Positions 1 through 64,000 of a stretch of DNA of 64,000 bases are shown piece by piece (within the stretch, counting starts at the first letter, position 1; the number at the start of each line of letters is the position of its first letter). The stretch lies in the sequence record NC_041906.1; one strand, written 5' to 3'. Position numbers and translations under genes: made by a program. This DNA comes from Escherichia phage EC1-UPM. The notes under the pieces were generated by a model, which ran no database searches, had not been told where the DNA came from, and worked only from the letters and a program-made list of their open reading frames with translations.

Positions 1-83
1 AACATCTAACCATCCTTTAGGAGGGTTTATTTTTTTGTCTGTCATGTATACTAATCCTGCTATTTACTTATGAGGAAATTGAT

Positions 84-917
84 ATGCCAACTTTGAAAGT
101 AGGTTTTAACAAAACCACTAATGTTGCAACTGTACTGGATGCAGGTGGTTCTATCCCAGGTGGTTCCGTAGAAGTAGGTACTTTTGTACACCCAGATGCC
201 ACTTATCCGGATAGTTTGGTTATCTTCCATGGTGTTCGTGACCTGCTGTATAAACGTTCTGCTAAAGACCCATCTAAAGCAGGCTTCTGGCCTAACAACA
301 TCGTGGATATGCAGTCCATCTCTATTGATATGAAAGCTACTCCACGACTAACTATTGCTACCAAACTGCCTCGTGTAGCCTCTGCTATCGAAGGTGAAGA
401 CATCAACTGGCACGTTGATGTAGCAGGTGGCAAAGCACCATTTACTTATAAATGGCAATTCAAAGCTAAAACCGCTGGTGCAGTATTCACTGATATTGAT
501 TCAGGTGATAACGCATCTGCTATTACTGCAACATTGACCCTTAATGACGTAACGGCTGCTTCTGCTGGTACTTATAAAGTAATTGTTACTGATGCTAATG
601 GAACCACGGTAGAAGATGAGTCGTTGTTGGCTGTAGGCTACTATGAAGCAAGCTCACTGGTAGCTACCCCTGCTTCACTGGCTCTGTCTGTTGCTGCCGA
701 TACTACTGATGGTAAGAATGTAACAATTGCTGCTATGCCTGTTGGTTCTTCTTCTGGTGCTTTGTCTATCAAGACTGCTCCAGAATCTGGACGTGCTACG
801 ACTACCATTGCCGGTAACGTACTGACGGTTAAACCAGTAGCTGCTGGTGATGCTACTTCTGTAGTAGTTACCAACGGTAAGGTCGATGTAACCATCCCTG
901 TTACTGTTGCAGAATAA
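84..917 (+). CDS. Ig-like domain protein, possible capsid decoration protein (N4 gp17-like position)
   Basis: ATG with GAGGAAA-type RBS upstream; 277 aa rich in T/V/A beta-strand repeats typical of Ig-like domains (e.g. TYKWQFKAKTAGAVFTDIDSGDNASAITATLTLNDVTAASAGTYKVIVTDANG); followed by hairpin plus T-run. Confidence 0.45.
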   Translation: MPTLKVGFNKTTNVATVLDAGGSIPGGSVEVGTFVHPDATYPDSLVIFHGVRDLLYKRSAKDPSKAGFWPNNIVDMQSISIDMKATPRLTIATKLPRVASAIEGEDINWHVDVAGGKAPFTYKWQFKAKTAGAVFTDIDSGDNASAITATLTLNDVTAASAGTYKVIVTDANGTTVEDESLLAVGYYEASSLVATPASLALSVAADTTDGKNVTIAAMPVGSSSGALSIKTAPESGRATTTIAGNVLTVKPVAAGDATSVVVTNGKVDVTIPVTVAE

Positions 918-967
918 GGGTATCCTTTGTTTGGGGTTATAAACCCTGAAATAAAACTCCCAAGTTT

Positions 968-997
968 GACCTCCCTATTGAAGGGAGGTCTTTTTTT
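968..997 (+). terminator. Rho-independent terminator (GACCTCCC-loop-GGGAGGTC + T7)
   Basis: 8-bp GC-rich inverted repeat followed by TTTTTTT, directly after the stop of CDS 84-917; coordinates approximate. Confidence 0.6.
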
Positions 998-1022
998 GGT
1001 TTAAAACTTATGGAGCCAGGAA

Positions 1023-1211
1023 ATGTATAAAGAAATTGCATTCTTCTCATTCTTACTTGGTGGTTTATTAGGTGCAGGAATTGTAGCTATTTCTAATACC
1101 TACTTTGGTTCTACTCCAAACTCTGTAACACAAACCCTCAAGCATGAATGTGAACTTAATATCCCTCGTAATCAAAACTGTGTAATGCAGTTCGTACCGG
1201 AGAAGAAATGA
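1023..1211 (+). CDS. small membrane protein
   Basis: 62 aa with an N-terminal hydrophobic helix (IAFFSFLLGGLLGAGIVAI); start overlaps next gene by 4 nt. Confidence 0.4.
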   Translation: MYKEIAFFSFLLGGLLGAGIVAISNTYFGSTPNSVTQTLKHECELNIPRNQNCVMQFVPEKK

Positions 1212-1468
1212 ATATTCATAATCTACGTTTGGTTGAAAAATTGTATGAAGAGTACAACGACAGCCGACAGCAATTAGCTAGTTTAAAGAAGTCACCCCAT
1301 ATGGTGAGGGTATCTTTCAATGGTACGGATTTAGGACCGCAAGCCCGTACAAAAATACTTCCCGAACTACTGTCATTTTATCAAAAGAGGATTGCTATCT
1401 TAGAGAAACGCTTTGAGCATTTAGGTGTAAATTTATCGCCACTTCCCGATGAAGGAGAAGATGAATGA
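1208..1468 (+). CDS. hypothetical protein
   Basis: 86-aa ORF, ATGA start/stop overlap with flanking genes (translational coupling). Confidence 0.4.
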   Translation: MNIHNLRLVEKLYEEYNDSRQQLASLKKSPHMVRVSFNGTDLGPQARTKILPELLSFYQKRIAILEKRFEHLGVNLSPLPDEGEDE

Positions 1469-1674
1469 AAGTAACAAATCGTTATGAAAACAATGAAGTA
1501 ACTTTCGGTGATGTGGAACCCGCTAATGGTTTTATTTATAACCAGACAGTGTGTTTAAAGATTCACTTACCTGAAGGTAAACCTGCTGCTGTTGCTGTAG
1601 AAACTGGTAAATCATTCTATCTATCAGCAAATACATTTGTAACGCCAATAAACCTGGAAGGATATTACCTTTGA
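1465..1674 (+). CDS. hypothetical protein
   Basis: 69-aa ORF in an overlapping operon arrangement. Confidence 0.4.
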   Translation: MKVTNRYENNEVTFGDVEPANGFIYNQTVCLKIHLPEGKPAAVAVETGKSFYLSANTFVTPINLEGYYL

Positions 1675-1856
1675 AATTAACTCAGTCCCAAGCAATCTTC
1701 CTTCGCATGGTTCAAGGTGGTTCTGCCACCAGCAACCGTAATAACAAAACCGCACAGTCTCTTAAGAAGCTGGGCTTAGTGCAGTTCAATACTGGTCTTG
1801 GGTGGTCATTAACCCCTATCGGTGTACTTCAACTCAATGAAATGAAAGGTAACTGA
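1671..1856 (+). CDS. hypothetical protein
   Basis: 61-aa ORF; first codon appears to be TTG with GGAAGGA upstream, so the start is uncertain. Confidence 0.3.
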   Translation: MKLTQSQAIFLRMVQGGSATSNRNNKTAQSLKKLGLVQFNTGLGWSLTPIGVLQLNEMKGN

Positions 1857-2186
1857 ATGAAAGCTTTACTTAAAAGTATTGCAGTAGCTGCACTGATAGC
1901 TTTGGTTCCAAATGCACAAGCAGTTAAACCAGAACCAATTCTGGAAGGTGCTCAGGCTTATCTGGATGACACCCGTGATGCGTTCGGACAAGGATTCTTC
2001 ATGGGTAGTATGATCTCTTACATCGAGAACACTAATAACTGTGTTCCAGATGGTATGAAGTATTCAGACATTCTACCTAAGATTGCCAAAGTAGTTATTT
2101 ATGACTCTGCAATCCTCAAATTGAAGAATACATCCCAAATTGTTGTGTACTCAGTACACAAGGCATATCCCTGCACCAAATCTTAA
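1857..2186 (+). CDS. secreted/periplasmic protein with signal peptide
   Basis: N-terminus MKALLKSIAVAALIALVPNAQA looks like a Sec signal peptide with an AQA cleavage motif; 109 aa. Confidence 0.5.
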   Translation: MKALLKSIAVAALIALVPNAQAVKPEPILEGAQAYLDDTRDAFGQGFFMGSMISYIENTNNCVPDGMKYSDILPKIAKVVIYDSAILKLKNTSQIVVYSVHKAYPCTKS

Positions 2187-2220
2187 TTAGTAATTCCATT
2201 AACTTTAGGAGAGTAAGTAA

Positions 2221-3273
2221 ATGGCGAGCATTGACTCACTGACCGTATGTAATACACGTCAGGCCCGTAACTTTATTATTCGTGCCCTGCAAGCAGGTAA
2301 CGTACCGTTTCTGACTTCATCACCAGGTATGGGTAAATCTGCAATTATTCGTTCTGTTGCAGAAGAATTTGGTATGAAGCTGATAGACCATCGTCTGTCT
2401 ACTTCTGCCCCGGAAGACTTATCCGGTTTACCATTCCGTAATGGTGACCGTGCAGAGTTTATTCCTTTCGCTGATTTATTCCCTATCGAGGGGGATGAGA
2501 TACCAGAAGGATATAATGGCTGGCTCCTGTTCCTTGATGAGTTTCCATCTGCTCGCAAAGAAGTAATAGCTGCTGCATACAAGCTAATTCTCGACCGTAT
2601 GACTGGTCAGAAAAAACTTCATCCTAATGTGATGATTGTCTGTGCTGGTAACAAAGCTACTGACCGTGCCATTGTTAACCCATTAGGTACTGCAATGCAG
2701 TCTCGTGTGGTTCACTTTGAGATGGAACTTAACTTCGATGTCTTTGTTGAAGACGTAATGATTCCTCAACAATGGGATGAACGTCTGGTTGCATTCTTAC
2801 ATGCTAACCCTGGTTATCTGCATGACTTCGACCCAGCTCATAAGAACAAAACGTTCTGTTGCCCACGTACCTGGGACTTTGTTAACAAAGACCTTAAGAA
2901 CCAGCCAGAAGGTGCTCTGCCCGATGAAGATTCTCTTTACTACGCAGGACACGTTACTGCCGGTAAGGCTACAGAATTTGTTCAGTTTACCCAGGTATAC
3001 AATCGTATCATTACGATTGAGAAGGTAGTCAAAGACCCACTGGGCTGTGCACTACCAGAAGATAACAACCTGTGCTGGGCTACCGTTAATCATCTGGCTA
3101 ACAAGACTACTGAAGAGAACTTTGTTGATGTTCTTCAGTATATTGAACGTTTTAAAACGTTCACTCATAAGATTCTGTACTTCCGTACAGTAGGCAAAGC
3201 ATTACCAGAAATTCAGGCTACCCCTGAATGGCGTAAAGCTGCTGCTAATGTCTCTCGTTACATTCACGGATAA
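2221..3273 (+). CDS. AAA+ ATPase (MoxR-like)
   Basis: Walker A-like SSPGMGKSAI and Walker B-like LLFLDEF; 350 aa; directly upstream of a vWA-domain protein. Confidence 0.65.
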   Translation: MASIDSLTVCNTRQARNFIIRALQAGNVPFLTSSPGMGKSAIIRSVAEEFGMKLIDHRLSTSAPEDLSGLPFRNGDRAEFIPFADLFPIEGDEIPEGYNGWLLFLDEFPSARKEVIAAAYKLILDRMTGQKKLHPNVMIVCAGNKATDRAIVNPLGTAMQSRVVHFEMELNFDVFVEDVMIPQQWDERLVAFLHANPGYLHDFDPAHKNKTFCCPRTWDFVNKDLKNQPEGALPDEDSLYYAGHVTAGKATEFVQFTQVYNRIITIEKVVKDPLGCALPEDNNLCWATVNHLANKTTEENFVDVLQYIERFKTFTHKILYFRTVGKALPEIQATPEWRKAAANVSRYIHG

Positions 3274-3280
3274 TCGCAAC

Positions 3281-4456
3281 ATGAACCAATTTCCTCAGCA
3301 CACACTTAGTGATGAACAACTCATGCGTGAATATGACCGTATTCAGGCTAAGGCTTTCCTAGGACGCAGTGCTGCGTTCTTTGGTTCATTGCTGTGTAGT
3401 CTTAAGTTCTCATGGAAACGTGAGGATTGCCCCACTGCATGTACTGATGGGATAGAACTCCATTTCAATCCTGATTTCTTTATCTGGATGTGCCCAGATG
3501 CAAGAGAAACAGTATTAATGCATGAACTCTGGCATGTGGCTTATCTACACGACATCCGTCGTGGAAGCCGAGACCCAGAAGTCTGGAACCAGGCTTGTGA
3601 CCACTTCATTAACCTTCAGTTAGAAGAAGATGGTTACAAGTTCACTGGCATTGATGAAGGCATTTGCAAAGACCCTCAATATAAAGGATGGGTCGAAGAA
3701 GACATCTACGATGACCTGATGAAGAACCCCCAGAAAAGGCAGAAGCCGTCAGGGGGTGCTGGAGCAGGTCTTGCTGGCGACATGAAATCCCCCACTTCGG
3801 GGCAGTCCCAGGGTGCTGTCGTCAACAACGTAGTACGTGCAATGCAGAGCCAGAAAATGGCTGGTGGAACGATGCCTGGTAAGGGTGCTGGTCGTATGGA
3901 AGAGGTTATTACCCAATTCCTTAAACCAGTGGTTCCATGGCAAGAAGTCCTGATGAACTTCTTTACCGACATTGATGACACTCACTATACGTGGGCCAGA
4001 CCTAACCGTCGTTACACTGATATTTATCTACCTTCACTGGAAGATGATGAAGGACGCTTACGACACTTAGCCTACTTTGAGGATGTATCTGGTTCCATCA
4101 GTAGTACTGACTCTCTGCGTTTTAACTCAGAGGTTGCCTACGTTAAGAGCCAGTTCAATCCTAAGAAGATGACCCTAATCACCTTCGACGATGTTATCCA
4201 AGAAGAGATAGACATCACTGAAGAAGATACTTTTGAGGAGATTAAGATTACTGGTCGTGGTGGTACAAACCTGGAACCAGTACGTGATTGGATTATTAAG
4301 AATAAGCCAACCGCTGCAATCATATTCTCTGATATGTATGTTCGTCCAATGGAAGAACTACCATTTGATATCCCAATCATCTGGTGTGTTCTGAATAATC
4401 CTAATGCTACCGTACCTTTTGGGGAGGTAGTTCATATCCCTAAAGGAATGAAATGA
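3281..4456 (+). CDS. HExxH metallopeptidase-like / von Willebrand factor A domain protein
   Basis: HELWH (HExxH) motif in the N-terminal half, Gly/Ala-rich linker, DVSGS (DxSxS MIDAS-like) motif in the C-terminal half; ORF track start 3248 overlaps the upstream gene, ATG at 3281 just after its stop is preferred. Confidence 0.6.
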   Translation: MNQFPQHTLSDEQLMREYDRIQAKAFLGRSAAFFGSLLCSLKFSWKREDCPTACTDGIELHFNPDFFIWMCPDARETVLMHELWHVAYLHDIRRGSRDPEVWNQACDHFINLQLEEDGYKFTGIDEGICKDPQYKGWVEEDIYDDLMKNPQKRQKPSGGAGAGLAGDMKSPTSGQSQGAVVNNVVRAMQSQKMAGGTMPGKGAGRMEEVITQFLKPVVPWQEVLMNFFTDIDDTHYTWARPNRRYTDIYLPSLEDDEGRLRHLAYFEDVSGSISSTDSLRFNSEVAYVKSQFNPKKMTLITFDDVIQEEIDITEEDTFEEIKITGRGGTNLEPVRDWIIKNKPTAAIIFSDMYVRPMEELPFDIPIIWCVLNNPNATVPFGEVVHIPKGMK

Positions 4457-4905
4457 TTATTAACCGCAGTCGTTTATTAGAACTGGCTCCTATAAAGAAC
4501 ATGGTGGACTCTAAGCAAACCTTTAATGGTTTTTCTTGGGGATTAACAGAATGCGGATACGATATTCGTATTAAGCAAGATGTGACCATGTTTTTAGGTC
4601 GTCGTTTCGTGTTGGCTTCTGCCATAGAAGAATTCGATGTACCTCATAACCTAATGGGTCGTGTACTCAATAAGAGTACCTGGGCCAGAAAGGGCATTGA
4701 CGCAAGCATGACTACCAATATCGAACCAGGGTGGGAAGGTTTCCTTACTCTTGAGCTTCGTTATTCGGGTGTTTTGCCTGTTAAAATAAAAGCTGGTACT
4801 GGCATAGCTCAGGTTATCTTCGAAGAGATAGCAGAACATTGTCATTATGAAGGTAAGTACCAGTGTCAACCAAACCAACCAGTAGCTGCTAGAAGCAGTA
4901 AATAA
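4453..4905 (+). CDS. dcd: dCTP deaminase family protein
   Basis: 150 aa; block ...NKSTWARKGIDASMTTNIEPGWEGFLTLELRYSGVLPVKIKAGTGIAQVIFE parallels the conserved core of bacterial dCTP deaminase (dUTPase-fold). Confidence 0.75.
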   Translation: MIINRSRLLELAPIKNMVDSKQTFNGFSWGLTECGYDIRIKQDVTMFLGRRFVLASAIEEFDVPHNLMGRVLNKSTWARKGIDASMTTNIEPGWEGFLTLELRYSGVLPVKIKAGTGIAQVIFEEIAEHCHYEGKYQCQPNQPVAARSSK

Positions 4906-4914
4906 GGGGACAAC

Positions 4915-5124
4915 ATGTCAGTATTTCAAGTAACTCATGCAACCTCAGATGTACGCTTAACCATTAATGCTGCAAATGTAATTGCAGTAGAACAGATTCC
5001 ACAGTCTGACCATGCACGCGTCATATTTGTAGATAATAACTATATAGAAACCAAAGAAACCTATCGTTCAGTACGCAATTACCTGAAGAAAGCTCTTACA
5101 CCTGCAAGCAAAGACTCTGAGTAA
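4915..5124 (+). CDS. hypothetical protein
   Basis: 69-aa ORF followed by a long hairpin (about 5136-5160). Confidence 0.4.
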   Translation: MSVFQVTHATSDVRLTINAANVIAVEQIPQSDHARVIFVDNNYIETKETYRSVRNYLKKALTPASKDSE

Positions 5125-5197
5125 GTAGCTGCCTAAATAGCCCAGCATAGTTGGGCTATTTGTGAAGAAACTAACTCAACCCCACATAGGAACCATC

Positions 5198-5440
5198 ATG
5201 GAATCTTTAGCAGCAATTCTTGTTCTGTTATTTGTATTAGCGGTATACCTTATCCCTACTATCATTGCTTTTGCACGAGGCCATGCCTCTAAGTGGGGCA
5301 TTGGTGTGCTTAATATCGTATTAGGCTGGTCACTGGTATTCTGGGTAGTAGCACTGATTTGGGCACTGTCTAATAAAGGTCAGAGCCAGGTTACAAATGT
5401 AACTGTTGTACAAACCAACGGTGGCAGTAAAGCAGAGTAA
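5198..5440 (+). CDS. superinfection-immunity-like small membrane protein
   Basis: Two TM helices with the pattern LIPTIIAFARGH...GVLNIVLGWSLVFWVVALIWAL typical of small Imm-type membrane proteins; ORF track start 5162 is GTG, ATG at 5198 with AGGAA upstream is preferred. Confidence 0.5.
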   Translation: MESLAAILVLLFVLAVYLIPTIIAFARGHASKWGIGVLNIVLGWSLVFWVVALIWALSNKGQSQVTNVTVVQTNGGSKAE

Positions 5441-5515
5441 CTAATCTAAGCATCATTACATAGTGGTGCTTGTGGAAGTTGCTTCCAGCTCATTGCTTAT
5501 CCATCTCCTAACCCA

Positions 5516-5541
5516 AGCCCACCTAACCCGTGGGCTTTTTT
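5516..5541 (+). terminator. Rho-independent terminator
   Basis: AGCCCAC-loop-GTGGGCT hairpin followed by TTTTTT; coordinates approximate. Confidence 0.55.
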
Positions 5542-5557
5542 AATTACAGGTACTCTT

Positions 5558-5938
5558 ATGACAAACAGACAAAATGGTAAGTCTATCTTGTATGGGCTGG
5601 ACTTAAGTAAACTAGAACAAACTGCAATGCTTGCTTTGGGTAAAACTGTCCATGGCCAAGTGGAGAGTAAAATTGAATTAGATCTTTATGCAACAATTCA
5701 GACTCTTATTCAGAAAAAATGGATTACTAGCAGACCTTTTCCTTCATACATTCCCCCAGAACCTCATCTGAAAGCTAAGGTAGACCGAATCATAGATAAG
5801 TTCTGGCTTAATCCATGTAAGGATGACATGCAACTTTATCTGGCTCAAATACAAAAGAACCCCCGTACTAAGGATGTATTCAAAGGTAAGAGTACTACTC
5901 ACCACTACCCCTGGTATAGAAGAGGTAGTAAATACTAA
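5558..5938 (+). CDS. hypothetical protein
   Basis: 126-aa ORF, start after a terminator, stop overlaps the next start. Confidence 0.45.
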   Translation: MTNRQNGKSILYGLDLSKLEQTAMLALGKTVHGQVESKIELDLYATIQTLIQKKWITSRPFPSYIPPEPHLKAKVDRIIDKFWLNPCKDDMQLYLAQIQKNPRTKDVFKGKSTTHHYPWYRRGSKY

Positions 5939-6381
5939 TGCGTATCCCATTCCTAAGAAAAAGGGAACGAAGCCATGTTCTTTATAAGAAGGACATAGAG
6001 AATGAGTATGAACTCAACCGTAAAGCCCGTTCCTACACAACAAAATTATTTATGGGGACTAAAAACCCTGATAGATTACTGGACTTTGTTTTTGAACAAG
6101 TCTTTATCATATACAGCTTAGCTATGTCTGCTGGTTCACAAGAAGTAAGTGATAAAGCAAGACATGCTCTCTGTATGCTCCGTAAAGAGTATGAAGCCCT
6201 CATGTATAGAGACTTGTACTCCTTTAAAGAAGAAACCGCTGTAGCGTGTTCTGTGGCTCTTACTGAAGGTGTAGCAGTATTACAGGAACTACCTCGTAGT
6301 GAGTTTAAGCTGGTATACGTTCAGGTTAAGAGAATCACAGAGACGAGAAGTGGTATCACCAACTATCTAAGGTCATTCTAA
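5938..6381 (+). CDS. hypothetical protein
   Basis: 147-aa ORF with start/stop overlap on both sides. Confidence 0.45.
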   Translation: MRIPFLRKRERSHVLYKKDIENEYELNRKARSYTTKLFMGTKNPDRLLDFVFEQVFIIYSLAMSAGSQEVSDKARHALCMLRKEYEALMYRDLYSFKEETAVACSVALTEGVAVLQELPRSEFKLVYVQVKRITETRSGITNYLRSF

Positions 6382-7325
6382 TGATTAAGGCATCAGTAAT
6401 TGCAGATTCCGTGCATCCAGAAACAGGAACTCGTATCACAACCTTTGAATTGGTTTATCCCCGATTCATTCACAGTGAGTTTATGACTCACCGTGTATTC
6501 AACCGCAATGCTTCAAGCAGTCGTGCTATTCCTACTTCTAAGCTTATCGAACAGGTTCGTAATGAACCAGTGATGCCAAGTCACTGGGGCAAGAACCAGA
6601 AAGGTATGCAAGCAGACGAAGAACTCACTCCTATGGAAATCGGGGATGCTAAGTTTATCTGGGATAACGCTGCATCTGCTGCTGCTGTGTATGCTGAACA
6701 GCTACGTCGTGGGCAAGTACATAAGCAGATTGTTAACCGTATTCTGGAACCCTTCACGCATATCCGTGTAGTGGTAACTTCAACAAGCTGGGCTAATTTC
6801 TATGGACTTCGTGACCACAAAGATGCACAACCAGAAATTCGTGAACTGGCTCAGGCAATGCGTAAGGCACACGAAGAAAGTGTTCCATCTAAACTCATAC
6901 AAGGACATTGGCATTTGCCGTATATCACTGCTAATGACCGTTTTGCTGCTTACGATTTCTGCAAACACAATCGAATTACACGCGATGAACCAAGTGGTGC
7001 AGAAGTGTATGGCTTACTTCTCAAAGTAAGTGCTGCACGCTGTGCCCGTGCTTCCTATAACAACTTTGAAGGACGTCCCTCTACCATTGAAGAAGACCTT
7101 GGCTTATTTGCTAAGTTAGTGGAAAACCAACCTATTCACGCTTCGCCAACGGAGCATCAGGCTACACCTATGAACCTTGGTGAGAAATACGTGAATAACA
7201 TGAACCCAGTTACATGGGAACAAGGTGTTACATCTATGGATAAAGAAGGGAATCTGTACTCAGGTAACCTGCTCCACTTTATCCAATTCCGTAAGTTAAT
7301 CCCAGGTGAGACTATTACTGAATGA
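6381..7325 (+). CDS. thyX: flavin-dependent thymidylate synthase (ThyX-like)
   Basis: 314 aa; THRVFNRNASSSR resembles the ThyX RHRxxxxxxxS signature; sits beside dCTP deaminase; assignment by motif only. Confidence 0.55.
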   Translation: MIKASVIADSVHPETGTRITTFELVYPRFIHSEFMTHRVFNRNASSSRAIPTSKLIEQVRNEPVMPSHWGKNQKGMQADEELTPMEIGDAKFIWDNAASAAAVYAEQLRRGQVHKQIVNRILEPFTHIRVVVTSTSWANFYGLRDHKDAQPEIRELAQAMRKAHEESVPSKLIQGHWHLPYITANDRFAAYDFCKHNRITRDEPSGAEVYGLLLKVSAARCARASYNNFEGRPSTIEEDLGLFAKLVENQPIHASPTEHQATPMNLGEKYVNNMNPVTWEQGVTSMDKEGNLYSGNLLHFIQFRKLIPGETITE

Positions 7326-7561
7326 ATAAACTAGCTCTGTACGCAATGCTAATTAGTGCCTTACTCACACTGACCTACGCATACAAAGTCGCCTTTGTGG
7401 TAGAAACAGATATGCAGTTCATTCGAGCCAGTATTCTGTTCTTTGTAAGCGAAATTGGCTTATGGTGTGTCTACTACTTTGCTCGTGACTACGAAGCCAT
7501 TCGTGAGCAAGAAGAAATGAAAAAACAAATGATACGATTTGTAGAACAAAATCGTAAATAA
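7322..7561 (+). CDS. small membrane protein
   Basis: 79 aa with two hydrophobic helices; followed by a terminator. Confidence 0.45.
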   Translation: MNKLALYAMLISALLTLTYAYKVAFVVETDMQFIRASILFFVSEIGLWCVYYFARDYEAIREQEEMKKQMIRFVEQNRK

Positions 7562-7566
7562 ACCTA

Positions 7567-7592
7567 AGACCTCCTCCGGGAGGTCTTTTTTT
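7567..7592 (+). terminator. Rho-independent terminator (AGACCTCC-loop-GGAGGTCT + T7)
   Basis: Near-identical stem sequence to the terminator at about 968-997, followed by TTTTTTTGGTTT; coordinates approximate. Confidence 0.6.
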
Positions 7593-7826
7593 GGTTTCAA
7601 TTAACTCTTTCAGGAGGGCATATGCCTGCTAAATACCGTATCAAAGACACACCCATAATGTGTGAGGGTGAGAAGGGTGACATTGTATATGCCTGTATCT
7701 AGGATGATTTCAATGCTGCTCTTATGTTAACCCAAATGACCAATACACTGCATGTATCAGTAACACTGGACCCCACTGGTGACTATCCATGCTTCCCTAT
7801 TCCTGCCCATAACCTGGAGCAAATCC

Positions 7827-8156
7827 ATGATTAATCCTGAAGTAATTCATAGTAAAACAGGTAAGGCTGTCCCACTTAGTGAGATTGCAGTAACTGGTGA
7901 TATTGCTGCTTGTCCAGCTAACATTGCCTCTCTATGTATGTGCATCGCTGCCCTAGCAGAGGAACGTAAGTTATGGTTGGAACCAAGCAAGGAAATGATT
8001 CAAGCCGGTCTGTCCGAAGTACAGCGTATGCTTGATGAATGGGATGACGAAGGTCACATTCAATTAGGGCACGGTAATGACCCAGTCAGTGATGACCAAG
8101 CAGCAGATTTGGCTGTATTTGTCCTTCAAGCAATGGCAGGTAAACGTAATGGCTAA
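7827..8156 (+). CDS. hypothetical protein
   Basis: ORF track start 7779 is GTG; internal ATG at 7827 with GGAG upstream is preferred. Confidence 0.4.
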   Translation: MINPEVIHSKTGKAVPLSEIAVTGDIAACPANIASLCMCIAALAEERKLWLEPSKEMIQAGLSEVQRMLDEWDDEGHIQLGHGNDPVSDDQAADLAVFVLQAMAGKRNG

Positions 8157-8340
8157 TGTAAATATCGCCTCAGAGAAAACGTATAGCATTCAGATTAACG
8201 GCTTAACCGAATATCAGGTCTTATTCCTAATGAATGCTTTTCAGAATAGTCCTGTAGGTCACCATCCTAATGATGAACCACGGGAAGAAGCTGAACTTCG
8301 TAAAGCTATTTTTGATAAGTGTAAACAAGTTCTAATGTAA
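8149..8340 (+). CDS. hypothetical protein
   Basis: ATG at 8149 overlaps the upstream stop; the longer ORF-track version (8077) overlaps the upstream gene. Confidence 0.35.
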   Translation: MANVNIASEKTYSIQINGLTEYQVLFLMNAFQNSPVGHHPNDEPREEAELRKAIFDKCKQVLM

Positions 8341-8367
8341 GCAACATTTAATCTGGAGAGTAAATAA

Positions 8368-10935
8368 ATGTTAGTTGCAGATACCAATGAAGTAGCTACC
8401 TCAGCGACACTGGGTGGCAAAGAAACAATTGCCTTTGGCATCTCTGATGACCCGGCATTCTTCCATGTATTAAGTACTTCCTTGTATAACAATCCTACCT
8501 TAGCAGTAGTTCGTGAGACTATCTGTAACAGTTGGGATGCTCATATTGAAGCAGGTAAGACTGATACCCCTATTCGTATCACTATTGATACAGACAATTT
8601 TATTACCTTCCGTGACTTCGGTAACGGTATACCAGATGAACTCATTGGTTCCGTTTATGGTGTCTATGGTGCATCTACTAAAAAAGCCAACAGTAGTGTT
8701 ACTGGTGGTTTTGGTCTGGGATGTAAATCTCCATTCGCTTATACAGATAGCTTCCAGGTTACTTCATGGAACCAAGGAAAGATGTCGGTATACAACATAG
8801 CTAAGGCTGCGATTGAGAATGATGGTAAACCAGGCATTGTTCCTATTGTTACTGGTATTCCTACTGAGGAATCTGGTCTGGAAGTTAAATTCCAATTAGG
8901 TAAGCATGATTTAAATACCTTTATTCATTACATTAGGTCAATTGTATTCAATGGTGAAATTAAGGCCGAGCTTAGTACTACCAAACTAATTAAAACGGAT
9001 ACAGGTATTAGTATTCAACAGGGTGACTATACTCTACTGGATACACTGGGTATGTCATTTGAACCTGGTTCATATGATATGTCTGATAGGTGGTATCAGG
9101 GATATATGGGTAACAGTAACATATACGTTCGCTACGGTAATGTAATGTATCCAATAGTATCCAGCCCAGCTAGTGAAGAAGCTGTGGGTCTTATTCTCAA
9201 CTTCATGAACATCATTGGTGCTGACAATTTAGTAGTACAGGCTGCACCAGATACTCTAGCTATTGCTCCTAGCCGAGAAACGCTGTCTAACCAGAAGTTA
9301 ACCGACGATGGTATTACTACTCTGTGTGTAGATTTAGTAGACCGTATGGAGAAGGAGATTAAGACTAAAATTCCTGAAGCTATTAAGCAGATTGAGGAAT
9401 ATGCTTCTAAATCCTCTGCTCGCTTTTGGGAATATCCTTCTTTCCTACTTGCCGTTACAGACAGAACTGTTCAACGCTATATGTCCTCTAGTCTATGGGC
9501 TAAGCAACGTAAGCATCACATCAAGCACTGGCGTAACTTATCCAATAAGGCATTATTAGCTCGCCCAGAGTATGCGGGTCTTAAGAAACTGTATGGTAAG
9601 GCTATGCGTGCTCTTAAGGATACTCGTGAAGAAAGTACATACTCCCCATTCCATGAATTAGTATATCGTCATCTGCACTTACCTCAGCTTGCTATTTTAA
9701 AGGCCACAGGTATTAAATGGTCAGGTTACATAGTGAAACAGGGTAACTATGTTGACCTAGTGAAAAGTAAGCTTACTGACTACTTTAAGATGTACCATAA
9801 CTCCCACCAGAGTATCGGCATATTCACTACCAAGAACGTTGTAGTTACCCGACGTTTATCTGATTGTGCAGACTCTTTCTCATACTTCCCTGAGTACAAC
9901 CGAGGTGACCTGGAGCGTACAGCTTTTGTTCACGTAGTTGGTCCTAAGAAAGGTGCAGCGGAAGAAGCTGTAGCTAAGTTCGCTACTATGGGTTATCGGG
10001 TAATTGACCTTACTCAATATAATGAGTGGGACAAACCGACTAACTACCGTAGAGAACAAGCTAAGATAGCAGCTGAGAAACGGGCTAAGACAATAGCTGC
10101 CAATAAAACCAAAGCAGGAGGTAAAATTAATGCTCTGATTTCATTGAATGCAGTTCTTGGTGCTACCCAGGTACGGAATAAAAATGGGGATTGGGAACCC
10201 AAGCCGTATATTCAGAAAGAATTTGCTGACCCAAGCCGTCATGAGAAATATGGTTTCGTTGAGGTAGAACAGCCTAAGTACTATGTACTGGCTAATCAGG
10301 TTGGTGCTGGTAGCCCTGTAACTGCCTGGATTGGAACCATGTGGAAATGGTATGAGTTATCCGATGAGATGAAAGCAGAGACTGTTGTCTGCCGCAATCA
10401 AATTGAGGCTAACAAGGCAAAACGACGTGGTGCTATCCACATTGATGATGTTCGCTTTAATGAGTTGATGTCTGTTATTACCAGTAAGGGATTTAAGAAA
10501 TATGTTACTGAACATCGCATCGGTATTCTAGAATACGTAGGACTGGATGACAGAGAATATTGGGAAATCCTCGACACACTGGGCCTAACCTTCAAACCAT
10601 TACAGAATCTGATTTTTAAACCAGAGTATGAATGGGCATATGACTTTTTACGAAATCGACCACATGACAACAAAGAAAAACTTGTTGAAATGGGTTGTAT
10701 TAAGTCAGTGAGTGACTTAGAGCCATATACAATGATGGTTAATCCACGTAATCATAAATACTTCGAAGTGCTTAATAGGTACAAAGAACTATTTTGTTAT
10801 AGCTGGGCTAAAAATGACATCCTACAGACACTAGACTTAGGTAGTCTGGTTAAACACCTCAAGAAGAATCCAGAGGATATTCCTGGGTTTAAGTCCCTCT
10901 ACCGTAATCGTCTAAATAAACTGAAAGGTAACTAA
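8368..10935 (+). CDS. rIIA: rIIA-like protein (GHKL-type ATPase domain)
   Basis: N-terminal GHKL/HSP90-type N-box ETICNSWDAH and G1-box DFGNGIPDE; 855 aa; immediately followed by an rIIB-sized gene. Confidence 0.65.
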   Translation: MLVADTNEVATSATLGGKETIAFGISDDPAFFHVLSTSLYNNPTLAVVRETICNSWDAHIEAGKTDTPIRITIDTDNFITFRDFGNGIPDELIGSVYGVYGASTKKANSSVTGGFGLGCKSPFAYTDSFQVTSWNQGKMSVYNIAKAAIENDGKPGIVPIVTGIPTEESGLEVKFQLGKHDLNTFIHYIRSIVFNGEIKAELSTTKLIKTDTGISIQQGDYTLLDTLGMSFEPGSYDMSDRWYQGYMGNSNIYVRYGNVMYPIVSSPASEEAVGLILNFMNIIGADNLVVQAAPDTLAIAPSRETLSNQKLTDDGITTLCVDLVDRMEKEIKTKIPEAIKQIEEYASKSSARFWEYPSFLLAVTDRTVQRYMSSSLWAKQRKHHIKHWRNLSNKALLARPEYAGLKKLYGKAMRALKDTREESTYSPFHELVYRHLHLPQLAILKATGIKWSGYIVKQGNYVDLVKSKLTDYFKMYHNSHQSIGIFTTKNVVVTRRLSDCADSFSYFPEYNRGDLERTAFVHVVGPKKGAAEEAVAKFATMGYRVIDLTQYNEWDKPTNYRREQAKIAAEKRAKTIAANKTKAGGKINALISLNAVLGATQVRNKNGDWEPKPYIQKEFADPSRHEKYGFVEVEQPKYYVLANQVGAGSPVTAWIGTMWKWYELSDEMKAETVVCRNQIEANKAKRRGAIHIDDVRFNELMSVITSKGFKKYVTEHRIGILEYVGLDDREYWEILDTLGLTFKPLQNLIFKPEYEWAYDFLRNRPHDNKEKLVEMGCIKSVSDLEPYTMMVNPRNHKYFEVLNRYKELFCYSWAKNDILQTLDLGSLVKHLKKNPEDIPGFKSLYRNRLNKLKGN

Positions 10936-10939
10936 TCTG

Positions 10940-12997
10940 ATGAAAATCGAACTGATTTCTATCATCGCACTGGCAGTTGACAGTCGTAACCTTACACTGT
11001 GGAAGCCTGATGGTTCCACAATTGTATATCCTCAGAGCGACCCACGGGTTGCTCGTATTGTATCTGAAGCACAAACCAAAGGTCTTGGAACTACCAAAGA
11101 CCAGATAGAAGTAAACATTGCACCAGAAGTAAATCTGCGTACTGAATATCTGGAAGCAGAGAAGAACACTAACGGATTCGTCCGTTTCTTCAAGGTAGCT
11201 AAGGCTAAACTTAAAGAGTTCTTCCAGGATGGTACAGGTGTTCCTCCTGCTCGTATCGTTTCTGATATTAAGCTAGGCAACCCTACTAAGACACTGGTGT
11301 CTAAAACCATGGATACCTTCCTGGCTGTACAGGCTAATGAACCAGAAGTAACAGTATCAGACGGTTATTACGACAGACGTGATAACCTGATGTGGGTTAC
11401 TGGCTGGGATAAGGACCATAACCATCCTGCACTGGTTCGTTTTATTAACGACGTACTGTGTTGGGGTCATGAACATACCAACCGTACTCTTGCACAAGAA
11501 TGGCCTATTGCAATTCGTGCAGTATCCGATGATGAAATGGGTGAGTTTGCTAAACAAGCTAAACACATCAAAGGAGTACATATTGTATTTACCAGTCGTG
11601 AGCAAACACCACTGCCTTACATTGAAGTAGCTAAAACTACGAACCAGGATAAGCTGGCTGCTGCTTCTGAGAAGTTAGCCGCATTGGGTGCTATTAGTAC
11701 CGATGATGCTAACTTCCACACTGATGTTAAGGAAGATGAAGTGGTTGTTGCTGTTACCAACAATGGGGTTATCCCTGGAGTTGAGAACCTACAACGTCAC
11801 TTACGCCAGTCTGCCAAGCTAAAAGACTACAAGGGCTTTACTAAGTTCCTTGAGCGTCTGGCTCCGGTTATTAAAGACCGTCTGCACTCAGTAGAAGACC
11901 TGATGAAGTTCATGGAAACTGCTGAACTGCCTATTGCCGATGATGGTTCAATCCTGTTCCTCAAACGCCTTAAGTCTAGTGGTATAGAAAACGGTAAACG
12001 TGTATTCGTTGACTGTCACTCGGGTAACATTCGTCAATGGGTAGGCTGTAAAGTGCAGGTACGTGAAGACCTGGTAGACCCTGACCGTCGTCAGGATTGC
12101 TCTAACGGTCTGCACGTAGCATCCATGAGCTATCTACGTGGCTTCGGTGGTAACGTAACTGTCCTTGGTAAAGTAGCACCGGAAGACGTGTTTGCTGTTC
12201 CTCAGTACAGCACCAATAAGATGCGTGTATCTGCATATCATATTATTGCTGAACTGCCTGAAGAGGAACGTAATAACGTTAACAATGGTATCTACCTGTC
12301 TATGACAGAAGTAGGTAAGAAATTACTTAATGATGCCATCGTTGGGAACCATAGTTCACCTACCACACTTATTATGGTTGGTGGTCATTATGGTACTAAC
12401 CTCAAATACACTAATCTTACATCTGGTTCTGTAGAACAATTCCGTACAGTTGCTAGTAAAGAAGCACTGAACATGGAAGGGTCACTGAATGAAGCTGTAG
12501 CTGCTGAACCAGTTAAGGCTACTGACCTTAAACCTGTTAATAAGAAGGCTCCTACTGTGAGAGAACAAATCCAGGAACTGGTAAAAGAGTTCCTTAATGC
12601 AACAACACCGGAAGATAAGTTAGCCGCTGCTGACCTTCTGGTAGAACTGCGTGGTAAAGCTCGTACGCCATGGGCTGTTTTTGGTGTTAGCTCAGATGTG
12701 GTTGATGCTATCGCTGTTTGCCGTGCTGCTGAAAGCAAACCAGCTAAAGCTGGACTAGAGAAGAAACTAAAAGCTGTTAGTAAAAGAGTTTCTGACTCAA
12801 CAGTAAAAGTTAAATTCACATCAGGGAAACACGCTGACAATCTGCGTAGCATCCTGAATGATACGACGTACTCTGACTATCAGAAAGGCCATGCTCTGCA
12901 AGACTATAAGCGTCATGCTAAGAAGTCATTCACTGCAATGGGTCTGACTGAAGAAGAAGCTAAGTTAGCTACCAAGCTGGTCAAGGCTGCTAAGTAA
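10940..12997 (+). CDS. rIIB: rIIB-like protein
   Basis: 685-aa ORF directly downstream of the rIIA-like gene; assignment by context and size only. Confidence 0.45.
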   Translation: MKIELISIIALAVDSRNLTLWKPDGSTIVYPQSDPRVARIVSEAQTKGLGTTKDQIEVNIAPEVNLRTEYLEAEKNTNGFVRFFKVAKAKLKEFFQDGTGVPPARIVSDIKLGNPTKTLVSKTMDTFLAVQANEPEVTVSDGYYDRRDNLMWVTGWDKDHNHPALVRFINDVLCWGHEHTNRTLAQEWPIAIRAVSDDEMGEFAKQAKHIKGVHIVFTSREQTPLPYIEVAKTTNQDKLAAASEKLAALGAISTDDANFHTDVKEDEVVVAVTNNGVIPGVENLQRHLRQSAKLKDYKGFTKFLERLAPVIKDRLHSVEDLMKFMETAELPIADDGSILFLKRLKSSGIENGKRVFVDCHSGNIRQWVGCKVQVREDLVDPDRRQDCSNGLHVASMSYLRGFGGNVTVLGKVAPEDVFAVPQYSTNKMRVSAYHIIAELPEEERNNVNNGIYLSMTEVGKKLLNDAIVGNHSSPTTLIMVGGHYGTNLKYTNLTSGSVEQFRTVASKEALNMEGSLNEAVAAEPVKATDLKPVNKKAPTVREQIQELVKEFLNATTPEDKLAAADLLVELRGKARTPWAVFGVSSDVVDAIAVCRAAESKPAKAGLEKKLKAVSKRVSDSTVKVKFTSGKHADNLRSILNDTTYSDYQKGHALQDYKRHAKKSFTAMGLTEEEAKLATKLVKAAK

Positions 12998-13059
12998 TAG
13001 CCTGTTCAAATGCCCTCACTTGTAATAAAGTGAGGGTAATTTTGAGGAGGAAATGTACT

Positions 13060-13455
13060 ATGAGTAAAGTATTCAGAAGTAATCGCAAAGCAACTGATGA
13101 AGACATCATTCGTATGAATGCTGTTGGTCTGTCCCTCGCAACTATCGCTAAGACGTTGGGGGTTCACCCAACTACTGTTACTTTGCGATTGCGTTCTCTA
13201 AACATTGAACCAGCCGACACACGTCGGACGTTCATGGAAAACGTATTACGTCCTTTACCAACCCATGTGGCTGATTGGCTGTCAGAACAAGTTGGCCCTG
13301 CTTATGAGATTCGCTCATATGTAAGGGACTTGATTCTGGAGGCATATAACAATCGCCACCTTAACCAAGAGAGTGAGCATGACAAGTTCATCCGTTTGTA
13401 CACTGGCAAATACGGAAGCCTGGTTCAGGAAAGCCGTACCGAATCCAACGAGTAA
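13060..13455 (+). CDS. putative HTH DNA-binding protein
   Basis: Helix-turn-helix-like segment MNAVGLSLATIAKTLGVHPTTVTLRLRSL; ORF track start 13030 is GTG, ATG 13060 with GAGGAGG RBS is preferred. Confidence 0.45.
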   Translation: MSKVFRSNRKATDEDIIRMNAVGLSLATIAKTLGVHPTTVTLRLRSLNIEPADTRRTFMENVLRPLPTHVADWLSEQVGPAYEIRSYVRDLILEAYNNRHLNQESEHDKFIRLYTGKYGSLVQESRTESNE

Positions 13456-13501
13456 GAATATTAGTACCCAGATTGGTTGTCATCTGGAAGAAGTGGCAGA
13501 A

Positions 13502-13831
13502 ATGCTAAATGCTATTACCAGTAATAATCCAGAACGTGCCTCACAAATTGATGCATTACGGGCAGCAATTGACCATGTAGGCAATCTGCTTAAAAAGGAT
13601 AACAAGATTGTTATCAAAGATTCAGTAGAACTGCTGGACTCACTGGCAGACCAGATTGTTACAGCAACTGGCGTCGGTACTTTCCTTGGGATGAATGTCC
13701 CTGGAGCATTGGCTGAGGTCAATCGCTCAAACTATTCTAAGTTTGAAGATGGAGAACCCGTCTTCAATGAGAATAAGAAAGTTATGAAAGGGAAAGACTA
13801 CACTCCCCCGGATTTAACCCCTTACATCTAA
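13502..13831 (+). CDS. hypothetical protein
   Basis: ORF track version (13373) overlaps the upstream gene by >80 nt; ATG at 13502 preferred; followed by a terminator. Confidence 0.4.
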   Translation: MLNAITSNNPERASQIDALRAAIDHVGNLLKKDNKIVIKDSVELLDSLADQIVTATGVGTFLGMNVPGALAEVNRSNYSKFEDGEPVFNENKKVMKGKDYTPPDLTPYI

Positions 13832-13851
13832 CCCTCTACGGAGGGTTTTTT
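13832..13851 (+). terminator. Rho-independent terminator
   Basis: CCCTC-tacg-GAGGG hairpin followed by TTTTTT; coordinates approximate. Confidence 0.55.
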
Positions 13852-13864
13852 ACTGGAGATTTTA

Positions 13865-15175
13865 ATGTTTTCCAAACCTACCAAAGCCCCGCTGAACAAG
13901 GGGCAAGAAGCGGTTGCGAAGGAGTTCTTCGACTTCCTGCTCAACCCTAATGCTACCGAATTCAATATTAGTGGCCCAGGGGGAACTGGCAAGACATTCC
14001 TGATGTCGCACCTCATTGATGACACTATGCCTGCATATATGGAAACTTGCTCTCTCATGGGAACCAAGCCTCTGTATAACGAGGTTGTTATGACTGCGAC
14101 CACGAACAAAGCTGCTGAAGTTCTGGCTCAAGCTACTGGGCGTCCAACATCTACCTATCATTCCTTCCAGGGATTGATTGTTAAGAATGATTTTAAGACT
14201 GGTGAGGCTAATGTCGTACCGTCTAAATCATTCAATATTAAGAAGAACAAAATCATCTTCGTAGATGAAGCATCCATGATAGACCGTCAGTTGCTTAAGT
14301 ATGCCCGTGAAGGTACTCACCAGTGCAAACTGGTATTCGTAGGTGATGCTTCTCAGCTTCTGCCTGTTAAAGAGAATAAGTCTCCAGTGTATGCAGGTAA
14401 TATCCCAACACACTATCTGACTGAACAGATGCGTACCGATGCACCGGAACTCAAAGCATTGCACCAGCAATTGCGTGATACGGTGGAAGGTAAGACAGGC
14501 TTCCTGCCTATTAAATGTATTCCAGGTATCATTGACTGGGTACAAGGGGAGGAGATGGAGAAACTGGTTCTCAGTCACTTCACTCAACCTACCAATAGCC
14601 GTATTGTTGCCTACACGAATGACCAGGTTATTAATTACAATAACTACATTCGTGAAGCCAATGGTTACGTAGGTGAGTACTCCATTGGTGAGCAGCTAGT
14701 GTCTAACTCTGCTGTTCGCTTAGGGGTGGAAGACCGTCTGTCTATCGAGCAGGACGTAAAACTCATCGACCAGGATAGTAGTACTCGCATGATTCCAGTT
14801 ACGGGTGACCTGGAACTGGAAGTTCGTGATAGTACTCTGGACCTTGGTTATGGTGGTATTGTAAGTGAAGTTCCAGTACCTACTGACCCAGACTACTTCA
14901 ACCGTTTGGTTAAGTGGTTAGGAAAGGAAAAGAACTGGGAACCTTACTTCCGTCTTAAAGAAACCATTCCAGACCTGCGTGCTACCCATGCATGTACTGT
15001 CCATAAATCACAAGGCTCTACTTACGACACAATCTTCATTGATGCAGATGACCTCTCAAGCTGTCGCCAACCAGATATGGTTGCCCGTCTGCTTTACGTC
15101 GCTGTGTCCCGTGCACGTAAGCGAGTAGTGTTCTATGGCAATCTTGCCAGTAAGTATGGTGGTCTAACTTTCTAA
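13865..15175 (+). CDS. SF1 DNA helicase (Dda/RecD-like)
   Basis: Walker A GPGGTGKT, Walker B FVDEASMID, C-terminal TVHKSQGSTYD motif typical of Dda/RecD-like helicases. Confidence 0.8.
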   Translation: MFSKPTKAPLNKGQEAVAKEFFDFLLNPNATEFNISGPGGTGKTFLMSHLIDDTMPAYMETCSLMGTKPLYNEVVMTATTNKAAEVLAQATGRPTSTYHSFQGLIVKNDFKTGEANVVPSKSFNIKKNKIIFVDEASMIDRQLLKYAREGTHQCKLVFVGDASQLLPVKENKSPVYAGNIPTHYLTEQMRTDAPELKALHQQLRDTVEGKTGFLPIKCIPGIIDWVQGEEMEKLVLSHFTQPTNSRIVAYTNDQVINYNNYIREANGYVGEYSIGEQLVSNSAVRLGVEDRLSIEQDVKLIDQDSSTRMIPVTGDLELEVRDSTLDLGYGGIVSEVPVPTDPDYFNRLVKWLGKEKNWEPYFRLKETIPDLRATHACTVHKSQGSTYDTIFIDADDLSSCRQPDMVARLLYVAVSRARKRVVFYGNLASKYGGLTF

Positions 15176-15185
15176 GGGAGGATAT

Positions 15186-15716
15186 ATGCCTCAGATTGGT
15201 TCAGCGACTATTGGTCAAGTTGCCAATAGCAGTGAGATAGTCAAACACCTGTTCTTAGCAGAACTGGTTCGTCTTGATAGTGTGTTAAACGGTATCATTG
15301 ATAAGAATGACCGTATCAATGGTATTGATGTATCGGCTGGATTCCTTTACCAAGGGGAGTTCTATCAGCGTTCTAATGCTACCAGACCTCCAACCTACGG
15401 TGAACGATTAACGCTTAATCCAGAACTATGGCCTGCAATGGACAAGTATCTGAAAGCCTCCAGTCGTCTGATTATGGAAGTACACCTTGTGAACCAGACT
15501 GTATATCGCCTGGTTCGTGGTTGTATGTCCTATCAGGATGTACGTGATGCTTTGCCTGAGTGCCTGGTAGCTCAAGACCAGACCGGTAAATACAAAGAAC
15601 TACCACGTACTCGTGAAGCAGCCTGGACACTTGCTGGTGATGCTATGGCAATAAAACAGTATGAGAAGATTCTGCCTTCTATTGAGTACTATGCAGCTTC
15701 CCATCTGATTTTCTAA
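15186..15716 (+). CDS. hypothetical protein
   Basis: 176-aa ORF between the helicase and DNA polymerase genes. Confidence 0.45.
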   Translation: MPQIGSATIGQVANSSEIVKHLFLAELVRLDSVLNGIIDKNDRINGIDVSAGFLYQGEFYQRSNATRPPTYGERLTLNPELWPAMDKYLKASSRLIMEVHLVNQTVYRLVRGCMSYQDVRDALPECLVAQDQTGKYKELPRTREAAWTLAGDAMAIKQYEKILPSIEYYAASHLIF

Positions 15717-15725
15717 GGTAAAGCT

Positions 15726-18305
15726 ATGCGTTACATCACCTCTCAGGATACTGGTAAGTATCCTATTGCTATCCTCGGTCATCAAATCCGAAGGGAGGAG
15801 ATGATTAAAACCTACCTGCTGCCTAATGACCTAAGCATGGAAGATTTCATCTTCATTGAGCTTCATTCTGCTCCAGGCAAGAAGAAGACTCCTGCAAGGG
15901 AGATTAAGGAGTTTATTCAGCAGGAATTGCAACAGGTACTGGATGATGCAGAGACTCAGTACATCATTTGTACTGATTCTGATTACTTCAAAATACTGAC
16001 TAAAGAAGCTAAAGCAGAGGCTAACCTCGGCTATGTTTGTGACTCAGTATGGGGTAAGCAGAAGGTTATCTATACACCTAGCTACAGGCAGGTCTTTTAT
16101 GACCCTCCTGTAGTGAAAGCTAAGATTGCTCAGGGTATGGATGCATTACTTAACCACATTCGTGGGCAGTATGCTGAACCAGGTCATGGAATCATTGAGT
16201 TTGAAGCCTATCCGGATACTCCAGAGAAGATTAAAGCCTGGCTAGACCAGTTGCTTGAGATGGATAAGCCACTGGCTATAGACATCGAAGCATTCGGTTT
16301 AAAGCACTATAACGCCGGTATAGGAACAATTACGTTCTGTTGGAGTAAGACACAGGGCATAGCCTTTAATGTGGACTACGAGCCAATTCCAGGAGCTACT
16401 GAAGCACCATACGGGCGTATCAACAGAAATGATATTGTTCGTAATCTTCTACGTGAGTTCTTCATTAAGTACACCCAACGGCAGATGTATCACAACATTA
16501 GCTATGACGTGTATGTGCTTATCTATCAGTTATTCATGGATAACCTGATTGATACAGAAGGCTTACTGCATGGCATGGAAATCATGCTACGTAATTGGGA
16601 TTGCACTAAGTTAATCACCTATCTGGCTACTAACAGTTGTGCTGGTAATCACCTTAGTCTGAAAGACCAGGCCCAGGAGTATGCCGGTAACTATGCTCAG
16701 GATGATATTAAAGACATTCGCCTTATTCCTAATGAGCAGCTGTTACGTTACAACCTCATTGACGGTTTGTGTACGTGGTACACCTACGAAAAGCACTGGG
16801 ATACTCTCATTGCTGATGACCAGCTAGATGTTTACAACAGCATCTTTAAGCCAGCTTGTGAAGACATCATTCAGATGCAGTTAACAGGTATGCCCATGAA
16901 TATGGATACCGTTAACCAAGTGGCTAAGGAGATGGAAACTGACAGGAACCTGGCTCTGAAAACTATTCGTGAGTCCAAGCTCATGAAGAACTTCACCCTG
17001 ATGCTTCGTCAGGAATGGGTAGACGATAAGAATGCTAAGCTCAAGAAGAAACAAGTAACACTTGCTGACTGTGACATCGAGTTTAACCCTAACTCCGGTC
17101 CACAACTACAAAAACTGTTATTTGATTATATTGGCTTACCGGTTCTTGGTCTTACTAAGAGCAAGCAGCCTGCTACTGATGGTGACACTATTAAAGCACT
17201 GCGTACTCATACGCAGAGCGAAGATGTTAAGGAACTGCTCAATGCACTTATCGATTATAAGCTTGTGGATAAGATTATCACTAGCTTCATCCCGGCCTTT
17301 AGAAATGCCCAACCTGGGCCGGATGGATGGCACTACCTATTCGGCAACCTCAATCTGGGGGGAACGGTTTCTGGTAGATTATCTGCCTCTGAACCAAACC
17401 TGCAAACCATTCCGTCTGGTTCCAAATACGCCAAGAAGATTAAGAAATGCTTCGAAGCACCACCAGGTTGGGTCTTTTGTGGATTGGACTTTGCAAGCCT
17501 TGAAGACCGTATCTCTGCATTAACTACTAAAGACCCTCAGAAGCTTAAGGTATATACCGATGGCTATGATGGGCATAGTCTCCGTGCATATGCTTACTTT
17601 GGTGAGCAGATGCCAGACATAGAAGACACGGTAGAATCCATTAACTCCATTCAGCATAAGTACAAATCATTACGTAGTGACTCGAAGGCTCCAACCTTCC
17701 TGCTTACCTATGGTGGTACGTATATGGGCTTAATGAAAAACTGTGGCTTCTCTGAAGAGAAGGCTAAGACTACAGAGAAACGTTATCACGATCTCTATGT
17801 AGTTAGTGACAGATGGGTTCAGGCTAAGCTAGACGAAGCTGCCAAAACTGGTTATGTTACTGCCGCATTCGGTTTGAGAGTGCGTACTCCTTTACTGGCT
17901 CAGGTTTTACGTGGGACATGTAAGACTCCGTATGAGGCAGAAGCAGAAGGCAGAACTGCTGGTAATGCTTTAGGGCAAAGCTGGTGTCTACTGAATAACC
18001 GTGCTGGTTCAGAATTTATGCGTAAAGTCAGAGCCAGTGAGTTCAGGTTAGATATACGTCCTAGTATTCATATTCATGATGCTCAGTACTTCATGATTCG
18101 TGACAACATGGATACCTTGCAGTTCACAAACAAGCACTTGGTTGAAGCCGTTAACTGGCAAGACCATCCTGATATTGCTCATCCAGAAGTTGGTTTGGGT
18201 GGGGAACTATCCTTGTTCTACCCAACGTGGGCTAACGAGATTGAGATTCCAAATCACGCTACCCCAGAAGAAGTTCATCAAATAATTCAAAAGGCATTCG
18301 CATGA
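15726..18305 (+). CDS. DNA polymerase, family A
   Basis: 859 aa; exonuclease-type LAIDIEAFG (DxE) motif, motif B-like KAPTFLLTYGG, motif C-like HIHDAQ. Confidence 0.8.
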   Translation: MRYITSQDTGKYPIAILGHQIRREEMIKTYLLPNDLSMEDFIFIELHSAPGKKKTPAREIKEFIQQELQQVLDDAETQYIICTDSDYFKILTKEAKAEANLGYVCDSVWGKQKVIYTPSYRQVFYDPPVVKAKIAQGMDALLNHIRGQYAEPGHGIIEFEAYPDTPEKIKAWLDQLLEMDKPLAIDIEAFGLKHYNAGIGTITFCWSKTQGIAFNVDYEPIPGATEAPYGRINRNDIVRNLLREFFIKYTQRQMYHNISYDVYVLIYQLFMDNLIDTEGLLHGMEIMLRNWDCTKLITYLATNSCAGNHLSLKDQAQEYAGNYAQDDIKDIRLIPNEQLLRYNLIDGLCTWYTYEKHWDTLIADDQLDVYNSIFKPACEDIIQMQLTGMPMNMDTVNQVAKEMETDRNLALKTIRESKLMKNFTLMLRQEWVDDKNAKLKKKQVTLADCDIEFNPNSGPQLQKLLFDYIGLPVLGLTKSKQPATDGDTIKALRTHTQSEDVKELLNALIDYKLVDKIITSFIPAFRNAQPGPDGWHYLFGNLNLGGTVSGRLSASEPNLQTIPSGSKYAKKIKKCFEAPPGWVFCGLDFASLEDRISALTTKDPQKLKVYTDGYDGHSLRAYAYFGEQMPDIEDTVESINSIQHKYKSLRSDSKAPTFLLTYGGTYMGLMKNCGFSEEKAKTTEKRYHDLYVVSDRWVQAKLDEAAKTGYVTAAFGLRVRTPLLAQVLRGTCKTPYEAEAEGRTAGNALGQSWCLLNNRAGSEFMRKVRASEFRLDIRPSIHIHDAQYFMIRDNMDTLQFTNKHLVEAVNWQDHPDIAHPEVGLGGELSLFYPTWANEIEIPNHATPEEVHQIIQKAFA

Positions 18306-18607
18306 CCAAAAGTACTAAAGAAACTGTAGTCAGAAAATATCATTGGATGGTAGCAGCACAAGTAGTCTTCCAGCTTCCTAAAGTGGATGATGGTTCCCTG
18401 CTTACCATGAACACAATGTTGCTCACCGATGAACCTTATGTGACCTATAAAGATTTGGCCCGTGCCAATCATTCCCTGAAGATTAGTCTGGACCAACGTT
18501 TCGACACTTCAGTTGACCTGAAAGACATTGTTTATCTGTCTCTTAGCAACCTGGGTCTGATGTCTGAACCAGAGTTCCAGGCAAACATGATTCCTAAGGA
18601 TAAATAA
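18302..18607 (+). CDS. hypothetical protein
   Basis: 101-aa ORF with overlapping start/stop. Confidence 0.4.
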   Translation: MTKSTKETVVRKYHWMVAAQVVFQLPKVDDGSLLTMNTMLLTDEPYVTYKDLARANHSLKISLDQRFDTSVDLKDIVYLSLSNLGLMSEPEFQANMIPKDK

Positions 18608-19083
18608 TGGCTAAGCTCTCCGGTGGATTGAATAACTGGTATGTAGTGCCAGTTAAGCACCCTCAACGGAAAGAGCAAGAGCCATATCAAGCAGAGTGTG
18701 AGGATATTATCCAAGCACTGGGCATGACCTTCGATGAAGGTTGTGCCTTTAAAGCTCTGTGGCGAAATGCTGCTGCCCGTATGGGTAATGGTAAACCTGG
18801 TAATACTGCTGCTTACGATGCAGAGAAGCTGGTTCATTATGCTAATCGTATTCTTGCTAAGGAGAAGTTAGCTAGTGAGTTATTTCCGGATCCTGCTACG
18901 AATGTAAATACCGTTGGTAGTTATTGGCACCATACACGCAATGGTAAACCTCACTTCACTAAAGAATTTTCATTCATTGAGATTGTTTATAAAGATGAAC
19001 GAGATGAAATTTACTCGTATAACTTCAATCAGCTAAGTGAAATTAAGTGGAACTGGGTTCACAGATACAGGATTACTTACTAA
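18607..19083 (+). CDS. hypothetical protein
   Basis: 158-aa ORF. Confidence 0.45.
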   Translation: MAKLSGGLNNWYVVPVKHPQRKEQEPYQAECEDIIQALGMTFDEGCAFKALWRNAAARMGNGKPGNTAAYDAEKLVHYANRILAKEKLASELFPDPATNVNTVGSYWHHTRNGKPHFTKEFSFIEIVYKDERDEIYSYNFNQLSEIKWNWVHRYRITY

Positions 19084-19151
19084 TGAAGATAACCAACAAT
19101 CATGATGTCTCACTGGCTCTGGCTGTATGGCTATTGCATGGGTAACTAGTT

Positions 19152-19649
19152 ATGAAACATAGAATTGCCCATGACAGGCTTTTACAGCTTGTATATTACG
19201 ACCCTATTTCCGGGATTTTTACTCGTAGGAATACTGGAAAGGTATCCGGTTATCTAATGAAGAGTGGCTACATTCAACTCCGTGTGGATAGCGTGTTGTA
19301 CTATGGGCATATTCTTGCATGGTTCTATGTACATGGCGTATGGCCTACAGATAGGATTGACCATAAGGACAATATTCGCCATCACAACTGGATAGATAAC
19401 CTCAGAGAAGCAACCCACATGCAGAATAACCAGAGTGCTGTTCTATCTAAAGCGAACACATCTGGTTTCAAGGGAGTATCCTTTTCAAAGAAATTAGGTA
19501 AATACAGAGCAACTATTTGGGTTAATAGCAAACCGATCTCATTAGGTTTCACGGATAACCCAAGAGAAGCTGCTCTTCTTTATGATGAGGCTGCTGTAAT
19601 TCATTATGGTGAATTTGCCAAAACCAATAAACAATTAGGTCTGCTATGA
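19152..19649 (+). mobile_element. HNH homing endonuclease with AP2 DNA-binding domain
   Basis: HNH-type motif IDHKDNIRHHNWIDNLREATHMQN followed by AP2-like FKGVSFSKKLGKYRATIW...LLYDEAAVIHYGEFA; free-standing small ORF in the replication module. Confidence 0.7.
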
Positions 19650-28772: not shown

Positions 28773-31700
28773 TTAGTTAGTAAGGTTGAGCCAAGGGTTC
28801 AGGTTATGGGCACGTAAGCCTTGACCGAAACCGAAGGAGTAACCGAGGTTGCCTTGTGCAGCAATACTAAAGATGTTGTCCTGAATAGGTAAACCAACGT
28901 TACCAAACATGGTAGGGGTTGGAGCCAACATAGCCATAGCTGCATGAACCGGGTTATTACGAATCATGGACACTGCAACTTTTGCAGAACGAATCTTAAA
29001 GTTGTAGAACCACATCAGACCAACACTTTCCATATACCCACGGAAGCGACCTGGTAAACGATCATAGTTAATGAACTCTTCCGTTACACGTCCTAGTGCT
29101 TCTTCACGGGTCTTACCTTTACGCTGGGTCAGTTCATCATAGATGATTGCTTTAGCAATGAAGTCAGAGTACTCAACCGTCTTCTGGATACCCTGGAAGA
29201 GAGCAGTATCCTTAGTGATAAGTGCATAACGACCAGCATTACGTACAGACTTAGGCAACTTATCAGCCAGCTTATCCATGTATTCGTGAAGTTTACCTTC
29301 AGTAATCAGGATATCATCACGACCAATACCAGCATCTGCAATTGAAGAGAACTCACCAGCTTCCAGTAGAGGCCAGATACTCAAACGCTTGTGACTATCC
29401 GTGATGGACTGAATCTCAGCCTTCAGCTTACGAATCTGGTTCGGGTTAGTAGCTGCACGTAATTCTGCTTCTGCATCTACCTGACGCAGGCGAGATTTCA
29501 GGTACTGGTTAATCTCAGCAGTCTTCTGTGGAATGCTCTTAGCAATGTTCTTAACAGGTACACCACGAGCAACCATCTGGTAAAGGTTAGCCAGGAAGTT
29601 AACAGCAGGTACGACTACTGACTTAACTACAATCAGGGTCTTAGCTTCTTTAACTAAGTTCTGAACCAGGTTCTCACCACCCATTACATACTTATAGGCA
29701 CGGTTACCGAATACACCCAGCATAGCTTTCTTGAAGGTATCCAGTGTTTCTGGTGACCAACGAGAATTACCAGACCAGGCATCACCAACAGAAGCTGCAC
29801 GATACCCTAAAGCATCATTAAGCATGTCACGACGTACCCACAATTCACCAGGACCAAACAGACTTTCTGCTTTCCGACGGGTTTCACTGTTCATCAGTTT
29901 AAGAGCATCGGCAGTTACTGGGTCCAGTTTAGAATCAAAAAGGTTCACGTACTGGAACTTATTAGAGGCAGACATCTTAAGGTCATTCTCATACATGCTA
30001 TGCAGGTTCTCAATCAGCATATCGTTGAAACGCTGAGCCTTAGCTTCTTCCACCTGACGCCCACGCCATACACCGATTGCACGAGCAAGATGGTTATCAC
30101 CTTCAATGTGCTTCAGCATGTTGGGGTCAATGGATTGCTCGTAAGCAACCACATTACCATTGGCATCATATACAGGCAGCAGTGGTTCATTACCACGTTC
30201 ACCACGAGCCAGTGCTTTAGTAATACGGTCTACAGAAGGCTTGTCAGTGATACGACCTGCTACCATGGTTCCCATCGTAAAGCCTGTTCCGAGGTCTGCA
30301 CCGCCAGCAGTATTGCGAACGTTCTGCAGGATACCCTGAGAGAATGGAGCCTGTGCCTGTACTGGTGCGAAGTAGTAACTGCGTGCTGAACCACGGTTAG
30401 CAGAACTACCCTGATAAGTACCAAGACGTACATAGGACTTCTCAATCAAATCAGCAAACTGACTATCTTCAGCAACAATCAGGTTAACACCTTGTTTGTT
30501 CTCACTAGGGATATACCCTTTGTACTGGTTCAAGGTTGCACGGCTATCAGACTTAGCTTTAGCCATTTCATCTTTACGCTGACCAACCAGGTAAGAAGTA
30601 GCAAAGTCCATGCCTTCAATTTCTGTCTGAGCCAGTGAAGATAACATCTCACGGTCAGTCTTATTCATTGCTTCCAGTGCATACAGGGTAATCAGTTTAT
30701 CCAGCTGAGCTACATCTACGATAGAACTGGTAGTCTTACGTTCACCCAGCAAACGAGAAATTGCTGTAGCATTACGCAGCAGGTTATTACCAACTGTACC
30801 GTTAATCATGTATTGAGCCAGTTGCTTAGATTTACGGCTAATCAGAGGCCAGTTACGTCCGGCTTGCTTCTGCAAATCTGCTTCAAGTTTATTAACCTCA
30901 CGGTCAACAATCTTCTGGTCAGTCAGTAAGTCACGGATTTCATCCAGAGGCATAGTGTCGCGTAGAACAGCTAAGTCAGTTTTACCCATACCGGTATGCA
31001 TTGCTTTCCACTCATCATTAGTCAGTTTACGGCTGAATTTGGATGCAATAGTGGTAGGTAAATGTTCACGGAATTGCTGACGGTCTGCTTGTACCTGTGC
31101 ACGAACTGCCTTAATCAAATCGTATACAGAAGCATTGCTCTTAGTACGACCAATTATGTCATTAACCAGGTCATGGAATGGTTGCCATACTTTACCCTGG
31201 TTCATTGCAGCCATAACACCTTCAGCTACGATTGCACCATTCTTCTCTGTAGCAATAGCAGCTACCAATTGTGCAGCATGAGCAGCACCTTTAACCAACG
31301 GGTTCTTGGTATTAGCTGCAACTTCACGAGCACCTCCCAGAGCACGGGTAGACAGTACATCAATAGAATCCACCAGATACTGGTTAGCACGGTCAATAGC
31401 ATTGCCAGTAGGAGTAGCAACTGAATCATAGAAAGATTGTGCATTAAGGCTGGTCTGCATGATGGTCTGAGCCAGTGCATCCATACCTTCCTGTACGTTA
31501 GAGGCTTTAGTATCGCCTGCTACACGGGCATTCAGACTAGCCATTGCAGCAGTACCAATGTTAGTCAGCATTGCATCAACAGTATTGCCTGATTTCTTAT
31601 CTGCTTTCATAACAGGAATGTCAGCCAGTACCTTACGTACCTCTTCACTTACCATAGCCAGACCAACAAAGGTAGGTAATAAGGAAGAGCGACCTTGAGC

Positions 31701-34700
31701 ATCAAACTCAATGTTGTTAGCACCCATAATGGTATCGAACTTCTGCTGTGCATAATAACGGTCAGCAGGGTTAGTACTATCTGGGTCAGCCATGAATGCT
31801 TCGACGGTCAGGTTCTTAGTAACGTGTGTATAGTATTCCTGTGCACGAGCCATGGCAGCAGGATTAATAGCAGCCTCGGTAGCGAGTGCAGCAACAATGT
31901 TAGTGAAGAGACGTTGTTCCTGCATGTTCATGGTGAAGCCATGAGCCTGAACATCACGAGTTACTTTGGTTGCATTCACTACTGCATCAGAGAACTTACC
32001 TTTACGAATTACTTGCTGTACTGGTTCCGAACCAATGTAGTCAGTAATCAGTTTATCAAAGGTTTTCCCTAACTCTTCCAGACGAGTATTGTTACCGTAT
32101 GCTTTGTTATGGAACAGAGTAGTGTCTTTAGCTACAGCAGCAGTAGGAGCTTGTCCACGCATTACTACAGCAGAGTTAAACAGTAAACCTGAGAACATAT
32201 CATCTGCATTAGCAGGAGCTTTCTTACGACCAAATACCAGACGTTTGATTGCCTCATATACAGCCTGAACCATAGCCTTAAGTGCAGTGGTTTTCTTCTG
32301 CTTACTAATCAATTCTCGGTTGGTTAAACCCCAGGCCATGTACTCGTTCAATGCAGCAGCTTTAGCCATTGCTGGTTCAATGAAGCCATTAGACAAGTGA
32401 CCATTAATGGTATTAAGTGCATCAGCATATGCTTCACGTACTGCCGGAGATTCATCCTTAACATCCAGAGTACGGAACTGGTTCATCAGGTCTTCAATGT
32501 TCTGGACTGCTTCATTAGGAGTACCCTCGTAGTGAGCCAGTACAGATTCAAAAGTAGAAGCATGTACCAATTCATGAACCAGAGTCTCTAAGGAAGGGGT
32601 AACTAAGTAGATGGTTTTATCTTCAAAGTTAGTCCAGCCATATGCATTACCAGCTTCAGCAGCTTCAATATCTTCCGGTGCTGGGCGAGTAATATTCTTC
32701 TCAATGGCGTAGGCATCCAGTTGAGCAGGTGTACCGTAAACAACTTTATAGTCTTTAGCAGCAAGGGATTTCTGTATTTCTTTCAATACTGCTTGCTGTT
32801 CAGGAGACATCTCTTTAGCCAGTTTAGTAATGGCAGTATTAGACAGTAGACGTACACCAGATTTCAGTACACGACCAACCATCTCCATAGCAGGTACTTC
32901 AACCACTGGCACTTCCTTCACTGGTTCTACCTTCGTTGGTTCCGCTTTAGTAGCACGTACTGCTTCACGACGCTTGTTTAGTTCAGCATCAAACAGTTCG
33001 TTCAGCTTAGCTACTTGCTGGTCTACAGTAAGACCTTCCAAAGAAATTTTACCGTTGTTCACATAAGGAGCGCCTACAGCAGCCATCTGGTCAACAGTGA
33101 CCTGTACCTGGTCCATTACCTTGTGACGAATATCTACACCCAAAGCAATGTTACGCAGATTACGCTCAATCAATGCAATACCAGAATCTCTAATCATAGA
33201 AATTTTATAATCTCTATCACCATCTACTCTGGCAATATGAGCACGTTGCTCAAAGTCTAAAGCAGACTTCGCAATAGCATCTATTGCTGCATCGGATAAC
33301 TTATTTAAATCAACATTCTTAGCAAACTTAGAGAAAGACTCATATACATTCTTGATAGGGTTACCCTGCCAGGAAATATATACAGCCTCATTAGCTTTAC
33401 GGCTTGCATCAGTAATGTCATTGATACCAATGTTCATACCATCAAAGATTTTCAGGGTATTCTTCGGAGCACCTTTCATAGTAGAAAGGGTCTGCATCAT
33501 CATGCCATCACCAGTACCGATGGTCATAAATGGAATACCTGCTACACCTGCCTGCGAAGGAGCATAGATGCTCATTGGCACACGCATACGGTCATCTAAG
33601 TTGGTAGCCAGTACCTGGTTAGCAACATCAGTGTTTTCACTGCCAGCAATGTAGAAAGTCTGTGAGCCAGTCTTAATCATTGGAGCCAGAGGAGCTAAGC
33701 TATTCTGAATTTCATTCAGTTCTTTCTGTGTTAAGAAATCACCCTTCTTCCATGTTGGGTCTTTTTCTTTTTCTGCCAGCTTAGCCTGTACTGCTTGTTG
33801 GAACATATCCTGCAATACCAGAGATTGAATCTGAGTAGCCTTCTGCAAATTCTCAGTAGAGTGCATCAACCCCTCACCAACAGTGAACCGGATACCTTGT
33901 CTCATTGGCTCAACAAAGAAGTGCAGCATATTCTCTTGTAAGTTCTTCAGAGAATCCCCGGATACGGTAAACCCCTGGGGATTTAACTCACCAGTCAGAA
34001 CACCATCTACTTCCTTAATAAATAACCTACCTTTGCGTTTGGCTGGAATTTTGCCAGTCAATGCTTCCATAGAAGTAAGGAAGGTATCCAGCATAGCCTG
34101 AGCATCAGCCTCAGACGCAGCCTCCTTACCAAACATCGCCATAGCCGGAGAAATGCTAGGGTCAGCAGCACGTGCTTTCAGAACATCGCTTAGGCGTTCA
34201 TAAATGGAATCAGTAATTGCACTTACCATTTTGCCAGCAATACCACGAGCACCAGAACCATAGATGGTAATGGTCAGTGGGTTTTTGGCGATACCACGTT
34301 TCAGGTCCAGAGTACCATCTTCATTCAAGTTAAAATCTTTGATGAACAAATCCATTAACTTCTGGAGATGGTCTATCTGGTTTATAACAGAAATATCCTT
34401 ACTATAAGCATTGCGTAATTCATTTAGATAGAATTGCAGACTATTAGTAGATGCTTCATACAGGTCAACATCGTCTTCCTGAGTATGATGCTCATTCATA
34501 GTCTTACCAGCTTTACCAAAGAACAAACCACCTTTAGCAGTATTCTTAATCCAGTTTGAAGTGAACTTACCTCCAGTCATTAATACCATTGCGTTGATTG
34601 GACCGTTGGTTACACCATCAGCTTCAACGTACAAAGGAGTATTAAAGTTGGCACGGTCATCACTGTTCAGGTAACGGGCATATTCCATAAGAGCCATGAG

Positions 34701-37700
34701 AGCTACAAAGGATTTATCATTACCAAGAGATGTTCTCAGGATATCCACTGCATCAGTTGGTAAGTATCCAGACTTATCAAACTCAACCATCATATCTACA
34801 GCAGGCTTCAGCTTACCTTCCAGAGCTTTGGTAAGTTCTTCTGACATAGTTTCACGGGTCATTTTATGAACTTTGATACCCAATGCCTGAGCCAGTCCAA
34901 GCTGGAAGCCTGAAAAATCTTCGTTGTTCTGGTTCGATAAATCCAGGGTAGCTTTGGTAGGTAAGATAGCCTCACGAACCAGCTTAGCTGATTGGGGGGT
35001 ATATTTACCTAACATCTGCATACGACCAACACGGGTCATATTGTAAGCATAGTGGATAGGTACAGAAGAAATGTCTTTACTCTGTGCTCTTACCTGTTCA
35101 ATAACAGAGAACAATTGGTTATAAGAGTCTTCTACTGAACGGTTCTTACCTTCCAGCGATTTAGCGTGGTTCTCGTTAAGTAATTCTTTATTCAGAGTAC
35201 CAGCACCCATCAGTTCGAGGATACGGTCTTTACCTAATGCCTCATAGAACTGAACCATTGGGGTATGTACAAAGAACTCTGTATCCTGTTCTGCTTTAAG
35301 AGCAGCTTTCTGTTCTGGAGTATTACGAACAGCAGGGTTACGTAACTGTGTATGAGCCACGGAAGGAATATCATCACCCAGATACAATTTCTCTGCTGGT
35401 TCTAAGAGTACAGCCTCCTCGATAGCAGTAGGATAATTATTAATTGCATCATTATCTTCTAACTTATCAATGGTATACAGACCAATCGTCTTATTGGATT
35501 CTGGGTCAATCTCAGACACATCCAGCATAGACTCTTTAACTTCACCCATCTCAATGAAAGAAGACAGAATCTCTGTAGCCATTGCCACTGGGATACCCTT
35601 GGTATAACCAAGTGGTGCATCGGCATTACGGTTAAGCCCCCAGTAAGACTCAATCTTTTGAGCCAGTGAGTTAGTAGCTTCAACCAGGGTCTGAGCATTC
35701 TCGAAGTCAGCCAGAATACCTTCTGGTAACAAAGACTCATTTACACCAGTAATAGCAGCTACGTCTTTCATGTCTTTAATGGCAGCATTCTGTGTAGCAG
35801 TAAGTCGCCATTGCAGACCAGCAAGTACAGCAGTCTCTAACAACTGGTCATTGAACTTAAAGGTATCACCATCTTTTTCTACGATGTTAAGTAACTTACC
35901 ACCCACCCAACGGTTAGCCTCAGTCCCTTCTGCAAAACGTTTACCAACGTTCTTGTTAGCAAGGAACTTAGCCAGACGGTCAGACAGGGTAGTCTTCAGA
36001 GTTTCACCGAAATCAAATAAGTCCTGATAACGCTTAATCACATCACTTGTGAGAGCGTTATTTTCTTTTTGAGTGAATGCTTCAAAGCGAGCAACGGAAG
36101 ACAATGCTTTCTTAACATCAGTCAAAGGAGACTCGGAACCAATGGTACGAGACTTAGGTTCTTCTGGTAGAGAAAATGCTTTAAGGAACTGGTTCGGTGT
36201 CTTGTCATTGTTATAGACAGGGAACACTGTTTCCATTTGAGATAGAGGTTTACCACCAACGGTATAGTCTGCTTTCAGTTGAGCCAGAGATACTTCTTCC
36301 TTCTCAACGTTATTAGTGTTACGCCCAGACGTATCTACACCAACCTGAATCAGTGCATTGTTTGCTTCTACAAATGATTGAACAGTATTAAATTGTTCAG
36401 GAGTTAGTTTCTGATTATCAAATAGTTGTAAAGATACAAATGGTTGTTCACTGCCTTTGTAGAAGGTAGAGCGAATAGCACCAGTATCTAGTGACATATC
36501 TCGATAACCATCGTGTCCAAATACATCAGACAGACTGATGTGGTCGCCATTGGAACCAACAACAGTACCATCAGCAAATAACCATGGACTCTCCCTACGA
36601 TCACCATACTTATTAAGAGTATCTTGAGAAATGGTATTCTCTTTTACATAAGCATCCTGTTCAGATTCAGTAGGTTGCTCGATGGTATCCTCATTAGTGA
36701 GGGTAGCATCCTGTTTTTCAGACTGATTCTCAGGTTCTTTTACAGGCTGTGGTTTAGACTCTTTAGTAGTGGGTTCTGTTTTAACAGCTTCACTAACAGA
36801 GGGTTTAGTCTGTACAGTAGGGGTAACTGGTTCCTGTTTTGTAACAGGAGTTTCATCAACCTGATTCACTGGTTCACTAGTCTGTTGGGATTGAGCAGCA
36901 TCAAGATTGCCCTGACGGAACTCTTTAACTACCTGGGCAGCAGGCTTGTCTAGACGTGAATCCAATGGGGTAACTTTAACATGAGAAACATTAAGCTCCG
37001 GGTAAGCCGTAGCAAGTGCGTTAGCAATATCAGCTACGGTCTTGGCTTCCAGTCCTACTTGCTGGGCAAACTTAACCGACTTGGTATCATACGGATTGAC
37101 ACCGAGGCCAGTACGACTACGTACCCATTCACGCGAAGGAGTAAGAGCCTGATAATGGACAGACTTATTCTTATCCGCATTCCCAGAAATCAGATGCTCA
37201 TTCAACGCTCCGACCTTATTCTGCATGTGCTGGGCGAACTTCATAAAGTCGTCGAGATAAGCGGAAGCCAAATCGAAGTTACCAGAGTTGTACGCAGAAC
37301 GAATGCGTTTAGCATGTTGCAACGCAGAGTACTGGCCTTCATTAGAACGAGACTCGTCGGTTTTAATTTGTTTACTAACAATGTCCTGAGGACGTAAGCC
37401 TAGTTCTTCTGCTTTAGCGTCAAATTCTCGTGCTCCTTGCAATAGAGCAGCAGCAGATTGCAGGGCAGCACGCTGACGATTCCCTAGCGTAATCTTACCT
37501 TCACTTGCATGTTTCAGAACCATGTTCACTGAGTCTGCATCCAGTACTTCTGGAGACATATCAGCAGCCATAGCAATGTTGTTTGCCTGGGCTTGGTTAG
37601 CTTCTTCAGTAGCCTTCAGTTTACCTGCTTCAGCCTGTTCCTGAATCATGGAATGAATAGCACGGAATGCACGGAGTACCTTCGGTGTATTCTGAACGTT

Positions 37701-39629
37701 AGCCATCAGGCCAGAGAACTGGTCTACGATTGCAGCAGCAGGAGAACCTTGTTCCAGATTAGCCAGAGCACCTGGGTCACGGTTAATGAAGCTATCCATA
37801 GACATGATGTTGTCATACATCTGGATTGCAGCTTCCATTTGAACGTTAGGGTCTTCAGCAGTATTAACCAGGTCAGCCATTTTCTGAATAGCTTCAACAC
37901 GGTTAGTGGAACCAGAAACAGCTTCACGGATTGCAGGACTAGCTTGTTCTAGTTCTACTGGGTCAAACTTCATTGCCTGAGTTAAGTCAGCAGCATACTG
38001 AGTAGCAGCAGCTTTCTCTTCAGGAGAAATATCCATTGCATCTACTGCTTCCTGAACAGTTGCTTGTGCTTGTTCTGCCTGAGCAGTAGCTTCTTGTGCA
38101 GCAGCGTTAACTGTAGCGTCTGATACGGGAGATGCTTGTTCATTACGCTTAGCTACTTCTTCCCCACGTTGAACCAGAATGTTAGTAATAGGAGAAGCTA
38201 CTTTTGCTAGTGCCTTACCAGCCAGAGAAGCACCAGCCAGGGTAGTACGTACAGCAGGACCAACGGCAGCACCAGCAGCCTTAACAGTTGCACCAGGAGC
38301 TTGAGCAACTCCAGCAGAACCAAAGCCATACAACGCACCAAGACCAGTTTGTTCACCCACACCTTTAAGCAATTCACGATTAGCATCTACATTACCTTGA
38401 ATTGCTTTGTTCTGTGCAAACTGACTTGTACCAGACTGGATACCTTCTTCCACAGTTTCACGGAGCATGTTAGAACCAGCACCGGCCAGTGAACCTACCT
38501 TGAGTGGGTTAAGTTCAAACTTAGATACCAGTGGACCAGTAATAGCAGCAACCGGAGCAGTTAAGCCAGCAGCAGTGATACCTGTTTCAGATGCAGTCTG
38601 ACGTCGTGCCTCTTCAGGAGTTAAGCCGTCTTTAATATGCTGTTGGTATACTGGGGATTTAGCAGCCAGTTCACTGAATGGCATTTCCATAATTTCATTG
38701 GCAGTCTGTTGGTATGCACCACCAGCTTCCATACCACCAATTGCTATAGCAGGTGCAGCAACACGACCAGTAGCTAATGCAGTACGTGCAGGACGTGAAC
38801 CTAATTCAGCAGCTAAGGTAATACCCTTAACAGCTTTATCTCCACCTACCATTACTTTACCTAGTGCAGATACACCACGAATTAATGGGCCACCGGTAAA
38901 GAGAGAACCAACACCCTCAGCCAGACCATCTGTAGCAGCCATGCCATTAGATAAGGTGTTAGCAACAGAATCATAAGCATCACGACCGATACGAGACAGG
39001 GAAGCAACGAGTTCACTTTCTCCTTTATCAATATCCTGCTTATAGAGTTTCTCATTTTCCTGTGCAGATATTACGTTCTGGTTCTGTACTACATTACGAC
39101 GAGCATTCAATGCATCAGACTGTAGGTTGTGTACACCTTTATTCAACCAGTCAAGACCGGAAGCAATGGATGCCCCGGCATTATCATTGACCAAGCCTGT
39201 GCCAAGAGCAGCAATGCCCCCGAGGGTATTAGCAACACCAAGACCAACACCAGAAAGGGTATCACCAAGTGCTTCACCATATGTACGACTCTTAGTTAAA
39301 TCACGACGAACAGCATTAGCTGCATTGACACGAGCATTGAGAATATCCATTCCTTGCTCATTGCCATATTTATTTATGATTTCGAGAGGAGAGGCATTAG
39401 TAAAATCTGCCTGAATAGAACCTGGGTCAAATGCACCAGCACCTAAGTTACCAGCACGACCTGCCTGTAATTGGTAAGCGTTCTGTGGAGTTAATTGGAA
39501 AGGGTTTTGCCCTTGTTCAGCTTGTTTCCGAGAGGTTGCAGTAGAGACATCGACTTGCTTAGCAGTAGTGATGCTGTCTGCGAAACCTGCCAGACGGTCA
39601 AATGTTGACATAGCATGATTCCTGTTCAA
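28773..39629 (-). CDS. virion-encapsidated RNA polymerase (N4 gp50-like giant vRNAP)
   Basis: 3618-aa ORF; contains T7-like single-subunit RNAP motif A (EADGVTNGPINAM, cf. T7 DGSCSGIQHFSAM) and motif B (RGIAKNPLTITIYGSG = RxxxKxxxxxxxYG); size and position match the N4 virion RNAP. Confidence 0.85.
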   Translation of the reverse strand: MNRNHAMSTFDRLAGFADSITTAKQVDVSTATSRKQAEQGQNPFQLTPQNAYQLQAGRAGNLGAGAFDPGSIQADFTNASPLEIINKYGNEQGMDILNARVNAANAVRRDLTKSRTYGEALGDTLSGVGLGVANTLGGIAALGTGLVNDNAGASIASGLDWLNKGVHNLQSDALNARRNVVQNQNVISAQENEKLYKQDIDKGESELVASLSRIGRDAYDSVANTLSNGMAATDGLAEGVGSLFTGGPLIRGVSALGKVMVGGDKAVKGITLAAELGSRPARTALATGRVAAPAIAIGGMEAGGAYQQTANEIMEMPFSELAAKSPVYQQHIKDGLTPEEARRQTASETGITAAGLTAPVAAITGPLVSKFELNPLKVGSLAGAGSNMLRETVEEGIQSGTSQFAQNKAIQGNVDANRELLKGVGEQTGLGALYGFGSAGVAQAPGATVKAAGAAVGPAVRTTLAGASLAGKALAKVASPITNILVQRGEEVAKRNEQASPVSDATVNAAAQEATAQAEQAQATVQEAVDAMDISPEEKAAATQYAADLTQAMKFDPVELEQASPAIREAVSGSTNRVEAIQKMADLVNTAEDPNVQMEAAIQMYDNIMSMDSFINRDPGALANLEQGSPAAAIVDQFSGLMANVQNTPKVLRAFRAIHSMIQEQAEAGKLKATEEANQAQANNIAMAADMSPEVLDADSVNMVLKHASEGKITLGNRQRAALQSAAALLQGAREFDAKAEELGLRPQDIVSKQIKTDESRSNEGQYSALQHAKRIRSAYNSGNFDLASAYLDDFMKFAQHMQNKVGALNEHLISGNADKNKSVHYQALTPSREWVRSRTGLGVNPYDTKSVKFAQQVGLEAKTVADIANALATAYPELNVSHVKVTPLDSRLDKPAAQVVKEFRQGNLDAAQSQQTSEPVNQVDETPVTKQEPVTPTVQTKPSVSEAVKTEPTTKESKPQPVKEPENQSEKQDATLTNEDTIEQPTESEQDAYVKENTISQDTLNKYGDRRESPWLFADGTVVGSNGDHISLSDVFGHDGYRDMSLDTGAIRSTFYKGSEQPFVSLQLFDNQKLTPEQFNTVQSFVEANNALIQVGVDTSGRNTNNVEKEEVSLAQLKADYTVGGKPLSQMETVFPVYNNDKTPNQFLKAFSLPEEPKSRTIGSESPLTDVKKALSSVARFEAFTQKENNALTSDVIKRYQDLFDFGETLKTTLSDRLAKFLANKNVGKRFAEGTEANRWVGGKLLNIVEKDGDTFKFNDQLLETAVLAGLQWRLTATQNAAIKDMKDVAAITGVNESLLPEGILADFENAQTLVEATNSLAQKIESYWGLNRNADAPLGYTKGIPVAMATEILSSFIEMGEVKESMLDVSEIDPESNKTIGLYTIDKLEDNDAINNYPTAIEEAVLLEPAEKLYLGDDIPSVAHTQLRNPAVRNTPEQKAALKAEQDTEFFVHTPMVQFYEALGKDRILELMGAGTLNKELLNENHAKSLEGKNRSVEDSYNQLFSVIEQVRAQSKDISSVPIHYAYNMTRVGRMQMLGKYTPQSAKLVREAILPTKATLDLSNQNNEDFSGFQLGLAQALGIKVHKMTRETMSEELTKALEGKLKPAVDMMVEFDKSGYLPTDAVDILRTSLGNDKSFVALMALMEYARYLNSDDRANFNTPLYVEADGVTNGPINAMVLMTGGKFTSNWIKNTAKGGLFFGKAGKTMNEHHTQEDDVDLYEASTNSLQFYLNELRNAYSKDISVINQIDHLQKLMDLFIKDFNLNEDGTLDLKRGIAKNPLTITIYGSGARGIAGKMVSAITDSIYERLSDVLKARAADPSISPAMAMFGKEAASEADAQAMLDTFLTSMEALTGKIPAKRKGRLFIKEVDGVLTGELNPQGFTVSGDSLKNLQENMLHFFVEPMRQGIRFTVGEGLMHSTENLQKATQIQSLVLQDMFQQAVQAKLAEKEKDPTWKKGDFLTQKELNEIQNSLAPLAPMIKTGSQTFYIAGSENTDVANQVLATNLDDRMRVPMSIYAPSQAGVAGIPFMTIGTGDGMMMQTLSTMKGAPKNTLKIFDGMNIGINDITDASRKANEAVYISWQGNPIKNVYESFSKFAKNVDLNKLSDAAIDAIAKSALDFEQRAHIARVDGDRDYKISMIRDSGIALIERNLRNIALGVDIRHKVMDQVQVTVDQMAAVGAPYVNNGKISLEGLTVDQQVAKLNELFDAELNKRREAVRATKAEPTKVEPVKEVPVVEVPAMEMVGRVLKSGVRLLSNTAITKLAKEMSPEQQAVLKEIQKSLAAKDYKVVYGTPAQLDAYAIEKNITRPAPEDIEAAEAGNAYGWTNFEDKTIYLVTPSLETLVHELVHASTFESVLAHYEGTPNEAVQNIEDLMNQFRTLDVKDESPAVREAYADALNTINGHLSNGFIEPAMAKAAALNEYMAWGLTNRELISKQKKTTALKAMVQAVYEAIKRLVFGRKKAPANADDMFSGLLFNSAVVMRGQAPTAAVAKDTTLFHNKAYGNNTRLEELGKTFDKLITDYIGSEPVQQVIRKGKFSDAVVNATKVTRDVQAHGFTMNMQEQRLFTNIVAALATEAAINPAAMARAQEYYTHVTKNLTVEAFMADPDSTNPADRYYAQQKFDTIMGANNIEFDAQGRSSLLPTFVGLAMVSEEVRKVLADIPVMKADKKSGNTVDAMLTNIGTAAMASLNARVAGDTKASNVQEGMDALAQTIMQTSLNAQSFYDSVATPTGNAIDRANQYLVDSIDVLSTRALGGAREVAANTKNPLVKGAAHAAQLVAAIATEKNGAIVAEGVMAAMNQGKVWQPFHDLVNDIIGRTKSNASVYDLIKAVRAQVQADRQQFREHLPTTIASKFSRKLTNDEWKAMHTGMGKTDLAVLRDTMPLDEIRDLLTDQKIVDREVNKLEADLQKQAGRNWPLISRKSKQLAQYMINGTVGNNLLRNATAISRLLGERKTTSSIVDVAQLDKLITLYALEAMNKTDREMLSSLAQTEIEGMDFATSYLVGQRKDEMAKAKSDSRATLNQYKGYIPSENKQGVNLIVAEDSQFADLIEKSYVRLGTYQGSSANRGSARSYYFAPVQAQAPFSQGILQNVRNTAGGADLGTGFTMGTMVAGRITDKPSVDRITKALARGERGNEPLLPVYDANGNVVAYEQSIDPNMLKHIEGDNHLARAIGVWRGRQVEEAKAQRFNDMLIENLHSMYENDLKMSASNKFQYVNLFDSKLDPVTADALKLMNSETRRKAESLFGPGELWVRRDMLNDALGYRAASVGDAWSGNSRWSPETLDTFKKAMLGVFGNRAYKYVMGGENLVQNLVKEAKTLIVVKSVVVPAVNFLANLYQMVARGVPVKNIAKSIPQKTAEINQYLKSRLRQVDAEAELRAATNPNQIRKLKAEIQSITDSHKRLSIWPLLEAGEFSSIADAGIGRDDILITEGKLHEYMDKLADKLPKSVRNAGRYALITKDTALFQGIQKTVEYSDFIAKAIIYDELTQRKGKTREEALGRVTEEFINYDRLPGRFRGYMESVGLMWFYNFKIRSAKVAVSMIRNNPVHAAMAMLAPTPTMFGNVGLPIQDNIFSIAAQGNLGYSFGFGQGLRAHNLNPWLNLTN

Positions 39630-39714
39630 ACTTATATCGTATAAGAAGATTCACTGTACAGTAAGTGAATGTAAGAGAAAAGCCCCGGATGGGGCTTTAT
39701 TAGTATGTAAGATT

Positions 39715-41661
39715 TTATCGAGGTTGCATATAGGGAGGTAAACCCTCTGCTAATTTTCGATAACGTTTAGCTCGTTCTTCATCTTCACGACTGCGTTCAC
39801 GCTCTACGGAAGCATTAGAACGGAAGTTCTGTGGAACCAGGTTCCCTTGATTAGCTACCACAGTATTAACAGCAGCATCCAGTGCAGCCCGTGCTCTTAC
39901 TAACTCAGCTTCACGAGCAGGAATAGTAGCAGCAAGTCCGCTTTGACCAGCAGCCACACGACGACGAGTATCAGCAAGTAAGGTTTCTGCTTGATCTACC
40001 TGGTTCTGGGCATTAGCAATATTACCCTGTACCTGAGTAAGAACATTATCACGAGCAGTAGCTTCAATGCCTTCCCCACGTCGCACTGAACGTGCTAGTT
40101 CTCTGGCAACGGTATCGTCAATACGAATACCATTACCACCTTCCGGTGATTTCCCTGGTGTAAGCGCATCCCAGGTACGACCAAGAATACCCTCTGGTAC
40201 GTTTGTAATAGATTGCTTAAGAATCTCAGCAGCTACAGCAGGAGACTGCCCCGATTCCTGCATAACTTTATTCAGTCGAGCTACCATCCATCCTTTCTCA
40301 GAACCTTTAAAAGCATCCTTGAGAAGACGGTCTGCTACTTCACCAATGGTGGAGTTGTCACGTAATGCACGAGCATAGTTAGCAGTAATGGTTCCAGTAT
40401 TATCTTCAGACTGGCGTGCAGCAACTGTATTGCCTGCCATGTTTGAAACTACTTGCTGGGTCTGTAGCTGGTCAAGAGGTGCACCTACTTCTGCCTGTGC
40501 AATTAACTGACGTGCTTCACTCCACGGCATATCCTTATAACCACCTACACCCAAGTCAGGCAATGCAGCCCAAGTCTTGGAAAGGTTACCACTCTTACGG
40601 TCATTAAAGATTGCTTCAGCTATTTTGTCCTGTACTTCAGGAGTCATTTGCTGATTACGCCAGTCTGAACCAAGTACCTTAGGTGCATAGTCTTCCAGGG
40701 TAGCTTTATTAATCTGGAATGCTCCTACAGGGGAATGACCTTGTGACGGGTTATTAATCATAGTTTGCTGATGATTAGTAACCTCACCCAGTGTCATTTC
40801 AGTAATAGGCTTATCAGTAGCAGCAAAGGTATAGGTTGCATCATAAGGGGAACCAGAACGAGTACCAGCAGTTCCAGGAGCAGAGCCAGAAGGGGATGTA
40901 GCATAAGTACCAGGGAATCTCTCGTTCACACCCCGCATGATTGCAGAACGTACACCTGGGGAAGCATTCTGCATAGCAGACTCTGCCAGTGTAAGAGCAT
41001 CCATAGGAGTGGAAGCACTACGGAAGATGTCAGTCAATATACCGGATGCAGCTTGTGAATCAGCATCATTACGTTGACGTACATTAAGGTCAAAGCGACT
41101 ACTTGCCTGATTAATAGCAGCACCACCTTGCCCCTGAAGACGGCTCAACATATCCAGTTGTTGGTCAGCAGGAAGTGCAGATAATGCATCACGGGTTTGA
41201 CCTAATGCAGTATTAATACGGTTCTGGTCACCTGACTGATAAGCCTCAGACAGCAAACGAATAGCCGGTGAAGCATTATCTAGGGCAGAGTCAGTATTCT
41301 GTAAACGACCGAAACGATAAGCATTGTAGTCATTGGTTCCTTGCTGACCTTGCTGAGTCAGAAGAGTACCTGCTCGCTCATCCAGATTCTGAAGAGTACG
41401 CTGACTTACTAATGAAGGGTCAACCCCCTGGAACAATGCACCTGATGCTAAAGCATTACGATACTCAGTAGGGTCTTGGTATCGCATAGCATTCATCATG
41501 ACGGCATTGCCAGCCTCCTGCTTGGCAGCGTTCTGGAAATTACCCAGTGCATCACTTAAGCCGGAGGTAGCGTTACCAATCATGTTTCCAAATGTGCGAA
41601 TGCTGTCACCTACTCCAGAGAAGTTAGGTGCATCAACATTTCTCCATGTTATCTGGCTCAT
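39715..41661 (-). CDS. virion/ejection protein (N4 gp51-like position)
   Basis: 648-aa ORF immediately upstream (in transcription order) of the vRNAP gene; Gln/Asn/Ala-rich. Confidence 0.5.
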   Translation of the reverse strand: MSQITWRNVDAPNFSGVGDSIRTFGNMIGNATSGLSDALGNFQNAAKQEAGNAVMMNAMRYQDPTEYRNALASGALFQGVDPSLVSQRTLQNLDERAGTLLTQQGQQGTNDYNAYRFGRLQNTDSALDNASPAIRLLSEAYQSGDQNRINTALGQTRDALSALPADQQLDMLSRLQGQGGAAINQASSRFDLNVRQRNDADSQAASGILTDIFRSASTPMDALTLAESAMQNASPGVRSAIMRGVNERFPGTYATSPSGSAPGTAGTRSGSPYDATYTFAATDKPITEMTLGEVTNHQQTMINNPSQGHSPVGAFQINKATLEDYAPKVLGSDWRNQQMTPEVQDKIAEAIFNDRKSGNLSKTWAALPDLGVGGYKDMPWSEARQLIAQAEVGAPLDQLQTQQVVSNMAGNTVAARQSEDNTGTITANYARALRDNSTIGEVADRLLKDAFKGSEKGWMVARLNKVMQESGQSPAVAAEILKQSITNVPEGILGRTWDALTPGKSPEGGNGIRIDDTVARELARSVRRGEGIEATARDNVLTQVQGNIANAQNQVDQAETLLADTRRRVAAGQSGLAATIPAREAELVRARAALDAAVNTVVANQGNLVPQNFRSNASVERERSREDEERAKRYRKLAEGLPPYMQPR

Positions 41662-41673
41662 GATGGTTTCCTA

Positions 41674-42144
41674 TTAACGAGTTAGCTTGTTAGCTGCAAT
41701 GTAAGCATCAGCTGAAGACTGGTCACGGTTTTCTGCCGTAGCACGACTACGAGCACGGTCTTCAAGTGCAGTGTTATAAGACTTAATCTGGTTATTCAGG
41801 TTAGTGTTAGTAACACTCTTAGCAAAGTTCAGCTGGTCTTTGGCTAACTTATTAGCCTGAAAACCACTATAGATATTTGCTAACGAACCAAGAGCACCCA
41901 GTCCTAGTTGGAAGGTAGGTATGTTCATACCAAGCTGGTCAGCTGAGCCATTACCCGAACCAAACAGTGAGTTATCTAGGTTTCCATTTAAAAAATCCAT
42001 ACCAACTACCTGTCCTGGCTGATAATTCATAGCTGGGGTATTAAAGTTCTGATTGTTATTAGACATCCAAGACATAGCAGCTGGCTGTGGGGTTTGGTTG
42101 CCTGTAAAGAATGACAAATCCATGGGGATTCTCCTGTTAAACAA
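41674..42144 (-). CDS. virion protein (N4 gp52-like position)
   Basis: 156-aa Asn/Gln-rich ORF, stop overlaps next gene. Confidence 0.45.
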   Translation of the reverse strand: MFNRRIPMDLSFFTGNQTPQPAAMSWMSNNNQNFNTPAMNYQPGQVVGMDFLNGNLDNSLFGSGNGSADQLGMNIPTFQLGLGALGSLANIYSGFQANKLAKDQLNFAKSVTNTNLNNQIKSYNTALEDRARSRATAENRDQSSADAYIAANKLTR

Positions 42145-44791
42145 GGTCAGTATTAAGAGTCATGTCAGAGTAGTTACCTATCATATCTAGAGACAAGTCA
42201 GCTATATCTGAACCAGTCATGAGCGTACGTGATAAGAATGAATCCAGCGACTCTATTGACACGAATTGCATTGGGTCAATTACACCCTGTCCAGCAGTAC
42301 CAAACATTTCTTCATACTGCTTATTGATTGCCATCATATCAGTATTGTACTGCTGCATTACTTTCTCTGCTTTCTGAATAGTAGCAGCCGTAGATGCATT
42401 AATATACTGGCTGATACCATTACCCACTGAACTGGTAAGCTGCATGATATTTTGGGCATTCATCATCTCACTCGCCAGAGTAGATAGAGATGTACCGGTA
42501 GACAAAGCAGTACCAACATTCATAGCTACCATTGAAGCGATAGCAGCAATGATAAAGCCCAGCTTGTCCCCGAACAGTGCGGCAGATACTTTAGTGATAA
42601 TAGATACAAGAATCATTCCAGCAATAGCATTTGCTACAGCACCCACTATCACAGCAGCTAATCCAACAAAGCCAAGTGATGCACCAACTGCACCATACGC
42701 TCCAAGTATACCTGCTCCACCAGCACCAGCTGTAAATACAGAGATAACCACAGCAACTACAACAACCAAAATCTTAAAAGCAGAGGAATGATACCATTTC
42801 TTCTTAACCTTCTTATATGAGTTCATCACTAAGTAGGAACAGGCAGTAGATAACTGAGTACTTCGAACCAGTGACATGGAACGGTATATGTTAGTGTGTA
42901 GTGGAATAATGAATCCACTTTCTTCTGCATCACCCATTGCCCCAGCAACATCAATGTGTACTGATTTATTCTTATATACCCTGTTATAGTGATTTAGACC
43001 CAGTACTCTTAGTTTACGGTAAGTGTTATTACCATCCTGCCAAAGTAACTCGTATTCCTGCATAGTGTAAAATGTAGGAGTAACCTCCAATTCCTTAACT
43101 GAACCGGAGTTACGAGAGGTACGCATATTCTTGCGAGTAAGGGTTATATCCCCTGCATACCTGGCTCGAAGCTGACCCTGTTTAGCACCAGGCCATGCTT
43201 TACCGGAGTGAGTAGTTTCAAATACATAGTTCCAGCCAATAGTCATGTCATACTTGTAATGTTTACTGCTATGTACCCTAAACTCTCGCTTAGGTATGAC
43301 AGGGTATTCCGGCAGTGGAGGGGGTGTTCCAACAATATGACCTTCATGCCTGTTCCACCATTCTACATATGTATCAACCGCATCATTGGCTGCCTGATAA
43401 CCTGCAATTACTGCTTCCAGAGTAGGGTAGGTTGGGTCAGGCGGAAATGCTTCAGTAGCCATCTGAAAGAAACGGTAGATGTATTCCTTAGCAGTATCCT
43501 CTGGGGTATTAAGAGATACACCGAATGTGCCATAAATGTATTGGATATCGCCTATGTCCTTATTCTTCTTAAGCTCAGTTATTACATTATTGAGTTTACC
43601 ACCAGTAGCTTTATAAAGAGCTTTCTTACAGTGAGGGTAGATTGGGTCATTCTCTACCCATTGTTTATCATTCCTGATCGGAATGAATGGGTAGAATCGG
43701 TTGTCAGTAGCTTCAGTCTCAAACAGTGAATCCAGTACAACGTTACCAGAGTTCTGTTTATAGATAAGCATCTTAGGTGTACCAACAGCAGTCATCTCAG
43801 TATCAGTACGAGTAGTCTGCGATGAATACTTACGAACCAGTGTCTCTGTGGTTGTAGTAATTGTATCAGTACGAGTAACACCACCACCTATATCAACTAC
43901 ATTAGTAGTTACAGAAGTACTGGATTGAACCTCACCAAACTTTTTATGAGTCATTACCCTGTCAGATACAACCACAGTTACATCATTAGGTTTCTCAGTA
44001 AATCCTCTACGGTAAACCTTAACGTAGGAGTTCCAGTTATCCACACTTGGTTCAGTGACGGTACTGTCTTCATCCGGTCTACCGTCAGAGTAAACAGAAT
44101 GAGTATGTATAGTCTTAGTAAGGTTAGTTGTATTAGCCGTCGTATCACTTGAGACAGTAGTCCATAACAAAGTGGAGGGTAAATCATCCTCATTATCATA
44201 GACAGTAGTTGGTCCCTCTACCGGTGGATTGGTAGATGGGGACTTATAGAATGAGTAATCAGCATAGAGATACAAAGCACCTGGTTCAAAGTTAGTGGGT
44301 GTGAATTTAATAGTAGAACCTCCATCCAGGGAGGTCATAGTAATTTCATTAGTATCTTCATCAATATCTATGTCGAATCGTTCCATGATTCGACTTGGAG
44401 CATTCTCATAAAGATACTGGTCACACCATTGTTCAAAGTCAGCAAAGCCAATCTCTGCTGCCTGAACATAAACAGACTCTCCAGCAGGTGGTGTAATTTG
44501 ACCCTCTATTACAGTAGGGTCAATCTTAGCCAGTACACCTAATGAAGAACCAGCCATACCAACTTCTGAATCATAGTGGTTCTTACTCCAGCTGGAGAAC
44601 AGTCGCATACGAATACCAGGTCCATTCATATAACTATCAGAGATAGTGTCTGCCATAGTGAATCCTGTATTGGAAACAATGTTACCAATGACTACAGTCT
44701 TCATATAGTTAGGACGTTTGTGTATATCCCCTGCCATGTTATAGACAGAGGATGCTACGTATACTTTGGTCTTCCCACTGAATAAACCCAT
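42137..44791 (-). CDS. large virion protein with Gly/Ala-rich multi-helix hydrophobic region (N4 gp53-like position)
   Basis: 884 aa; C-terminal ~150 aa contain consecutive hydrophobic Gly/Ala-rich segments (VVVAVVISVFTAGAGGAGILGAYGAVGASLGFVGLAAVIVGAVANAIAGMILVSII...). Confidence 0.5.
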   Translation of the reverse strand: MGLFSGKTKVYVASSVYNMAGDIHKRPNYMKTVVIGNIVSNTGFTMADTISDSYMNGPGIRMRLFSSWSKNHYDSEVGMAGSSLGVLAKIDPTVIEGQITPPAGESVYVQAAEIGFADFEQWCDQYLYENAPSRIMERFDIDIDEDTNEITMTSLDGGSTIKFTPTNFEPGALYLYADYSFYKSPSTNPPVEGPTTVYDNEDDLPSTLLWTTVSSDTTANTTNLTKTIHTHSVYSDGRPDEDSTVTEPSVDNWNSYVKVYRRGFTEKPNDVTVVVSDRVMTHKKFGEVQSSTSVTTNVVDIGGGVTRTDTITTTTETLVRKYSSQTTRTDTEMTAVGTPKMLIYKQNSGNVVLDSLFETEATDNRFYPFIPIRNDKQWVENDPIYPHCKKALYKATGGKLNNVITELKKNKDIGDIQYIYGTFGVSLNTPEDTAKEYIYRFFQMATEAFPPDPTYPTLEAVIAGYQAANDAVDTYVEWWNRHEGHIVGTPPPLPEYPVIPKREFRVHSSKHYKYDMTIGWNYVFETTHSGKAWPGAKQGQLRARYAGDITLTRKNMRTSRNSGSVKELEVTPTFYTMQEYELLWQDGNNTYRKLRVLGLNHYNRVYKNKSVHIDVAGAMGDAEESGFIIPLHTNIYRSMSLVRSTQLSTACSYLVMNSYKKVKKKWYHSSAFKILVVVVAVVISVFTAGAGGAGILGAYGAVGASLGFVGLAAVIVGAVANAIAGMILVSIITKVSAALFGDKLGFIIAAIASMVAMNVGTALSTGTSLSTLASEMMNAQNIMQLTSSVGNGISQYINASTAATIQKAEKVMQQYNTDMMAINKQYEEMFGTAGQGVIDPMQFVSIESLDSFLSRTLMTGSDIADLSLDMIGNYSDMTLNTDLV

Positions 44792-44792
44792 A

Positions 44793-45635
44793 TTAGTTCA
44801 GCCCGTTGTTAGACTTCAGCTTGGTCAGAATGGTATCAATACTTGCGTTAGTGAAACCATTAGGTGGATTCAAGCCTTCATCAATAGTCTTCTGAGTAAT
44901 CCATGCATCAGTAAACAGCTTGGATGCTTTAACTTCTGCATCACGTTGGTAAGAGGTAATCTGTTGGGTATACAGATCTTTCTGTTTACCAACAGAACCT
45001 TTAACTACTGCACCATCTGTACGAGTGTCCAGAGTCTGTGCACGTTGTGCTTCGGTCTGCTCGGTAAGCAACTTAAGCTGCTGAGGTAACATCTGCCCGA
45101 CATTAAACAATGCAGCACAGTACGTTTCAGACTCAGTAGCAATCTTCATCTTAGTAAGGGCATACTCACTCTTAGCAGACAGTGCCTGAAGCTTAGCTAG
45201 TACAAACTGAGCTTTAGAGGTAGCCAACGTAACACGAGCAGTAACTGCCTGAATCTGTGCCAATGCAGCAGCCCAGTATGCCTGGTCACGACCAAGTAAG
45301 AACTGAACAGCATTACTCATGCACGATTCCATCATAGCAATGTATGCTTTGGTGTATTCACCACCTGTAATACGGTTAGCCTTAAACTCAGCCTTAAGGT
45401 GATTGTGTGCAGATTCCATTAATGCATCAAACGTACCACTACCACCTACTTCACGAGTAGTAAGAGATTCATTGGTTATTTTGGTAATAGCACCAAAGAT
45501 TGGAGAACCATCCCCACCTGGGATATCCCACTCAGGACCGGACATATCAATATCAGGAAGGGTAAAATCATCACCCTTAGTCAACTCCTCAAGGAGTCGG
45601 TTAGCTTCTACCTCAGCAGAACAAGACATAATCAT
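44793..45635 (-). CDS. virion structural protein (N4 gp54-like position)
   Basis: 280-aa ORF within the structural operon. Confidence 0.5.
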
Positions 45636-45705
45636 TCCTCTTGGTTCAAAAAGAAACGGCCCACGGAGTTACCCCAGTGAGCCGTGTTGAACTGTAGCTT
45701 ATACG

Positions 45706-46344
45706 TTAATCGTTAAGGCTACCAGCAGCAATCTGTGCTTGAGCCAGTTGAGCTAATTCAGCTTCAGTCAACGGAGGCAGTACTTCAATGGAGAACTCGC
45801 GTGCTTCTGTTGCACGGATGTCCGGTAAGCCATTCTTACCTTTACGGGTAGTAATGTTAATGAACTTACGCTCTTTAAGGAACTCGTAGATACAGTACGG
45901 GATGTGATAACCATTGTCGGTTACTTCACCGAACGGAACAAACTTACGTACAGTACCCATATATTCGTTAGCTACGGTGATAATCTCACCCGGCAGATCT
46001 TTCTTCTTAGGGTCAAGGTTCTGGATACGTACACGAATCAGTCGAGTCTGTTCTGCACGAATCTTCTGACCCAGGGTCATCTTCTTAACACCAGCTTCTT
46101 GATTAGCACCCAATGGGTTAACAGTAGCTTCTACTACTGGTTCATCTTTTACTTGTGCAGCTTCAATCTTCTCACGAAGCTTCTCAACGGAAATGTTGTT
46201 AGAGAACTTGATATTCATCAACGTTGCACGTTGCTTAAGAACTTCAAGTTCGCTAGGCATTGCAATATCGTTAACGGTATCTTCGTTGCCCTGTACGTTC
46301 ACTTCTACGTCAGTGGTCGGTTTATCGTTAATGCTCATGTTCAT
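45706..46344 (-). CDS. virion structural protein (N4 gp55-like position)
   Basis: 212-aa ORF directly downstream of the capsid gene in transcription order. Confidence 0.45.
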   Translation of the reverse strand: MNMSINDKPTTDVEVNVQGNEDTVNDIAMPSELEVLKQRATLMNIKFSNNISVEKLREKIEAAQVKDEPVVEATVNPLGANQEAGVKKMTLGQKIRAEQTRLIRVRIQNLDPKKKDLPGEIITVANEYMGTVRKFVPFGEVTDNGYHIPYCIYEFLKERKFINITTRKGKNGLPDIRATEAREFSIEVLPPLTEAELAQLAQAQIAAGSLND

Positions 46345-46411
46345 ATTTCCTGTGGTTCGTTTAGTTTTATTAAGAGGGGGACTTATGTCCCCCTTGTTTT
46401 ATTTCGGACTA

Positions 46412-47614
46412 TTACAGAGGAGCAACAGTCTTAATCAGAGCCAGACGTTCTGGGCGTTTAACCAGAATACCATAGTACCACTTGATAGAACTGAAGCCAG
46501 TTTCACCATACGGGTCGTTACGGTCAGCAGTTTCTTTACCAGGCATCTTAGTCATGATGGTGAACTTAACAGACTTACCATCAGTCTGGAAGCCAATGGT
46601 AGAGAAGGAGTCATCACCAACTACCAGCATCGGGAATACGTCGTAGTGCTCCTGACCAGATACCATAGAGGTACGGTAGCCTGGGTTAGTAGTAACCTGT
46701 GCACCAGCACCTGCCCAATGCAGCATCTCAGGAACCTGGATAATACGGAACTTATCAATACAACCGATTTCACCATTCATCAGAGTACCAGCGTCAGCAT
46801 AGTGCTGAATTTCAATGAATGCTTTGTTACCGAACAGGTCTTTCATCGCTTTCAGTTCTGGAACCAGTTCAGAACCTACGTACATTACACGAGTACCACC
46901 AAGTACTTTGGTATCTGTCAGTTTAGAACCAGTGATGATAGTAGTCTGGGTCGGAGTACGGTTCTCAGTAAGAATCTGGTCAAGACGCATCAAGTTCTTA
47001 TAAGAAACTACAGACGGGGTAGCACCTTCACCGGTGATGGTAGCATCAGAGACAGCAGCACCTGCATACAGTACAGTACCGGCAGCAGCCAACAGGTCTT
47101 TCTGAAGAACAGCCTCAGTCAACTGTACAGCACCATTCATCAGTTCACGGGACAGGTGTTCTTTCAGTTGGTCATCAGAATCAAAGTCCAGAGACTCTTG
47201 GGTAAATTCGTAGAAGAAGCCGAACTTATGAATAGAGCCTTCACGAGCAAGACGAGTGAAGCCTACACGGTTAACACGACCACCGTTCTCTGACAACAGG
47301 GGCAGTTTAGAGGTGATGTTACCAACGTCTTTAGAAGAACCATACAGGTTACCGTTAACGATGGTAGCACCATTAGCATCAATACCCTGGTCGTTAATGT
47401 TCTTATCGTCGAGCAGAGGAACGTACTCATACACCTTAACAGTCTTACCGTAGTTCTTCGGCATGTTAACGGTGTTAGCTAGAGGCATGAAATACTGGTC
47501 TTTACGGGACTGAATAATAGCCTTCTTCAGCCAGTAATAGGTATTCATCTGGTCGGAACCAGCACCATCAATGCTAGATTTCTGACCGTCAATTGGAGCG
47601 TTATAGTTTAACAT
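46412..47614 (-). CDS. major capsid protein
   Basis: 400-aa ORF with strong codon regularity located between portal/scaffold-like and virion genes; size matches the N4 major coat protein. Confidence 0.65.
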
Positions 47615-47630
47615 ATCATCTCATTCCTGT

Positions 47631-48851
47631 TTAAAGACTACCCGGTACTGGGAGTTTAGCGAAATCTTCATCACTCATAGCGAGTGGGTTTACAATAGGC
47701 GTTGCTTTACGTGTAGCAGCCCGATTAAGGGAAGCTGCTTTAGCTTGCTCATTATTAGCCAGAGTCTGCTTAGGTCGTGCTACACGCACTACCGGCTGAA
47801 CAGCTGGTTTAACTGCTTGTACTGGTTCAGGCTTAGCCACTTGGTTAAATGCTCCTTGTTGTGCAAGAAGGTTACCAACGTGGTTATAAGCCTGAATAAA
47901 CGGAGTACCTACCGGAATCTGGCCTAACATCTGAAGACGATTCACTTCGTTAGCAATGGTGTCATAAATACCATTCTCACGTTGTTCGTGAATGGTGTGA
48001 AGTAAGCCACGGTTCTGATAAAGAGCATCTTTACTGGCAGCATCCCATGTCGAGCTAATAACACCTAATGTAGCTTGTCCTTCTTGAGTAGACTTTAAGT
48101 CGTCAATTTCGGTTGCAAAATCTGCTTCGGTGTCTGTAACACGGTAATTGCCACCCTGGTAGTTAATTTCCTCATCAGGATTAAAGTCCAGAGGATCTGT
48201 ACCAGAGTCTTTCAACAACTTTTTAATGGCTTCAGGATTCTTCTTATCCAGGTCAATCAGGAAAGAAAGTTTTTCCTCATCCATTAAACCGTTGTTCTGT
48301 AGCATCAGCATTACCTTACGGTACGGCTGAAGTTCTTGCATCTTACGAGTATAGTTAGCACCCATCTGCATCAGGCTAATGGCCTCCTCCGGAGAACGGG
48401 GAGTAATCATTTTGCCGTTGGCTTTAAAAGGAGCCATCAACTTCTCATAACCTTCCTTATAGTTGAAGTCAGCAGGCAGACCTTCAGACTGTTTGCCTTC
48501 TTCTTTCTGTTCCTGGCCTGGTTCAGCAGTAGAAGGTTCAGCTTTAGTAATCGGCTTACCGTTACTATCAACTTCTGTGTCAACAACTTTATCATCAACT
48601 TTATCAGAAGTTAAAGAATTTGCTGAATCATCTTCATCTGGGTCAGGTTCAGTGGAGGTTTCTTCGGTTGGTAGGTCTTCAACAGCAGGGGGGTCAACTT
48701 CTTCTTCAGGAGTCTGTACGCCGTTGGTTTCTGGGTTGTTCTGAGTGGAAGTAACTTCCTCAGCAATAATAGCTGGGACTTCCATATTCAGAATCTCATC
48801 ATCCGACATTGCGAGAATGTCGGAAGCTGTGGTTGCAGCTTCCGTAGTCAT
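47631..48851 (-). CDS. scaffolding-like protein
   Basis: 406 aa with a highly acidic, low-complexity N-terminal third and alpha-helical-looking remainder; located between portal and capsid genes. Confidence 0.45.
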   Translation of the reverse strand: MTTEAATTASDILAMSDDEILNMEVPAIIAEEVTSTQNNPETNGVQTPEEEVDPPAVEDLPTEETSTEPDPDEDDSANSLTSDKVDDKVVDTEVDSNGKPITKAEPSTAEPGQEQKEEGKQSEGLPADFNYKEGYEKLMAPFKANGKMITPRSPEEAISLMQMGANYTRKMQELQPYRKVMLMLQNNGLMDEEKLSFLIDLDKKNPEAIKKLLKDSGTDPLDFNPDEEINYQGGNYRVTDTEADFATEIDDLKSTQEGQATLGVISSTWDAASKDALYQNRGLLHTIHEQRENGIYDTIANEVNRLQMLGQIPVGTPFIQAYNHVGNLLAQQGAFNQVAKPEPVQAVKPAVQPVVRVARPKQTLANNEQAKAASLNRAATRKATPIVNPLAMSDEDFAKLPVPGSL

Positions 48852-48870
48852 AGGAAATATCTCCGGTTAA

Positions 48871-49215
48871 TTATTCGTCTTCAGGTTCAGCACGAACTGC
48901 GTCGAGTTCTTCTTCTACCTGTAGAATAACGTCAGCTTCGTTTTCACCCATACGAATGGCGAGGTCGAGCCAACGACGTAAGTGACCAGCAGCTTGAGCC
49001 ATGTTCAGTGCATCTGCACGGTTATTTGGTTCAAGCAGTGGGTCACCAGACTCCTGCACGTAACGTGCACAATCTTCCACACAGAATTGGCGAAGAATTA
49101 CTTTACGGAACAGTGGATTCTCCAGAAGTTTACGTACATCTTCTGCATGTGCAACTGCACCTTTAGCAGCTTCCAGTCGATGTTCCAGTCCTGCGATTGT
49201 TGATTCTTTACTCAT
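48871..49215 (-). CDS. hypothetical structural-module protein
   Basis: 114-aa ORF between portal and scaffold-like genes. Confidence 0.4.
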   Translation of the reverse strand: MSKESTIAGLEHRLEAAKGAVAHAEDVRKLLENPLFRKVILRQFCVEDCARYVQESGDPLLEPNNRADALNMAQAAGHLRRWLDLAIRMGENEADVILQVEEELDAVRAEPEDE

Positions 49216-49228
49216 GTGAAGGTCTGCC

Positions 49229-51499
49229 TTATAGGTTCATACCAAGAGCCGATGCTGGGTCTTGGCTAGGGTCATAATACTGGGAACTGAGTGAATAAGT
49301 CGGATCTTGCTGTGCAGCTAAGTCACGTTCCTGTAAAGAGTTCCCGTTAGTCAAAGCGTTATATCCGACAGCAGCAGATATGTTGGGGGTAGTTTCACCT
49401 TCTTTAGTAGGTGTTGTCAACGCCTTAGTTATTTGAAGGTTCTGGTTTCCTTGAGATTGTGCTTTTTGTTTTTCCATATCACGAGCATGTTTAGTACCAG
49501 ATTCCTGTTCCAGATAATCAAGGTCTTTAAGGTCACCGCTAGAAGCAGCTTCTTTAGCTTTAGCATTATTAAGTGCAATCTTACTTTGCAGCTCTTCGTT
49601 CTCAAGCTGTGCTTTCTGAATTGCTAATTGCTTAAGCTGTTCCTCCATAGGGTCTGGTTGTGGTTTCCAGGTACGTAATTCATGAGCAAGGTCTGGCATA
49701 CGTTTAAGTTCTGCAATCTTAGCTACAAGGGATAATGTAATAGTCTGGTCAACTGTATTACCTAATGTTTGAACCATGAAGCTCAGGTCTTGAGATTTCT
49801 GGTTATCAATCTCAGCAGTATTAATATCAACTTCAATGTCGAAGTTACCTTTAAGGTCTTCACGGTTAATTTCTACATACTGTTCATTAGTAATACGTAC
49901 TACTTCCTTCTCAGATAAGAACACAGCATTCATTGCACAAATCTTAGTACCAATGTCTGCCATACCCTTAGCTAATCGACGAAGAATTGCCATTTCACGT
50001 TTAGATGCTGCATCAAGTGCACCACGAATACCAGCAGCTACATCTCCATAGGCTGCACCAGTTACACCACCAGAGAATGCTTTAACACCTGTTAGTGCTT
50101 CTGCTTCCTGGTTCTGCATCTGAGTCATTACTATTGCCGACTGAGGTAACTCTGGGAACTTATGCTCCATAATAGACTGACTAGGGTTACCCTGCATTGG
50201 GTTATATTCATAGTCTTGCCCATCGTCATACCGACGTCGGTTAAGAGTATCTAACATCCCTTTAGGATAACCACGTTGCCCGTTTGCACTTCGACCTAAT
50301 AGGTCAATCATCCCACGCATGGTTGCACCAAGAATTGCTTGGTTATCCCCTAACAGTTCAGCATCAGCTTCACCATAGAGTTCACGTTTACGGGGCATAT
50401 ATGGAACAACTACCAAAGGTAATTTACCATCCGGGAATGGGTTCTTCTCCATACGAATAAGAGTAGAACCAATCCAGGTAGCAACAATAGGTTCAAGTGA
50501 ACCATCATCATTGATGTCATAGAATCCCCAGTATTCATAAGCAATGACTTTCTTACGAAGTGCATCCTTAAACTGGAAATCACCAGGAGTTTTACTTTCA
50601 TGGTCCGGGTCAGTCATAGGACTAGAACTTTCCCAGTCAATCTTATCCAGGTTGTGATAACGGTCTTTGTTTTTCATGAGGTCTGCTTTGCACGTCTCAA
50701 AGGAGATAACTGCATAAAGAGCCTTATCCAAATCACCATTACAGCTTGGGTCAATAACTACGTTATTAGGGTTAAGCATTTCAACAGTAGGTCTGTTAAC
50801 CAGTGCTTTCTCTACCTCTACCTCAGTAACACCAGTCTGGATTGCATACGTAGCTTCCCCAGTTTCATTGAAGTAGTTAACAGCTTCCTTAATATCTTCC
50901 GGCATTGTTTCATCATACTCACGGGGATTTTCTGCCTGAAGCTGTAGAGCCTGCTGAAGAATATCTGCTTGTTCTTGGTTCTCAATTGGATACAACTGGA
51001 AGACTGGTGTTTCTGTTTTAATCTTAACAGTCTTACGTTCCCAACCAATACGAGCAATACCAGTGCCATCATCTACGACACTGTGTACGTAATCATCTAC
51101 CAGTTTTACTTTATTAAGCTGAGTACGGAATTGGTAGTTAAGAACTAGTTCATTCTGACGTGCAGCTAACTCATCTTCAAAAGTAACAGGGGTTACCTTA
51201 AAGAGTTTATTAGATGAAAGGAATGGTTCGGACAATGGTGCATAACGCCACTCTGCCTGACGGCGAACCAGTCTAGGTTGGACTTGTGAGCGTCCTTTAA
51301 CCTTTGGGGGTTTAGCCTTGCCCTTAACTTCCATCAAGTCATTCCACTCACGAATCTGAGCCATGATTGCATCGTGAGCAGGTTTAGCTGATTCCAAATC
51401 ACCTTTCAGTAATTGGATACTTGGTTCCTTCTTCCAGTCCGTTAACTTCTCTGATTGAGCCGGGTCTGGTAAAGGCTTAAAAGTGTCTTGGTGTTCCAT
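49229..51499 (-). CDS. portal protein
   Basis: 756-aa ORF upstream of scaffold/capsid genes; size and order match the N4 portal. Confidence 0.65.
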
Positions 51500-51501
51500 A
51501 G

Positions 51502-52008
51502 TTATTCCTGTTCAAAAAGTTTACGGTCAGCCTGAATCTGTTTACCCAACTCAATTAGTTGGCTGTCACGGAGTCTAACAGTTGCTCTGAGTTCTTCAAC
51601 CAAACGTCTGCCTTCTTCAAGATTGTTGTCGAGTCTGGATGCATGGCTTGCAAGACTTCTGCACTCAAAGGTTCCGGCTTCGGCTTGACGTTTATATACC
51701 GATGCTCGTCTTTCAGACTGTTGCATCCGGCTGTCGTAATCACTGCTAACGCGAGCAAGCTCGCTTGCGTAATTACTCTCAGCCGTCTGCAACCGGGAAG
51801 TGAGTAACCCAACTTCATAACTATGGTTTCTTTGGAGAGCATTGTATTTGTCCTGTAATTTTTGCGTTGCCTTTTGGTCTTCAACCTTTTGGGCATCCCA
51901 CTTCTTTTGAACAGTAGACTGCCCATTGGAATTACCCCAAAAGTAAATGGTGGCCCCTAGGACCACCACCAGAAGATAAGGCCAACCTTTAGAGATTAGC
52001 ATCTTCAT
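51502..52008 (-). CDS. i-spanin (Rz-like)
   Basis: N-terminal TM helix ([16 protein letters not shown]) followed by a charged coiled-coil-like periplasmic domain; directly downstream of the endolysin; ORF track start 52029 overlaps the endolysin, internal Met preferred. Confidence 0.55.
51555..51818 (-). CDS. o-spanin (Rz1-like) embedded out of frame in the i-spanin gene
   Basis: ORF in a different frame, entirely inside the i-spanin gene; signal peptide with lipobox-like AVITTAGC, Pro-rich mature region (KPKPEP); start chosen at an internal Met of ORF 51555-51926. Confidence 0.5.
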   Translation of the reverse strand: MKLGYSLPGCRRLRVITQASLLALAVITTAGCNSLKDEHRYINVKPKPEPLSAEVLQAMHPDSTTILKKADVWLKNSEQLLDSVTAN

Positions 52009-52624
52009 TACATGCCTCCAGTGGCACATTGCCTATTCGGTTAGCTACCCAACCATACGTAAAGTCTGGCATGTTTAATGAGGTGTAGTGGTTCAGTTGT
52101 TTGGCATCAAGTAACTTAATCATTACCTGACATGCTGCAACTTTGCCTCGTTTTTTCTGTAATGCTTTATATGCATTAACAGTACTTGTACCGACTTTAC
52201 CATCAACCTGTATTTTAGGGTAGTCTTTGCCATCACGGGACATTTCGTTAAGAGATAACTGCAACCACTTAGCAGGACGGGTTACACCAGTGTTAACACC
52301 AGCATCAACCAGTTTGTGTGTTACAGCAGGAGATATATCAGCGAAAGCTACGAAGTTAGGCTTAAGTACGTAATCATCAATGTATATCTCAGCAGCCATC
52401 TCTTTAGATAAACCTTTCATAGAACCATCCCAACCATATTCAGTAGCCAGAACTTCTTTATGAGTCTTAGCTACAGATTGGGTAATACCATGATTGGTTT
52501 CCCCACCTGGGTCACGAGGATTGTTTACATATCCTCCTTCCATATAGAACACTGCCCCCAGAATAGCAGCGATAACTCCTCCCACTGCACCACCTTTCGC
52601 AGCAAGTTTCTGTTTAGCTTTCAT
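51989..52624 (-). CDS. endolysin, GH108-type N-acetylmuramidase, possible SAR (signal-anchor-release) type
   Basis: Motif EGGYVNNPRDPGGETNHGIT typical of GH108 muramidases; N-terminal Gly/Ala-rich weakly hydrophobic stretch (GGAVGGVIAAILGAVFY) resembling a SAR domain. Confidence 0.75.
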   Translation of the reverse strand: MKAKQKLAAKGGAVGGVIAAILGAVFYMEGGYVNNPRDPGGETNHGITQSVAKTHKEVLATEYGWDGSMKGLSKEMAAEIYIDDYVLKPNFVAFADISPAVTHKLVDAGVNTGVTRPAKWLQLSLNEMSRDGKDYPKIQVDGKVGTSTVNAYKALQKKRGKVAACQVMIKLLDAKQLNHYTSLNMPDFTYGWVANRIGNVPLEACNEDANL

Positions 52625-52874
52625 GTGAATTTTCCTTTGGACGGAATCGTATCAATCTACCAACGATGTTTAAGGCAAACAATGCGATTGCAATATTGGA
52701 ACCATGGGGAATATCTTCCAGGATGTGACGGGGTAATCCTGTCAGCATTGGTTGAATGATATCTATGGCAGAAAACATAATTAGCCCAAGTGTACTAATC
52801 TGAATGGATGCCCATTTCCAGCATCTTTTCCAATTAGGTACTAACTCTACCTTTCTTTTTAGCCTGCGAACCAT
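52614..52874 (-). CDS. putative holin (two TM helices)
   Basis: Two hydrophobic segments (ASIQISTLGLIMFSAIDII and SNIAIALFALNIVGRLI); immediately upstream of the endolysin; start uncertain (ORF track 52940). Confidence 0.4.
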   Translation of the reverse strand: MVRRLKRKVELVPNWKRCWKWASIQISTLGLIMFSAIDIIQPMLTGLPRHILEDIPHGSNIAIALFALNIVGRLIRFRPKENSHES

Positions 52875-53188
52875 GCGAATATCTCCCGTCTTGTAGCAGC
52901 TAATACACCAATAATTGCACCTGCCCCAGCCCATACCCACTTACCAAAAATTCCAGCACCAACCACTTTATGTTTAATAGTAATGAACTCTTCGATAGTA
53001 GGTTCGTTCTTAGCTAAACTATCCTCCACGTTCTTTAGTCTGTTGCCTATGTCATTGATTGAATCCCGTAGTTCTACCAGAGTTTCCTCTAGTTTCTCAC
53101 GGTCCTGTCTGTCTCTTGCCTGGTTATCAAACAAAGTCTTCAATCGTTCCTCCAGTCTGACTAGGAGCAGTTCACCCGATTCATTCAT
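52859..53188 (-). CDS. membrane protein with N-terminal coiled coil and C-terminal TM helix (holin/antiholin candidate)
   Basis: 109 aa; charged helical N-terminus, C-terminal VVGAGIFGKWVWAGAGAIIGVLAA hydrophobic segment; first gene of the lysis cluster. Confidence 0.4.
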   Translation of the reverse strand: MNESGELLLVRLEERLKTLFDNQARDRQDREKLEETLVELRDSINDIGNRLKNVEDSLAKNEPTIEEFITIKHKVVGAGIFGKWVWAGAGAIIGVLAATRREIFAWFAG

Positions 53189-53387
53189 AATATTACCGTA
53201 GTTGTGTAGTTAGTATTCCCGATAGGGCCATATCATAAGATGACTCTTAGATAATACTTAGTATGATGGGATACATCCAGACATAGTGGATGGTATTCAA
53301 CTGTGTATGTTTAACATATCCGGGCAAGTAATCACCCTAACAGCAGTATCGGTTAGGGTAATGCAAACAATAAACTCTATATAAGAA

Positions 53388-53406
53388 AAGGCCCAAACTG
53401 GGCCTT
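53388..53406 (-). terminator. Rho-independent terminator downstream of the 704-aa tailspike gene
   Basis: AAGGCCCA-aac-TGGGCCTT hairpin; on the - strand it is followed by a T-run; coordinates approximate. Confidence 0.5.
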
Positions 53407-53414
53407 AGTTTTAA

Positions 53415-55529
53415 TTAAATCAATCCGTAAACTACATTATGTATTACGACACCGCCAACAACAGAGGAAACATTAAAATTAATTTCAGCTTTGTAGGCTC
53501 CTTGTGGAACGCAATCAACCAAAGCATAAAAGTTGAACGTGTTTACCACTGGGATGATATATCCTATGGAATCCGCAACAGCATTTCCTTGCTGGTCCAG
53601 GAATCTAATTGACGCCAGGGTGGTTGTTGTATTTTTAGCCCAAAAGCCAAGCTGAAAATAACGACCCGGCTCACAATCAATGATTGTTTGAGTGAAGTTA
53701 GCTGCTGCATCTGCTGATGGTACAGATAAAACAAAAGAAGTTGTAAACATTAAATCATTAGGAACATCGTTTGCTGTAGTAGCAGTGACAGCACCTGTTC
53801 CAGTTTGCGAGAGTGTCCAGTTAGATGTATTTACAAACTGTCCTGAGCCATTACTAATACTATTAATATATGGGCTTACAATGCTCCCTAGACTCCAGTT
53901 AGTTGTAATAAATCCTGCACGAGGGAAGCACCCCCTGGACATTACTTTTTTACTTGCACCGCCTATCAACTGTCTTGTGGCAAATCCAGTAGCAATCGTT
54001 GTGTTACCGTAGAGAGGTAATGAGCAGTTATTTAAACTAACTACCCCGTCACCATTACTAACAATAGGCACTGTACTGTAGCCTTCCGGAAGCAAAATTG
54101 TAGAATCTTTAATACTGAGGCGTGAGCTTCCGCTTACAGTAAAGCCTACAAAGCTCTGCCCAGGTTGATACTCAATATTACCGTTAGCAAATACTAGGGT
54201 AGCATTATCACTTAATGCCACTACTGGATCAAAGTAGCCTGCCTTTTTACCTGCTGGTAATGAGCATGAATCAAAGATGAACTGCCCATTCTCAAAAGTA
54301 AATGGACCCCCATTATCAACCATCCAGCAGTGATTGAATTTTATAACCTCACCAGCATTAGCCGGGGAATTAAAGATTACAGAGTTAGTAAAACTGCGAG
54401 AAATAGTGCACTTATCAAACAGGATACGGTATGCATTATCTTTAAACTCAATACCAGCGGTAGATATAAACCCACAGTTAGCTATACGTAATTCTGCTAT
54501 CCCCCCTCCAGTACTACTGCCCAAACACATCTTTCGGGTACCTTTACCTACAAAGGAAATACCTGTTAATAGGGCAGTAGCATTAATGGCATCACGAGCT
54601 GTGTAATCCGTGTTAGAGTTGATTACGGTTAAGTAATACTCTCCTGTTACACCTTCCACTTCCGTAAGGGTACACTTATTGGCTCCTACTAAAGCCCCCT
54701 TAGCTACATCCAGTAAGATAGGTGTACTAATAGTCCCTGATGTAGGTACAAGACAATCGTAACCGGCAGAGTTTACTTTGTTAATGAACGGAGCAATGTC
54801 TCCCGTACCAGTATAACCTGCATCATATACCGTAGCAGTGCCATCAAAGAACTTACGCTTCCAGACCACACCTGCACCGGTGAAAGTTACAACTTCATCT
54901 ACAGGAGTAGTATTAGGAACCGCAATCATAATACCCCCACCAACGGAAGAGCCTGAGTATGAATCTAGCATTACACTAGACCCTACTGTTGCTCCGATAG
55001 AGGCCAGGGCAGTTACGTCAGGTACACTACCAATCAAGGTCATACCATCCTGAGATGCCAACTGAGCACGCAAAATAGGACCCGTTTGAGACTTCCAGTC
55101 CGTGTTGCCAACAGGGTTGGTCCCTTCAACAATAGTTACAGGTAGAGAACCTAAGTAGGTATAACCAATACCATTATGCATCAAAAGCTCATTTCGAGTA
55201 TTTACTACTAAGCCCGTAGTAAATGATTCAGATAAGCATACAAACTCCCTACGTGCAGCAGCCAGTTCACCTAAATCAACTGTACCTGCTGAATGAACCA
55301 GGACTGCCTGCTCACTGAGACTTACAGCAATGGTTCCTACTGGAAGTACAGGCAATGAGTAAGCACGTTGAGTAGCCTTATCATAAATTACTTTGTATCC
55401 ACCTAAATCTACTCCTACAGAAAAGTAGACTACTTCATTCTGCTTAACACCAAACTTACGGGCAATGGCTTGTTTATTGGTAAGAATACCAGTGGAGCCT
55501 TTACCACCTTGAGAGAACATTTCGTTCAT
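53415..55529 (-). CDS. tailspike-like protein with predicted parallel beta-helix (polysaccharide depolymerase candidate)
   Basis: 704 aa, Gly/Ser/Thr/Asn-rich repetitive strands (e.g. NCGFISTAGIEFKDNAYRILFDKCTISRSFTNSVIFNS); N-terminal ~60 aa resemble an internal segment of the adjacent 930-aa protein. Confidence 0.55.
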   Translation of the reverse strand: MNEMFSQGGKGSTGILTNKQAIARKFGVKQNEVVYFSVGVDLGGYKVIYDKATQRAYSLPVLPVGTIAVSLSEQAVLVHSAGTVDLGELAAARREFVCLSESFTTGLVVNTRNELLMHNGIGYTYLGSLPVTIVEGTNPVGNTDWKSQTGPILRAQLASQDGMTLIGSVPDVTALASIGATVGSSVMLDSYSGSSVGGGIMIAVPNTTPVDEVVTFTGAGVVWKRKFFDGTATVYDAGYTGTGDIAPFINKVNSAGYDCLVPTSGTISTPILLDVAKGALVGANKCTLTEVEGVTGEYYLTVINSNTDYTARDAINATALLTGISFVGKGTRKMCLGSSTGGGIAELRIANCGFISTAGIEFKDNAYRILFDKCTISRSFTNSVIFNSPANAGEVIKFNHCWMVDNGGPFTFENGQFIFDSCSLPAGKKAGYFDPVVALSDNATLVFANGNIEYQPGQSFVGFTVSGSSRLSIKDSTILLPEGYSTVPIVSNGDGVVSLNNCSLPLYGNTTIATGFATRQLIGGASKKVMSRGCFPRAGFITTNWSLGSIVSPYINSISNGSGQFVNTSNWTLSQTGTGAVTATTANDVPNDLMFTTSFVLSVPSADAAANFTQTIIDCEPGRYFQLGFWAKNTTTTLASIRFLDQQGNAVADSIGYIIPVVNTFNFYALVDCVPQGAYKAEINFNVSSVVGGVVIHNVVYGLI

Positions 55530-55551
55530 AAGTACCTCTTTGTTTTTCTAG

Positions 55552-55575
55552 AAAACCCCGCCGAAGCGGGGTTTT
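55552..55575 (-). terminator. Rho-independent terminator/attenuator between the two tailspike genes
   Basis: AAAACCCCGC-ttcg-GCGGGGTTTT perfect hairpin; on the - strand it lies ~240 nt after the 930-aa gene stop and ~25 nt before the 704-aa gene start codon. Confidence 0.55.
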
Positions 55576-55812
55576 ACTGTTGTTGTTGTTATACTGTTCC
55601 AGCAACATCAGGAGGAGTTTGCCTACTAGCGTAAACTGTTGTGTTTCCTGTTGGCGTTGCTTTTCCTGATCCATCTGTATACCAGCAGTATATCCTCACA
55701 ACCAGACCAATTCTAACCTGCGTAAAGAATTTGGTTCTATCGTTAACTGGTTCTAAAGTAACAGTTACTTGCTTATTACCTCGAAACGGAAACTGCTAAA
55801 CAGGCCTGTTAC

Positions 55813-58605
55813 TTAGATCTCTTTAACAATCAAAACCAATTCCGCAGCTGTTATACCAGCGGCGCCAGTATTGCCTAAAGTAGCCATGATGTTAACAGTG
55901 TTACCTGATACAGAGCTAGTTAACGTACATGTCCCTGCATTGGTGCTAGTTCCCGCATCACCCGCCACTGAACTCTCTGAATATTCCAGTATGTTAACAC
56001 GCGCCGCTCCAGAAGTTTTAGCTGCTAGAACGCTGGCCCTCTTCATTAGTAGACCTGCACCGTTGCCCGTTTTATTTTTGCAAACCAACTGCATATCGTA
56101 TGCAGCCTGTGAATAATTGGGGATTGTAAAACTGAATATCGTGGTAGCAACTCCGACCGAAAGGTTAGTGATCGAGCGCCTGCCTGTATCGTTAACTTCC
56201 ACTGCTGACGGTACACCCGCACCAAGTGTTAAACTCAGAGACTGAATTTCCGTAGCGGTACCAACTTTGCCGTCAAATATGATTTCAATCACATCACCGG
56301 CATCAGCTTTGAAGGTGGTCGTACTAAACCCACTATGTTCAATGAGGTCATATGTCCTGCCTCCTCCTTTTGTTGTATTAGCTATTGCTGTAGATTCCAG
56401 GCCAGCCCCTGTTTCCTTTAAGTTTGCAGAAATTGTCCACTCACCACTACAAGGCAACGGTAAAGAGAGAATTCTTATGATCTCTTCGCCAGCAACTGTC
56501 CGTTTAAATCTTGGAAGGTAACTAAGTGAGCCAGCTGGAATGTACCGACTATTCTTTATGCCGCCAGACTGCATTCCGATATTTGCAGTTGGTGTCGTGT
56601 AAGGTCGAGCATCTCTTGCAGGAACCCTTGCCCCTACAACGTCAAACGTAGTTACTTCGTTGGAGCCATCAGCAAACCATTTAGAGCCGGAATCAATAAA
56701 GCCACCAACCCAAACGACAGCCCACGTGATATGAGGGTCTACTACCTTAAAGACAGCAGTATAACTGGCGTCACATCCAATAAAGGTGGTTCCTGAGAAA
56801 ACAGCTTTGTGATTTGGCGTCTCGTAGAAATAAAAAATTGCTTCATCCGTATCTAAGCGCCTGCGCAACTCACAACTGTCGAACACGTTGCTATTAAAGT
56901 TGGCGCTGTCAATGTCAGTTTTTGCATACATGCCCGCGAAGCGGCATTCGTTAAATTTGTTCCAGTAAATGGAGTAAGTTGCCCGCCCTAATTCTTCCCA
57001 GCGTCCAAACCTTGTGGCACCGAAATCAATATCTGAAAACGTGCAGTTCCGCACATCCATAAGCGTTACATATTCACTTACAGAGAATTTCAAACCGGAT
57101 GCTTTTACTTTGCGCCATCCCAGTAATGTAACTGAGTTGCCAGTAATAATGGCGCCGTTACCGTGGACAACCGAAACTTGTTGCTCACCGTAGGCGCTCT
57201 TATCCAAAGTCAAATCAGTTACTTTGTAAGTTCCTGCTGGTATAAAAATAGAAGCACATGTTGCGAATGCTTTTTGAAAAGCCGCAGTATCGTCATTTAC
57301 ACCGTCACCAACCGCGCCAAAATCTTTAACACTAACCATCTCAGCATTCTTATCATGCTGAGTTCGAACAACGGAACCAGTGAATGGTTGCTTTACTGTA
57401 AGAAGATTATCACCCAGCTCTAAATCCTCAGATGCTAAGTCTGCTCTTAGAGCAATCCCAGAATTAGGCACAGGAACCAAATCAACAGTAATATTCCCAG
57501 GAGAATATGTTAACTGCCCATTAGATACTGAGTTGATATAAATGTTAGAAGGCAACGCCGGTAATCCATATGCCTTCTGCTCACTGATAGAATAAATAAC
57601 CTTTTTACCATTCAGTAATTGGGTAGTATCAGTACTAAGAATTACCTCACTATCTTTGACGTTAGTAGCACGGGCAACTTCCTGAAGAGTATGGTCTGAT
57701 GATTCCAGCACCTGCACTTCACCGCCAATCTGTACGATTAATCGGTCATTGGTTGCCAGTGGCTCAGTAAGAAGGATACGTTGGTTATCTGGGTCAGCAG
57801 TATATGACTCAGTAGTTAATCCTTTATACAAACGAAGCCCATTCTTATACACAGCAGGAACGGACTGGAAGGTATAAGGAATTGCAATAACCTGCTCACC
57901 GCCTACAGCAGCCCCATTGTTGTATAACCAGTTAATCTGAACCCAGTCATTAACATTAGGGTTATCTGGTACAGCAGGAACCCCAGTCAGAAGGAATACT
58001 ACTTCATCACCTTCTTCCAGAGGCTGAGCCAGGGTTACGGACAGACTATCTGCGTTAAATTCAAAGCCACGGCCTACATACTGCATGTCCCCATTAATAA
58101 TAATGAAAGGCACACCTACAGTACCATCTGGTACATTAATGGAAGTTTCACCACCAGTAGCAGAACCATTGCTGTATACCCAAGGGATATATGCACCTTC
58201 ACCAGAGTAAGTACCACCACTAGAAGAACCAGAAGTAGCAACAGTAATCCATGAACCAGTTGCTTCTGGGTCATCTGGGGTAATGCCAGTACGGTCACCC
58301 TCTACATAAAGGTAGTCAGTAACCTGACGGTCACCTGCACGAGAGAAGCCATAGATACGTGCATACTTAGCTTTGGTAGTTAAAGCTTTAAGTTCTGCTT
58401 CAGACTGTACACCAAGAACCATCCCATACTGGTTCAGGAAATCATAGATAAGTTTAAGATTGCCTAAGTTACAGTAGACAGTACGAACCACATGGTAAGC
58501 ATTACCAAGTAGTGCATCTACCATTGGGTCATTGGAACTGTTCTGACAGTAAGGATTAGACCAATCCTTCTTTGCATCAAAGGGGGTATGTGCGTTCATC
58601 GCCAT
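55813..58605 (-). CDS. tail fiber/tailspike protein with pectate-lyase-like beta-helix domain
   Basis: 930 aa; motif VSVKDFGAVGDGVNDDTAAFQKAF typical of pectate-lyase-superfamily beta-helix enzymes; shares a ~45-aa segment with the 704-aa protein. Confidence 0.6.
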   Translation of the reverse strand: MAMNAHTPFDAKKDWSNPYCQNSSNDPMVDALLGNAYHVVRTVYCNLGNLKLIYDFLNQYGMVLGVQSEAELKALTTKAKYARIYGFSRAGDRQVTDYLYVEGDRTGITPDDPEATGSWITVATSGSSSGGTYSGEGAYIPWVYSNGSATGGETSINVPDGTVGVPFIIINGDMQYVGRGFEFNADSLSVTLAQPLEEGDEVVFLLTGVPAVPDNPNVNDWVQINWLYNNGAAVGGEQVIAIPYTFQSVPAVYKNGLRLYKGLTTESYTADPDNQRILLTEPLATNDRLIVQIGGEVQVLESSDHTLQEVARATNVKDSEVILSTDTTQLLNGKKVIYSISEQKAYGLPALPSNIYINSVSNGQLTYSPGNITVDLVPVPNSGIALRADLASEDLELGDNLLTVKQPFTGSVVRTQHDKNAEMVSVKDFGAVGDGVNDDTAAFQKAFATCASIFIPAGTYKVTDLTLDKSAYGEQQVSVVHGNGAIITGNSVTLLGWRKVKASGLKFSVSEYVTLMDVRNCTFSDIDFGATRFGRWEELGRATYSIYWNKFNECRFAGMYAKTDIDSANFNSNVFDSCELRRRLDTDEAIFYFYETPNHKAVFSGTTFIGCDASYTAVFKVVDPHITWAVVWVGGFIDSGSKWFADGSNEVTTFDVVGARVPARDARPYTTPTANIGMQSGGIKNSRYIPAGSLSYLPRFKRTVAGEEIIRILSLPLPCSGEWTISANLKETGAGLESTAIANTTKGGGRTYDLIEHSGFSTTTFKADAGDVIEIIFDGKVGTATEIQSLSLTLGAGVPSAVEVNDTGRRSITNLSVGVATTIFSFTIPNYSQAAYDMQLVCKNKTGNGAGLLMKRASVLAAKTSGAARVNILEYSESSVAGDAGTSTNAGTCTLTSSVSGNTVNIMATLGNTGAAGITAAELVLIVKEI

Positions 58606-59306
58606 CCTCGTTGTTCAAATTTAGTTTCGGTAATTGAAATACTTCCATTAGCTAGGTCGTAATCAACAACCTCACCACAGATGCTTTCATACGTTTGCAG
58701 ATACTCTGCTGCCTTAGCATTAGCTTCAGGAGTATTCAAACCAGTATGGTAACGATAACCCACCCAGTTATGAAGTGCTGTCATTAGTGTGTCTGCTAAG
58801 TCAACTTCCTGTTCTTCATCACCCGTAAGCACTGGGTGCTTAGCTTGATAAGTTACGTTAAGTGCCTCGAAGTGTCGAGGACGCATACACTGAATAGTAT
58901 CCGGTCTTGGAGTAAAGATTGCATGAGGGTCTGAGTCGTCGTTAAGTCTACGTCGATTCCCCGAGGTATCAAACACATTTAAGATTTTAATAACGTCATC
59001 CTGGAAAGGTTTCATGAACCCATCCATGATATAAGGATATTGAACCTCAAGAGTAGGCTTAGTAAATCTGGAGTAAGCATACTTAGATTGGAGAGGATAA
59101 TCAGTACGACCTTCTTTCATTTCCACAATACAACTATTAGTCCTAAGAGGGAAACGACTATGCAGACGTACCAGCCCCTCATTAATAGCAGCTAATATCT
59201 CAGGCTTACTATCTGGTTCAATATCTAATCTGTCATCAGTGACTGCACCAGTACCCTTTAAGGTACTTAGTGCCAAGCCACGATATACTTCCGATAATTT
59301 TTGCAT
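58596..59306 (-). CDS. virion-associated protein (N4 gp67-like position)
   Basis: 236-aa ORF between terminase and tail fiber genes. Confidence 0.45.
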   Translation of the reverse strand: MQKLSEVYRGLALSTLKGTGAVTDDRLDIEPDSKPEILAAINEGLVRLHSRFPLRTNSCIVEMKEGRTDYPLQSKYAYSRFTKPTLEVQYPYIMDGFMKPFQDDVIKILNVFDTSGNRRRLNDDSDPHAIFTPRPDTIQCMRPRHFEALNVTYQAKHPVLTGDEEQEVDLADTLMTALHNWVGYRYHTGLNTPEANAKAAEYLQTYESICGEVVDYDLANGSISITETKFEQRGWR

Positions 59307-59312
59307 GGTTCC

Positions 59313-60923
59313 TCACACAATGTATGAACGTAGTGGGTTAACACTATCTACTTCTTCGTCATCCCACATTGGGTCGCCTTTGTTATCCACCATAGTCATA
59401 CCCGCTTGTGGTTTCCAAGGATTGAGATAACCCAGCATGGAGATAGTATCAATACAGTCATCCTTACCTTTGATTCCATTAATGGTAGCTAGTTTAATCT
59501 GGCCCATGAACAGACCCATAATAGTTGAATCTCTCAACTCTTCCGGGAAGTACATCTTACCAGCTTTGAACCATGGAACTACCAGGTTAAAGCGTGACAG
59601 CTTAGAGGTTACAGGACGTATGCCTGGCTTACCACCTTCAGAGGATGCAAAGTTAAAGAAGACATTACGGTTAATCATTTCTTTCTGAAGGAGTGAAATG
59701 AATCCACCTTGCTGCCCTGTGATTTCGACCCCAACGTTTTGTGGCTGGTATTCTTGAACCAGACGGAACAGGTCATCAAAGTTTTTATCCATAAGCTGGC
59801 GATTAGCCACACCATCAACCCAGAACCAATCTCCATTAGAACTATAAGCCCAAACTGATATGACACTGTAGTCACTGGTCTGTTTCTCCGAAGTAGCAAA
59901 GTCGGTTGTAATGTAATAGTTGTAGCAGGTCTTCATCCTTAATAGTTGCTGTCTGCTATACCATCTAATTTCACTATCCTGAACCAGTCTCTCATCTTCA
60001 GAGCTAATACGAAGCATAAGTTCCTGATAGAAGCCTGCCAGCTTACCAGTCTTAACTGCCATATCGTATTGGGCTTTGATGTAGTCGTAAGAGAAACGGT
60101 CATCCCATGCACCCTGAAATTCTTCCCTACTACATGGGAACTTCTCACATACAGGCCATACGTTGACATCCCATGCACCAGACTCAACAGCTTCAATGAT
60201 TATGTCTTCCTTATTAAAGGGAGTACCATTGAAGATTACTTTGCGACGGGTTGGGTCAAGAGCATGGTTCACACCTTTATAAACGGTGTCTTTAATAGCT
60301 TCCATACTCGTCTTGGAGTTAGCATCACCATCACTAATCAAGTCATCCAGTACACAGAGTGTAGGGCGTTTACCGTATATCTTCGTACCACGAAGACCTG
60401 TCTTAGCACCAAACAGCTTAACACCAAGACGATGTCCTTCTACATTACGGAACTCTAATAGGTTATCCGTAAAAGTAGCTTCTGGTATCCATTGCTGGAG
60501 GAACTCACTATTCTTGTAACGAAACTCAATGTTCTTACGTGCAGACTTAGCACCGTTATCCATTGAGTCAGACACGTAAATCATTCCTTCTACCTTACCC
60601 AGACTTGGTAAGTGCCCAAACACTGCCAGGAACAAAGTAAAGTATTCCATGAACACAGCAGTCTTACCTGCACCACGGAAGCACAGATTAACTACATACT
60701 GGTTCGGGCTAATCATCTTATCCAACATCTTCAAGTGAACTGGAGGTGTTTTGTTGGATTCACCTTCTTTACCATTGACCAACTTAATAAAGTTGGCAAA
60801 GGTAAGAGCAAACTGACTAGGAACATAGTTAGAAGAATTTAGATGGGAGTAATCCACCTGGTCTAGCCATTCATCCAGCTCCTGTTTAATTAACTCAGAC
60901 ATCTGTAATGTCCTCATCTGCAC
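59313..60923 (-). CDS. terminase large subunit
   Basis: 536 aa; Walker A-like FRGAGKT, Walker B-like PTLCVLDD, C-terminal acidic nuclease-type region; position at the start of the late operon. Confidence 0.75.
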   Translation of the reverse strand: MQMRTLQMSELIKQELDEWLDQVDYSHLNSSNYVPSQFALTFANFIKLVNGKEGESNKTPPVHLKMLDKMISPNQYVVNLCFRGAGKTAVFMEYFTLFLAVFGHLPSLGKVEGMIYVSDSMDNGAKSARKNIEFRYKNSEFLQQWIPEATFTDNLLEFRNVEGHRLGVKLFGAKTGLRGTKIYGKRPTLCVLDDLISDGDANSKTSMEAIKDTVYKGVNHALDPTRRKVIFNGTPFNKEDIIIEAVESGAWDVNVWPVCEKFPCSREEFQGAWDDRFSYDYIKAQYDMAVKTGKLAGFYQELMLRISSEDERLVQDSEIRWYSRQQLLRMKTCYNYYITTDFATSEKQTSDYSVISVWAYSSNGDWFWVDGVANRQLMDKNFDDLFRLVQEYQPQNVGVEITGQQGGFISLLQKEMINRNVFFNFASSEGGKPGIRPVTSKLSRFNLVVPWFKAGKMYFPEELRDSTIMGLFMGQIKLATINGIKGKDDCIDTISMLGYLNPWKPQAGMTMVDNKGDPMWDDEEVDSVNPLRSYIV

Positions 60924-61584
60924 GTACTAGTTTAGAACCAGCAACCTCTTTGGTGGGTACACCACTATTGATTGCATTAATTTGCTGCTCAGCTAATGCA
61001 GCAAGTGTTGCCTTGAGGTCAGTTAATCCAGAGTTCTCTCTTAAGTCCAGATTGATATTTGTTACCTGGTCTTTTGGTTTAGCTAAGTGAGTAAGGATAG
61101 AGTTAGCTGCATCACATCTTACTTTCTCACTTGCTGCTGTAGTCATCAGTTCAACCTGTACGTTGATTGCCTTCTGATAATTGTCCTGGTTCACAATCCA
61201 CACTGGAACCAAACTTTGTTCCATGATGAGATTAACTAACTTACCCCTGTGATAAGCAGATACATAAGCACTAATATCTTTCTCACTGGTTCCTCGTGCT
61301 ACGAGTTCTGCTTGTCGGTTAGGGAATGTCTTAAAGTAGGCTTCCTTGTTTGAGTAACCCATGTGTTTGTAAGTCACATACTGAACTGCATTCATGTAGT
61401 CCTGTGTCTTAAACTTACCTTCCTTCATAACACCAGAGTAGGAGATAAAGTTTTCACGGAAGGACTCAGCAACCAGTTGGTCTTGGGTAATGTTGTTAAT
61501 TGTGTCTACCAACTCCTGGGTCACACTGTTTTTGAAGTTAGCAGGTAGTGCATTAATAATCTGCTGCTTAGTAAGTTCACTCAT
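60895..61584 (-). CDS. putative terminase small subunit / packaging protein (N4 gp69-like position)
   Basis: 229-aa ORF overlapping the start of the large terminase gene; first gene of the - strand block. Confidence 0.45.
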   Translation of the reverse strand: MSELTKQQIINALPANFKNSVTQELVDTINNITQDQLVAESFRENFISYSGVMKEGKFKTQDYMNAVQYVTYKHMGYSNKEAYFKTFPNRQAELVARGTSEKDISAYVSAYHRGKLVNLIMEQSLVPVWIVNQDNYQKAINVQVELMTTAASEKVRCDAANSILTHLAKPKDQVTNINLDLRENSGLTDLKATLAALAEQQINAINSGVPTKEVAGSKLVRADEDITDV

Positions 61585-61755
61585 ACTTATCTCGCTACAA
61601 AGTTATGTCTATTAAAGAAGATTCTTTTCTTGGGGTGAGTTACCCCTTGAAGAAACGATATCATACAGTTACACTTTAGTCATGATATAGAAAAAGTTCA
61701 TGATACTATATAGTATGTAATGTTCCGATGACCCTATTCCCAAAAGGAGTAACCT
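61585..61755. promoter_or_regulatory. divergent intergenic control region between the late (-) operon and the early (+) small-gene array
   Basis: 171 nt AT-rich non-coding DNA with a GGGGT-gagtt-ACCCC hairpin and direct repeats of TCATGATA; genes diverge from both sides. Confidence 0.35.
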
Positions 61756-62046
61756 TTGAGAGTTTATATGAGAGTCCACGACTCTAAAGATGAATACAAA
61801 GAGCTAGACCACACCAAGGCTGGTATTCTTTCAGATGATATTATCATTACGCATGATGAAGATACCTATCACGAATTAGCTGGGATGATGTTGTTAGAGA
61901 ATCGTCCGGGCATTAAAATATTAGAACCAAGAGAAACTTACTCTTTAGAAAAGAGATTATCAGCTCTTGTGTTCTTCACAAAATTACCTCATAGTGTCTC
62001 CGTCAGGCGAAGCAAAGACAGTGTTCGGATGACGGTGATGATGTGA
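61756..62046 (+). CDS. small early protein, paralog family member 1
   Basis: 96 aa; TTG start with AAGGAG RBS; contains the family motif IIITHDEDTYHELAGMMLL. Confidence 0.4.
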   Translation: MRVYMRVHDSKDEYKELDHTKAGILSDDIIITHDEDTYHELAGMMLLENRPGIKILEPRETYSLEKRLSALVFFTKLPHSVSVRRSKDSVRMTVMM

Positions 62047-62246
62047 TTAGTCATGTCGCCTAGTAGACAGTGGCGGTACTCGTAAAGAGTTAATAACTTC
62101 TACAGTCAGGGTTGCCCGGCTCCTTTCCTACCTAGTAGGCTAACGATACACATGTATCTAGGGTGATGAACTGACCCGTGATAGAAAACGGTAAGGGGTA
62201 GAGTCGAGAGGCTCTACCCCATTTCTTTTTCAGGAGGTATGCAATT

Positions 62247-62645
62247 ATGAGCATCTACGCTTTTGATATTGATATTACCGGAGTACTTCGTAAGCAGGAG
62301 CCTTACTACCTTGAGGAACCAGACGTAGTAAGTAAGATGTTATCCCCAAGACAATCAGTATTCTTTCCTGATTGCGTGGAATCACACGAGATTATTGGTT
62401 CTTTTTTCCTATCCAACCTGCAACTTAACACTGAGATACTTACTGAACCAAAGGTGTATGATCTTACTGAGTACTCTGACTTCGAAACATTCTTCCCAGG
62501 AATCAGATTCTATAAAGTACCTGGTTGGGAAATGATTGTTGAACATAACCTCTTTAATAAAACACTTTCTGTTTACTTCAGACGTACCCATAAAGGAAGG
62601 AAAATCAATCATGAAATTCATAATGACCATCCCCAGTTTTGCTGA
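62247..62645 (+). CDS. small early protein, paralog family member 2
   Basis: 132 aa; motif VFFPDCVESHEIIGSFFL. Confidence 0.4.
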   Translation: MSIYAFDIDITGVLRKQEPYYLEEPDVVSKMLSPRQSVFFPDCVESHEIIGSFFLSNLQLNTEILTEPKVYDLTEYSDFETFFPGIRFYKVPGWEMIVEHNLFNKTLSVYFRRTHKGRKINHEIHNDHPQFC

Positions 62646-62925
62646 AAGAGAACCTATGTATACAACTGACTTCTCTTTAGAAGAAGTCATGGGCAGCAAT
62701 CCTCATCAAGTAATCCTGGTTCCTACCCTAGAAGACTACCATGAAGTAAGGGGTCAACTCTTCCTAGCAGGTAATGACCGTAAGGTTGTATGTATTATTC
62801 CACCTTCTGTATATACCAACCATAACGCCAATGACCCTATCCCATTCATGATGGTATCTGATGACTATCAATGGGATAGTCGTTATGAGAAGGGTGAATC
62901 CCGTTACTACTATGTAAGGAAGTAA
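62611..62925 (+). CDS. small early protein, paralog family member 3
   Basis: Internal ATG with AAGGAAGG RBS (ORF track start 62536 overlaps upstream gene); motif ILVPTLEDYHEVRGQLFL. Confidence 0.4.
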   Translation: MKFIMTIPSFAEREPMYTTDFSLEEVMGSNPHQVILVPTLEDYHEVRGQLFLAGNDRKVVCIIPPSVYTNHNANDPIPFMMVSDDYQWDSRYEKGESRYYYVRK

Positions 62926-62928
62926 AAT

Positions 62929-63252
62929 ATGCACTTCTACTCATTAATTGCACTAAGTGCAAGCTGTTATCTCAGTATTGTAACTAAACAGGATTTTTTA
63001 AATGGTAAGCTGAATGGAGCTACTGTCCTATATGAGCCTGGCGAAGAAGCTGATGAGTTTATAGGTACATGCCTTATGTTAGGCATACCCATCACTTTCA
63101 CTAAGATAGATACATCAGTTGAGATATCTGAATTTGCAAGGGTGTATATCCTATCAACTGCTGAACCTATGGTAGTAACTACTTTAACAGGTAGACTTAT
63201 TACCCTCTACCCTTCTACCCCATATTTATCTAGCGACGAGTGTGCCTTATGA
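62929..63252 (+). CDS. small early protein, paralog family member 4 (divergent)
   Basis: 107 aa; weaker version of the motif (VLYEPGEEADEFIGTCLML). Confidence 0.35.
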   Translation: MHFYSLIALSASCYLSIVTKQDFLNGKLNGATVLYEPGEEADEFIGTCLMLGIPITFTKIDTSVEISEFARVYILSTAEPMVVTTLTGRLITLYPSTPYLSSDECAL

Positions 63253-63587
63253 ATAGAGTACTATATCTTCATCAGTATAAGGATGAAGTCTCTGTTTACT
63301 CCGATAATGTTGATAAAGCTATTGAGTGGTTACTACCCCAAGACTGTCATATGCTTATGCTACCTGGTGAGTTAGCAGATAGTACCCGTGGTTCCATTCT
63401 TCTCCTCAATAGTCCAGCTAAGCTAACCACCCATAATCCAGGGGAATCCATAAAGATACCTGCTGGTGAATCTGCATTCTTGTTCTTTGAACCAAGGATA
63501 GAAGAAGGGTTTGTCGGGCTTACTATAGACAGTAGACCTAATAAAGACTTTAAAAGGGTAAGGATTATATCTCATGAAACTTACTAA
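63240..63587 (+). CDS. small early protein, paralog family member 5 (divergent)
   Basis: 115 aa; weaker version of the motif (LMLPGELADSTRGSILLL). Confidence 0.35.
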   Translation: MCLMNRVLYLHQYKDEVSVYSDNVDKAIEWLLPQDCHMLMLPGELADSTRGSILLLNSPAKLTTHNPGESIKIPAGESAFLFFEPRIEEGFVGLTIDSRPNKDFKRVRIISHETY

Positions 63588-63900
63588 GATAGGTTATGCT
63601 GGTGGGCCTAACCCCACTAAACATACAACCTTACAAGACCTTGTACCAGGCAGGCTCACTACTATTATCCTAGTACCGGATGAACAAACACTACACGAAG
63701 TAAAAGGATTAGCACTAATACTAGGTAAGAAGGTTATTGTAAAATTACAGGAACCAGGAAAAGAATTACCATGGCCCTCTTCCATGTACTCCTCCTGGCA
63801 TGTGAATACGGATAAGTACACTCTTACCTTCACCACGAGTGATTCCTTCCAATCACCACATTTGGTATATGCTCCCTCCTATTTATCTGCTTATAAGTAA
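63574..63900 (+). CDS. small early protein, paralog family member 6
   Basis: 108 aa; motif IILVPDEQTLHEVKGLALIL, closest to member 3. Confidence 0.4.
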   Translation: MKLTKIGYAGGPNPTKHTTLQDLVPGRLTTIILVPDEQTLHEVKGLALILGKKVIVKLQEPGKELPWPSSMYSSWHVNTDKYTLTFTTSDSFQSPHLVYAPSYLSAYK

Positions 63901-64000
63901 GATAGCTATCATATTTTTGCATATGAAAAGTAGCATAGTTATGTATGGCTATAGTGCTACACCTAGGGCTACACCCTTACACTCAACCATCCCCCCCGGT

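What the first reader, a model, noticed from the sequence alone, without database searches (positions are those of the whole stretch)
2221..4456. AAA+ ATPase paired with an HExxH / vWA protein in the early region
A MoxR-like AAA+ ATPase (Walker A GMGKS) is followed, with overlapping stop and start region, by a protein combining an N-terminal HELWH metallopeptidase-like motif with a C-terminal vWA domain carrying a DxSxS MIDAS motif. MoxR-vWA pairs act as chaperone/remodelling systems; fusion with a putative metallopeptidase suggests targeted remodelling or cleavage of a host or phage protein early in infection.
Basis: partly seen in the sequence, partly recalled or inferred. Interest (0 to 1): 0.45.

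Follow-up and report, generated by a model that had tools for sequence, protein, structure and literature searches.

The report
Phage AAA+ ATPase with protease-vWA partner
This is the conserved gp24/gp25 gene pair of N4-like phages, a midasin/MoxR-type ATPase next to a zinc-protease-plus-vWA adaptor; it is already catalogued as a core gene pair and is also common on plasmids, but nobody has tested what it does.

Summary
Window 2221-3273 encodes a 350-aa AAA+ ATPase. Window 3281-4456 encodes a 391-aa protein with an N-terminal HExxH domain (Pfam DUF2201_N, E 1e-56) and a C-terminal minimal vWA domain (DUF2201, E 1e-33).

One detail is wrong. The true start of the second gene is ATG 3281, not 3248, so the genes lie 7 nt apart and do not overlap.

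The window is a Gamaleyavirus (N4-like, about 94% identical to published coliphages). The genes are the orthologues of N4 gp24 and gp25, two of the 14 published core genes of N4-like phages.

HExxH, a candidate third ligand (D107) and a full MIDAS motif (DxSxS...T...D) are invariant across distant relatives. So are the ATPase catalytic residues. The ATPase family profile matches midasin far better than any other solved AAA+ protein. The HExxH domain profile matches M48 and minigluzincin peptidases.

The same pair occurs in jumbo phages, cyanophages and plasmids or integrative elements of five bacterial phyla. An equivalent MoxR-vWA-metallopeptidase pair was described in jumbo phages in 2021.

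The likely mechanism is an ATP-driven remodelling and cleavage machine. Its target is unknown. The pair is already known, so interest is modest.

The parts
2221..3273 (+). gp24-like AAA+ ATPase gene (350 aa), of the MoxR/midasin (AAA_5-like) type
2320..2340 (+). Walker A / P-loop, SPGMGKS (G38 and K39 invariant)
2398..2433 (+). Conserved STSAPEDLSGLP motif inside the roughly 40-residue insert between strand 2 and strand 3 (a helix-2-insert-like element). P71 is invariant; P64, D66 and G69 are at least 90% conserved.
   Evidence: Alignments. This is a low-confidence loop in the model, residues 65-73. In phage PW8 an HNH/intron-like insertion splits the gene within these codons.
2524..2541 (+). 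Walker B, LLFLDE (D106 invariant, E107 at least 90% conserved)
2650..2652 (+). Sensor-1 asparagine N144 (AGN), invariant
2704..2706 (+). Candidate arginine finger R162 (QSRV), invariant
   Evidence: The assignment rests on its position before strand 5 and on the MoxR description in PMC7159879. It is an inference.
2866..2868 (+). Candidate sensor-2 arginine R216 (CPRTW), invariant
   Evidence: The assignment is an inference.
3281..4456 (+). gp25-like gene (391 aa): zincin-like metallopeptidase domain, partly disordered linker, then a minimal vWA domain
   Evidence: PF13203 at E 1e-56 and PF09967 at E 1e-33. Start codon argued. AlphaFold model with pLDDT 77.5. Annotated 'gp25' in St11Ph5.
3521..3535 (+). 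HELWH zinc-binding/catalytic motif (H81, E82 and H85 invariant in 54 close and 18 distant homologues)
   Evidence: It lies on predicted helix 72-87, preceded by three short strands. The profile matches M48 and minigluzincin structures across this strand-plus-helix region.
3587..3613 (+). N-x-A-x-D-x-x-x-N motif (N103, A105, D107 and N111 invariant). D107 is the candidate third zinc ligand, on the next helix, 22 residues after H85.
   Evidence: with the helix. The ligand role is inferred and was not checked on coordinates.
3728..4060 (+). Linker region, residues about 150-260. It has a Gly/Ser/Ala/Gln-rich segment followed by conserved helices and an invariant W-x-RP-x-RR motif (R243 and R244 at 4007-4012).
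   Evidence: Low pLDDT for segments 157-164, 213-220, 232-242 and 248-258. Conservation. Sequence.
4082..4096 (+). MIDAS motif DVSGS (D268, S270, G271 and S272 invariant)
4265..4267 (+). MIDAS threonine T329 (GGT), invariant
4331..4333 (+). MIDAS aspartate D351 (FSD), invariant

Best explanation
The two genes encode one machine.

Proposed steps:
1. gp24 is an active AAA+ ATPase of the MoxR/midasin (AAA_5) type and most likely forms a hexameric ring.
2. gp25 is its adaptor. The C-terminal minimal vWA domain holds a divalent cation in a complete MIDAS site and captures an acidic side chain of a client protein (or docks on the ring). CbbO, NorD, ViaA and the midasin MIDAS domain work this way.
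3. ATP hydrolysis by gp24 pulls on or remodels the captured client.
4. The N-terminal M48/minigluzincin-like zinc peptidase domain of gp25 cuts the exposed polypeptide.

In effect this is a two-polypeptide, ATP-dependent metalloprotease/remodeller whose substrate choice is made by a MIDAS site.

The module is a portable cassette of large mobile elements: N4-like, jumbo and cyanophages, plus plasmids and integrative elements. In this phage it is expressed with the middle (replication and nucleotide-metabolism) genes.

What is shown: the domain identities, intact catalytic and metal-binding residues, strict gene linkage, and the distribution.

What is inferred: ring formation, physical coupling, proteolysis, and the order of events.

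The client is unknown. My weights for it are roughly 0.3 for a large assembly (virion or secretion apparatus), 0.3 for a host protein, 0.15 for a replication or nucleotide-metabolism enzyme, and the rest for something else.
For: ATPase:
- Invariant Walker A (G38, K39), Walker B (D106), sensor 1 (N144), R162 and R216 in 46 close and 16 distant homologues.
- Confident model, pLDDT 87.4. It shows a long insert between strands 2 and 3 and a short hairpin before the sensor-1 strand.
- The family profile hits midasin at E 8.8e-34, against 8.5e-10 for the next AAA+ protein.
- AAA_5 is hit by 15/16 family members, and bpMoxR and AAA_3 by 6/16 each.

Partner protein:
- DUF2201_N plus DUF2201.
- HExxH, N103/A105/D107/N111, Y143 and the full MIDAS motif are invariant from N4-like phages to plasmids of several phyla.
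- 10/54 homologues also hit VWA_CoxE.
- The N-domain profile hits M48 peptidase 3c37 (E 2.4e-4), minigluzincin MJ1213 (4e-4), HtpX (6e-3) and BepA (0.03).

Linkage:
- A gp24-type ATPase lies within 4 kb upstream of every DUF2201 gene for which flanking sequence was available.
- It is directly adjacent in most of these loci.
- All these ATPases are mutually homologous.

Precedent:
- MoxR-vWA couples work as chaperone and co-chaperone (PMC7159879).
- The same architecture was described in jumbo phages (PMC7824862).
Against: - No experiment on any member was found.
- The window's own ATPase passes only the generic PF00004 threshold. AAA_5 scores 14.2 bits against a cut-off of 22.
- Neither structure search returned a zincin for the N-terminal domain, because vWA matches filled both lists.
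- The metal-site geometry could not be inspected, and D107 as third ligand is an inference.
- Residues about 150-260 of gp25 are poorly modelled.
- The physical interaction was not modelled.
- In Vequintavirinae the two genes are about 4 kb apart on opposite strands.
- In several proteobacterial plasmids an unrelated gene of about 300 codons sits between them. A third partner may therefore be needed in some lineages.
- Known MoxR-vWA systems mostly remodel or insert cofactors rather than degrade.
Confidence: 0.6

Rival explanations
1. Virion-assembly chaperone with processing protease. The pair folds, places and trims structural proteins. This was proposed for the equivalent pair of jumbo phages and shown for the peptidase-less MoxR-vWA pair of Acidianus two-tailed virus.
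For: - The proposal is published (PMC7824862).
- In phAPEC6 the pair sits next to two virion structural genes, and the ATPase gave 6 peptides in virion mass spectrometry (PMC7247149).
- In S-TIM5 a structural/packaging gene and Hsp20 flank the pair.
- In roseophages, virion-protein genes lie near the gp24/gp25 homologues (PMC4193335).
- In this window the Hoc-like decoration gene (84-917) is 1.3 kb upstream.
Against: - The same module is on plasmids that make no virions, including non-mobilizable ones such as Synechocystis pSYSA.
- In N4 the genes are middle transcripts, on the strand of the replication genes, not late structural genes (gene layout).
- The phAPEC6 virion list also contains thymidylate synthase, so contamination is likely.
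- From memory only: neither protein is among the listed N4 virion proteins.
Confidence: 0.25
2. Host-takeover or counter-defence protease. The MIDAS site picks a host protein (a defence component or a host factor), and the ATPase and peptidase inactivate it. This benefits any incoming mobile element.
For: - The module is shared by lytic phages and by plasmids and integrative elements of five phyla. That fits a function directed at the host rather than at element-specific parts.
- On plasmids it lies among establishment and maintenance genes: toprim/DUF3991, ParAB and toxin-antitoxin pairs.
- It is expressed before the late genes.
- In Vequintavirinae an Srd-like anti-sigma gene lies directly upstream.
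Against: - There is no hit to any PADLOC defence family and no anti-defence evidence.
- About 50% identity is kept across N4-like phages of very different hosts, and invariant motifs span phyla. This argues for a conserved client, which is unusual for arms-race proteins.
- Core-gene status is atypical of accessory counter-defence genes.
Confidence: 0.25
3. Classical MoxR-vWA maturation factor. The pair activates or inserts a metal cofactor into a replication or nucleotide-metabolism enzyme, as NorQ/NorD, CoxD/CoxE and CbbQ/CbbO do. On this view the HExxH domain serves as a metal-handling or binding module rather than a protease.
For: - The closest solved analogues include CbbQ and NorQ, plus the NorD VWA domain.
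- 10/54 homologues hit VWA_CoxE.
- The pair lies within a few genes of a thymidylate synthase in three unrelated phage lineages, and next to dCTP deaminase here.
Against: - E82, the general base of HExxH, is invariant. That points to catalysis, not only metal binding.
- The plasmid contexts show no consistent metabolic neighbour.
- Proximity to thymidylate synthase may simply reflect the layout of middle-gene blocks.
Confidence: 0.1
4. The second gene is an HNH endonuclease, as many GenBank/RefSeq records and PHROG family phrog_1314 label it.
For: The label appears and in the annotations listed.
Against: - No HNH family is hit in Pfam. The whole length is accounted for by DUF2201_N plus DUF2201.
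- The fold is vWA.
- Free-standing HNH genes are repeatedly inserted beside or inside these genes. That is a plausible source of the wrong label.
Confidence: 0.01

Closest known systems
Bacteriophage N4 gp24 (AAA ATPase) and gp25 (vWFA protein), core genes of N4-like phages (Schitoviridae)
   Same: They are orthologues with the same order and the same neighbours (dCTP deaminase gp26, ThyX gp30, rIIA gp33). St11Ph5, 94% identical in DNA, is annotated gp24/gp25. The window protein is 62% identical to the protein of AlfredRasser, which I take to be an N4-genus phage. The two genes are listed among the 14 core genes and as middle transcripts (PMC4193335).
   Different: Nothing of substance differs. 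The function of the N4 proteins is itself recorded as unknown.
MoxR AAA+ / vWA pair with N-terminal metallopeptidase in group 2.2 jumbo phages (Iyer et al. 2021, PMC7824862)
   Same: The architecture and gene order are the same. The phAPEC6 pair (Asteriusvirus) is homologous to both window proteins: ATPase E 2e-22 and partner E 3e-26.
   Different: The jumbo-phage proteins are longer (441 and 474 aa) and carry insertions. I could not confirm that the paper's example accessions are the same family, only that the architecture matches. The paper's proposed role (virion assembly) is not tested.
CbbQ/CbbO, NorQ/NorD, CoxD/CoxE and RavA/ViaA (bacterial MoxR-vWA chaperone couples)
   Same: Each is an AAA_5/MoxR-type ATPase encoded next to a MIDAS-bearing vWA protein. 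CbbQ, NorQ and the NorD VWA domain are among the structural matches. There are weak VWA_CoxE hits.
   Different: Those vWA partners have no peptidase domain and are much larger. Their clients are metabolic enzymes. The vWA domain here is a minimal version of about 125 residues. The window ATPase has an extra helical C-terminal region of about 120 residues.
Midasin / Rea1
   Different: Midasin is a single eukaryotic polypeptide of about 4,700-4,900 residues, which from my own knowledge carries six fused AAA modules. It has no peptidase and works in ribosome assembly.
Acidianus two-tailed virus p618 (MoxR) / p892 (vWA)
   Same: It is a virus-encoded MoxR-vWA couple, cited in PMC7824862 and PMC7159879.
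   Different: It belongs to an archaeal virus, has no peptidase domain, and acts in extracellular tail growth. It was not compared by sequence here.
M48 peptidases (HtpX, BepA, Ste24) and minigluzincins (projannalysin MJ1213)
   Same: The profile of the gp25 N-domain aligns with their edge strand plus HExxH helix (E 2.4e-4 to 0.29).
   Different: The matches are marginal and cover only 40-55 residues. The third-ligand motif (NxAxD) and the rest of the domain are specific to DUF2201_N. Apart from the soluble minigluzincins, the named M48 enzymes are membrane-bound or periplasmic; this domain has no evident membrane segment (not formally tested).
FtsH (AAA+ fused to an M41 zincin) and CLCA1 (zincin followed by a vWA domain, self-cleaving)
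   Same: These are functional analogies recalled from general knowledge. FtsH is an ATP-driven zinc protease. CLCA1 is a zincin-plus-MIDAS vWA in one chain. The CLCA1 vWA domain is among the Foldseek matches.
   Different: No homology beyond the superfamily level was shown. The AAA+ clade, the domain order and the cellular setting all differ.

Membership tests
DUF2201 family putative metallopeptidase (Pfam PF13203 + PF09967) | Both Pfam models matched above their gathering scores, in the order N-domain then VWA-like domain | tested here: met
   192.8 bits (cut-off 23.2) and 116.6 bits (cut-off 26.4). All 54 aligned homologues match both models.
N4 gp24/gp25 core gene pair of Schitoviridae | Orthology and synteny with N4-like genomes | tested here: met
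   93-94% DNA identity to Gamaleyavirus genomes with gp24/gp25 notes. More than 1,100 homologues of each protein at about 50% identity, many on contigs of about 70-77 kb.
AAA+ ATPase | Walker A, Walker B, sensor 1, arginine finger and sensor 2 conserved; AAA+ fold | tested here: met
MoxR / AAA_5 (dynein-midasin-CbbQ/NorQ) branch of AAA+ | Sequence-profile membership (Pfam AAA_5, AAA_3 or bpMoxR) | tested here: inconclusive
   The window protein alone is below threshold: AAA_5 14.2 bits against 22, and bpMoxR 13.4 against 27. At family level, AAA_5 is hit by 15/16 members (best E 6.9e-12) and midasin is the top PDB match at E 8.8e-34.
MoxR / AAA_5 branch of AAA+ | Helix-2 insert and pre-sensor-1 hairpin | tested here: inconclusive
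   The model's secondary structure shows an insert of about 40 residues between strands 52-58 and 100-106, and short strands at 127-134 before strand 137-144. The insert has low confidence and coordinates could not be inspected.
MoxR-vWA couple | The ATPase is encoded next to a MIDAS-bearing vWA protein | tested here: met
   There is a 7-nt gap here. The linkage is seen in every locus that had flanking sequence, across phages and plasmids.
vWA domain with MIDAS | DxSxS, a downstream Thr and a downstream Asp; Rossmann-like vWA fold | tested here: met
Zincin metallopeptidase (gluzincin-like, near M48/minigluzincins) | A conserved HExxH on a helix preceded by an edge strand, plus a third ligand on a following helix | tested here: inconclusive
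   HExxH is invariant. The strand-helix order appears in the model. The profile matches M48 and minigluzincin structures at E 2.4e-4 to 6e-3. The third ligand (D107) is inferred only, and neither structure search listed a zincin match.
Zincin metallopeptidase | Zinc binding and peptide-bond hydrolysis | not testable with these tools
   This needs biochemistry.
HNH endonuclease (database label phrog_1314 / RefSeq) | An HNH / beta-beta-alpha-metal motif or a Pfam HNH match | tested here: not met
   No HNH family appears among the Pfam hits of the protein or of its 54 homologues, even at E up to 1.
Known anti-phage defence system components (PADLOC) | A match to any PADLOC model | tested here: not met
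   No hit for either protein at E up to 0.1.

The most novel reading that the evidence does not exclude
gp24/gp25 is the prototype of an unrecognised class of two-component, ATP-dependent metalloprotease. A midasin-like ring is coupled to a MIDAS-guided zinc peptidase. Large mobile elements (N4-like and jumbo phages, plasmids, integrative elements) would all carry it to destroy or remodel one conserved host protein when they establish themselves in a cell.
Probability: 0.15. Interest if true: 0.65.

Novelty: already known. Interest (0 to 1): 0.3.

Why it matters
The pair is one of only 14 genes shared by all N4-like phages. A profile search finds its family in about 21,000 clusters at 50% identity across public data. 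Members sit on phages and on plasmids of at least five bacterial phyla. Even so, I found no experiment on any member.

Identifying the client would explain a core step in the life of a whole phage family and of many large plasmids. It might also add a new type of ATP-dependent protease.

There is a practical point as well. Many database records call the second protein an 'HNH endonuclease', which the sequence does not support.

Tried and rejected
- **PDB sequence search with single proteins.** The ATPase gave only a weak midasin hit and the partner gave nothing. Family profiles were needed.
- **NCBIfam and PADLOC.** No hits.
- **Scan of genome contigs with the N4-like alignment.** The patterns were too specific and returned only N4-like sequences. 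Bacterial relatives were reached through the plasmid collection instead.
- **Search for a universal third component.** The genes of about 300 codons between or beside the pair were compared. The Burkholderia and Rhodovastum ones are related to each other. The Arcobacter one, the Srd-like gene of Vequintavirinae, and the phAPEC6 and PAc neighbours are not related to them. None has a counterpart in the window.
- **Literature.** No functional study of N4 gp24/gp25 or of DUF2201 was found.
- **The HNH-endonuclease label.** Considered and rejected.
- **The 402-aa form of the second protein (start 3248).** Rejected in favour of 391 aa.
Full report
**What is there**

The window is a Gamaleyavirus, an N4-like podovirus of the family Schitoviridae. 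The 2,236 bases of the finding are 93-94% identical to about 50 published coliphage genomes (HK2, St11Ph5, ECBP1 and others). The rest of the window has the N4 layout: a block of + strand genes followed by − strand genes that include a 3,618-aa virion RNA polymerase.

Two + strand ORFs fill the reported interval.
- The first (2221-3273, 350 aa) has a strong ribosome-binding site and the P-loop SPGMGKS.
- The second carries HELWH and DVSGS.

In St11Ph5 the two genes carry the notes 'gp24' and 'gp25', the N4 gene numbers. They are followed, as here, by dCTP deaminase, ThyX and rIIA.

**Correction of the coordinates**

That codon is ATA in St11Ph5. The ATG at 3281 is conserved in St11Ph5 and in a phage 79% identical in protein. 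Homologues are 370-396 aa long and begin at the equivalent of 3281. The second gene is therefore 3281-4456 (391 aa), 7 nt after the stop of the first. Its own stop overlaps the start of the dCTP deaminase gene (ATGA). I number residues on the 391-aa form.

**The ATPase**

Pfam gives only the generic AAA model for the window protein (E 3.7e-5). PHROGs place it in an 'ATPase' family (E 8e-133).
- **Conservation.** More than 1,500 homologues were found. Those listed are about 50% identical to the window protein, and many lie on contigs of about 70-77 kb. In 46 close and 16 distant homologues the P-loop (G38, K39), Walker B (D106, with E107 at least 90% conserved), N144, R162 and R216 are invariant. 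So is P71 of a PEDLSGLP motif.
- **Model.** The AlphaFold model is confident (pLDDT 87.4). It shows a long, poorly ordered insert between strands 2 and 3, a small hairpin before the sensor-1 strand, and a helical C-terminal half.
- **Profile search.** This is the clearer signal. A profile of 16 diverse family members hits midasin at E 8.8e-34, while the next AAA+ protein scores 8.5e-10. Fifteen of the 16 members hit Pfam AAA_5, and six each hit bpMoxR and AAA_3.

'MoxR-like' is thus right at the level of the AAA_5/MoxR branch, although the window protein alone does not pass those models' thresholds.

**The partner**

Pfam matches DUF2201_N ('putative metallopeptidase domain', E 1.2e-56) and DUF2201 ('VWA-like domain', E 9.5e-34). 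I aligned 54 homologues from N4-like sequences. I also made a deep alignment of 18 sequences that adds jumbo phage, cyanophage, Vequintavirinae, Aeromonas phage and five plasmid proteins at 21-30% identity.

The following residues never change:
- H81, E82, H85
- N103, A105, D107, N111
- Y143 and G200
- R243, R244
- D268, S270, G271, S272
- G328, T329
- D351

The MIDAS motif is complete (DxSxS, T, D).

The structure searches said nothing about the N-domain because vWA matches filled the lists. A sequence profile of the N-domain does reach solved zincins:
- M48 peptidase 3c37 (E 2.4e-4)
- minigluzincin MJ1213/projannalysin (4e-4)
- HtpX (6e-3)
- BepA (0.03)
- Ste24 (0.29)

The alignments printed for the best matches (3c37, MJ1213) run over the edge strand and the HExxH helix. 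Together with the strand-strand-strand-helix-helix order in the model, this makes a gluzincin-like peptidase domain likely. D107, on the next helix and 22 residues after H85, is the probable third ligand. That last point is an inference.

**The pair as a unit**

I collected 23 further loci. Wherever enough flanking DNA was available, a gp24-type ATPase lies upstream of the DUF2201 gene.
- **N4-like sequences:**
- **Jumbo phage phAPEC6:** its depositors wrote 'MoxR ATPase' and 'N4 gp25-like protein'.
- **Cyanophage S-TIM5:**
- **Aeromonas phage PAc:**
- **Plasmids** of Rhodococcus, Nostoc, Synechocystis (pSYSA), Rhodovastum, Burkholderia, Arcobacter and Priestia.
- **A chromosomal conjugative element** of Burkholderia mayonis.

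There are two kinds of exception. In Vequintavirinae the ATPase is about 4 kb away on the other strand. In three proteobacterial lineages a gene of about 300 codons is wedged between the two genes. It is related between Burkholderia and Rhodovastum but not to the Arcobacter gene.

All the ATPases are homologous to each other, so the two families have travelled together. A profile search of 1.84 billion representative proteins finds 21,475 clusters at E ≤ 1e-3 and 5,242 at E ≤ 1e-30. tblastn finds the partner in 740 phage records and 117 plasmid records.

**What is already known**

Zhao et al. 2009 listed N4 gp24 as 'putative ATPase, AAA superfamily' and gp25 as 'vWFA super-family', both of unknown function (PMC2784036). 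Chan et al. 2014 placed both among the 14 core genes of N4-like phages and noted that they are middle transcripts in N4 (PMC4193335). Later genome papers add 'putative metallopeptidase domain; pfam13203' (PMC6992544).

Iyer et al. [quoted passage not shown] They proposed virion assembly with proteolytic processing, by analogy with the MoxR-vWA pair of Acidianus two-tailed virus (PMC7824862).

No paper in the searchable library links N4-like phages with MoxR, or Schitoviridae with von Willebrand domains. I found no functional study.

**Mechanism**

The best-supported reading is a two-protein machine.
1. A hexameric AAA_5-type ring (gp24) is coupled to an adaptor (gp25).
2. The adaptor's MIDAS site binds an acidic residue of a client.
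3. Its zincin domain cuts the polypeptide that the ATPase exposes.

Each element has precedent (MoxR-vWA couples, PMC7159879). The combination with an apparently active peptidase is what distinguishes the family.

Shown here: domain identity, intact catalytic residues, and linkage. Inferred: ring formation, the contact between the two proteins, proteolysis, and the client.

On the biological role the evidence pulls in different directions.
- **For an assembly role.** Neighbouring virion genes in phAPEC6, S-TIM5 and roseophages, together with the detection of the phAPEC6 ATPase in virion preparations, favour assembly. That preparation also contained thymidylate synthase.
- **Against a virion-specific role.** The module is present on plasmids, many of them non-mobilizable, and it is expressed in the middle phase.
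- **For an enzyme-maturation role.** A thymidylate synthase gene lies within a few genes of the pair in three unrelated phage lineages.

I cannot decide between these.

**Verdict**

The finding is real and correctly read at the domain level. It is the well-catalogued gp24/gp25 core pair, and the same kind of system has been described in other phages. The open question of client and role is worthwhile but not new. I score interest at 0.3 and novelty as 'already known'.

Noticed in passing
L020 (phage PW8, PQ362703.1) 707-1575; corresponds to window about 2421-2425: In phage PW8 the gp24 ATPase gene is split by an insertion of about 870 nt, between gene positions 201 and 205, within the codons of the conserved EDLSGLP motif. 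The insertion carries an HNH endonuclease ORF and a sub-threshold Rfam group I intron match (RF00028, 25.6 bits against a gathering score of 50, E 0.0014). Truncated ATPase clusters P0141, P0145 and P0162 suggest that other phages have the same split.
   Followed up: partly
window 3281-4456; L001 7061-8236; L017 4977-6125: The gp25 family is labelled 'HNH endonuclease' in PHROGs (phrog_1314) and in many GenBank/RefSeq records (St11Ph5, S-TIM5, JWAlpha and others). No HNH domain is detectable. Free-standing HNH genes often lie beside or inside these genes (KpS8, PW8, pRBH2-3), which may be the origin of the label.
   Followed up: yes
L004 (Mesorhizobium yinganensis contig2, 727 kb), L003 (Roseococcus MAG contig, 297 kb): N4-like gene blocks in N4 order (gp24, gp25, dCTP deaminase, ThyX, helicase-region genes) lie inside very long bacterial contigs. 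This could mean integrated N4-like elements or assembly chimeras. N4-like phages are usually regarded as strictly lytic.
   Followed up: partly
L024 (Acinetobacter baumannii 'plasmid' pRBH2-3, 75,126 bp, circular): This record, deposited as a plasmid, carries an N4-type RNA polymerase gene, the gp24-like ATPase, an HNH gene and the gp25-like gene. It looks like an N4-like phage genome recovered with a clinical isolate.
   Followed up: no
L002 (JANQNF010000027.1, 69 kb contig of an 'archaeon' MAG): A contig binned as an archaeon encodes gp24/gp25 proteins, the gp25-like one 79% identical to the window's, with the same spacing. It is almost certainly a Gamaleyavirus-like phage contig that was mis-binned.
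   Followed up: no
window 6381-7325; L011 7961-8890; L017 7633-8304: A thymidylate synthase gene lies within a few genes downstream of the ATPase/peptidase-vWA pair in N4-like phages, jumbo phage phAPEC6 and cyanophage S-TIM5. S-TIM5 also has Hsp20 directly upstream.
   Followed up: no
L010 6013-6942, L015 5066-5965, L021 9064-9993, L023 3858-4850: On proteobacterial plasmids and on a Burkholderia conjugative element, a gene of about 300 codons with no detectable family sits between the ATPase and the peptidase-vWA gene. The Burkholderia and Rhodovastum versions are 32% identical. The Arcobacter one is unrelated. In Burkholderia the triad lies directly upstream of the type IV secretion genes and downstream of a Prok-E2/JAB/ThiF cluster.
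   Followed up: partly
L013 5203-6975 (Nostoc plasmid 'peptidase', 590 aa): This homologue has an extra N-terminal region of about 200 residues. It looks like a degenerate second copy of the peptidase domain (HCLLHLGFGH in place of HExxH, then WNAACN).
   Followed up: no
window 4453-4456: The stop codon of the peptidase-vWA gene overlaps the start codon of the dCTP deaminase gene (ATGA), which suggests translational coupling. The deaminase ORF here is 150 aa against 168 aa annotated in St11Ph5.
   Followed up: no
L016 3924-4901, L018 3546-4457 (Vequintavirinae): In rV5-like phages the peptidase-vWA gene is preceded by a gene annotated 'anti-sigma factor' (PHROG matches to Srd-like and sigma-70 decoy families, best match an 'HNH endonuclease' family). 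The MoxR-type ATPase gene is about 4 kb away on the opposite strand.
   Followed up: partly

Follow-up and report, generated by a model that had tools for sequence, protein, structure and literature searches.

The window analyzed here, a 64,000-nucleotide stretch of Escherichia phage EC1-UPM (NC_041906.1), contains a single minus-strand open reading frame at positions 28773-39629 that encodes 3618 amino acids when counted from TTG. An earlier note on this DNA had described the same frame, and the ORF listing of the window recovered it exactly, with no internal stop codon in its translation. The chance of an open frame of ∼3,600 codons in random sequence of the same composition (roughly 5% stop codons) is of the order of 1e-75, so this is not a chance frame. 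The extent given in that note stands, but the strand was left unstated there and the start is to be revised: this is a minus-strand gene whose true start is most likely ATG 39611 rather than TTG 39629, because an AGGA sequence is found 8 nt upstream of this ATG and the predicted product then opens with an N terminus (MSTFDRLAGF) like that of N4 gp50 (MSVFDRLAGF). Plus-strand ORFs of 101-138 amino acids within the gene were also considered and were put down to the long frame on the opposite strand.

Directly upstream, on the same strand, are genes for homologs of gp51, gp52, gp53, gp54, the major head protein, and the portal. The gene is a member of a gp50-gp51-gp52 ejection operon, an arrangement shared with N4, and it is located beside late structural genes (Table 1). 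The terminator that follows its stop codon is annotated at the equivalent position in G7C.

Table 1. Features of the giant minus-strand gene and its surroundings (positions in the window; residues numbered from ATG 39611)
Feature	Position	Strand	Details
Upstream ejection-protein genes, same module	39715..42144	minus	gp51 homolog 39715-41661, 648 aa; gp52 homolog 41674-42144, 156 aa
AGGA ribosome-binding site	39620..39623	minus	8 nt 5' of ATG 39611; read from sequence
Complete vRNAP CDS (gp50 homolog)	28773..39611	minus	3,612 aa from probable start ATG 39611; stop codon 28773-28775
N-terminal domain (NTD)	36909..39611	minus	aa 1-901; 61% identical to N4 NTD
Linker 1, low-complexity, P/T/E/K/Q-rich	36636..36908	minus	aa 902-992; corresponds to N4 907-∼1004; dN/dS 0.28-0.45
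Insert domain	36231..36635	minus	aa 993-1127, ∼135 residues; in NTD-polymerase linker; absent from N4
Polymerase domain	32943..36197	minus	aa 1139-2223; N4 mini-vRNAP counterpart; vRNAP_dom_2, vRNAP_plug, N4_RNAP_helical, vRNAP_dom; 73% identical to N4
T/DxxGR motif TRVGR	35022..35036	minus	aa 1526-1530; R1530 = N4 R424
Motif A EADGVTNGPINAM	34587..34625	minus	aa 1663-1675; catalytic D1665 = N4 D559
Motif B RGIAKNPLTITIYGSG	34251..34298	minus	aa 1772-1787; R1772, K1776, Y1784 = N4 R666, K670, Y678
Motif C KIFDGMN	33432..33452	minus	aa 2054-2060; catalytic D2057 = N4 D951
Linker 2, polymerase domain to CTD	32880..32942	minus	aa 2224-2244; dN/dS 0.56 vs ZQ2
CTD-C1, zincin-like subdomain	32148..32879	minus	aa 2245-2488; HELVH aa 2346-2350
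CTD-C2, large helical subdomain	28776..32147	minus	aa 2489-3612; 71% identical to N4
Bidirectional intrinsic-terminator hairpin	28743..28766	no strand	10-bp stem; begins 6 nt past vRNAP stop codon

When the product was compared with the PDB by phmmer, full-length structures of the N4 virion RNA polymerase (vRNAP; 11gp, 9pnr, and others) matched residues 1-997 and 1139-3611 with E = 0, and mini-vRNAP crystal chains matched residues 1139-2219. A Pfam scan identified N4_RNAP_helical (3.9e-99), vRNAP_dom_2 (3.4e-55), vRNAP_dom (2.7e-51), and vRNAP_plug (1.6e-25), and the four models concerned (PF21894, PF21867, PF21769, and PF21624) all scored far over their gathering score. PHROG 2206, "virion RNA polymerase," was matched from residue 25 to residue 3611 (E = 0). 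By Megablast, 57 records cover at least 80% of the gene; the annotated vRNAP gene of ZQ2 is 93.8% identical over 100% of its length, and 95% nucleotide identity was reached by no record. At the amino acid level, MAFFT alignment gave identities of 97% to ZQ2, 89% to G7C, and 68% to N4 (the last over 3,479 aligned positions).

The ORF thus almost certainly encodes the virion-encapsidated RNA polymerase (a gp50 homolog) of a G7C-like Gamaleyavirus, within the N4-like Schitoviridae, an assignment for which sequence identity, domain content, conservation of named residues, and gene context were each observed directly. The earlier note had called the gene an N4-type vRNAP gene, as the E = 0 matches to N4 gp50 structures, the four Pfam domains, PHROG 2206, and the ZQ2 gene bear out, and had used it to anchor the classification of the window, which is indeed that of a phage in Schitoviridae, Enquatrovirinae, Gamaleyavirus. 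In the Pfam scan, the general T7-type RNA polymerase model, unlike the vRNAP-specific ones, gave no match at E ≤ 1. This result is consistent with the strong divergence of the N4 enzyme, which has been published as a very divergent single-subunit RNA polymerase whose kinship with T7 is structural and motif-level. An indexed protein search with the polymerase domain returned only 2 proteins, from a collection that evidently lacks giant vRNAPs.

The gene itself is an ordinary one, and its product is already known and annotated. Calling it correctly matters only for classification, as it marks a G7C-like (Gamaleyavirus) N4-type phage and its gp50-gp52 ejection module. In several records the gene is either misnamed, as "DNA polymerase" or "gram positive anchor domain protein," or split into three CDS.

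The catalytic motifs A and B that had been reported from the sequence are both present, and D1665, R1772, K1776, and Y1784 align with N4 catalytic residues; RGIAKNPLTITIYGSG agrees with the motif B pattern RxxxKxxxxxxxYG. Motif C and TxxGR, which were missing from the earlier list, are likewise conserved, so that the catalytic residues (R1530, D1665, R1772, K1776, Y1784, and D2057) are all kept in a local context identical to that of N4. In N4, residues of the R119/W129 type read the hairpin promoter by contacting -11G and by stacking; their counterparts are R1225 and W1235, in the context GKRFA.GTEANRWVGGKLL, and a further promoter contact, D2007, is also conserved. An AlphaFold2 model of residues 1139-2223 built from a 3-sequence alignment had a pLDDT of 39.2 and a pTM of 0.26. 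A right-hand fold (palm, fingers, and thumb) around these motifs is inferred because the domain is 73% identical over about 1,080 residues to the crystal structures 2PO4, 3C2P, and 3Q0A, from which the right-hand fold of N4 vRNAP is known. The possibility that the protein is a decaying, polymerase-dead relic, a giant structural protein without transcription, is exceedingly small given a reading frame unbroken across 10.8 kb, catalytic and promoter-contact residues conserved throughout, and a polymerase-domain dN/dS of 0.07-0.18.

The protein is collinear over its entire length with N4 gp50 (YP_950528.1; PDB 2PO4, 3C2P, 3Q0A, 9PNQ, 9PNR, and 11GP), and the two share the layout NTD, linker, polymerase, linker, CTD-C1 (HExxH), and CTD-C2. 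The residues of TxxGR and of motifs A, B, and C and the R119/W129-type contacts are identical, both proteins contain the plug module, and the N4 "clasp" D2012-R2279 corresponds to E2121-R2392. The NTD is the part most diverged from N4; in N4 this domain is required for injection and inserts into membranes (PMC13434306, PMC5512222). The N4 counterpart of linker 1 is low-complexity and disordered, and that of linker 2 comprises residues 2102-2123 (PMC13434306). In CTD-C1, the HELVH sequence (an HExxH motif, nt 32562-32576) aligns with N4 HELVH at residue 2228, and the HExxH-bearing region was assigned to the MPTase superfamily by Iyer et al. 2017 (PMC5512222). The N4 CTD is required for encapsidation and autoinhibits the polymerase (PMC13434306, PMC5512222). 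An earlier guess that the large flanking domains serve in ejection and capsid retention fits these published roles of the N4 NTD and CTD. Across the NTD, polymerase domain, and CTD, dN/dS is 0.04-0.17.

Compared with T7-like single-subunit RNA polymerases, the N4-type enzyme has the same catalytic logic (T/DxxGR, the aspartates of motifs A and C, and motif B RxxxKxxxxxxxYG), but it is embedded in a 3,600-residue protein, is carried in the virion, recognizes hairpin promoters, possesses a plug module, and is autoinhibited by its CTD. The crAss-like phages also pack a large RNA polymerase in the capsid and eject it for early transcription, but that enzyme has a two-barrel catalytic fold and is not T7-like, and no sequence kinship with it emerged from the present searches. 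"Crassvirus" is mentioned in PMC13434306. Polyvalent proteins (Iyer et al. 2017, PMC5512222) are likewise giant, multi-domain, and delivered with DNA, and some of them are vRNAPs to which ART, lysozyme, or PBECR1 domains have been joined. The present vRNAP has the combination that characterizes them, a zincin-like HExxH MPTase domain with effector modules, here in the form of an RNA polymerase module fused to the HExxH domain; its lineage-specific accessory domain, which recurs in other polyvalent proteins, matches no Pfam LPD, ART, lysozyme, or PBECR model.

By analogy with N4, the present vRNAP most likely works as gp50 does, and its packaging, injection, and promoter specificity are modeled here on N4 experiments. 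A few copies would be packed in the capsid (4 ± 1 per virion in N4), a step that would need the CTD. At infection, the protein would be threaded, one domain at a time, first through the tail and then through a channel of gp51 and gp52; for N4 vRNAP, a beads-on-a-string passage has been proposed. The NTD would then insert into the inner membrane, and the polymerase domain and CTD would refold in the cytoplasm, with linker 1 tethering both to the NTD. The T7-like polymerase domain would recognize hairpin-form promoters via R1225 and W1235 and would transcribe early genes with its TxxGR motif and motifs A, B, and C, whereas the plug, the motif-B loop, and the CTD would hold it autoinhibited until promoter DNA is bound. 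A search of the 64-kb window with the hairpin-promoter pattern AAGCGNAGCTT, which recovered N4 P2 upstream of gp2 as a positive control, gave 5 one-mismatch matches compared with 3.1 expected; the number does not exceed chance because the window begins at the gp17 homolog and the early region falls outside it.

The one unusual part of the protein lies between the NTD and the polymerase domain. The present vRNAP is 112 residues longer than N4 gp50, and N4 has only ∼25 residues where a ∼135-residue domain (aa 993-1127) follows the low-complexity linker. The same insert is found at the same place in all of the Gamaleyavirus vRNAPs compared (vB_EcoP-ZQ2 QWY13177.1, pSb-1, St11Ph5, Bp4, ECBP1, and G7C AEL79661.1), and G7C has a second insertion of ∼140 residues (G7C aa 967-1109) with no counterpart in the present protein. 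In a set of 50,697 phage records, only the 27 Gamaleyavirus records carry the insert, and it is 92-99% identical across all 27. Its dN/dS of 0.038-0.049 is below the 0.07-0.17 of the catalytic domain and far from the 0.28-0.56 of true linkers; the insert is a domain under strong purifying selection.

Homologs of the insert in other proteins were recovered by an index-free HMMER search, which placed it also in large polyvalent proteins, in a TrwC relaxase, and in one very divergent vRNAP. Homologs in unrelated proteins have identities of 24-65%, and the closest copies outside vRNAPs are put at 65-70%. The family has the signature SPWL..DG..xGDH...TGAIR...GQxLTxEQ, with eight invariant residues (S1008, P1009, L1011, G1015, D1023, H1024, R1047, and Q1073). 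The proteins that bear it carry LPD38, LPD39, LPD22, InPase, ddrB-ParB, SLT, SNF2/ResIII helicase, methyltransferase, or TrwC domains, and within polyvalent proteins its position may be N-terminal, central, or C-terminal. A stand-alone homolog of 166 residues adjoins a ParB-like gene, and an insert-like segment is present in an LPD7 protein that occupies the relaxase position beside mobC and a T4SS coupling protein. The insert is not itself a divergent LPD7, as the Vibrio plasmid protein has both LPD7 and the insert-like segment, each in a region of its own.

Profile and structure searches placed the insert in no described family. Pfam-A, including its LPD models, gave no family common to more than one member when the insert and 19 homologous segments were scanned (best E 0.034); NCBIfam had no match to the insert or to the homologous segments, and PHROGs had none to the insert. 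A profile search of the PDB reached a best E of 0.021 over a 37-residue stretch. A single-sequence AlphaFold2 model of the insert was of low confidence (pLDDT 49.7), with predicted secondary structure of mixed alpha/beta type, and Foldseek comparison of this model with the PDB found nothing at E ≤ 0.001 (best E 0.09, TM ≤ 0.3). Indexed protein searches returned no match with the insert alone and only P0013 with the insert profile; the collection evidently lacks giant vRNAPs, so these results have no bearing on the rarity of the domain.

These comparisons suggest that Gamaleyavirus vRNAPs carry an extra, apparently folded module of ∼135 residues in linker 1, and that the other members of its domain family occur in polyvalent proteins co-delivered with phage or plasmid DNA. 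We tentatively propose that the insert may be an accessory, early-acting module, either enzymatic or binding a nucleic acid or ligand, that would operate near the DNA entry site and outside the transcription machinery; an enzymatic or binding role is suggested because the D, H, R, and Q residues are invariant. A more specific proposal, possible but less likely than not, is that the insert represents a polyvalent-protein domain with a D-H-R-Q site, undescribed as judged against the Pfam models of LPDs. Such a domain could have been shuffled from the polyvalent proteins of conjugative elements and other phages into Gamaleyavirus vRNAPs and, independently, into at least one very divergent vRNAP lineage. 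Delivered with the polymerase and tethered where the DNA enters, it might serve as an extra early effector directed to counter-defence or to DNA or nucleotides.

A structural or translocation module, acting as an extra "bead," an ejection or secretion docking site, or a membrane-proximal spacer for channel-threaded proteins, is a possible alternative, though less likely than not, and accounts for several observations. Every carrier (the vRNAPs, phage-type polyvalent proteins, the TrwC relaxase, and the LPD7 protein) is translocated with DNA or is predicted to be, two very divergent vRNAPs have the insert at the same site, immediately before the polymerase domain, and the beads-on-a-string model of N4 would accommodate it. 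However, N4 and most Schitoviridae do not have the insert, and it is therefore not needed for vRNAP ejection. Its position in polyvalent proteins is not fixed, one copy stands alone beside a ParB-like gene, and a set of invariant D, H, R, and Q residues would more typically mark a site of catalysis or binding.

That the insert is merely a longer flexible tether without a function of its own, which would make the protein an N4 gp50 with an extended linker, is very improbable. It does sit in linker 1, a segment that in N4 is disordered and of low complexity and that differs in length among phages (as the further insertion in G7C illustrates), and its single-sequence model is of low confidence. 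However, the insert differs sharply from true linkers in dN/dS, it is nearly identical in all 27 carriers, eight of its residues are kept in homologs from unrelated proteins down to 24% identity, and its predicted secondary structure is mixed alpha/beta rather than coil. There is next to no chance that the insert is a selfish element (an intein or a homing-endonuclease-associated insertion, as in the G7C-like genes 16 and 39): the G7C-group polymerase genes g16 and g39 do bear intron or homing-endonuclease insertions, and an HNH homing endonuclease is annotated nearby in ZQ2, but the insert is in frame and stop-free, has no intein, Hint, HNH, or LAGLIDADG Pfam match even at E ≤ 10, is fixed in 27 of 27 Gamaleyavirus records under strong purifying selection as protein, and has homologs that are internal domains of polyvalent proteins.

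Since relaxases and polyvalent proteins that accompany DNA contain the module as well, the insert offers a tractable candidate for a new activity early in infection; as a finding, it extends the polyvalent-protein concept only incrementally. In the 2026 N4 structures, linker 1 is treated as a passive tether of ∼100 residues; the Gamaleyavirus proteins indicate that this linker can hold extra, apparently folded modules, one in the present vRNAP and two in that of G7C.

The single giant open reading frame claimed by the earlier note at 28773-39629 is uninterrupted on the minus strand and spans 3,618 codons counted from TTG. With stop codons at ∼5%, the chance probability of such an open frame is, by our own arithmetic, of order 1e-75, and a chance origin is impossible for a frame this long. 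The peptides that the same note had read as motif A (EADGVTNGPINAM, aa 1663-1675, nt 34587-34625) and motif B (RGIAKNPLTITIYGSG, aa 1772-1787, nt 34251-34298) are both found in the product.

Identification of this product as an N4-type virion RNA polymerase (vRNAP) is supported by PDB, Pfam, PHROG, DNA, and protein comparisons, all of which agree. The PDB sequence search returned E=0 both to the full-length 3,500-aa N4 enzyme (11gp, 9pnq, 9pnr, and others) and to its crystallised polymerase domain (2po4, 3c2p, 3q0a); all four vRNAP-specific Pfam domains were detected, and PHROG 2206 ("virion RNA polymerase") matched with E=0 across aa 25-3611. Along its entire length, the gene shows 93.8% nucleotide identity to the one annotated as vRNAP in Escherichia phage vB_EcoP-ZQ2 (ZQ2); its counterparts in pSb-1, St11Ph5, Bp4, ECBP1, and G7C share 87-94%. 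All of these phages belong to Gamaleyavirus (Enquatrovirinae, Schitoviridae). The protein is 97% identical to its ZQ2 counterpart, 89% to that of G7C, and 68% to that of N4. The finding is therefore an ordinary one, as the family is already annotated and well studied and the phage is close to sequenced ones. Several GenBank records matched by the gene (H3/H4, H8, H10, H12, and H22) misname it "DNA polymerase," "gram positive anchor domain protein," or "hypothetical protein," and the pSb-1 record divides it into three CDS.

All residues of established importance in N4 are retained in a four-way alignment, each with identical neighboring sequence. The HELVH sequence at aa 2346 of CTD-C1 aligns with N4 HELVH at 2228, an HExxH motif that has been described in N4 (Bellis et al. 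2026, PMC13434306) and placed among zincin-like metallopeptidases (Iyer et al. 2017, PMC5512222). The N4 "clasp" salt bridge D2012-R2279 becomes E2121-R2392, with the charges kept. Structure predictions of the polymerase domain and of the insert domain discussed below were both of poor quality; a palm fold around the motifs is expected from the 73% identity of the polymerase domain to the N4 crystal structures, which makes the question moot.

Translation likely initiates at the ATG at 39611 rather than at the TTG at 39629, because AGGA lies 8 nt upstream of this ATG and the resulting N terminus, MSTFDRLAGF, resembles MSVFDRLAGF of N4 gp50; the product would then be 3,612 aa long. The G7C record annotates the same terminator feature as the one downstream of the stop codon at the equivalent place. 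A GC-rich hairpin, AAAGCCCC-ATCC-GGGGCTTT (39679-39698, minus strand), with a T-rich stretch after it, lies in the interval from the gp51 stop codon to the start of the vRNAP gene; it was seen by eye, the terminator scan did not report it, and no sigma-70-like promoter was found from this hairpin to the vRNAP start.

Features of the vRNAP, its gene neighborhood, and proteins carrying the insert domain. Residue numbers are those of the window protein, with domain borders from alignments; dN/dS is pairwise, window vRNAP against ZQ2 and G7C; N4 residues in mini-vRNAP numbering.
Feature	Position or length	Strand	Details
NTD	aa 1-901		dN/dS 0.059 (ZQ2), 0.159 (G7C)
Low-complexity linker 1	aa 902-992		dN/dS 0.453 (ZQ2), 0.279 (G7C)
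Insert domain	aa 993-1127 (nt 36231-36635, minus strand)		dN/dS 0.038 (ZQ2), 0.049 (G7C)
Polymerase domain	aa ∼1139-2223		dN/dS 0.069 (ZQ2), 0.171 (G7C)
Linker 2	aa 2224-2244		dN/dS 0.558 (ZQ2), not computable (G7C)
CTD-C1	aa 2245-2488		dN/dS 0.045 (ZQ2), 0.068 (G7C)
CTD-C2	aa 2489-3612		dN/dS 0.040 (ZQ2), 0.095 (G7C)
N4_RNAP_helical			Pfam, 3.9e-99
vRNAP_dom_2			Pfam, 3.4e-55
vRNAP_dom			Pfam, 2.7e-51
vRNAP_plug			Pfam, 1.6e-25
-11G contact and stack	R1225, W1235		N4 R119, W129; roles known from N4
TxxGR	R1530		N4 R424
Motif A	D1665		N4 D559
Motif B	R1772, K1776, Y1784		N4 R666, K670, Y678
Additional residue	D2007		N4 D901
Motif C	D2057		N4 D951
Bidirectional terminator	28743-28766		10-bp stem, begins 6 nt past vRNAP stop codon
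gp51 homologue	39715-41661	-	upstream of vRNAP
gp52 homologue	41674-42144	-	upstream of vRNAP
gp53 homologue	42137-44791	-	upstream of vRNAP
gp54 homologue	44793-45635	-	upstream of vRNAP
Major head protein homologue	46412-47614	-	upstream of vRNAP
Portal homologue	49229-51499	-	upstream of vRNAP
P0005	3,675 aa		SLT, insert domain, ResIII/SNF2 helicase, methyltransferase, LPD39
P0006	3,253 aa		insert domain, methyltransferase, ddrB-ParB, LPD39
P0007	1,551 aa		insert relative with LPD38
P0018	2,655 aa		insert relative with LPD38
P0009	2,190 aa		insert relative with LPD22
P0011	1,482 aa		insert relative with SLT
P0017	2,097 aa		insert relative with InPase
P0023	2,676 aa		insert relative with DUF7831 and Peptidase_M78
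P0020	1,181 aa		insert relative with TrwC relaxase and AAA_30
P0014	3,597 aa		very divergent vRNAP: motif A 1938, motif B 2038, HExxH 2562, CTD match 1e-57

Purifying selection acts across the whole vRNAP and is relaxed only in linkers 1 and 2. The HMMER alignment to N4 is broken at q998-1138, and MAFFT places ∼120-135 residues at this site in Gamaleyavirus proteins, whereas N4 has ∼25. This insert is not linker filler, because it is 92-99% identical among all carriers, its dN/dS is low (lowest of all segments in the G7C comparison and near the bottom in that with ZQ2), and its predicted secondary structure, taken from the poor structure model, is alpha/beta rather than coil. In a 20-sequence alignment of the insert family, S1008, P1009, L1011, G1015, D1023, H1024, R1047, and Q1073 are invariant and D1004, W1010, D1014, G1044, T1070, and N1101 nearly so. 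Unlike the window protein, G7C gp50 has a second insertion of ∼140 aa (aa 967-1109) upstream of the shared insert; linker 1 therefore looks like a preferred site of module gain.

A tblastn search found the insert in 27 of 50,697 phage records, all Gamaleyavirus and always within the vRNAP gene; querying with a distant member of the family gave the identical 27 records and no others. An index-free HMMER search across 1.84 billion representatives yielded 22 relatives at E≤1e-3 (9 of them at E≤1e-10), a vRNAP fragment among them. In the divergent vRNAP P0014, the insert domain (1279-1411) lies upstream of the polymerase, as in the window protein. Among plasmids there was one match only, a protein of 1,417 aa that occupies the relaxase position behind mobC, close to a T4SS coupling protein; LPD7 (aa 699-777) and the insert-like segment (∼1083-1204) are distinct regions of it. 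A stand-alone 166-aa copy on a phage-like metagenomic contig (L006 7294-7794; ENA ERZ23491061) adjoins a ParB_N/HTH_ParB gene. This contig further holds a Prok_Ub/Prok-E2/JAB/ThiF cluster and a CCA-adding-enzyme-like gene.

Neither the insert nor any family member matched a model in Pfam, NCBIfam, PHROG, or the PDB sequences, the LPDs compared being those in Pfam, which holds only some of the 40 defined by Iyer et al. (2017, PMC5512222). The poor model of the insert gave no match when its fold was searched, and the literature searched on G7C-group phages and full-length N4 vRNAP does not mention the domain. Iyer et al. had already classed N4 vRNAP as a polyvalent protein and reported lineage-specific vRNAP fusions with ART, lysozyme, and PBECR1 domains. 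The linker-1 domain is a modest but real addition: an uncurated module that the vRNAP shares with polyvalent proteins and relaxases.

The window protein shares with N4 gp50 its architecture, catalytic and promoter-contact residues, plug module, HExxH subdomain, and operon context, gp50-gp51-gp52 being described in the literature as an ejection-protein operon conserved in Schitoviridae. By analogy with N4 experiments, it most likely works through the same packaging, ejection, refolding, and autoinhibition steps. The head would hold a few copies, packed in a CTD-requiring manner, and receptor binding would lead gp52 and gp51 to build a trans-envelope channel. The vRNAP would pass this ∼30-35 Å conduit as loosely connected sub-domains, its NTD inserting into the inner membrane and its polymerase domain and CTD refolding in the cytoplasm with linker 1 as tether. 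Before it meets a hairpin promoter, the enzyme would stay closed through its plug, motif-B loop, and CTD; promoter binding would be followed by early transcription. The first gene in the window is a homologue of gp17 (decoration protein), and the early region, with the expected vRNAP hairpin promoters, and the RNAP II genes therefore lie outside it; for this reason, the hairpin-promoter pattern, which recovered N4 P2 upstream of gp2 as a positive control, is not enriched within the 64 kb.

Over 1-25000 and 39630-64000, identity to the nearest sequenced phages (ECBP1, ZQ2, Bp4, and PD38) is only 93-94%, across 82-95% of the sequence, and the window phage is probably a new Gamaleyavirus at the species level; in the late and tail region, ∼18% is without a close match. 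The segment 27200-27520 (plus strand) contains the tRNA T-arm-like sequence GGTTCGAWTCC three times (27301, 27431, and 27498); ACTGGTA-A-CCA comes after the first copy, and a complementary TACCAGT lies at 27202. Neither ARAGORN at default settings nor Rfam (even at E≤1) called a tRNA here, and relaxed ARAGORN gave inconsistent calls, e.g. tRNA-Ser(gga) at 27230-27325. Relatives are annotated "tRNA-OTHER" or "tRNA-Undet" at the equivalent place, and 27423-27520 shares ∼80% identity with DNA of T4-like phages. The three copies probably represent degenerate tRNA genes. The ∼1.5 kb separating the gp47 and gp48 homologues is devoid of annotated genes in N4 (L002 8113-9633) or ZQ2 (L001 5429-6905), and the window counterpart (25457-26933) contains short ORFs only, together with two inverted repeats at 26410-26459 and 26633-26712.

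What the first reader, a model, noticed from the sequence alone, without database searches (positions are those of the whole stretch)
51502..53188. Lysis cassette with SAR-like endolysin and out-of-frame embedded o-spanin
Gene order on the - strand is a coiled-coil TM protein, a two-TM holin-like protein, a GH108 muramidase with a Gly/Ala-rich N-terminal hydrophobic segment (possible signal-anchor-release domain, which would imply a pinholin-type holin), and an i-spanin. A lipoprotein ORF with a Pro-rich mature region lies entirely inside the i-spanin gene in another frame, matching the embedded Rz/Rz1 architecture.
Basis: partly seen in the sequence, partly recalled or inferred. Interest (0 to 1): 0.4.

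Follow-up and report, generated by a model that had tools for sequence, protein, structure and literature searches.

The report
N4-type phage lysis gene cassette
This is the standard five-gene cell-bursting cassette of an N4-like (G7C-group) E. coli phage, whose counterparts in phage N4 have already been tested experimentally, so the finding is correct but ordinary.

Summary
On the minus strand, 53188-51502 holds four tightly overlapping genes plus a fifth embedded out of frame. In order they are a coiled-coil protein with a C-terminal membrane segment, a two-membrane-segment protein, a GH108 muramidase with a Gly/Ala-rich N-terminal membrane segment, and an i-spanin. The i-spanin contains a +1-frame lipoprotein ORF, the o-spanin.

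The window is a Gamaleyavirus (G7C-like, Schitoviridae), about 94-95% identical in DNA to phages Bp4, ECBP1 and St11Ph5. The five proteins are orthologues of N4 gp63, gp62, gp61, gp60 and gp60a. A 2025-26 preprint showed experimentally that in N4 these are a pinholin, a lysis regulator, a SAR endolysin, an i-spanin and an embedded o-spanin. G7C and St11Ph5 already annotate the embedded gene.

The embedded ORF is clearly real. Its 56-residue mature part and lipobox Cys are kept in all 10 Schitoviridae loci examined. The i-spanin wobble positions are frozen only where the mature o-spanin overlaps.

Verdict: already known, low interest.

The parts
52859..53188 (-). gp63-like protein, 109 aa. It has an N-terminal heptad-repeat (coiled-coil-type) cytoplasmic helix, the conserved 'Receiver' motif PTIEEFITIKHKVVGAG and a single C-terminal Gly/Ala-rich membrane segment. 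Predicted pinholin.
   Evidence: ORF. PHROG 5211 at 9e-50, function unknown. 68% identical to N4 gp63 at E=3e-54. Receiver motif identical to N4, including the sites of the N4 rapid-lysis mutations T65/T71 (= T64/T70 here). N4 gp63 was shown to be a pinholin. Heptad pattern.
52614..52874 (-). gp62-like protein, 86 aa, two membrane segments (residues ~21-39 and ~58-75). Predicted lysis regulator or secondary holin. An in-frame 22-codon upstream extension to GTG 52940 / ATG 52934 is open.
   Evidence: Pfam DUF7940 at 2e-14 and PHROG 1356 'holin' at 4e-30. 65% identical to N4 gp62. Conserved GGGAGA Shine-Dalgarno 7-8 nt before ATG 52874 in relatives. N4 gp62 role.
51989..52624 (-). Endolysin, 211 aa: a GH108 N-acetylmuramidase with a PG_binding_3 domain and an N-terminal SAR-type membrane segment.
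   Evidence: Pfam PF05838 at 7e-20 and PF09374 at 1.5e-7. PHROG 315 endolysin. 70% identical to N4 gp61. Closest solved structures are 6v3z (Sen1395, 9e-27) and 6v40. N4 gp61 was shown to be a SAR endolysin.
52541..52594 (-). Codons for endolysin residues 11-28 (GGAVGGVIAAILGAVFYM), the putative signal-anchor-release segment. It is preceded by MKAKQKLAAK and followed directly by the EGGY motif (E29).
   Evidence: 50% Gly+Ala, 4 Lys upstream and no acidic residue. 12/18 identical to the N4 gp61 segment; the N4 rapid-lysis site G12 aligns with G15 here. The same kind of segment is present in all 10 relatives examined.
51502..52008 (-). i-spanin (gp60-like), 168 aa: an N-terminal membrane segment (residues ~8-24), a helical periplasmic domain and a single periplasmic Cys116.
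   Evidence: PHROG 6197 'Rz-like spanin' at 6.5e-77. 56% identical to N4 gp60. TGGAGG Shine-Dalgarno before ATG 52008. The Cys is conserved in all relatives. N4 gp60/gp60a complemented a lambda spanin defect.
51555..51842 (-). Embedded o-spanin (gp60a-like) in the +1 frame of the i-spanin gene. It is 95 aa from ATG 51842 (the start annotated in St11Ph5) or 87 aa from ATG 51818. The lipobox is TTAG|C, the lipidated Cys codon lies at 51725-51723, and the mature lipoprotein is 56 aa with Asn at +2.
   Evidence: The mature part is 56 aa with a conserved Cys in all 10 loci, while the signal peptides diverge. It is annotated as gp60.1 in St11Ph5 and gp60' in G7C.
53388..53406 (.). Perfect 8-bp GC-rich hairpin followed by a T-run on both strands, just after the upstream tailspike gene. 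It is a terminator-like boundary of the cassette's 5' intergenic region (53189-53414).

Best explanation
The region is the complete multigene lysis cassette of a G7C-like (Gamaleyavirus) N4-type coliphage, and it most likely works as shown for phage N4.

1. The GH108 muramidase is exported by the Sec system. Its Gly/Ala-rich N-terminal segment holds it, inactive, in the inner membrane, with the catalytic EGGY glutamate sitting right at the end of that segment.
2. The gp63-like protein, with its cytoplasmic coiled-coil helix and C-terminal membrane segment, accumulates and then triggers to form small holes that depolarise the membrane.
3. Depolarisation lets the endolysin's anchor slip out of the bilayer, so the enzyme refolds and degrades the cell wall all around the cell.
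4. The two-segment gp62-like protein is an accessory regulator or late holin.
5. The i-spanin in the inner membrane and the embedded lipoprotein o-spanin in the outer membrane form a periplasm-spanning complex that destroys the outer membrane once the wall is gone.

Shown here: gene content, domain content, orthology, lipobox and dual-coding constraint.
Shown elsewhere, for N4: the functions of each gene.
Inferred: that those functions transfer to this phage.
For: Phage group: 94-95% nucleotide identity to Gamaleyavirus phages whose records annotate endolysin, holin and Rz-like spanin at this position.

Orthology to N4 gp63/62/61/60 at 68/65/70/56% amino-acid identity, with the same order and the same tight overlaps.

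N4 experiments (bioRxiv 10.1101/2025.11.12.688109):
- gp61 complements endolysin defects with either a pinholin or a large-hole holin, and lyses slowly on its own.
- gp63 complements the S21 pinholin defect but not the lambda S105 defect, and is lethal on CCCP triggering.
- gp62 is dispensable.
- gp60/gp60a complement the lambda Rz/Rz1 defect.

SAR features: 50% Gly+Ala, a Lys-rich N-terminal flank and an adjacent EGGY motif. They are conserved in 10 relatives from three subfamilies.

The Receiver motif of gp63 is identical to N4.

o-spanin: lipobox pattern, Asn at +2, and a 56-aa mature part conserved in all 10 loci. The mean pairwise difference at i-spanin third codon positions is 0.15 over the mature o-spanin overlap. 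It is 0.52 upstream, 0.50 over the o-spanin signal peptide and 0.46 after the o-spanin stop.

A single conserved periplasmic Cys in the i-spanin fits the near-universal cysteine requirement of two-component spanins (PMC6139136).
Against: - No experiment exists for this phage, and no dedicated predictor (SignalP, LipoP, TMHMM) could be run.
- A crude hydrophobicity sum did not separate the endolysin segment from the stable anchors of the other proteins. 'Weakly hydrophobic' therefore rests on composition and orthology only.
- By the (-3,-1) rule, small residues at L22-G23-A24 would permit signal-peptidase cleavage. This is my reading of the sequence.
- The N4 data come from a preprint, and the role of gp62 is not resolved there.
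- G7C is reported not to show lysis inhibition, so regulation may differ from N4.
- The o-spanin start codon (51842 or 51818) is uncertain, and neither has a strong Shine-Dalgarno sequence.
Confidence: 0.88

Rival explanations
1. Roles are as in the database annotations and as implied by the first reader. The two-segment gp62-like protein is the (pin)holin that times lysis. The coiled-coil gp63-like protein is something else, for example a structural or 'tape-measure' protein or a mere accessory.
For: PHROG 1356 and many GenBank records call the two-segment protein 'holin' and the gp63-like protein 'tail length tape-measure protein' or hypothetical. Two membrane segments with both ends in the cytoplasm is the classical pinholin S21 layout (own knowledge). 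N4 gp62 does show late, CCCP-triggerable lethality and lets both SAR and soluble endolysins out after ~2 h.
Against: In N4, gp63 complements the pinholin defect and gp62 does not within the normal time. Deleting gp62 leaves plasmid lysis unchanged. gp63 deletion is only tolerated with compensating SAR-domain mutations. All rapid-lysis cassette mutants map to gp63 and gp61, and none to gp62. The 'tape-measure' label is an unsupported transfer for a 109-aa membrane protein. The gp63-like membrane segment and Receiver motif are the most conserved parts of the cassette.
Confidence: 0.08
2. The endolysin N-terminus is an ordinary cleavable Sec signal peptide or a permanent membrane anchor, not a releasable SAR segment. 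Lysis timing would then not depend on depolarisation-driven release.
For: The sequence has a Lys-rich n-region followed by a hydrophobic stretch. Small residues at positions 22-24 (LGA) would satisfy the (-3,-1) rule (sequence reading). The crude hydrophobicity score is similar to that of stable anchors.
Against: The hydrophobic stretch runs right up to the catalytic EGGY with no polar c-region. The orthologous N4 protein is membrane-associated, works with a pinholin that cannot pass proteins, gives slow spontaneous lysis alone, and yields rapid-lysis mutants when a charge is put into this segment, at G12 (= G15 here).
Confidence: 0.04
3. The embedded +1-frame ORF is a by-product of the i-spanin sequence and is not expressed. 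Outer-membrane disruption would be done otherwise.
For: No PHROG or Pfam family matches the ORF. No strong Shine-Dalgarno precedes either candidate ATG. Long alternative-frame ORFs are not rare in shuffles: 21% reach at least 87 aa.
Against: A lipobox ORF arises in only 1.5% of shuffles. The Cys and a 56-aa mature part are conserved across Enquatrovirinae, Rothmandenesvirinae and Erskinevirinae while the signal peptides drift. i-spanin wobble positions are constrained only over the mature o-spanin and relax immediately after its stop codon. N4 gp60 plus gp60a complements lambda Rz/Rz1.
Confidence: 0.01

Closest known systems
Phage N4 lysis cassette gp63-gp62-gp61-gp60/gp60a (pinholin, lysis regulator, SAR endolysin, i-spanin, embedded o-spanin); Awuah et al., bioRxiv 10.1101/2025.11.12.688109; the muramidase was first characterised by Stojkovic & Rothman-Denes 2007, as cited in that preprint
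   Same: Same five genes in the same order and orientation, directly upstream of the portal gene and with the same overlaps. Amino-acid identity is 56-70%. The Receiver motif is identical, the SAR segment is conserved, and the mature o-spanin is 56 aa.
   Different: It belongs to a different genus, Gamaleyavirus rather than Enquatrovirus. The N4 gp63 internal Met13/Met17 alternative starts are Leu here. G7C-group phages are reported not to show lysis inhibition. N4 has gp64 upstream, whereas this phage has a tailspike gene.
Lysis genes of Gamaleyavirus phages G7C, St11Ph5, Bp4 and ECBP1 as annotated in GenBank
   Same: 93-96% nucleotide identity. The proteins are 95-99% identical for the endolysin and spanins. 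The embedded gene is already annotated as gp60' in G7C and gp60.1 in St11Ph5.
   Different: The G7C gp63 N-terminal half is only ~67% identical. Bp4, PD38 and pSb-1 carry an extra ~550 bp with an opposite-strand ORF in the upstream intergenic region, which this window lacks.
Phage 21 S21 pinholin / R21 SAR endolysin and phage lambda Rz/Rz1 embedded spanins (the paradigms)
   Same: It works in the same way: a membrane-tethered endolysin released on depolarisation, and an o-spanin lipoprotein gene wholly embedded in the +1 frame of the i-spanin gene.
   Different: There is no detectable sequence relationship. The enzyme is a GH108 muramidase rather than a T4-lysozyme-type fold. The pinholin has one C-terminal membrane segment plus a long cytoplasmic helix instead of two segments. 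The o-spanin has 4 Pro in 56 residues and no second Cys, unlike lambda Rz1 (the lambda facts are and own knowledge).
TtsA-type GH108 muramidases of Salmonella (PDB 6v3z Sen1395, 6v40), used in type 10 secretion
   Same: Same GH108 + PG_binding_3 architecture. They are the best solved-structure matches, at 9e-27 and 6e-20 over residues ~24-197.
   Different: The alignment starts after the membrane segment (query residue 24). They are bacterial secretion-associated enzymes, not phage endolysins (PMC13284979 abstract).

Membership tests
SAR (signal-anchor-release) endolysins | N-terminal membrane segment fused to a muralytic domain | tested here: met
   Hydrophobic segment at residues 11-28, followed by the GH108 domain at residues 24-113.
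SAR (signal-anchor-release) endolysins | Segment weakly hydrophobic, rich in Gly/Ala (Ser/Thr), with a positively charged N-terminal flank | tested here: met
   50% Gly+Ala against 18% in the i-spanin anchor, and 4 Lys in residues 1-10. A crude free-energy sum was not discriminating.
SAR (signal-anchor-release) endolysins | Sec-dependent export without cleavage; release from the membrane on depolarisation; function with a pinholin | not testable with these tools
   Shown for the N4 orthologue only. It needs fractionation and complementation for this phage.
Glycoside hydrolase family 108 (N4 gp61-type N-acetylmuramidase) | Match to the GH108 profile above the curated threshold, including the N-terminal EGGY motif | tested here: met
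   PF05838 scores 71.7 bits against a cut-off of 21.2. E29-G-G-Y32 is present and conserved in 7 of the 10 loci examined (EGGW in 2; EGGE in the unverified record Jgk1). That the motif's Glu is catalytic is own knowledge.
Two-component spanin, embedded architecture (lambda Rz/Rz1 type) | i-spanin: N-terminal membrane anchor plus a helical periplasmic domain | tested here: met
   Hydrophobic residues ~8-24 followed by ~144 hydrophilic residues. PHROG 6197 Rz-like spanin at 6.5e-77.
Two-component spanin, embedded architecture (lambda Rz/Rz1 type) | o-spanin: lipoprotein signal with lipobox Cys, no Asp at +2, short mature protein | tested here: met
   The PROSITE-style lipobox pattern matches at ...AVITTAG|C. 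Residue +2 is Asn and the mature part is 56 aa. LipoP and SignalP were not available.
Two-component spanin, embedded architecture (lambda Rz/Rz1 type) | o-spanin gene wholly inside the i-spanin gene in the +1 frame, and under selection | tested here: met
   51842-51555 lies inside 52008-51502. It is conserved in 10 of 10 loci. Wobble-site constraint is restricted to the overlap.
Two-component spanin, embedded architecture (lambda Rz/Rz1 type) | At least one periplasmic Cys for intermolecular disulfide bonds | tested here: met
   i-spanin Cys116 is conserved in all relatives. The rule comes from PMC6139136. The mature o-spanin has no Cys besides the lipidated one.
N4 gp63-type pinholin | Sequence orthology, including the C-terminal membrane segment and the Receiver motif | tested here: met
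   68% identity at E=3e-54. The PTIEEFITIKHKVVGAG motif is identical.
N4 gp63-type pinholin | Forms small lethal holes that release SAR endolysins but not soluble ones | not testable with these tools
   Shown for N4 gp63 only.
Phage 21 S21-type (class II, two-segment) pinholin, for the gp62-like protein | Two membrane segments and holin timing function | tested here: inconclusive
   Two hydrophobic segments are present, and the protein matches a PHROG labelled holin. However, the N4 orthologue did not complement pinholin or holin defects in normal time and is dispensable. There is no sequence relation to S21.

The most novel reading that the evidence does not exclude
The G7C-group cassette may be regulated differently from N4 despite near-identical parts. 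It keeps the N4 'Receiver' motif unchanged but lacks the internal start codons of gp63, and G7C reportedly lacks lysis inhibition. The 22-codon upstream extension of the gp62-like gene, read from the DNA that encodes the pinholin's membrane segment in another frame, could yield a long isoform acting as an antiholin. If so, comparing this phage with N4 would pinpoint what turns lysis inhibition on.
Probability: 0.08. Interest if true: 0.35.

Novelty: already known. Interest (0 to 1): 0.08.

Why it matters
It matters little beyond correct annotation. The cassette is a near-copy of ones already annotated in G7C-like phages, and it is orthologous to the experimentally dissected N4 system.

Two practical points follow:
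- Many database records still label the gp63-like pinholin as a 'tail length tape-measure protein' or hypothetical.
- Many records also omit the embedded o-spanin, so this window should be annotated from the N4 experiments rather than by label transfer.

The cassette could serve as a natural comparison (N4 shows lysis inhibition; G7C reportedly does not) for anyone studying how N4 delays lysis.

Tried and rejected
- Synonymous-codon shuffling of the i-spanin gene was a weak chance test. 21% of shuffles still had an alternative-frame ORF of at least 87 aa and 1.5% had a lipobox ORF. I relied on conservation and wobble-site analysis instead.
It is recorded as inconclusive.
- Pfam and PHROG searches of the embedded ORF (both candidate lengths) found nothing. 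The three antisense ORFs (52460-52759, 51559-51807, 52983-53201, + strand) had no PHROG match (not searched against Pfam), so they give no sign of genes on the other strand.
- The sigma-70 promoter scan found no minus-strand promoter-like site in the 5' intergenic region, and fewer sites overall than in shuffles. The cassette's promoter was therefore not identified. N4 late promoters need the phage SSB activator and have poor -35 boxes (own knowledge), so this is not informative.
- Pfam on the upstream tailspike and on the extra Bp4 ORF gave no hits.
- The large protein-database searches, structure prediction and metagenome scans were not used, because the annotated phage records and the N4 paper already answered the question.
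Full report
**What is in the sequence**

The coordinates 51502-53188 coincide exactly with ORF boundaries on the minus strand. Reading 5'->3' on that strand, the genes are:

- **53188-52859, 109 aa.** Residues ~5-60 show a clean 3-4 heptad pattern, with LIVMF at 75-89% of a/d positions against 5-12% elsewhere. The only hydrophobic segment is C-terminal, at residues ~75-98. It is 50% Gly+Ala and has an internal Lys.
- **52874-52614, 86 aa.** It has two hydrophobic segments and matches Pfam DUF7940 (2e-14) and PHROG 1356 'holin' (4e-30).
- **52624-51989, 211 aa.** It carries Glyco_hydro_108 (7e-20) and PG_binding_3 (1.5e-7). The N-terminus reads MKAKQKLAAK-GGAVGGVIAAILGAVFYM-EGGY. That is four lysines, an 18-residue segment that is 50% Gly+Ala, and then the family's EGGY motif.
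- **52008-51502, 168 aa.** It has an N-terminal anchor and a long hydrophilic helical domain, and matches PHROG 6197 'Rz-like spanin' (6.5e-77).
- **An ORF in the +1 frame, wholly inside the last gene.** It runs from ATG 51842 or ATG 51818 to stop 51555. Its signal peptide ends AVITTAG|C, and the mature part is 56 aa beginning C-N.

Successive genes overlap by 16, 11 and 20 nt. The portal gene starts 2 nt after the i-spanin stop. A perfect bidirectional hairpin with a T-run (53388-53406) separates the cassette's 5' intergenic region from the upstream tailspike gene. The three antisense ORFs in the region have no PHROG match.

**Where it comes from**

The region is 94-95% identical in DNA to Escherichia phages Bp4, PD38, ECBP1, PE007 and St11Ph5, which belong to genus Gamaleyavirus, subfamily Enquatrovirinae, family Schitoviridae. 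The 25 kb around it match the same phages at ~93%. The window also contains the 3618-aa giant ORF typical of N4-like phages. In those records the genes are annotated as N-acetylmuramidase or endolysin, holin and Rz-like spanin. The embedded gene is already annotated in St11Ph5 (gp60.1, same start as 51842 here) and in G7C (gp60', 'embedded within ORF60').

**Orthology with phage N4 and what is known there**

The N4 record has gp63-gp62-gp61-gp60 in the same order, next to the portal gene. Identities to the window proteins are 68%, 65%, 70% and 56%. The +1 frame of N4 gp60 encodes a lipoprotein whose 56-aa mature part aligns with the window ORF.

A preprint from the Ramsey laboratory (bioRxiv 10.1101/2025.11.12.688109) tested these genes:

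- **gp61** complements endolysin defects with either a pinholin or a large-hole holin. It causes slow lysis by itself, and rapid-lysis mutations place a charge in its N-terminal segment, so it is a SAR endolysin.
[quoted passage not shown] Its rapid-lysis mutations cluster in a 'Receiver' region next to the membrane segment.
- **gp62** is dispensable, with late triggerable holin activity, and the authors call it a lysis regulator.
- **gp60 plus gp60a** fully complement lambda Rz/Rz1.

In the window the N4 sites are conserved. The Receiver motif PTIEEFITIKHKVVGAG is identical, with N4 T65/T71 corresponding to T64/T70. The SAR segment is 12/18 identical, with N4 G12 corresponding to G15.

**Is the embedded gene real?**

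Chance alone is a weak argument. Synonymous-codon shuffles of the i-spanin gene give a lipobox ORF in 1.5% of 20,000 trials. Conservation decides the question.

I examined ten loci: the window, St11Ph5, Bp4, G7C, Jgk1, N4, Klebsiella phage KP8, Pseudomonas phage inbricus, Erwinia phage Fifi067 and Achromobacter phage Axy11. They span three subfamilies. Every one has a +1-frame lipobox ORF with a mature part of exactly 56 residues and the conserved core [44 protein letters not shown]. The signal peptides have diverged almost completely.

In a codon alignment of the ten i-spanin genes, I measured the mean pairwise difference at third codon positions, which are second positions of the o-spanin frame:

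| Part of the i-spanin gene | Third-position difference |
|---|---|
| Before the embedded ORF | 0.52 |
| Over the o-spanin signal peptide | 0.50 |
| Over the mature o-spanin | 0.15 |
| 16 codons after the o-spanin stop | 0.46 |

That is the signature of two proteins selected on the same DNA.

Two further features fit. Asn at +2 is compatible with outer-membrane sorting (own knowledge of the Lol rule). The single periplasmic Cys of the i-spanin (C116) is conserved in all ten loci, matching the near-universal periplasmic cysteine of two-component spanins, found in 507 of 528 systems (PMC6139136).

There are 4 Pro in 56 residues, three of them in a KPKPEP cluster.

**SAR or signal peptide?**

Composition, the Lys-rich flank, the lack of a polar c-region before EGGY, and conservation of this kind of segment in all ten relatives fit a SAR domain. 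My crude hydrophobicity sum did not separate it from the stable anchors. By the (-3,-1) rule, cleavage after LGA24 cannot be excluded from sequence alone. The SAR assignment therefore rests mainly on orthology to N4 gp61 and the experiments on it.

The closest solved structures are the Salmonella TtsA-like GH108 enzymes 6v3z and 6v40, aligned from residue 24 onward, that is, after the membrane segment.

**How it most likely works**

Export and tethering of the muramidase come first. The gp63-like pinholin then triggers and depolarises the membrane. The endolysin is released and activated. The spanin complex disrupts the outer membrane, and the gp62-like protein acts as an accessory. The steps are shown for N4 and inferred here.

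The main rival swaps the roles of gp62 and gp63, as most database labels do ('holin' and 'tail length tape-measure protein'). The N4 genetics argue against it.

- A SAR endolysin does not strictly imply a pinholin, because N4 gp61 also worked with lambda's large-hole holin.

**Novelty**

This is already known. It is a close relative of annotated cassettes and an orthologue of an experimentally characterised one.

The only mildly open points concern regulation. The N4 alternative starts M13/M17 of gp63 are Leu here. G7C is reported not to show lysis inhibition although the Receiver motif is unchanged. A 22-codon upstream extension of the gp62-like ORF overlaps the pinholin's membrane-segment codons. 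That extension's start codons are a by-product of the invariant GKWVWA codons of gp63, and the extension is closed in Erwinia phage Fifi067, so it is weak evidence for a long isoform.

Noticed in passing
window 52875-52940 (- strand): The gp62-like ORF stays open for 22 codons upstream of its Shine-Dalgarno-preceded ATG (52874), with GTG 52940 and ATG 52934 as possible starts. This stretch overlaps the codons for the gp63-like membrane segment in another frame. The extension is open in 9 of the 10 loci examined but closed in Erwinia phage Fifi067; Pseudomonas phage inbricus was not examined. The start codons derive from the invariant GKWVWA codons of gp63, so a long (antiholin-like) isoform is possible but unproven. 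The N4 preprint mentions a 109-aa form with dual starts.
   Followed up: partly
window 53189-53414: The 226-nt intergenic region upstream of the cassette contains a perfect bidirectional terminator-like hairpin (53388-53406) and an 11-nt inverted repeat (53331-53341 / 53352-53362, 10-nt loop). No sigma-70-like promoter was found on the minus strand. In Bp4 this region carries an extra ~550 bp with an opposite-strand 217-aa ORF (no Pfam hit); PD38, Uz-1, pSb-1 and nithesis show similarly enlarged two-piece matches there. The window and ECBP1 lack this insert.
   Followed up: partly
window ~53280-53500 and the 704-aa ORF 53415-55529 (- strand): The 3' end of the tailspike gene and the DNA just downstream match unrelated phages at 80-91% identity: Yersinia phage CAU_YEP3, Salmonella phage Liang dang 541 and E. 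coli phages PJ16 and YX22. This suggests horizontal exchange of the receptor-binding module. The 704-aa protein has no Pfam match and differs from the G7C gp63.1 esterase tail fibre at this position.
   Followed up: no
window 52859-53188 (- strand); relatives in L002, L006: Many GenBank records label the 109-aa gp63-like membrane protein 'tail length tape-measure protein'. That label is implausible for a protein whose N4 orthologue is a pinholin. Many records, such as Bp4, also omit the embedded o-spanin or truncate the i-spanin.
   Followed up: yes
window 51946-51970 (- strand): A terminator-like hairpin (11 pairs followed by a T-run) lies inside the codons for the i-spanin membrane anchor. 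It is probably a by-product of the GGTGGTGGTCC...GGCCACCA coding sequence and was not examined further.
   Followed up: no
L005 (Escherichia phage Jgk1, UNVERIFIED record), endolysin N-terminal region: In Jgk1 the conserved EGGY...DPGGETNHG motif reads EGGE...DPGRHTNLG. This suggests sequencing errors or a degenerate catalytic motif in that record.
   Followed up: no

What the first reader, a model, noticed from the sequence alone, without database searches (positions are those of the whole stretch)
53189..55812. Tailspike gene insulated by terminators and sharing a module with the neighbouring tail fiber
The 704-aa beta-helix protein gene (53415-55529) has a perfect 10-bp hairpin terminator ~25 nt upstream of its start codon and another terminator just after its stop, with unusually long intergenic spacers (226 and 283 nt). 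Its residues ~18-63 (AIARKFGVKQNEVVYFSVGVDLGGYKVIYDKATQRAYSLPVLP) resemble residues ~308-352 of the 930-aa pectate-lyase-like protein (EVARATNVKDSEVILSTDTTQLLNGKKVIYSISEQKAYGLPALP). This looks like an exchangeable receptor-binding cassette whose expression depends on read-through of an attenuator, and whose N-terminal module may dock onto the other fiber.
Basis: partly seen in the sequence, partly recalled or inferred. Interest (0 to 1): 0.55.

Follow-up and report, generated by a model that had tools for sequence, protein, structure and literature searches.

The report
Swappable phage tailspike gene, known design
This is the second tailspike gene of the published coliphage EC1-UPM, an already described two-spike host-recognition design in which terminator-like hairpins mark the swap points, and its two long "spacers" are leftovers of older genes.

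Summary
The window is Escherichia phage EC1-UPM, a G7C-like N4-like podovirus that infects E. coli O78:K80. The 930-aa ORF is 928/928 identical to its published tail fiber.

The 704-aa protein is the secondary (gp63.1/TSP-type) tailspike. It has a conserved N-terminal peptide, a D1-D2 "head", and a body 80% identical to the O78-cleaving CBA120 TSP4. The 930-aa protein is the primary (gp66-type) fibre: anchor, two T4 gp10-like domains (XD2, XD3), D1, then a rare beta-helix body.

- **Shared segment:** it is the D1 head domain, common to this whole tailspike superfamily.
- **Docking:** attachment of the secondary spike to XD3 of the primary one is already shown for G7C, CBA120 and Shigella phage B2.
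- **Hairpins:** they are the standard element at tailspike gene borders in Gamaleya- and Kutterviruses, and homology with relatives breaks inside them. This has been published.
- **Upstream 283-nt spacer (new detail):** it holds a 68-codon relic of an older receptor-binding domain.
- **Downstream 226-nt spacer (new detail):** it holds an internally deleted opposite-strand ORF.

Read-through of the upstream hairpin is required by the layout. Regulated attenuation is not supported.

The parts
55813..58605 (-). Primary receptor-binding protein (gp66 type, 930 aa; annotated as the 928-aa 'tail fiber' of EC1-UPM). Approximate domains: virion anchor residues 1-135 (58201-58605); XD2 residues 139-207 (57985-58191); XD3 residues 223-297 (57715-57939); D1 head residues 305-385 (57451-57693); beta-helix receptor-binding body residues 386-930 (55816-57450).
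   Evidence: It is 928/928 identical to the EC1-UPM tail fiber. Residues 1-396 score 520 bits against Moo19 gp82 (9d80), and residues 17-385 score 480 bits against B2 gp49 (9d83). Residues 139-386 match 6w4q and residues 91-210 match CBA120 TSP4-N (7rej). Pfam Pect-lyase_RHGA_epim matches residues 424-463. DNA homology to other Gamaleyaviruses stops at about 57460-57535.
55589..55795 (-). Pseudogene relic: the last 68 codons plus the TAA stop of an older tailspike receptor-binding domain (Kuttervirus SJ2 ORF152 type). It has no start codon and lies in a different frame from the 930-aa ORF. It makes up most of the 283-nt 'spacer'.
   Evidence: tblastn gives 60% identity over 99% of the peptide, E = 2e-20, and the match ends exactly at the SJ2 ORF152 stop codon. 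The same relic in contig L054 carries a premature stop, a 1-nt deletion and a lost stop codon.
55552..55575 (-). Upstream terminator-like hairpin: 10-bp perfect stem, UUCG loop, tail UUUUCUAG when the stem is read as the 6-bp GC core. It is the 3' border of the upstream receptor-binding module.
   Evidence: describe the hairpin. Homology with L054 ends at 55556, and homology with Bp4, PE007, G7C and PhAPEC5/7 ends at 55566-55574. Identical 21-24-nt copies follow other tailspike genes in SJ2, L011, L043, L048 and pSb-1.
55530..55551 (-). Conserved 5' leader CTAGAAAAACAAAGAGGTACTT, with a Shine-Dalgarno GAGG 6 nt (ACTT plus one T) before the ATG.
   Evidence: TAGAAAAACAA(A/T)GAGGT is invariant in 16 junctions from Gamaleyaviruses and from Ackermannviridae-size contigs. 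It occurs once in the window.
53415..55529 (-). Secondary tailspike (gp63.1/TSP type, 704 aa). Approximate domains: N-terminal conserved peptide residues 1-19 (55473-55529); D1 residues 20-95 (55245-55472); D2 residues 96-170 (55020-55244); neck plus beta-helix body plus C-terminal domain residues 171-704 (53418-55019). Predicted O78 O-antigen depolymerase.
   Evidence: Residues 20-704 score 1132 bits against CBA120 TSP4 (5w6h). Residues 1-173 match TSP1 (4oj5), residues 1-228 match G7C gp63.1 (4qnl) and residues 1-171 match B2 gp48 (9d84). The body is 97.6-97.9% identical to Bp4, ECBP1 and PE007, and 80% identical to CBA120 orf213 and to many phages isolated on O78 hosts.
53388..53406 (.). 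Downstream bidirectional terminator-like hairpin (8-bp stem, 3-nt loop). It is shared by the minus-strand tailspike gene and the converging plus-strand mini-ORF.
   Evidence: It is flagged on both strands. Homology with PhAPEC5/7 starts at 53406. The flank 53282-53413 is 88% identical to the DNA downstream of a tailspike gene in Ackermannviridae phage PC3.
53286..53384 (+). Mini-ORF (GTG plus 31 further codons): an in-frame internal-deletion remnant of a 217-aa plus-strand gene that is intact in Bp4 (orf14, PHROG 17779, function unknown). With the promoter-like site at 53240-53267 (+), it accounts for much of the 226-nt 'spacer'.
   Evidence: It reads VDGIQLCMFNISGQVITLTAVSVRVMQTINSI* against the Bp4 orf14 C-terminus ...VDGIQLGMFNLSGQVITLTAVSVEVMQTVNSI*. 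blastn places a 535-nt insertion/deletion at 53282-53302. The PHROG hit is and the promoter-like site.
58596..59306 (-). gp67-type tail adaptor gene immediately upstream. It overlaps the start of the 930-aa gene, which puts both in one tightly packed late gene block.
   Evidence: Pfam SU10_adaptor, 28.1 bits against a cut-off of 27. It is syntenic with gp67 of G7C and its equivalents in Bp4 and PhAPEC5/7.

Best explanation
The locus is the two-component, branched host-recognition module of phage EC1-UPM, a Gamaleyavirus (G7C-like N4-like podovirus).

**The two proteins**
- The 930-aa protein is the primary fibre. Its N-terminus anchors it to the tail. Two T4 gp10-like jelly-roll domains (XD2, XD3) follow, then its own D1 head domain, then a rare beta-helix body.
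- The 704-aa protein is the secondary tailspike. Its invariant N-terminal peptide plus D1-D2 head attach it to XD3 of the primary fibre. This is inferred from homologous complexes.
- The body of the 704-aa protein cuts the O78 O-antigen. This is inferred from 80% identity to CBA120 TSP4 and from the O78:K80 host.

**The shared segment**
The segment the two proteins share is simply the D1 head domain found in all tailspikes of this superfamily.

**The hairpins**
- The GC-rich hairpins are the terminator-type stem-loops that sit at every tailspike gene border in Gamaleya- and Kutterviruses.
- The downstream hairpin is a bidirectional terminator that closes two converging transcription units.
- The upstream hairpin lies inside the late transcription unit. 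The host RNA polymerase must read through it for the tailspike to be made, so it can be at most a partial terminator. This is an inference.
- The same hairpins, together with the conserved leader and head-coding DNA and the conserved 3' flank, act as the borders or homology arms where receptor-binding modules are exchanged between phages, including across families. The mosaic breakpoints show this.

**The long spacers**
Both are scars. The 283-nt spacer holds the last 68 codons of a displaced receptor-binding domain, which now travels with the new domain and the hairpin as one 1.8-kb block. The 226-nt spacer holds an internally deleted opposite-strand gene.
For: - **Identity of the phage:** the 930-aa ORF is 928/928 identical to the EC1-UPM tail fiber. 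The host is E. coli O78:K80 (PMC3853248). The gene order is syntenic with G7C, Bp4, PhAPEC5/7 and ECBP1.
- **Domain assignments:** they come from the PDB hits and the PHROG hits.
- **D1 is common to the superfamily:** D1/D2 are described as homologous in all CBA120 tailspikes. TSP1 D1 binds TSP4 XD3, and gp63.1 needs gp66 XD3 (PMC8825819; PMC13352976). The B2 gp48/gp49 complex has been purified and solved (PMC11654681).
- **O78 specificity:** CBA120 TSP4 cleaves O78 (PMC10408124), and the same body occurs in phages isolated on O78 hosts.
- **Junction architecture:** all 16 junctions show stop codon, hairpin, invariant leader, then ATGAACGA. They use about four different stem sequences. The covariation score is 0.168 against 0.090 in shuffles, with 0 of 500 shuffles reaching it.
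- **Breakpoints at the hairpins:**
- **Cassette arms across families:** PC3 (Ackermannviridae) shares both arms at 85-88% identity but carries a different body.
- **Relics:** for the upstream relic; for the downstream one.
- **Read-through:** no sigma-70-like site was found on the coding strand in 55530-55812. In the related N4-like phage LUZ7, more than 60% of mapped terminators let substantial transcription through (PMC9163698).
Against: - No transcript data exist for this phage, so termination and read-through at either hairpin are unmeasured.
- N4-type late promoters are poorly defined, and a consensus scan could miss one inside the relic.
- The docking, the O78 specificity and any K80 role for the 930-aa body all rest on homology, not on assays of these proteins.
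- Covariation in the hairpin comes from few independent stem types. Related sequences can exceed shuffles without any structural constraint, so the statistics are only moderately strong.
Confidence: 0.85

Rival explanations
1. Regulated attenuator. The upstream hairpin would be a conditional terminator whose read-through is tuned, by an antiterminator structure or a factor, to control the tailspike dose or its timing relative to the primary fibre.
For: A hairpin sits at a fixed distance (about 26-28 nt from the GC core to the ATG) in all 16 junctions despite differing stem sequences. It is annotated as a terminator by ARNold in PhAPEC5. Some LUZ7 terminators change their read-through level during infection (PMC9163698).
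Against: Folding the whole 291-nt region keeps the hairpin in both the MFE and the centroid structure, with no competing pairing. The sequence 5' of the hairpin is the variable 3' end of a swappable module, or here a pseudogene, so no conserved antiterminator can exist. There is no leader peptide. The two proteins form a stoichiometric complex, so strong attenuation would be counter-productive.
Confidence: 0.1
2. Dedicated recombination signal. The hairpins would be primarily DNA-level elements, either targets of a homing-type nuclease or barriers to Holliday-junction migration, that actively promote module exchange. Any transcriptional effect would be secondary.
For: Every homology tract examined ends within the roughly 24 bp of a hairpin. 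Identical copies of the 24-nt hairpin follow different tailspike genes in several phages. G7C gene 63.1 is flanked by the same 16-mer on both sides. The idea has been proposed in bioRxiv 10.1101/542787 and PMC10408124.
Against: Stem sequences differ between phages, which argues against a sequence-specific nuclease. Borders at gene ends are also expected from selection alone, because only recombinants with intact genes survive. The relic shows that one earlier exchange did not use the hairpin as its right-hand junction. No nuclease gene is adjacent.
Confidence: 0.15
3. mRNA processing and stability element. The hairpin would protect the 3' end of the upstream fibre mRNA, or the 5' end of the tailspike mRNA, after cleavage in the A-rich leader. 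This would give the two genes independent mRNA lifetimes rather than terminating transcription.
For: The U-tract is short (UUUUCUAG), and weaker still in some relatives (CUUACUAG, CUUACUUAG). The invariant single-stranded A-rich leader next to a stable stem is a plausible RNase E context; that judgement rests on general knowledge.
Against: There is no direct evidence. Hairpins of the same kind at the ends of transcription units (53388-53406; after SJ2 ORF153) look like ordinary terminators with good U-tracts.
Confidence: 0.2
4. The 283-nt spacer encodes a small RNA (RsmY/CsrB-like CsrA sponge, or an Hfq-binding sRNA) that ends at the hairpin.
For: Rfam reports a sub-threshold full-length RsmY match at 55552-55674 (-), 28.3 bits, E = 3e-4 for the 3.2-kb search, and an istR match at 26.1 bits. 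There are five GGA motifs in 125 nt (P = 0.045, chosen post hoc).
Against: The score is half the gathering threshold of 57 bits and comes almost entirely from the terminator, which is identical to the RsmY terminator. The model's first helix is not formed. GGA is not enriched over the whole spacer (P = 0.54), and the GGA motifs are buried in a predicted long stem. The region is demonstrably a decaying coding relic.
Confidence: 0.03

Closest known systems
G7C gp66-gp63.1 branched tailspike complex (Prokhorov et al. 2017, Mol Microbiol 105:385; Gamaleyavirus)
   Same: The genus, gene order and positions are the same. The primary fibre has the anchor plus XD2/XD3. The secondary spike has the identical N-terminal 21 residues and a D1-D2 head. 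A terminator-like hairpin with the same 16-mer CCCCGCTTCGGCGGGG lies between the two genes.
   Different: Both receptor-binding bodies differ. G7C gp63.1 is an O-antigen deacetylase, whereas here the body is a TSP4-type O78 depolymerase. The gp66 body here is a rare pectate-lyase-like domain. The G7C spacer is 47 nt against 283 nt here, because of the relic.
CBA120 (Kuttervirus) TSP1-4 branched complex (Plattner et al. 2019; PMC8825819)
   Same: The D1/D2 head and XD2/XD3 domains are homologous. The body of the 704-aa protein is 80% identical to TSP4. The unit of TSP2-type gene, hairpin, TAGAAAAACAAAGAGGT leader and MNE(M/L)FSQGG gene is the same in Kuttervirus SJ2.
   Different: CBA120 is a myovirus with four spikes in three layers, whereas here there is a podovirus tail with two. 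The TSP4-type body here sits on a TSP1/TSP3-type N-terminus with no XD domains.
Conserved motifs and terminator as recombination hotspots around receptor-binding domains (Pas et al. 2023, PMC10408124), and the terminator-like stem-loop that limits g66 swaps in the G7C set (bioRxiv 10.1101/542787; Kulikov et al. 2012)
   Same: [quoted passage not shown]
   Different: This locus adds a case in which a 68-codon relic of the displaced domain lies between the new stop codon and the hairpin. The whole block (body, relic, hairpin) is 95% identical in an unrelated myovirus-type contig. Neither point appeared in the passages of those papers that I searched.
Shigella phage B2 gp48/gp49 complex and Moo19 gp82 (PMC11654681; PDB 9d80-9d84)
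   Same: These are the closest solved structures for the N-terminal 385-396 residues of the 930-aa protein and for the head of the 704-aa protein. The B2 complex was co-purified and solved.
   Different: B2 gp49 is a bare adaptor of 410 aa with no body, like ECBP1_0073. The B2 and Moo19 spikes are esterases.

Membership tests
G7C/CBA120-type branched receptor-binding complex | The primary protein has a tail anchor followed by T4 gp10-like XD2/XD3 branching domains | tested here: met
   Residues 1-396 of the 930-aa protein score 520 bits against Moo19 gp82, and residues 17-385 score 480 bits against B2 gp49. Residues 91-210 match CBA120 TSP4-N (7rej). The two jelly-roll copies are visible at residues 139-207 and 223-297.
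G7C/CBA120-type branched receptor-binding complex | The secondary protein has the conserved N-terminal peptide and a D1(-D2) head | tested here: met
   Residues 1-173 of the 704-aa protein score 188 bits against TSP1 (4oj5), and residues 1-228 score 186 bits against G7C gp63.1 (4qnl). The first 21 residues are identical in all three.
G7C/CBA120-type branched receptor-binding complex | Adjacent genes in the order adaptor, primary, then secondary | tested here: met
G7C/CBA120-type branched receptor-binding complex | Physical binding of the secondary spike to XD3 of the primary fibre | not testable with these tools
   This is shown only for homologues (PMC8825819, PMC11654681, PMC13352976).
CBA120 TSP4-type O78 O-antigen depolymerase subtype | The receptor-binding domain falls within the published subtype identity thresholds (at least 30% in PMC10408124; more than 75% in the Kuttervirus subtype study cited in its discussion) | tested here: met
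   80.2% identity over residues 172-704 to CBA120 orf213; 1132 bits against 5w6h.
CBA120 TSP4-type O78 O-antigen depolymerase subtype | The phage infects a host of that serogroup | tested here: met
   The window protein is identical to an EC1-UPM protein, and EC1-UPM infects E. coli O78:K80 (PMC3853248).
CBA120 TSP4-type O78 O-antigen depolymerase subtype | Cleavage of O78 polysaccharide by the protein | not testable with these tools
   An enzyme assay is needed.
Intrinsic (Rho-independent) terminator | A GC-rich stem-loop immediately followed by a U-tract on the transcribed strand | tested here: met
   The downstream hairpin 53406-53388 (-) has 8 pairs and is followed by TTTTCTTA. It also qualifies on the plus strand.
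Intrinsic (Rho-independent) terminator | The same feature, for the upstream hairpin 55575-55552 (-) | tested here: inconclusive
   The stem is excellent (-17.9 kcal/mol). The scan flags it only on the plus strand. On the coding strand the Us are either part of the 10-bp stem or, with a 6-bp core stem, form the short tract UUUUCUAG. Relatives range from UUUUUUUAG to CUUACUAG.
Intrinsic (Rho-independent) terminator | Transcript 3' ends form there in vivo | not testable with these tools
   No RNA data are available.
Transcription attenuator (regulated read-through) | An alternative (antiterminator) structure, leader peptide or conserved sensor 5' of the terminator | tested here: not met
   The hairpin persists in the MFE and centroid folds of the 291-nt region. 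The 5' flank is unrelated in every relative and is a pseudogene here.
RsmY/CsrB-type sRNA (Rfam RF00195, clan CL00106) | Reaches the Rfam gathering score; GGA motifs exposed in loops | tested here: not met
   28.3 bits against 57, with the match carried by the terminator. GGA is not enriched overall and is predicted to be paired.

The most novel reading that the evidence does not exclude
The unit of hairpin plus invariant 22-nt leader, shared almost unchanged by a podovirus family (Schitoviridae) and a myovirus family (Ackermannviridae), could be an active cassette-exchange site rather than a passive gene border. That would mean a structure-specific recombination hotspot, formed by cruciform or stem-loop extrusion and processed by a phage or host nuclease, that snaps receptor-binding modules into place. 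The 1.8-kb block of body, relic and hairpin moving between unrelated phages would then be a footprint of it.
Probability: 0.12. Interest if true: 0.55.

Novelty: already known. Interest (0 to 1): 0.2.

Why it matters
The locus is a clean, fully sequenced example of how lytic phages re-target themselves. Conserved attachment heads and terminator-type hairpins frame swappable enzyme bodies, here across two virus families.

For phage engineering it gives concrete splice points: the leader and D1-D2 coding DNA on one side, and the hairpin with about 110 nt of 3' flank on the other. For EC1-UPM, a therapy candidate against avian E. coli O78:K80, it assigns O78 recognition to the 704-aa spike. The rare 930-aa body is left as the candidate for a second receptor, possibly the K80 capsule; that last point is speculation.

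The two relics are a reminder that long intergenic regions in phage host-range loci are often recombination or deletion scars rather than regulatory DNA.

Tried and rejected
1. **sRNA in the 283-nt spacer.** The Rfam RsmY and istR hits are sub-threshold and driven by the terminator, and GGA is not enriched. Rejected.
2. **The 57-aa minus-strand ORF (55501-55674) and the 52-aa plus-strand ORF (55641-55799) as real genes.** Neither has a ribosome-binding site. The first runs through the hairpin and overlaps the tailspike start, and the region is explained by the relic. Rejected.
3. **Frameshifted continuation.** I asked whether the relic is simply the end of a frameshifted 930-aa gene. It is not. 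The 930-aa body is unrelated to SJ2 ORF152 beyond about residue 463, and the full ORF with its stop is 93-95% conserved in L054.
4. **DNA relatives of window 55575-57460.** None were found in the phage records, in 5,426 E. coli genomes, or by peptide-pattern scans of IMG/VR, GTDB genomes and JGI metagenomes. Only the large protein search found EC1-UPM itself and the Logan contig L054.
5. **Exact-protein look-ups.** Look-ups of both window proteins and of P0001 in the assembly index found nothing.
6. **Literature search by PDB codes 9D80-9D84.** It returned only noise. The entries were traced through a topic search instead.
7. **Promoter in the spacer or at the head of the late gene block.** The sigma-70 consensus scan found no coding-strand site. 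This is uninformative for N4-type late promoters.
8. **N4 virion-RNA-polymerase hairpin promoter.** From memory, those have 3-nt loops, conserved flanking bases and an early-region location, whereas these loops are mostly 4 nt and lie in the late region. I did not pursue it.


Full report
**1. Observation**

All the stated features are present. The 704-aa ORF (53415-55529) and the 930-aa ORF (55813-58605) are both on the minus strand, and the spacers are 226 nt and 283 nt.

The upstream hairpin (55552-55575) has a perfect 10-bp stem and a UUCG loop. It ends 22 nt before the ATG and folds at -17.9 kcal/mol, z = -3.9. The downstream hairpin (53388-53406) has an 8-bp stem and starts 8 nt after the stop codon. 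It is followed by TTTTCTT and qualifies as terminator-like on both strands.

Perfect GC-rich hairpins are rare in the window. There are about 13 in 64 kb, and about five lie between late genes. Two of them flanking one gene is therefore a real pattern.

The protein similarity is significant. BLASTP gives 40% identity over about 70 residues, E = 7e-7. It is corroborated by hits of both stretches to the same profile positions of PHROG 36390.

**2. What the window is**

DNA matches place the region in the genus Gamaleyavirus (G7C-like N4-like podoviruses). It has the same gene order as G7C, Bp4, ECBP1 and PhAPEC5/7.

The 930-aa ORF is 928/928 identical to the "tail fiber protein" of Escherichia phage EC1-UPM. 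That phage is published and was isolated on avian pathogenic E. coli O78:K80. Its authors already noted the unique C-terminus of this protein (PMC3853248). The passages of that paper I searched do not mention terminators or intergenic regions.

**3. The two proteins**

*The 704-aa protein.* It aligns from residue 1 with CBA120 TSP1 (4oj5), G7C gp63.1 (4qnl) and Shigella phage B2 gp48 (9d84). The first 21 residues are identical to those of TSP1 and gp63.1. From residue 20 to the end it aligns with CBA120 TSP4 (5w6h, 1132 bits). Its body (residues 171-704) shows these identities:
- 97.6-97.9% to Bp4, ECBP1 and PE007;
- 88% to PhAPEC7 and 87.4% to PhAPEC5;
- 80% to CBA120 orf213.

The same body recurs in phages of several other genera isolated on O78 hosts. 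CBA120 TSP4 cleaves the O78 antigen (PMC10408124). The inference is an O78-specific depolymerase.

*The 930-aa protein.* Residues 1-396 match Moo19 gp82 (520 bits) and residues 17-385 match B2 gp49 (480 bits). Residues 139-386 match 6w4q, and residues 91-210 match the XD region of CBA120 TSP4-N. It therefore reads as an anchor, then two jelly-roll XD domains (about residues 139-207 and 223-297), then D1 (about 305-385), then a beta-helix body with a Pfam Pect-lyase match at residues 424-463.

**4. The shared module and docking**

The shared stretch is the D1 head domain. The literature describes D1/D2 as homologous in sequence and structure across the CBA120 spikes, with TSP2-type proteins carrying D1 only. 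This explains why the similarity here stops after about 70 residues (PMC8825819).

Docking is established for the homologues:
- G7C gp63.1 requires the XD3 domain of gp66.
- The D1 domain of CBA120 TSP1 binds TSP4 XD3.
- B2 gp48/gp49 was co-purified and solved.

However, the partner surface on the 930-aa protein is XD3, not its copy of D1. The N-terminal 19 residues have no counterpart in the 930-aa protein and are invariant across families. They are a plausible extra docking peptide, by analogy with the KP32-type systems. That is inference.

**5. The hairpins are the standard junction element**

In 16 distinct junctions, from Gamaleyaviruses and from 149-161-kb Ackermannviridae-size contigs, the layout is the same: stop codon, a GC hairpin shortly after it (5 nt in G7C), a short pyrimidine-rich tail, the invariant TAGAAAAACAA(A/T)GAGGT, 4 nt, then ATGAACGA. 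Kuttervirus SJ2 shows it between its TSP2-type ORF152 and the next spike gene.

The stem sequences differ: CCCCGC/GCGGGG, CCCCTC/GAGGGG, GGGTCAC/GTGACCC and CTGCC/GGCAG. All of them fold. Pair counting gives a covariation score of 0.168 against 0.090 in shuffles, with 0 of 500 shuffles reaching it and the best value at zero slide. This is moderate evidence, because there are few independent stem types.

Exact 21-24-nt copies of the window's hairpin follow other spike genes in SJ2, L011, L043, L048 and pSb-1. G7C has the same 16-mer on both sides of gene 63.1.

This element was noted in G7C by Kulikov et al. 2012. It has been discussed as the left limit of g66 swaps (bioRxiv 10.1101/542787) and described as a conserved terminator and recombination motif across genera (PMC10408124).

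**6. Mosaic borders**

- Coming from the tailspike side, homology with Bp4, PE007, G7C and PhAPEC5/7 ends at 55566-55574, and with ECBP1 at 55550.
- Coming from the other side, a Logan contig with a myovirus-type baseplate and RecT/YqaJ genes (L054) is 95% identical from 57365 to 55556.
- The two tracts meet inside the hairpin.
- Downstream, homology with PhAPEC5/7 begins at 53406, the edge of the second hairpin.
- Phage PC3 (Ackermannviridae) shares both arms of the cassette but has an unrelated body between them. The arms are 55069-55550 (leader plus head coding, 85% identical) and 53282-413 (hairpin plus 3' flank, 88% identical).

This is direct evidence for cassette exchange across families.

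**7. Both long spacers are relics**

*Upstream.* Frame -2 of 55795-55592 is open for 68 codons and ends in TAA, 13 nt before the hairpin. Its translation matches the last 68 residues of SJ2 ORF152 at 60% identity, E = 2e-20, ending exactly at that gene's stop codon. At the DNA level the window is collinear with SJ2 from the relic through the hairpin and leader into the next gene.

In L054 the same relic has a premature stop, a 1-nt deletion and a lost stop codon, so it is decaying. An older SJ2-type body was therefore replaced by the present one. The new body brought its own stop codon, and the right-hand junction fell about 200 nt short of the old gene end. The composite of body, relic and hairpin then moved between unrelated phages.

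*Downstream.* A plus-strand mini-ORF (53286-53384) is the start codon of a 217-aa gene fused in frame to that gene's last 31 codons. The gene is intact in Bp4 (orf14, PHROG 17779, function unknown). The C-terminal stretch is 27/31 identical.

A promoter-like site lies just upstream on the plus strand. The hairpin serves as the shared terminator of the two converging units. The short form of this spacer is conserved at 86-87% in ECBP1, PE007, PD205 and ZQ2.

**8. Expression logic (inference)**

From the terminase gene through the adaptor gene to the 930-aa gene, the genes overlap or abut. No coding-strand sigma-70-like site was found in the 283-nt spacer, which is in any case a pseudogene. In relatives the whole spacer is only 47-49 nt and is filled by the hairpin and leader.

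The tailspike mRNA must therefore include, or read through, the hairpin. In G7C the orthologous spike is essential; I recall this from Prokhorov et al. 2017, which I did not read here. The hairpin can thus be at most a partial terminator.

This matches an N4-like phage in which terminators were mapped: more than 60% of them allow substantial read-through (PMC9163698). I found no alternative structure and no conserved 5' element, so regulated attenuation is unsupported.

**9. Verdict**

This is a correct and careful observation of biology that is already described, in a phage that is already published. The incremental points are the two relics and the 1.8-kb block shared with a myovirus-type contig. 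They explain the odd spacing and add one well-resolved example to the published idea that hairpins mark module borders. Interest is low.

Noticed in passing
window 55556-57365: The receptor-binding body of the 930-aa fibre, the relic and the hairpin form one block that is 95% identical to Logan contig SRR14520557_138 (L054 3988-5787). In that contig it is the C-terminal part of a 755-aa spike, inside a myovirus-type baseplate cluster next to RecT/YqaJ genes. No other close relative was found in the phage, E. coli, IMG/VR, GTDB or JGI collections.
   Followed up: partly
window 53240-53406 (+): The site holds a promoter-like sequence (53240-53267), a 32-aa remnant ORF (53286-53384) and a bidirectional terminator. 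It is an emptied slot for a plus-strand gene of unknown function that is intact in Bp4 (orf14, PHROG 17779). The two-piece matches in pSb-1, the UE phages, 'nithesis' and others suggest the same insertion there. Some of those records label features under the match 'tail needle knob'.
   Followed up: partly
window 53331-53362: A second inverted repeat (ATCACCCTAAC / GTTAGGGTAAT, 10 nt apart) lies inside the downstream spacer and within the remnant ORF. Bp4 and ECBP1 show near-identical sequence at this position. Its function is unknown.
   Followed up: no
window 55552-55674 (-): There is a sub-threshold full-length Rfam match to RsmY (28.3 bits; gathering score 57). It arises because the hairpin is identical to the RsmY terminator consensus (CCCCGCUUCGGCGGGG).
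   Followed up: yes
window 28743-28766, 39679-39698, 46375-46394: Three other strong intergenic hairpins lie in the late region. Two flank the 3618-aa virion RNA polymerase gene, and one sits just downstream of the 400-aa major capsid gene. None of them has a clear U-tract on the coding strand.
   Followed up: no
window 61650-61725 (-): The divergent intergenic region at the head of the late gene block contains repeated TAT(A/G)xATCATGA-like motifs (TATAGTATCATGA, CTATATCATGA, TGTATGATATCG). No sigma-70 consensus match was found on the late strand. This may be relevant to N4-type late promoters.
   Followed up: no
L005 (ECBP1) 4297-5424 and L001 (Bp4) 4834-7556: Relatives carry different versions of the primary fibre. 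ECBP1 has only a 375-aa adaptor-like version (like B2 gp49). Bp4 has a 600-aa ORF followed by a separate 304-aa ORF annotated with a tailspike-like N-terminus. Loss or splitting of the primary body therefore seems to be tolerated.
   Followed up: no
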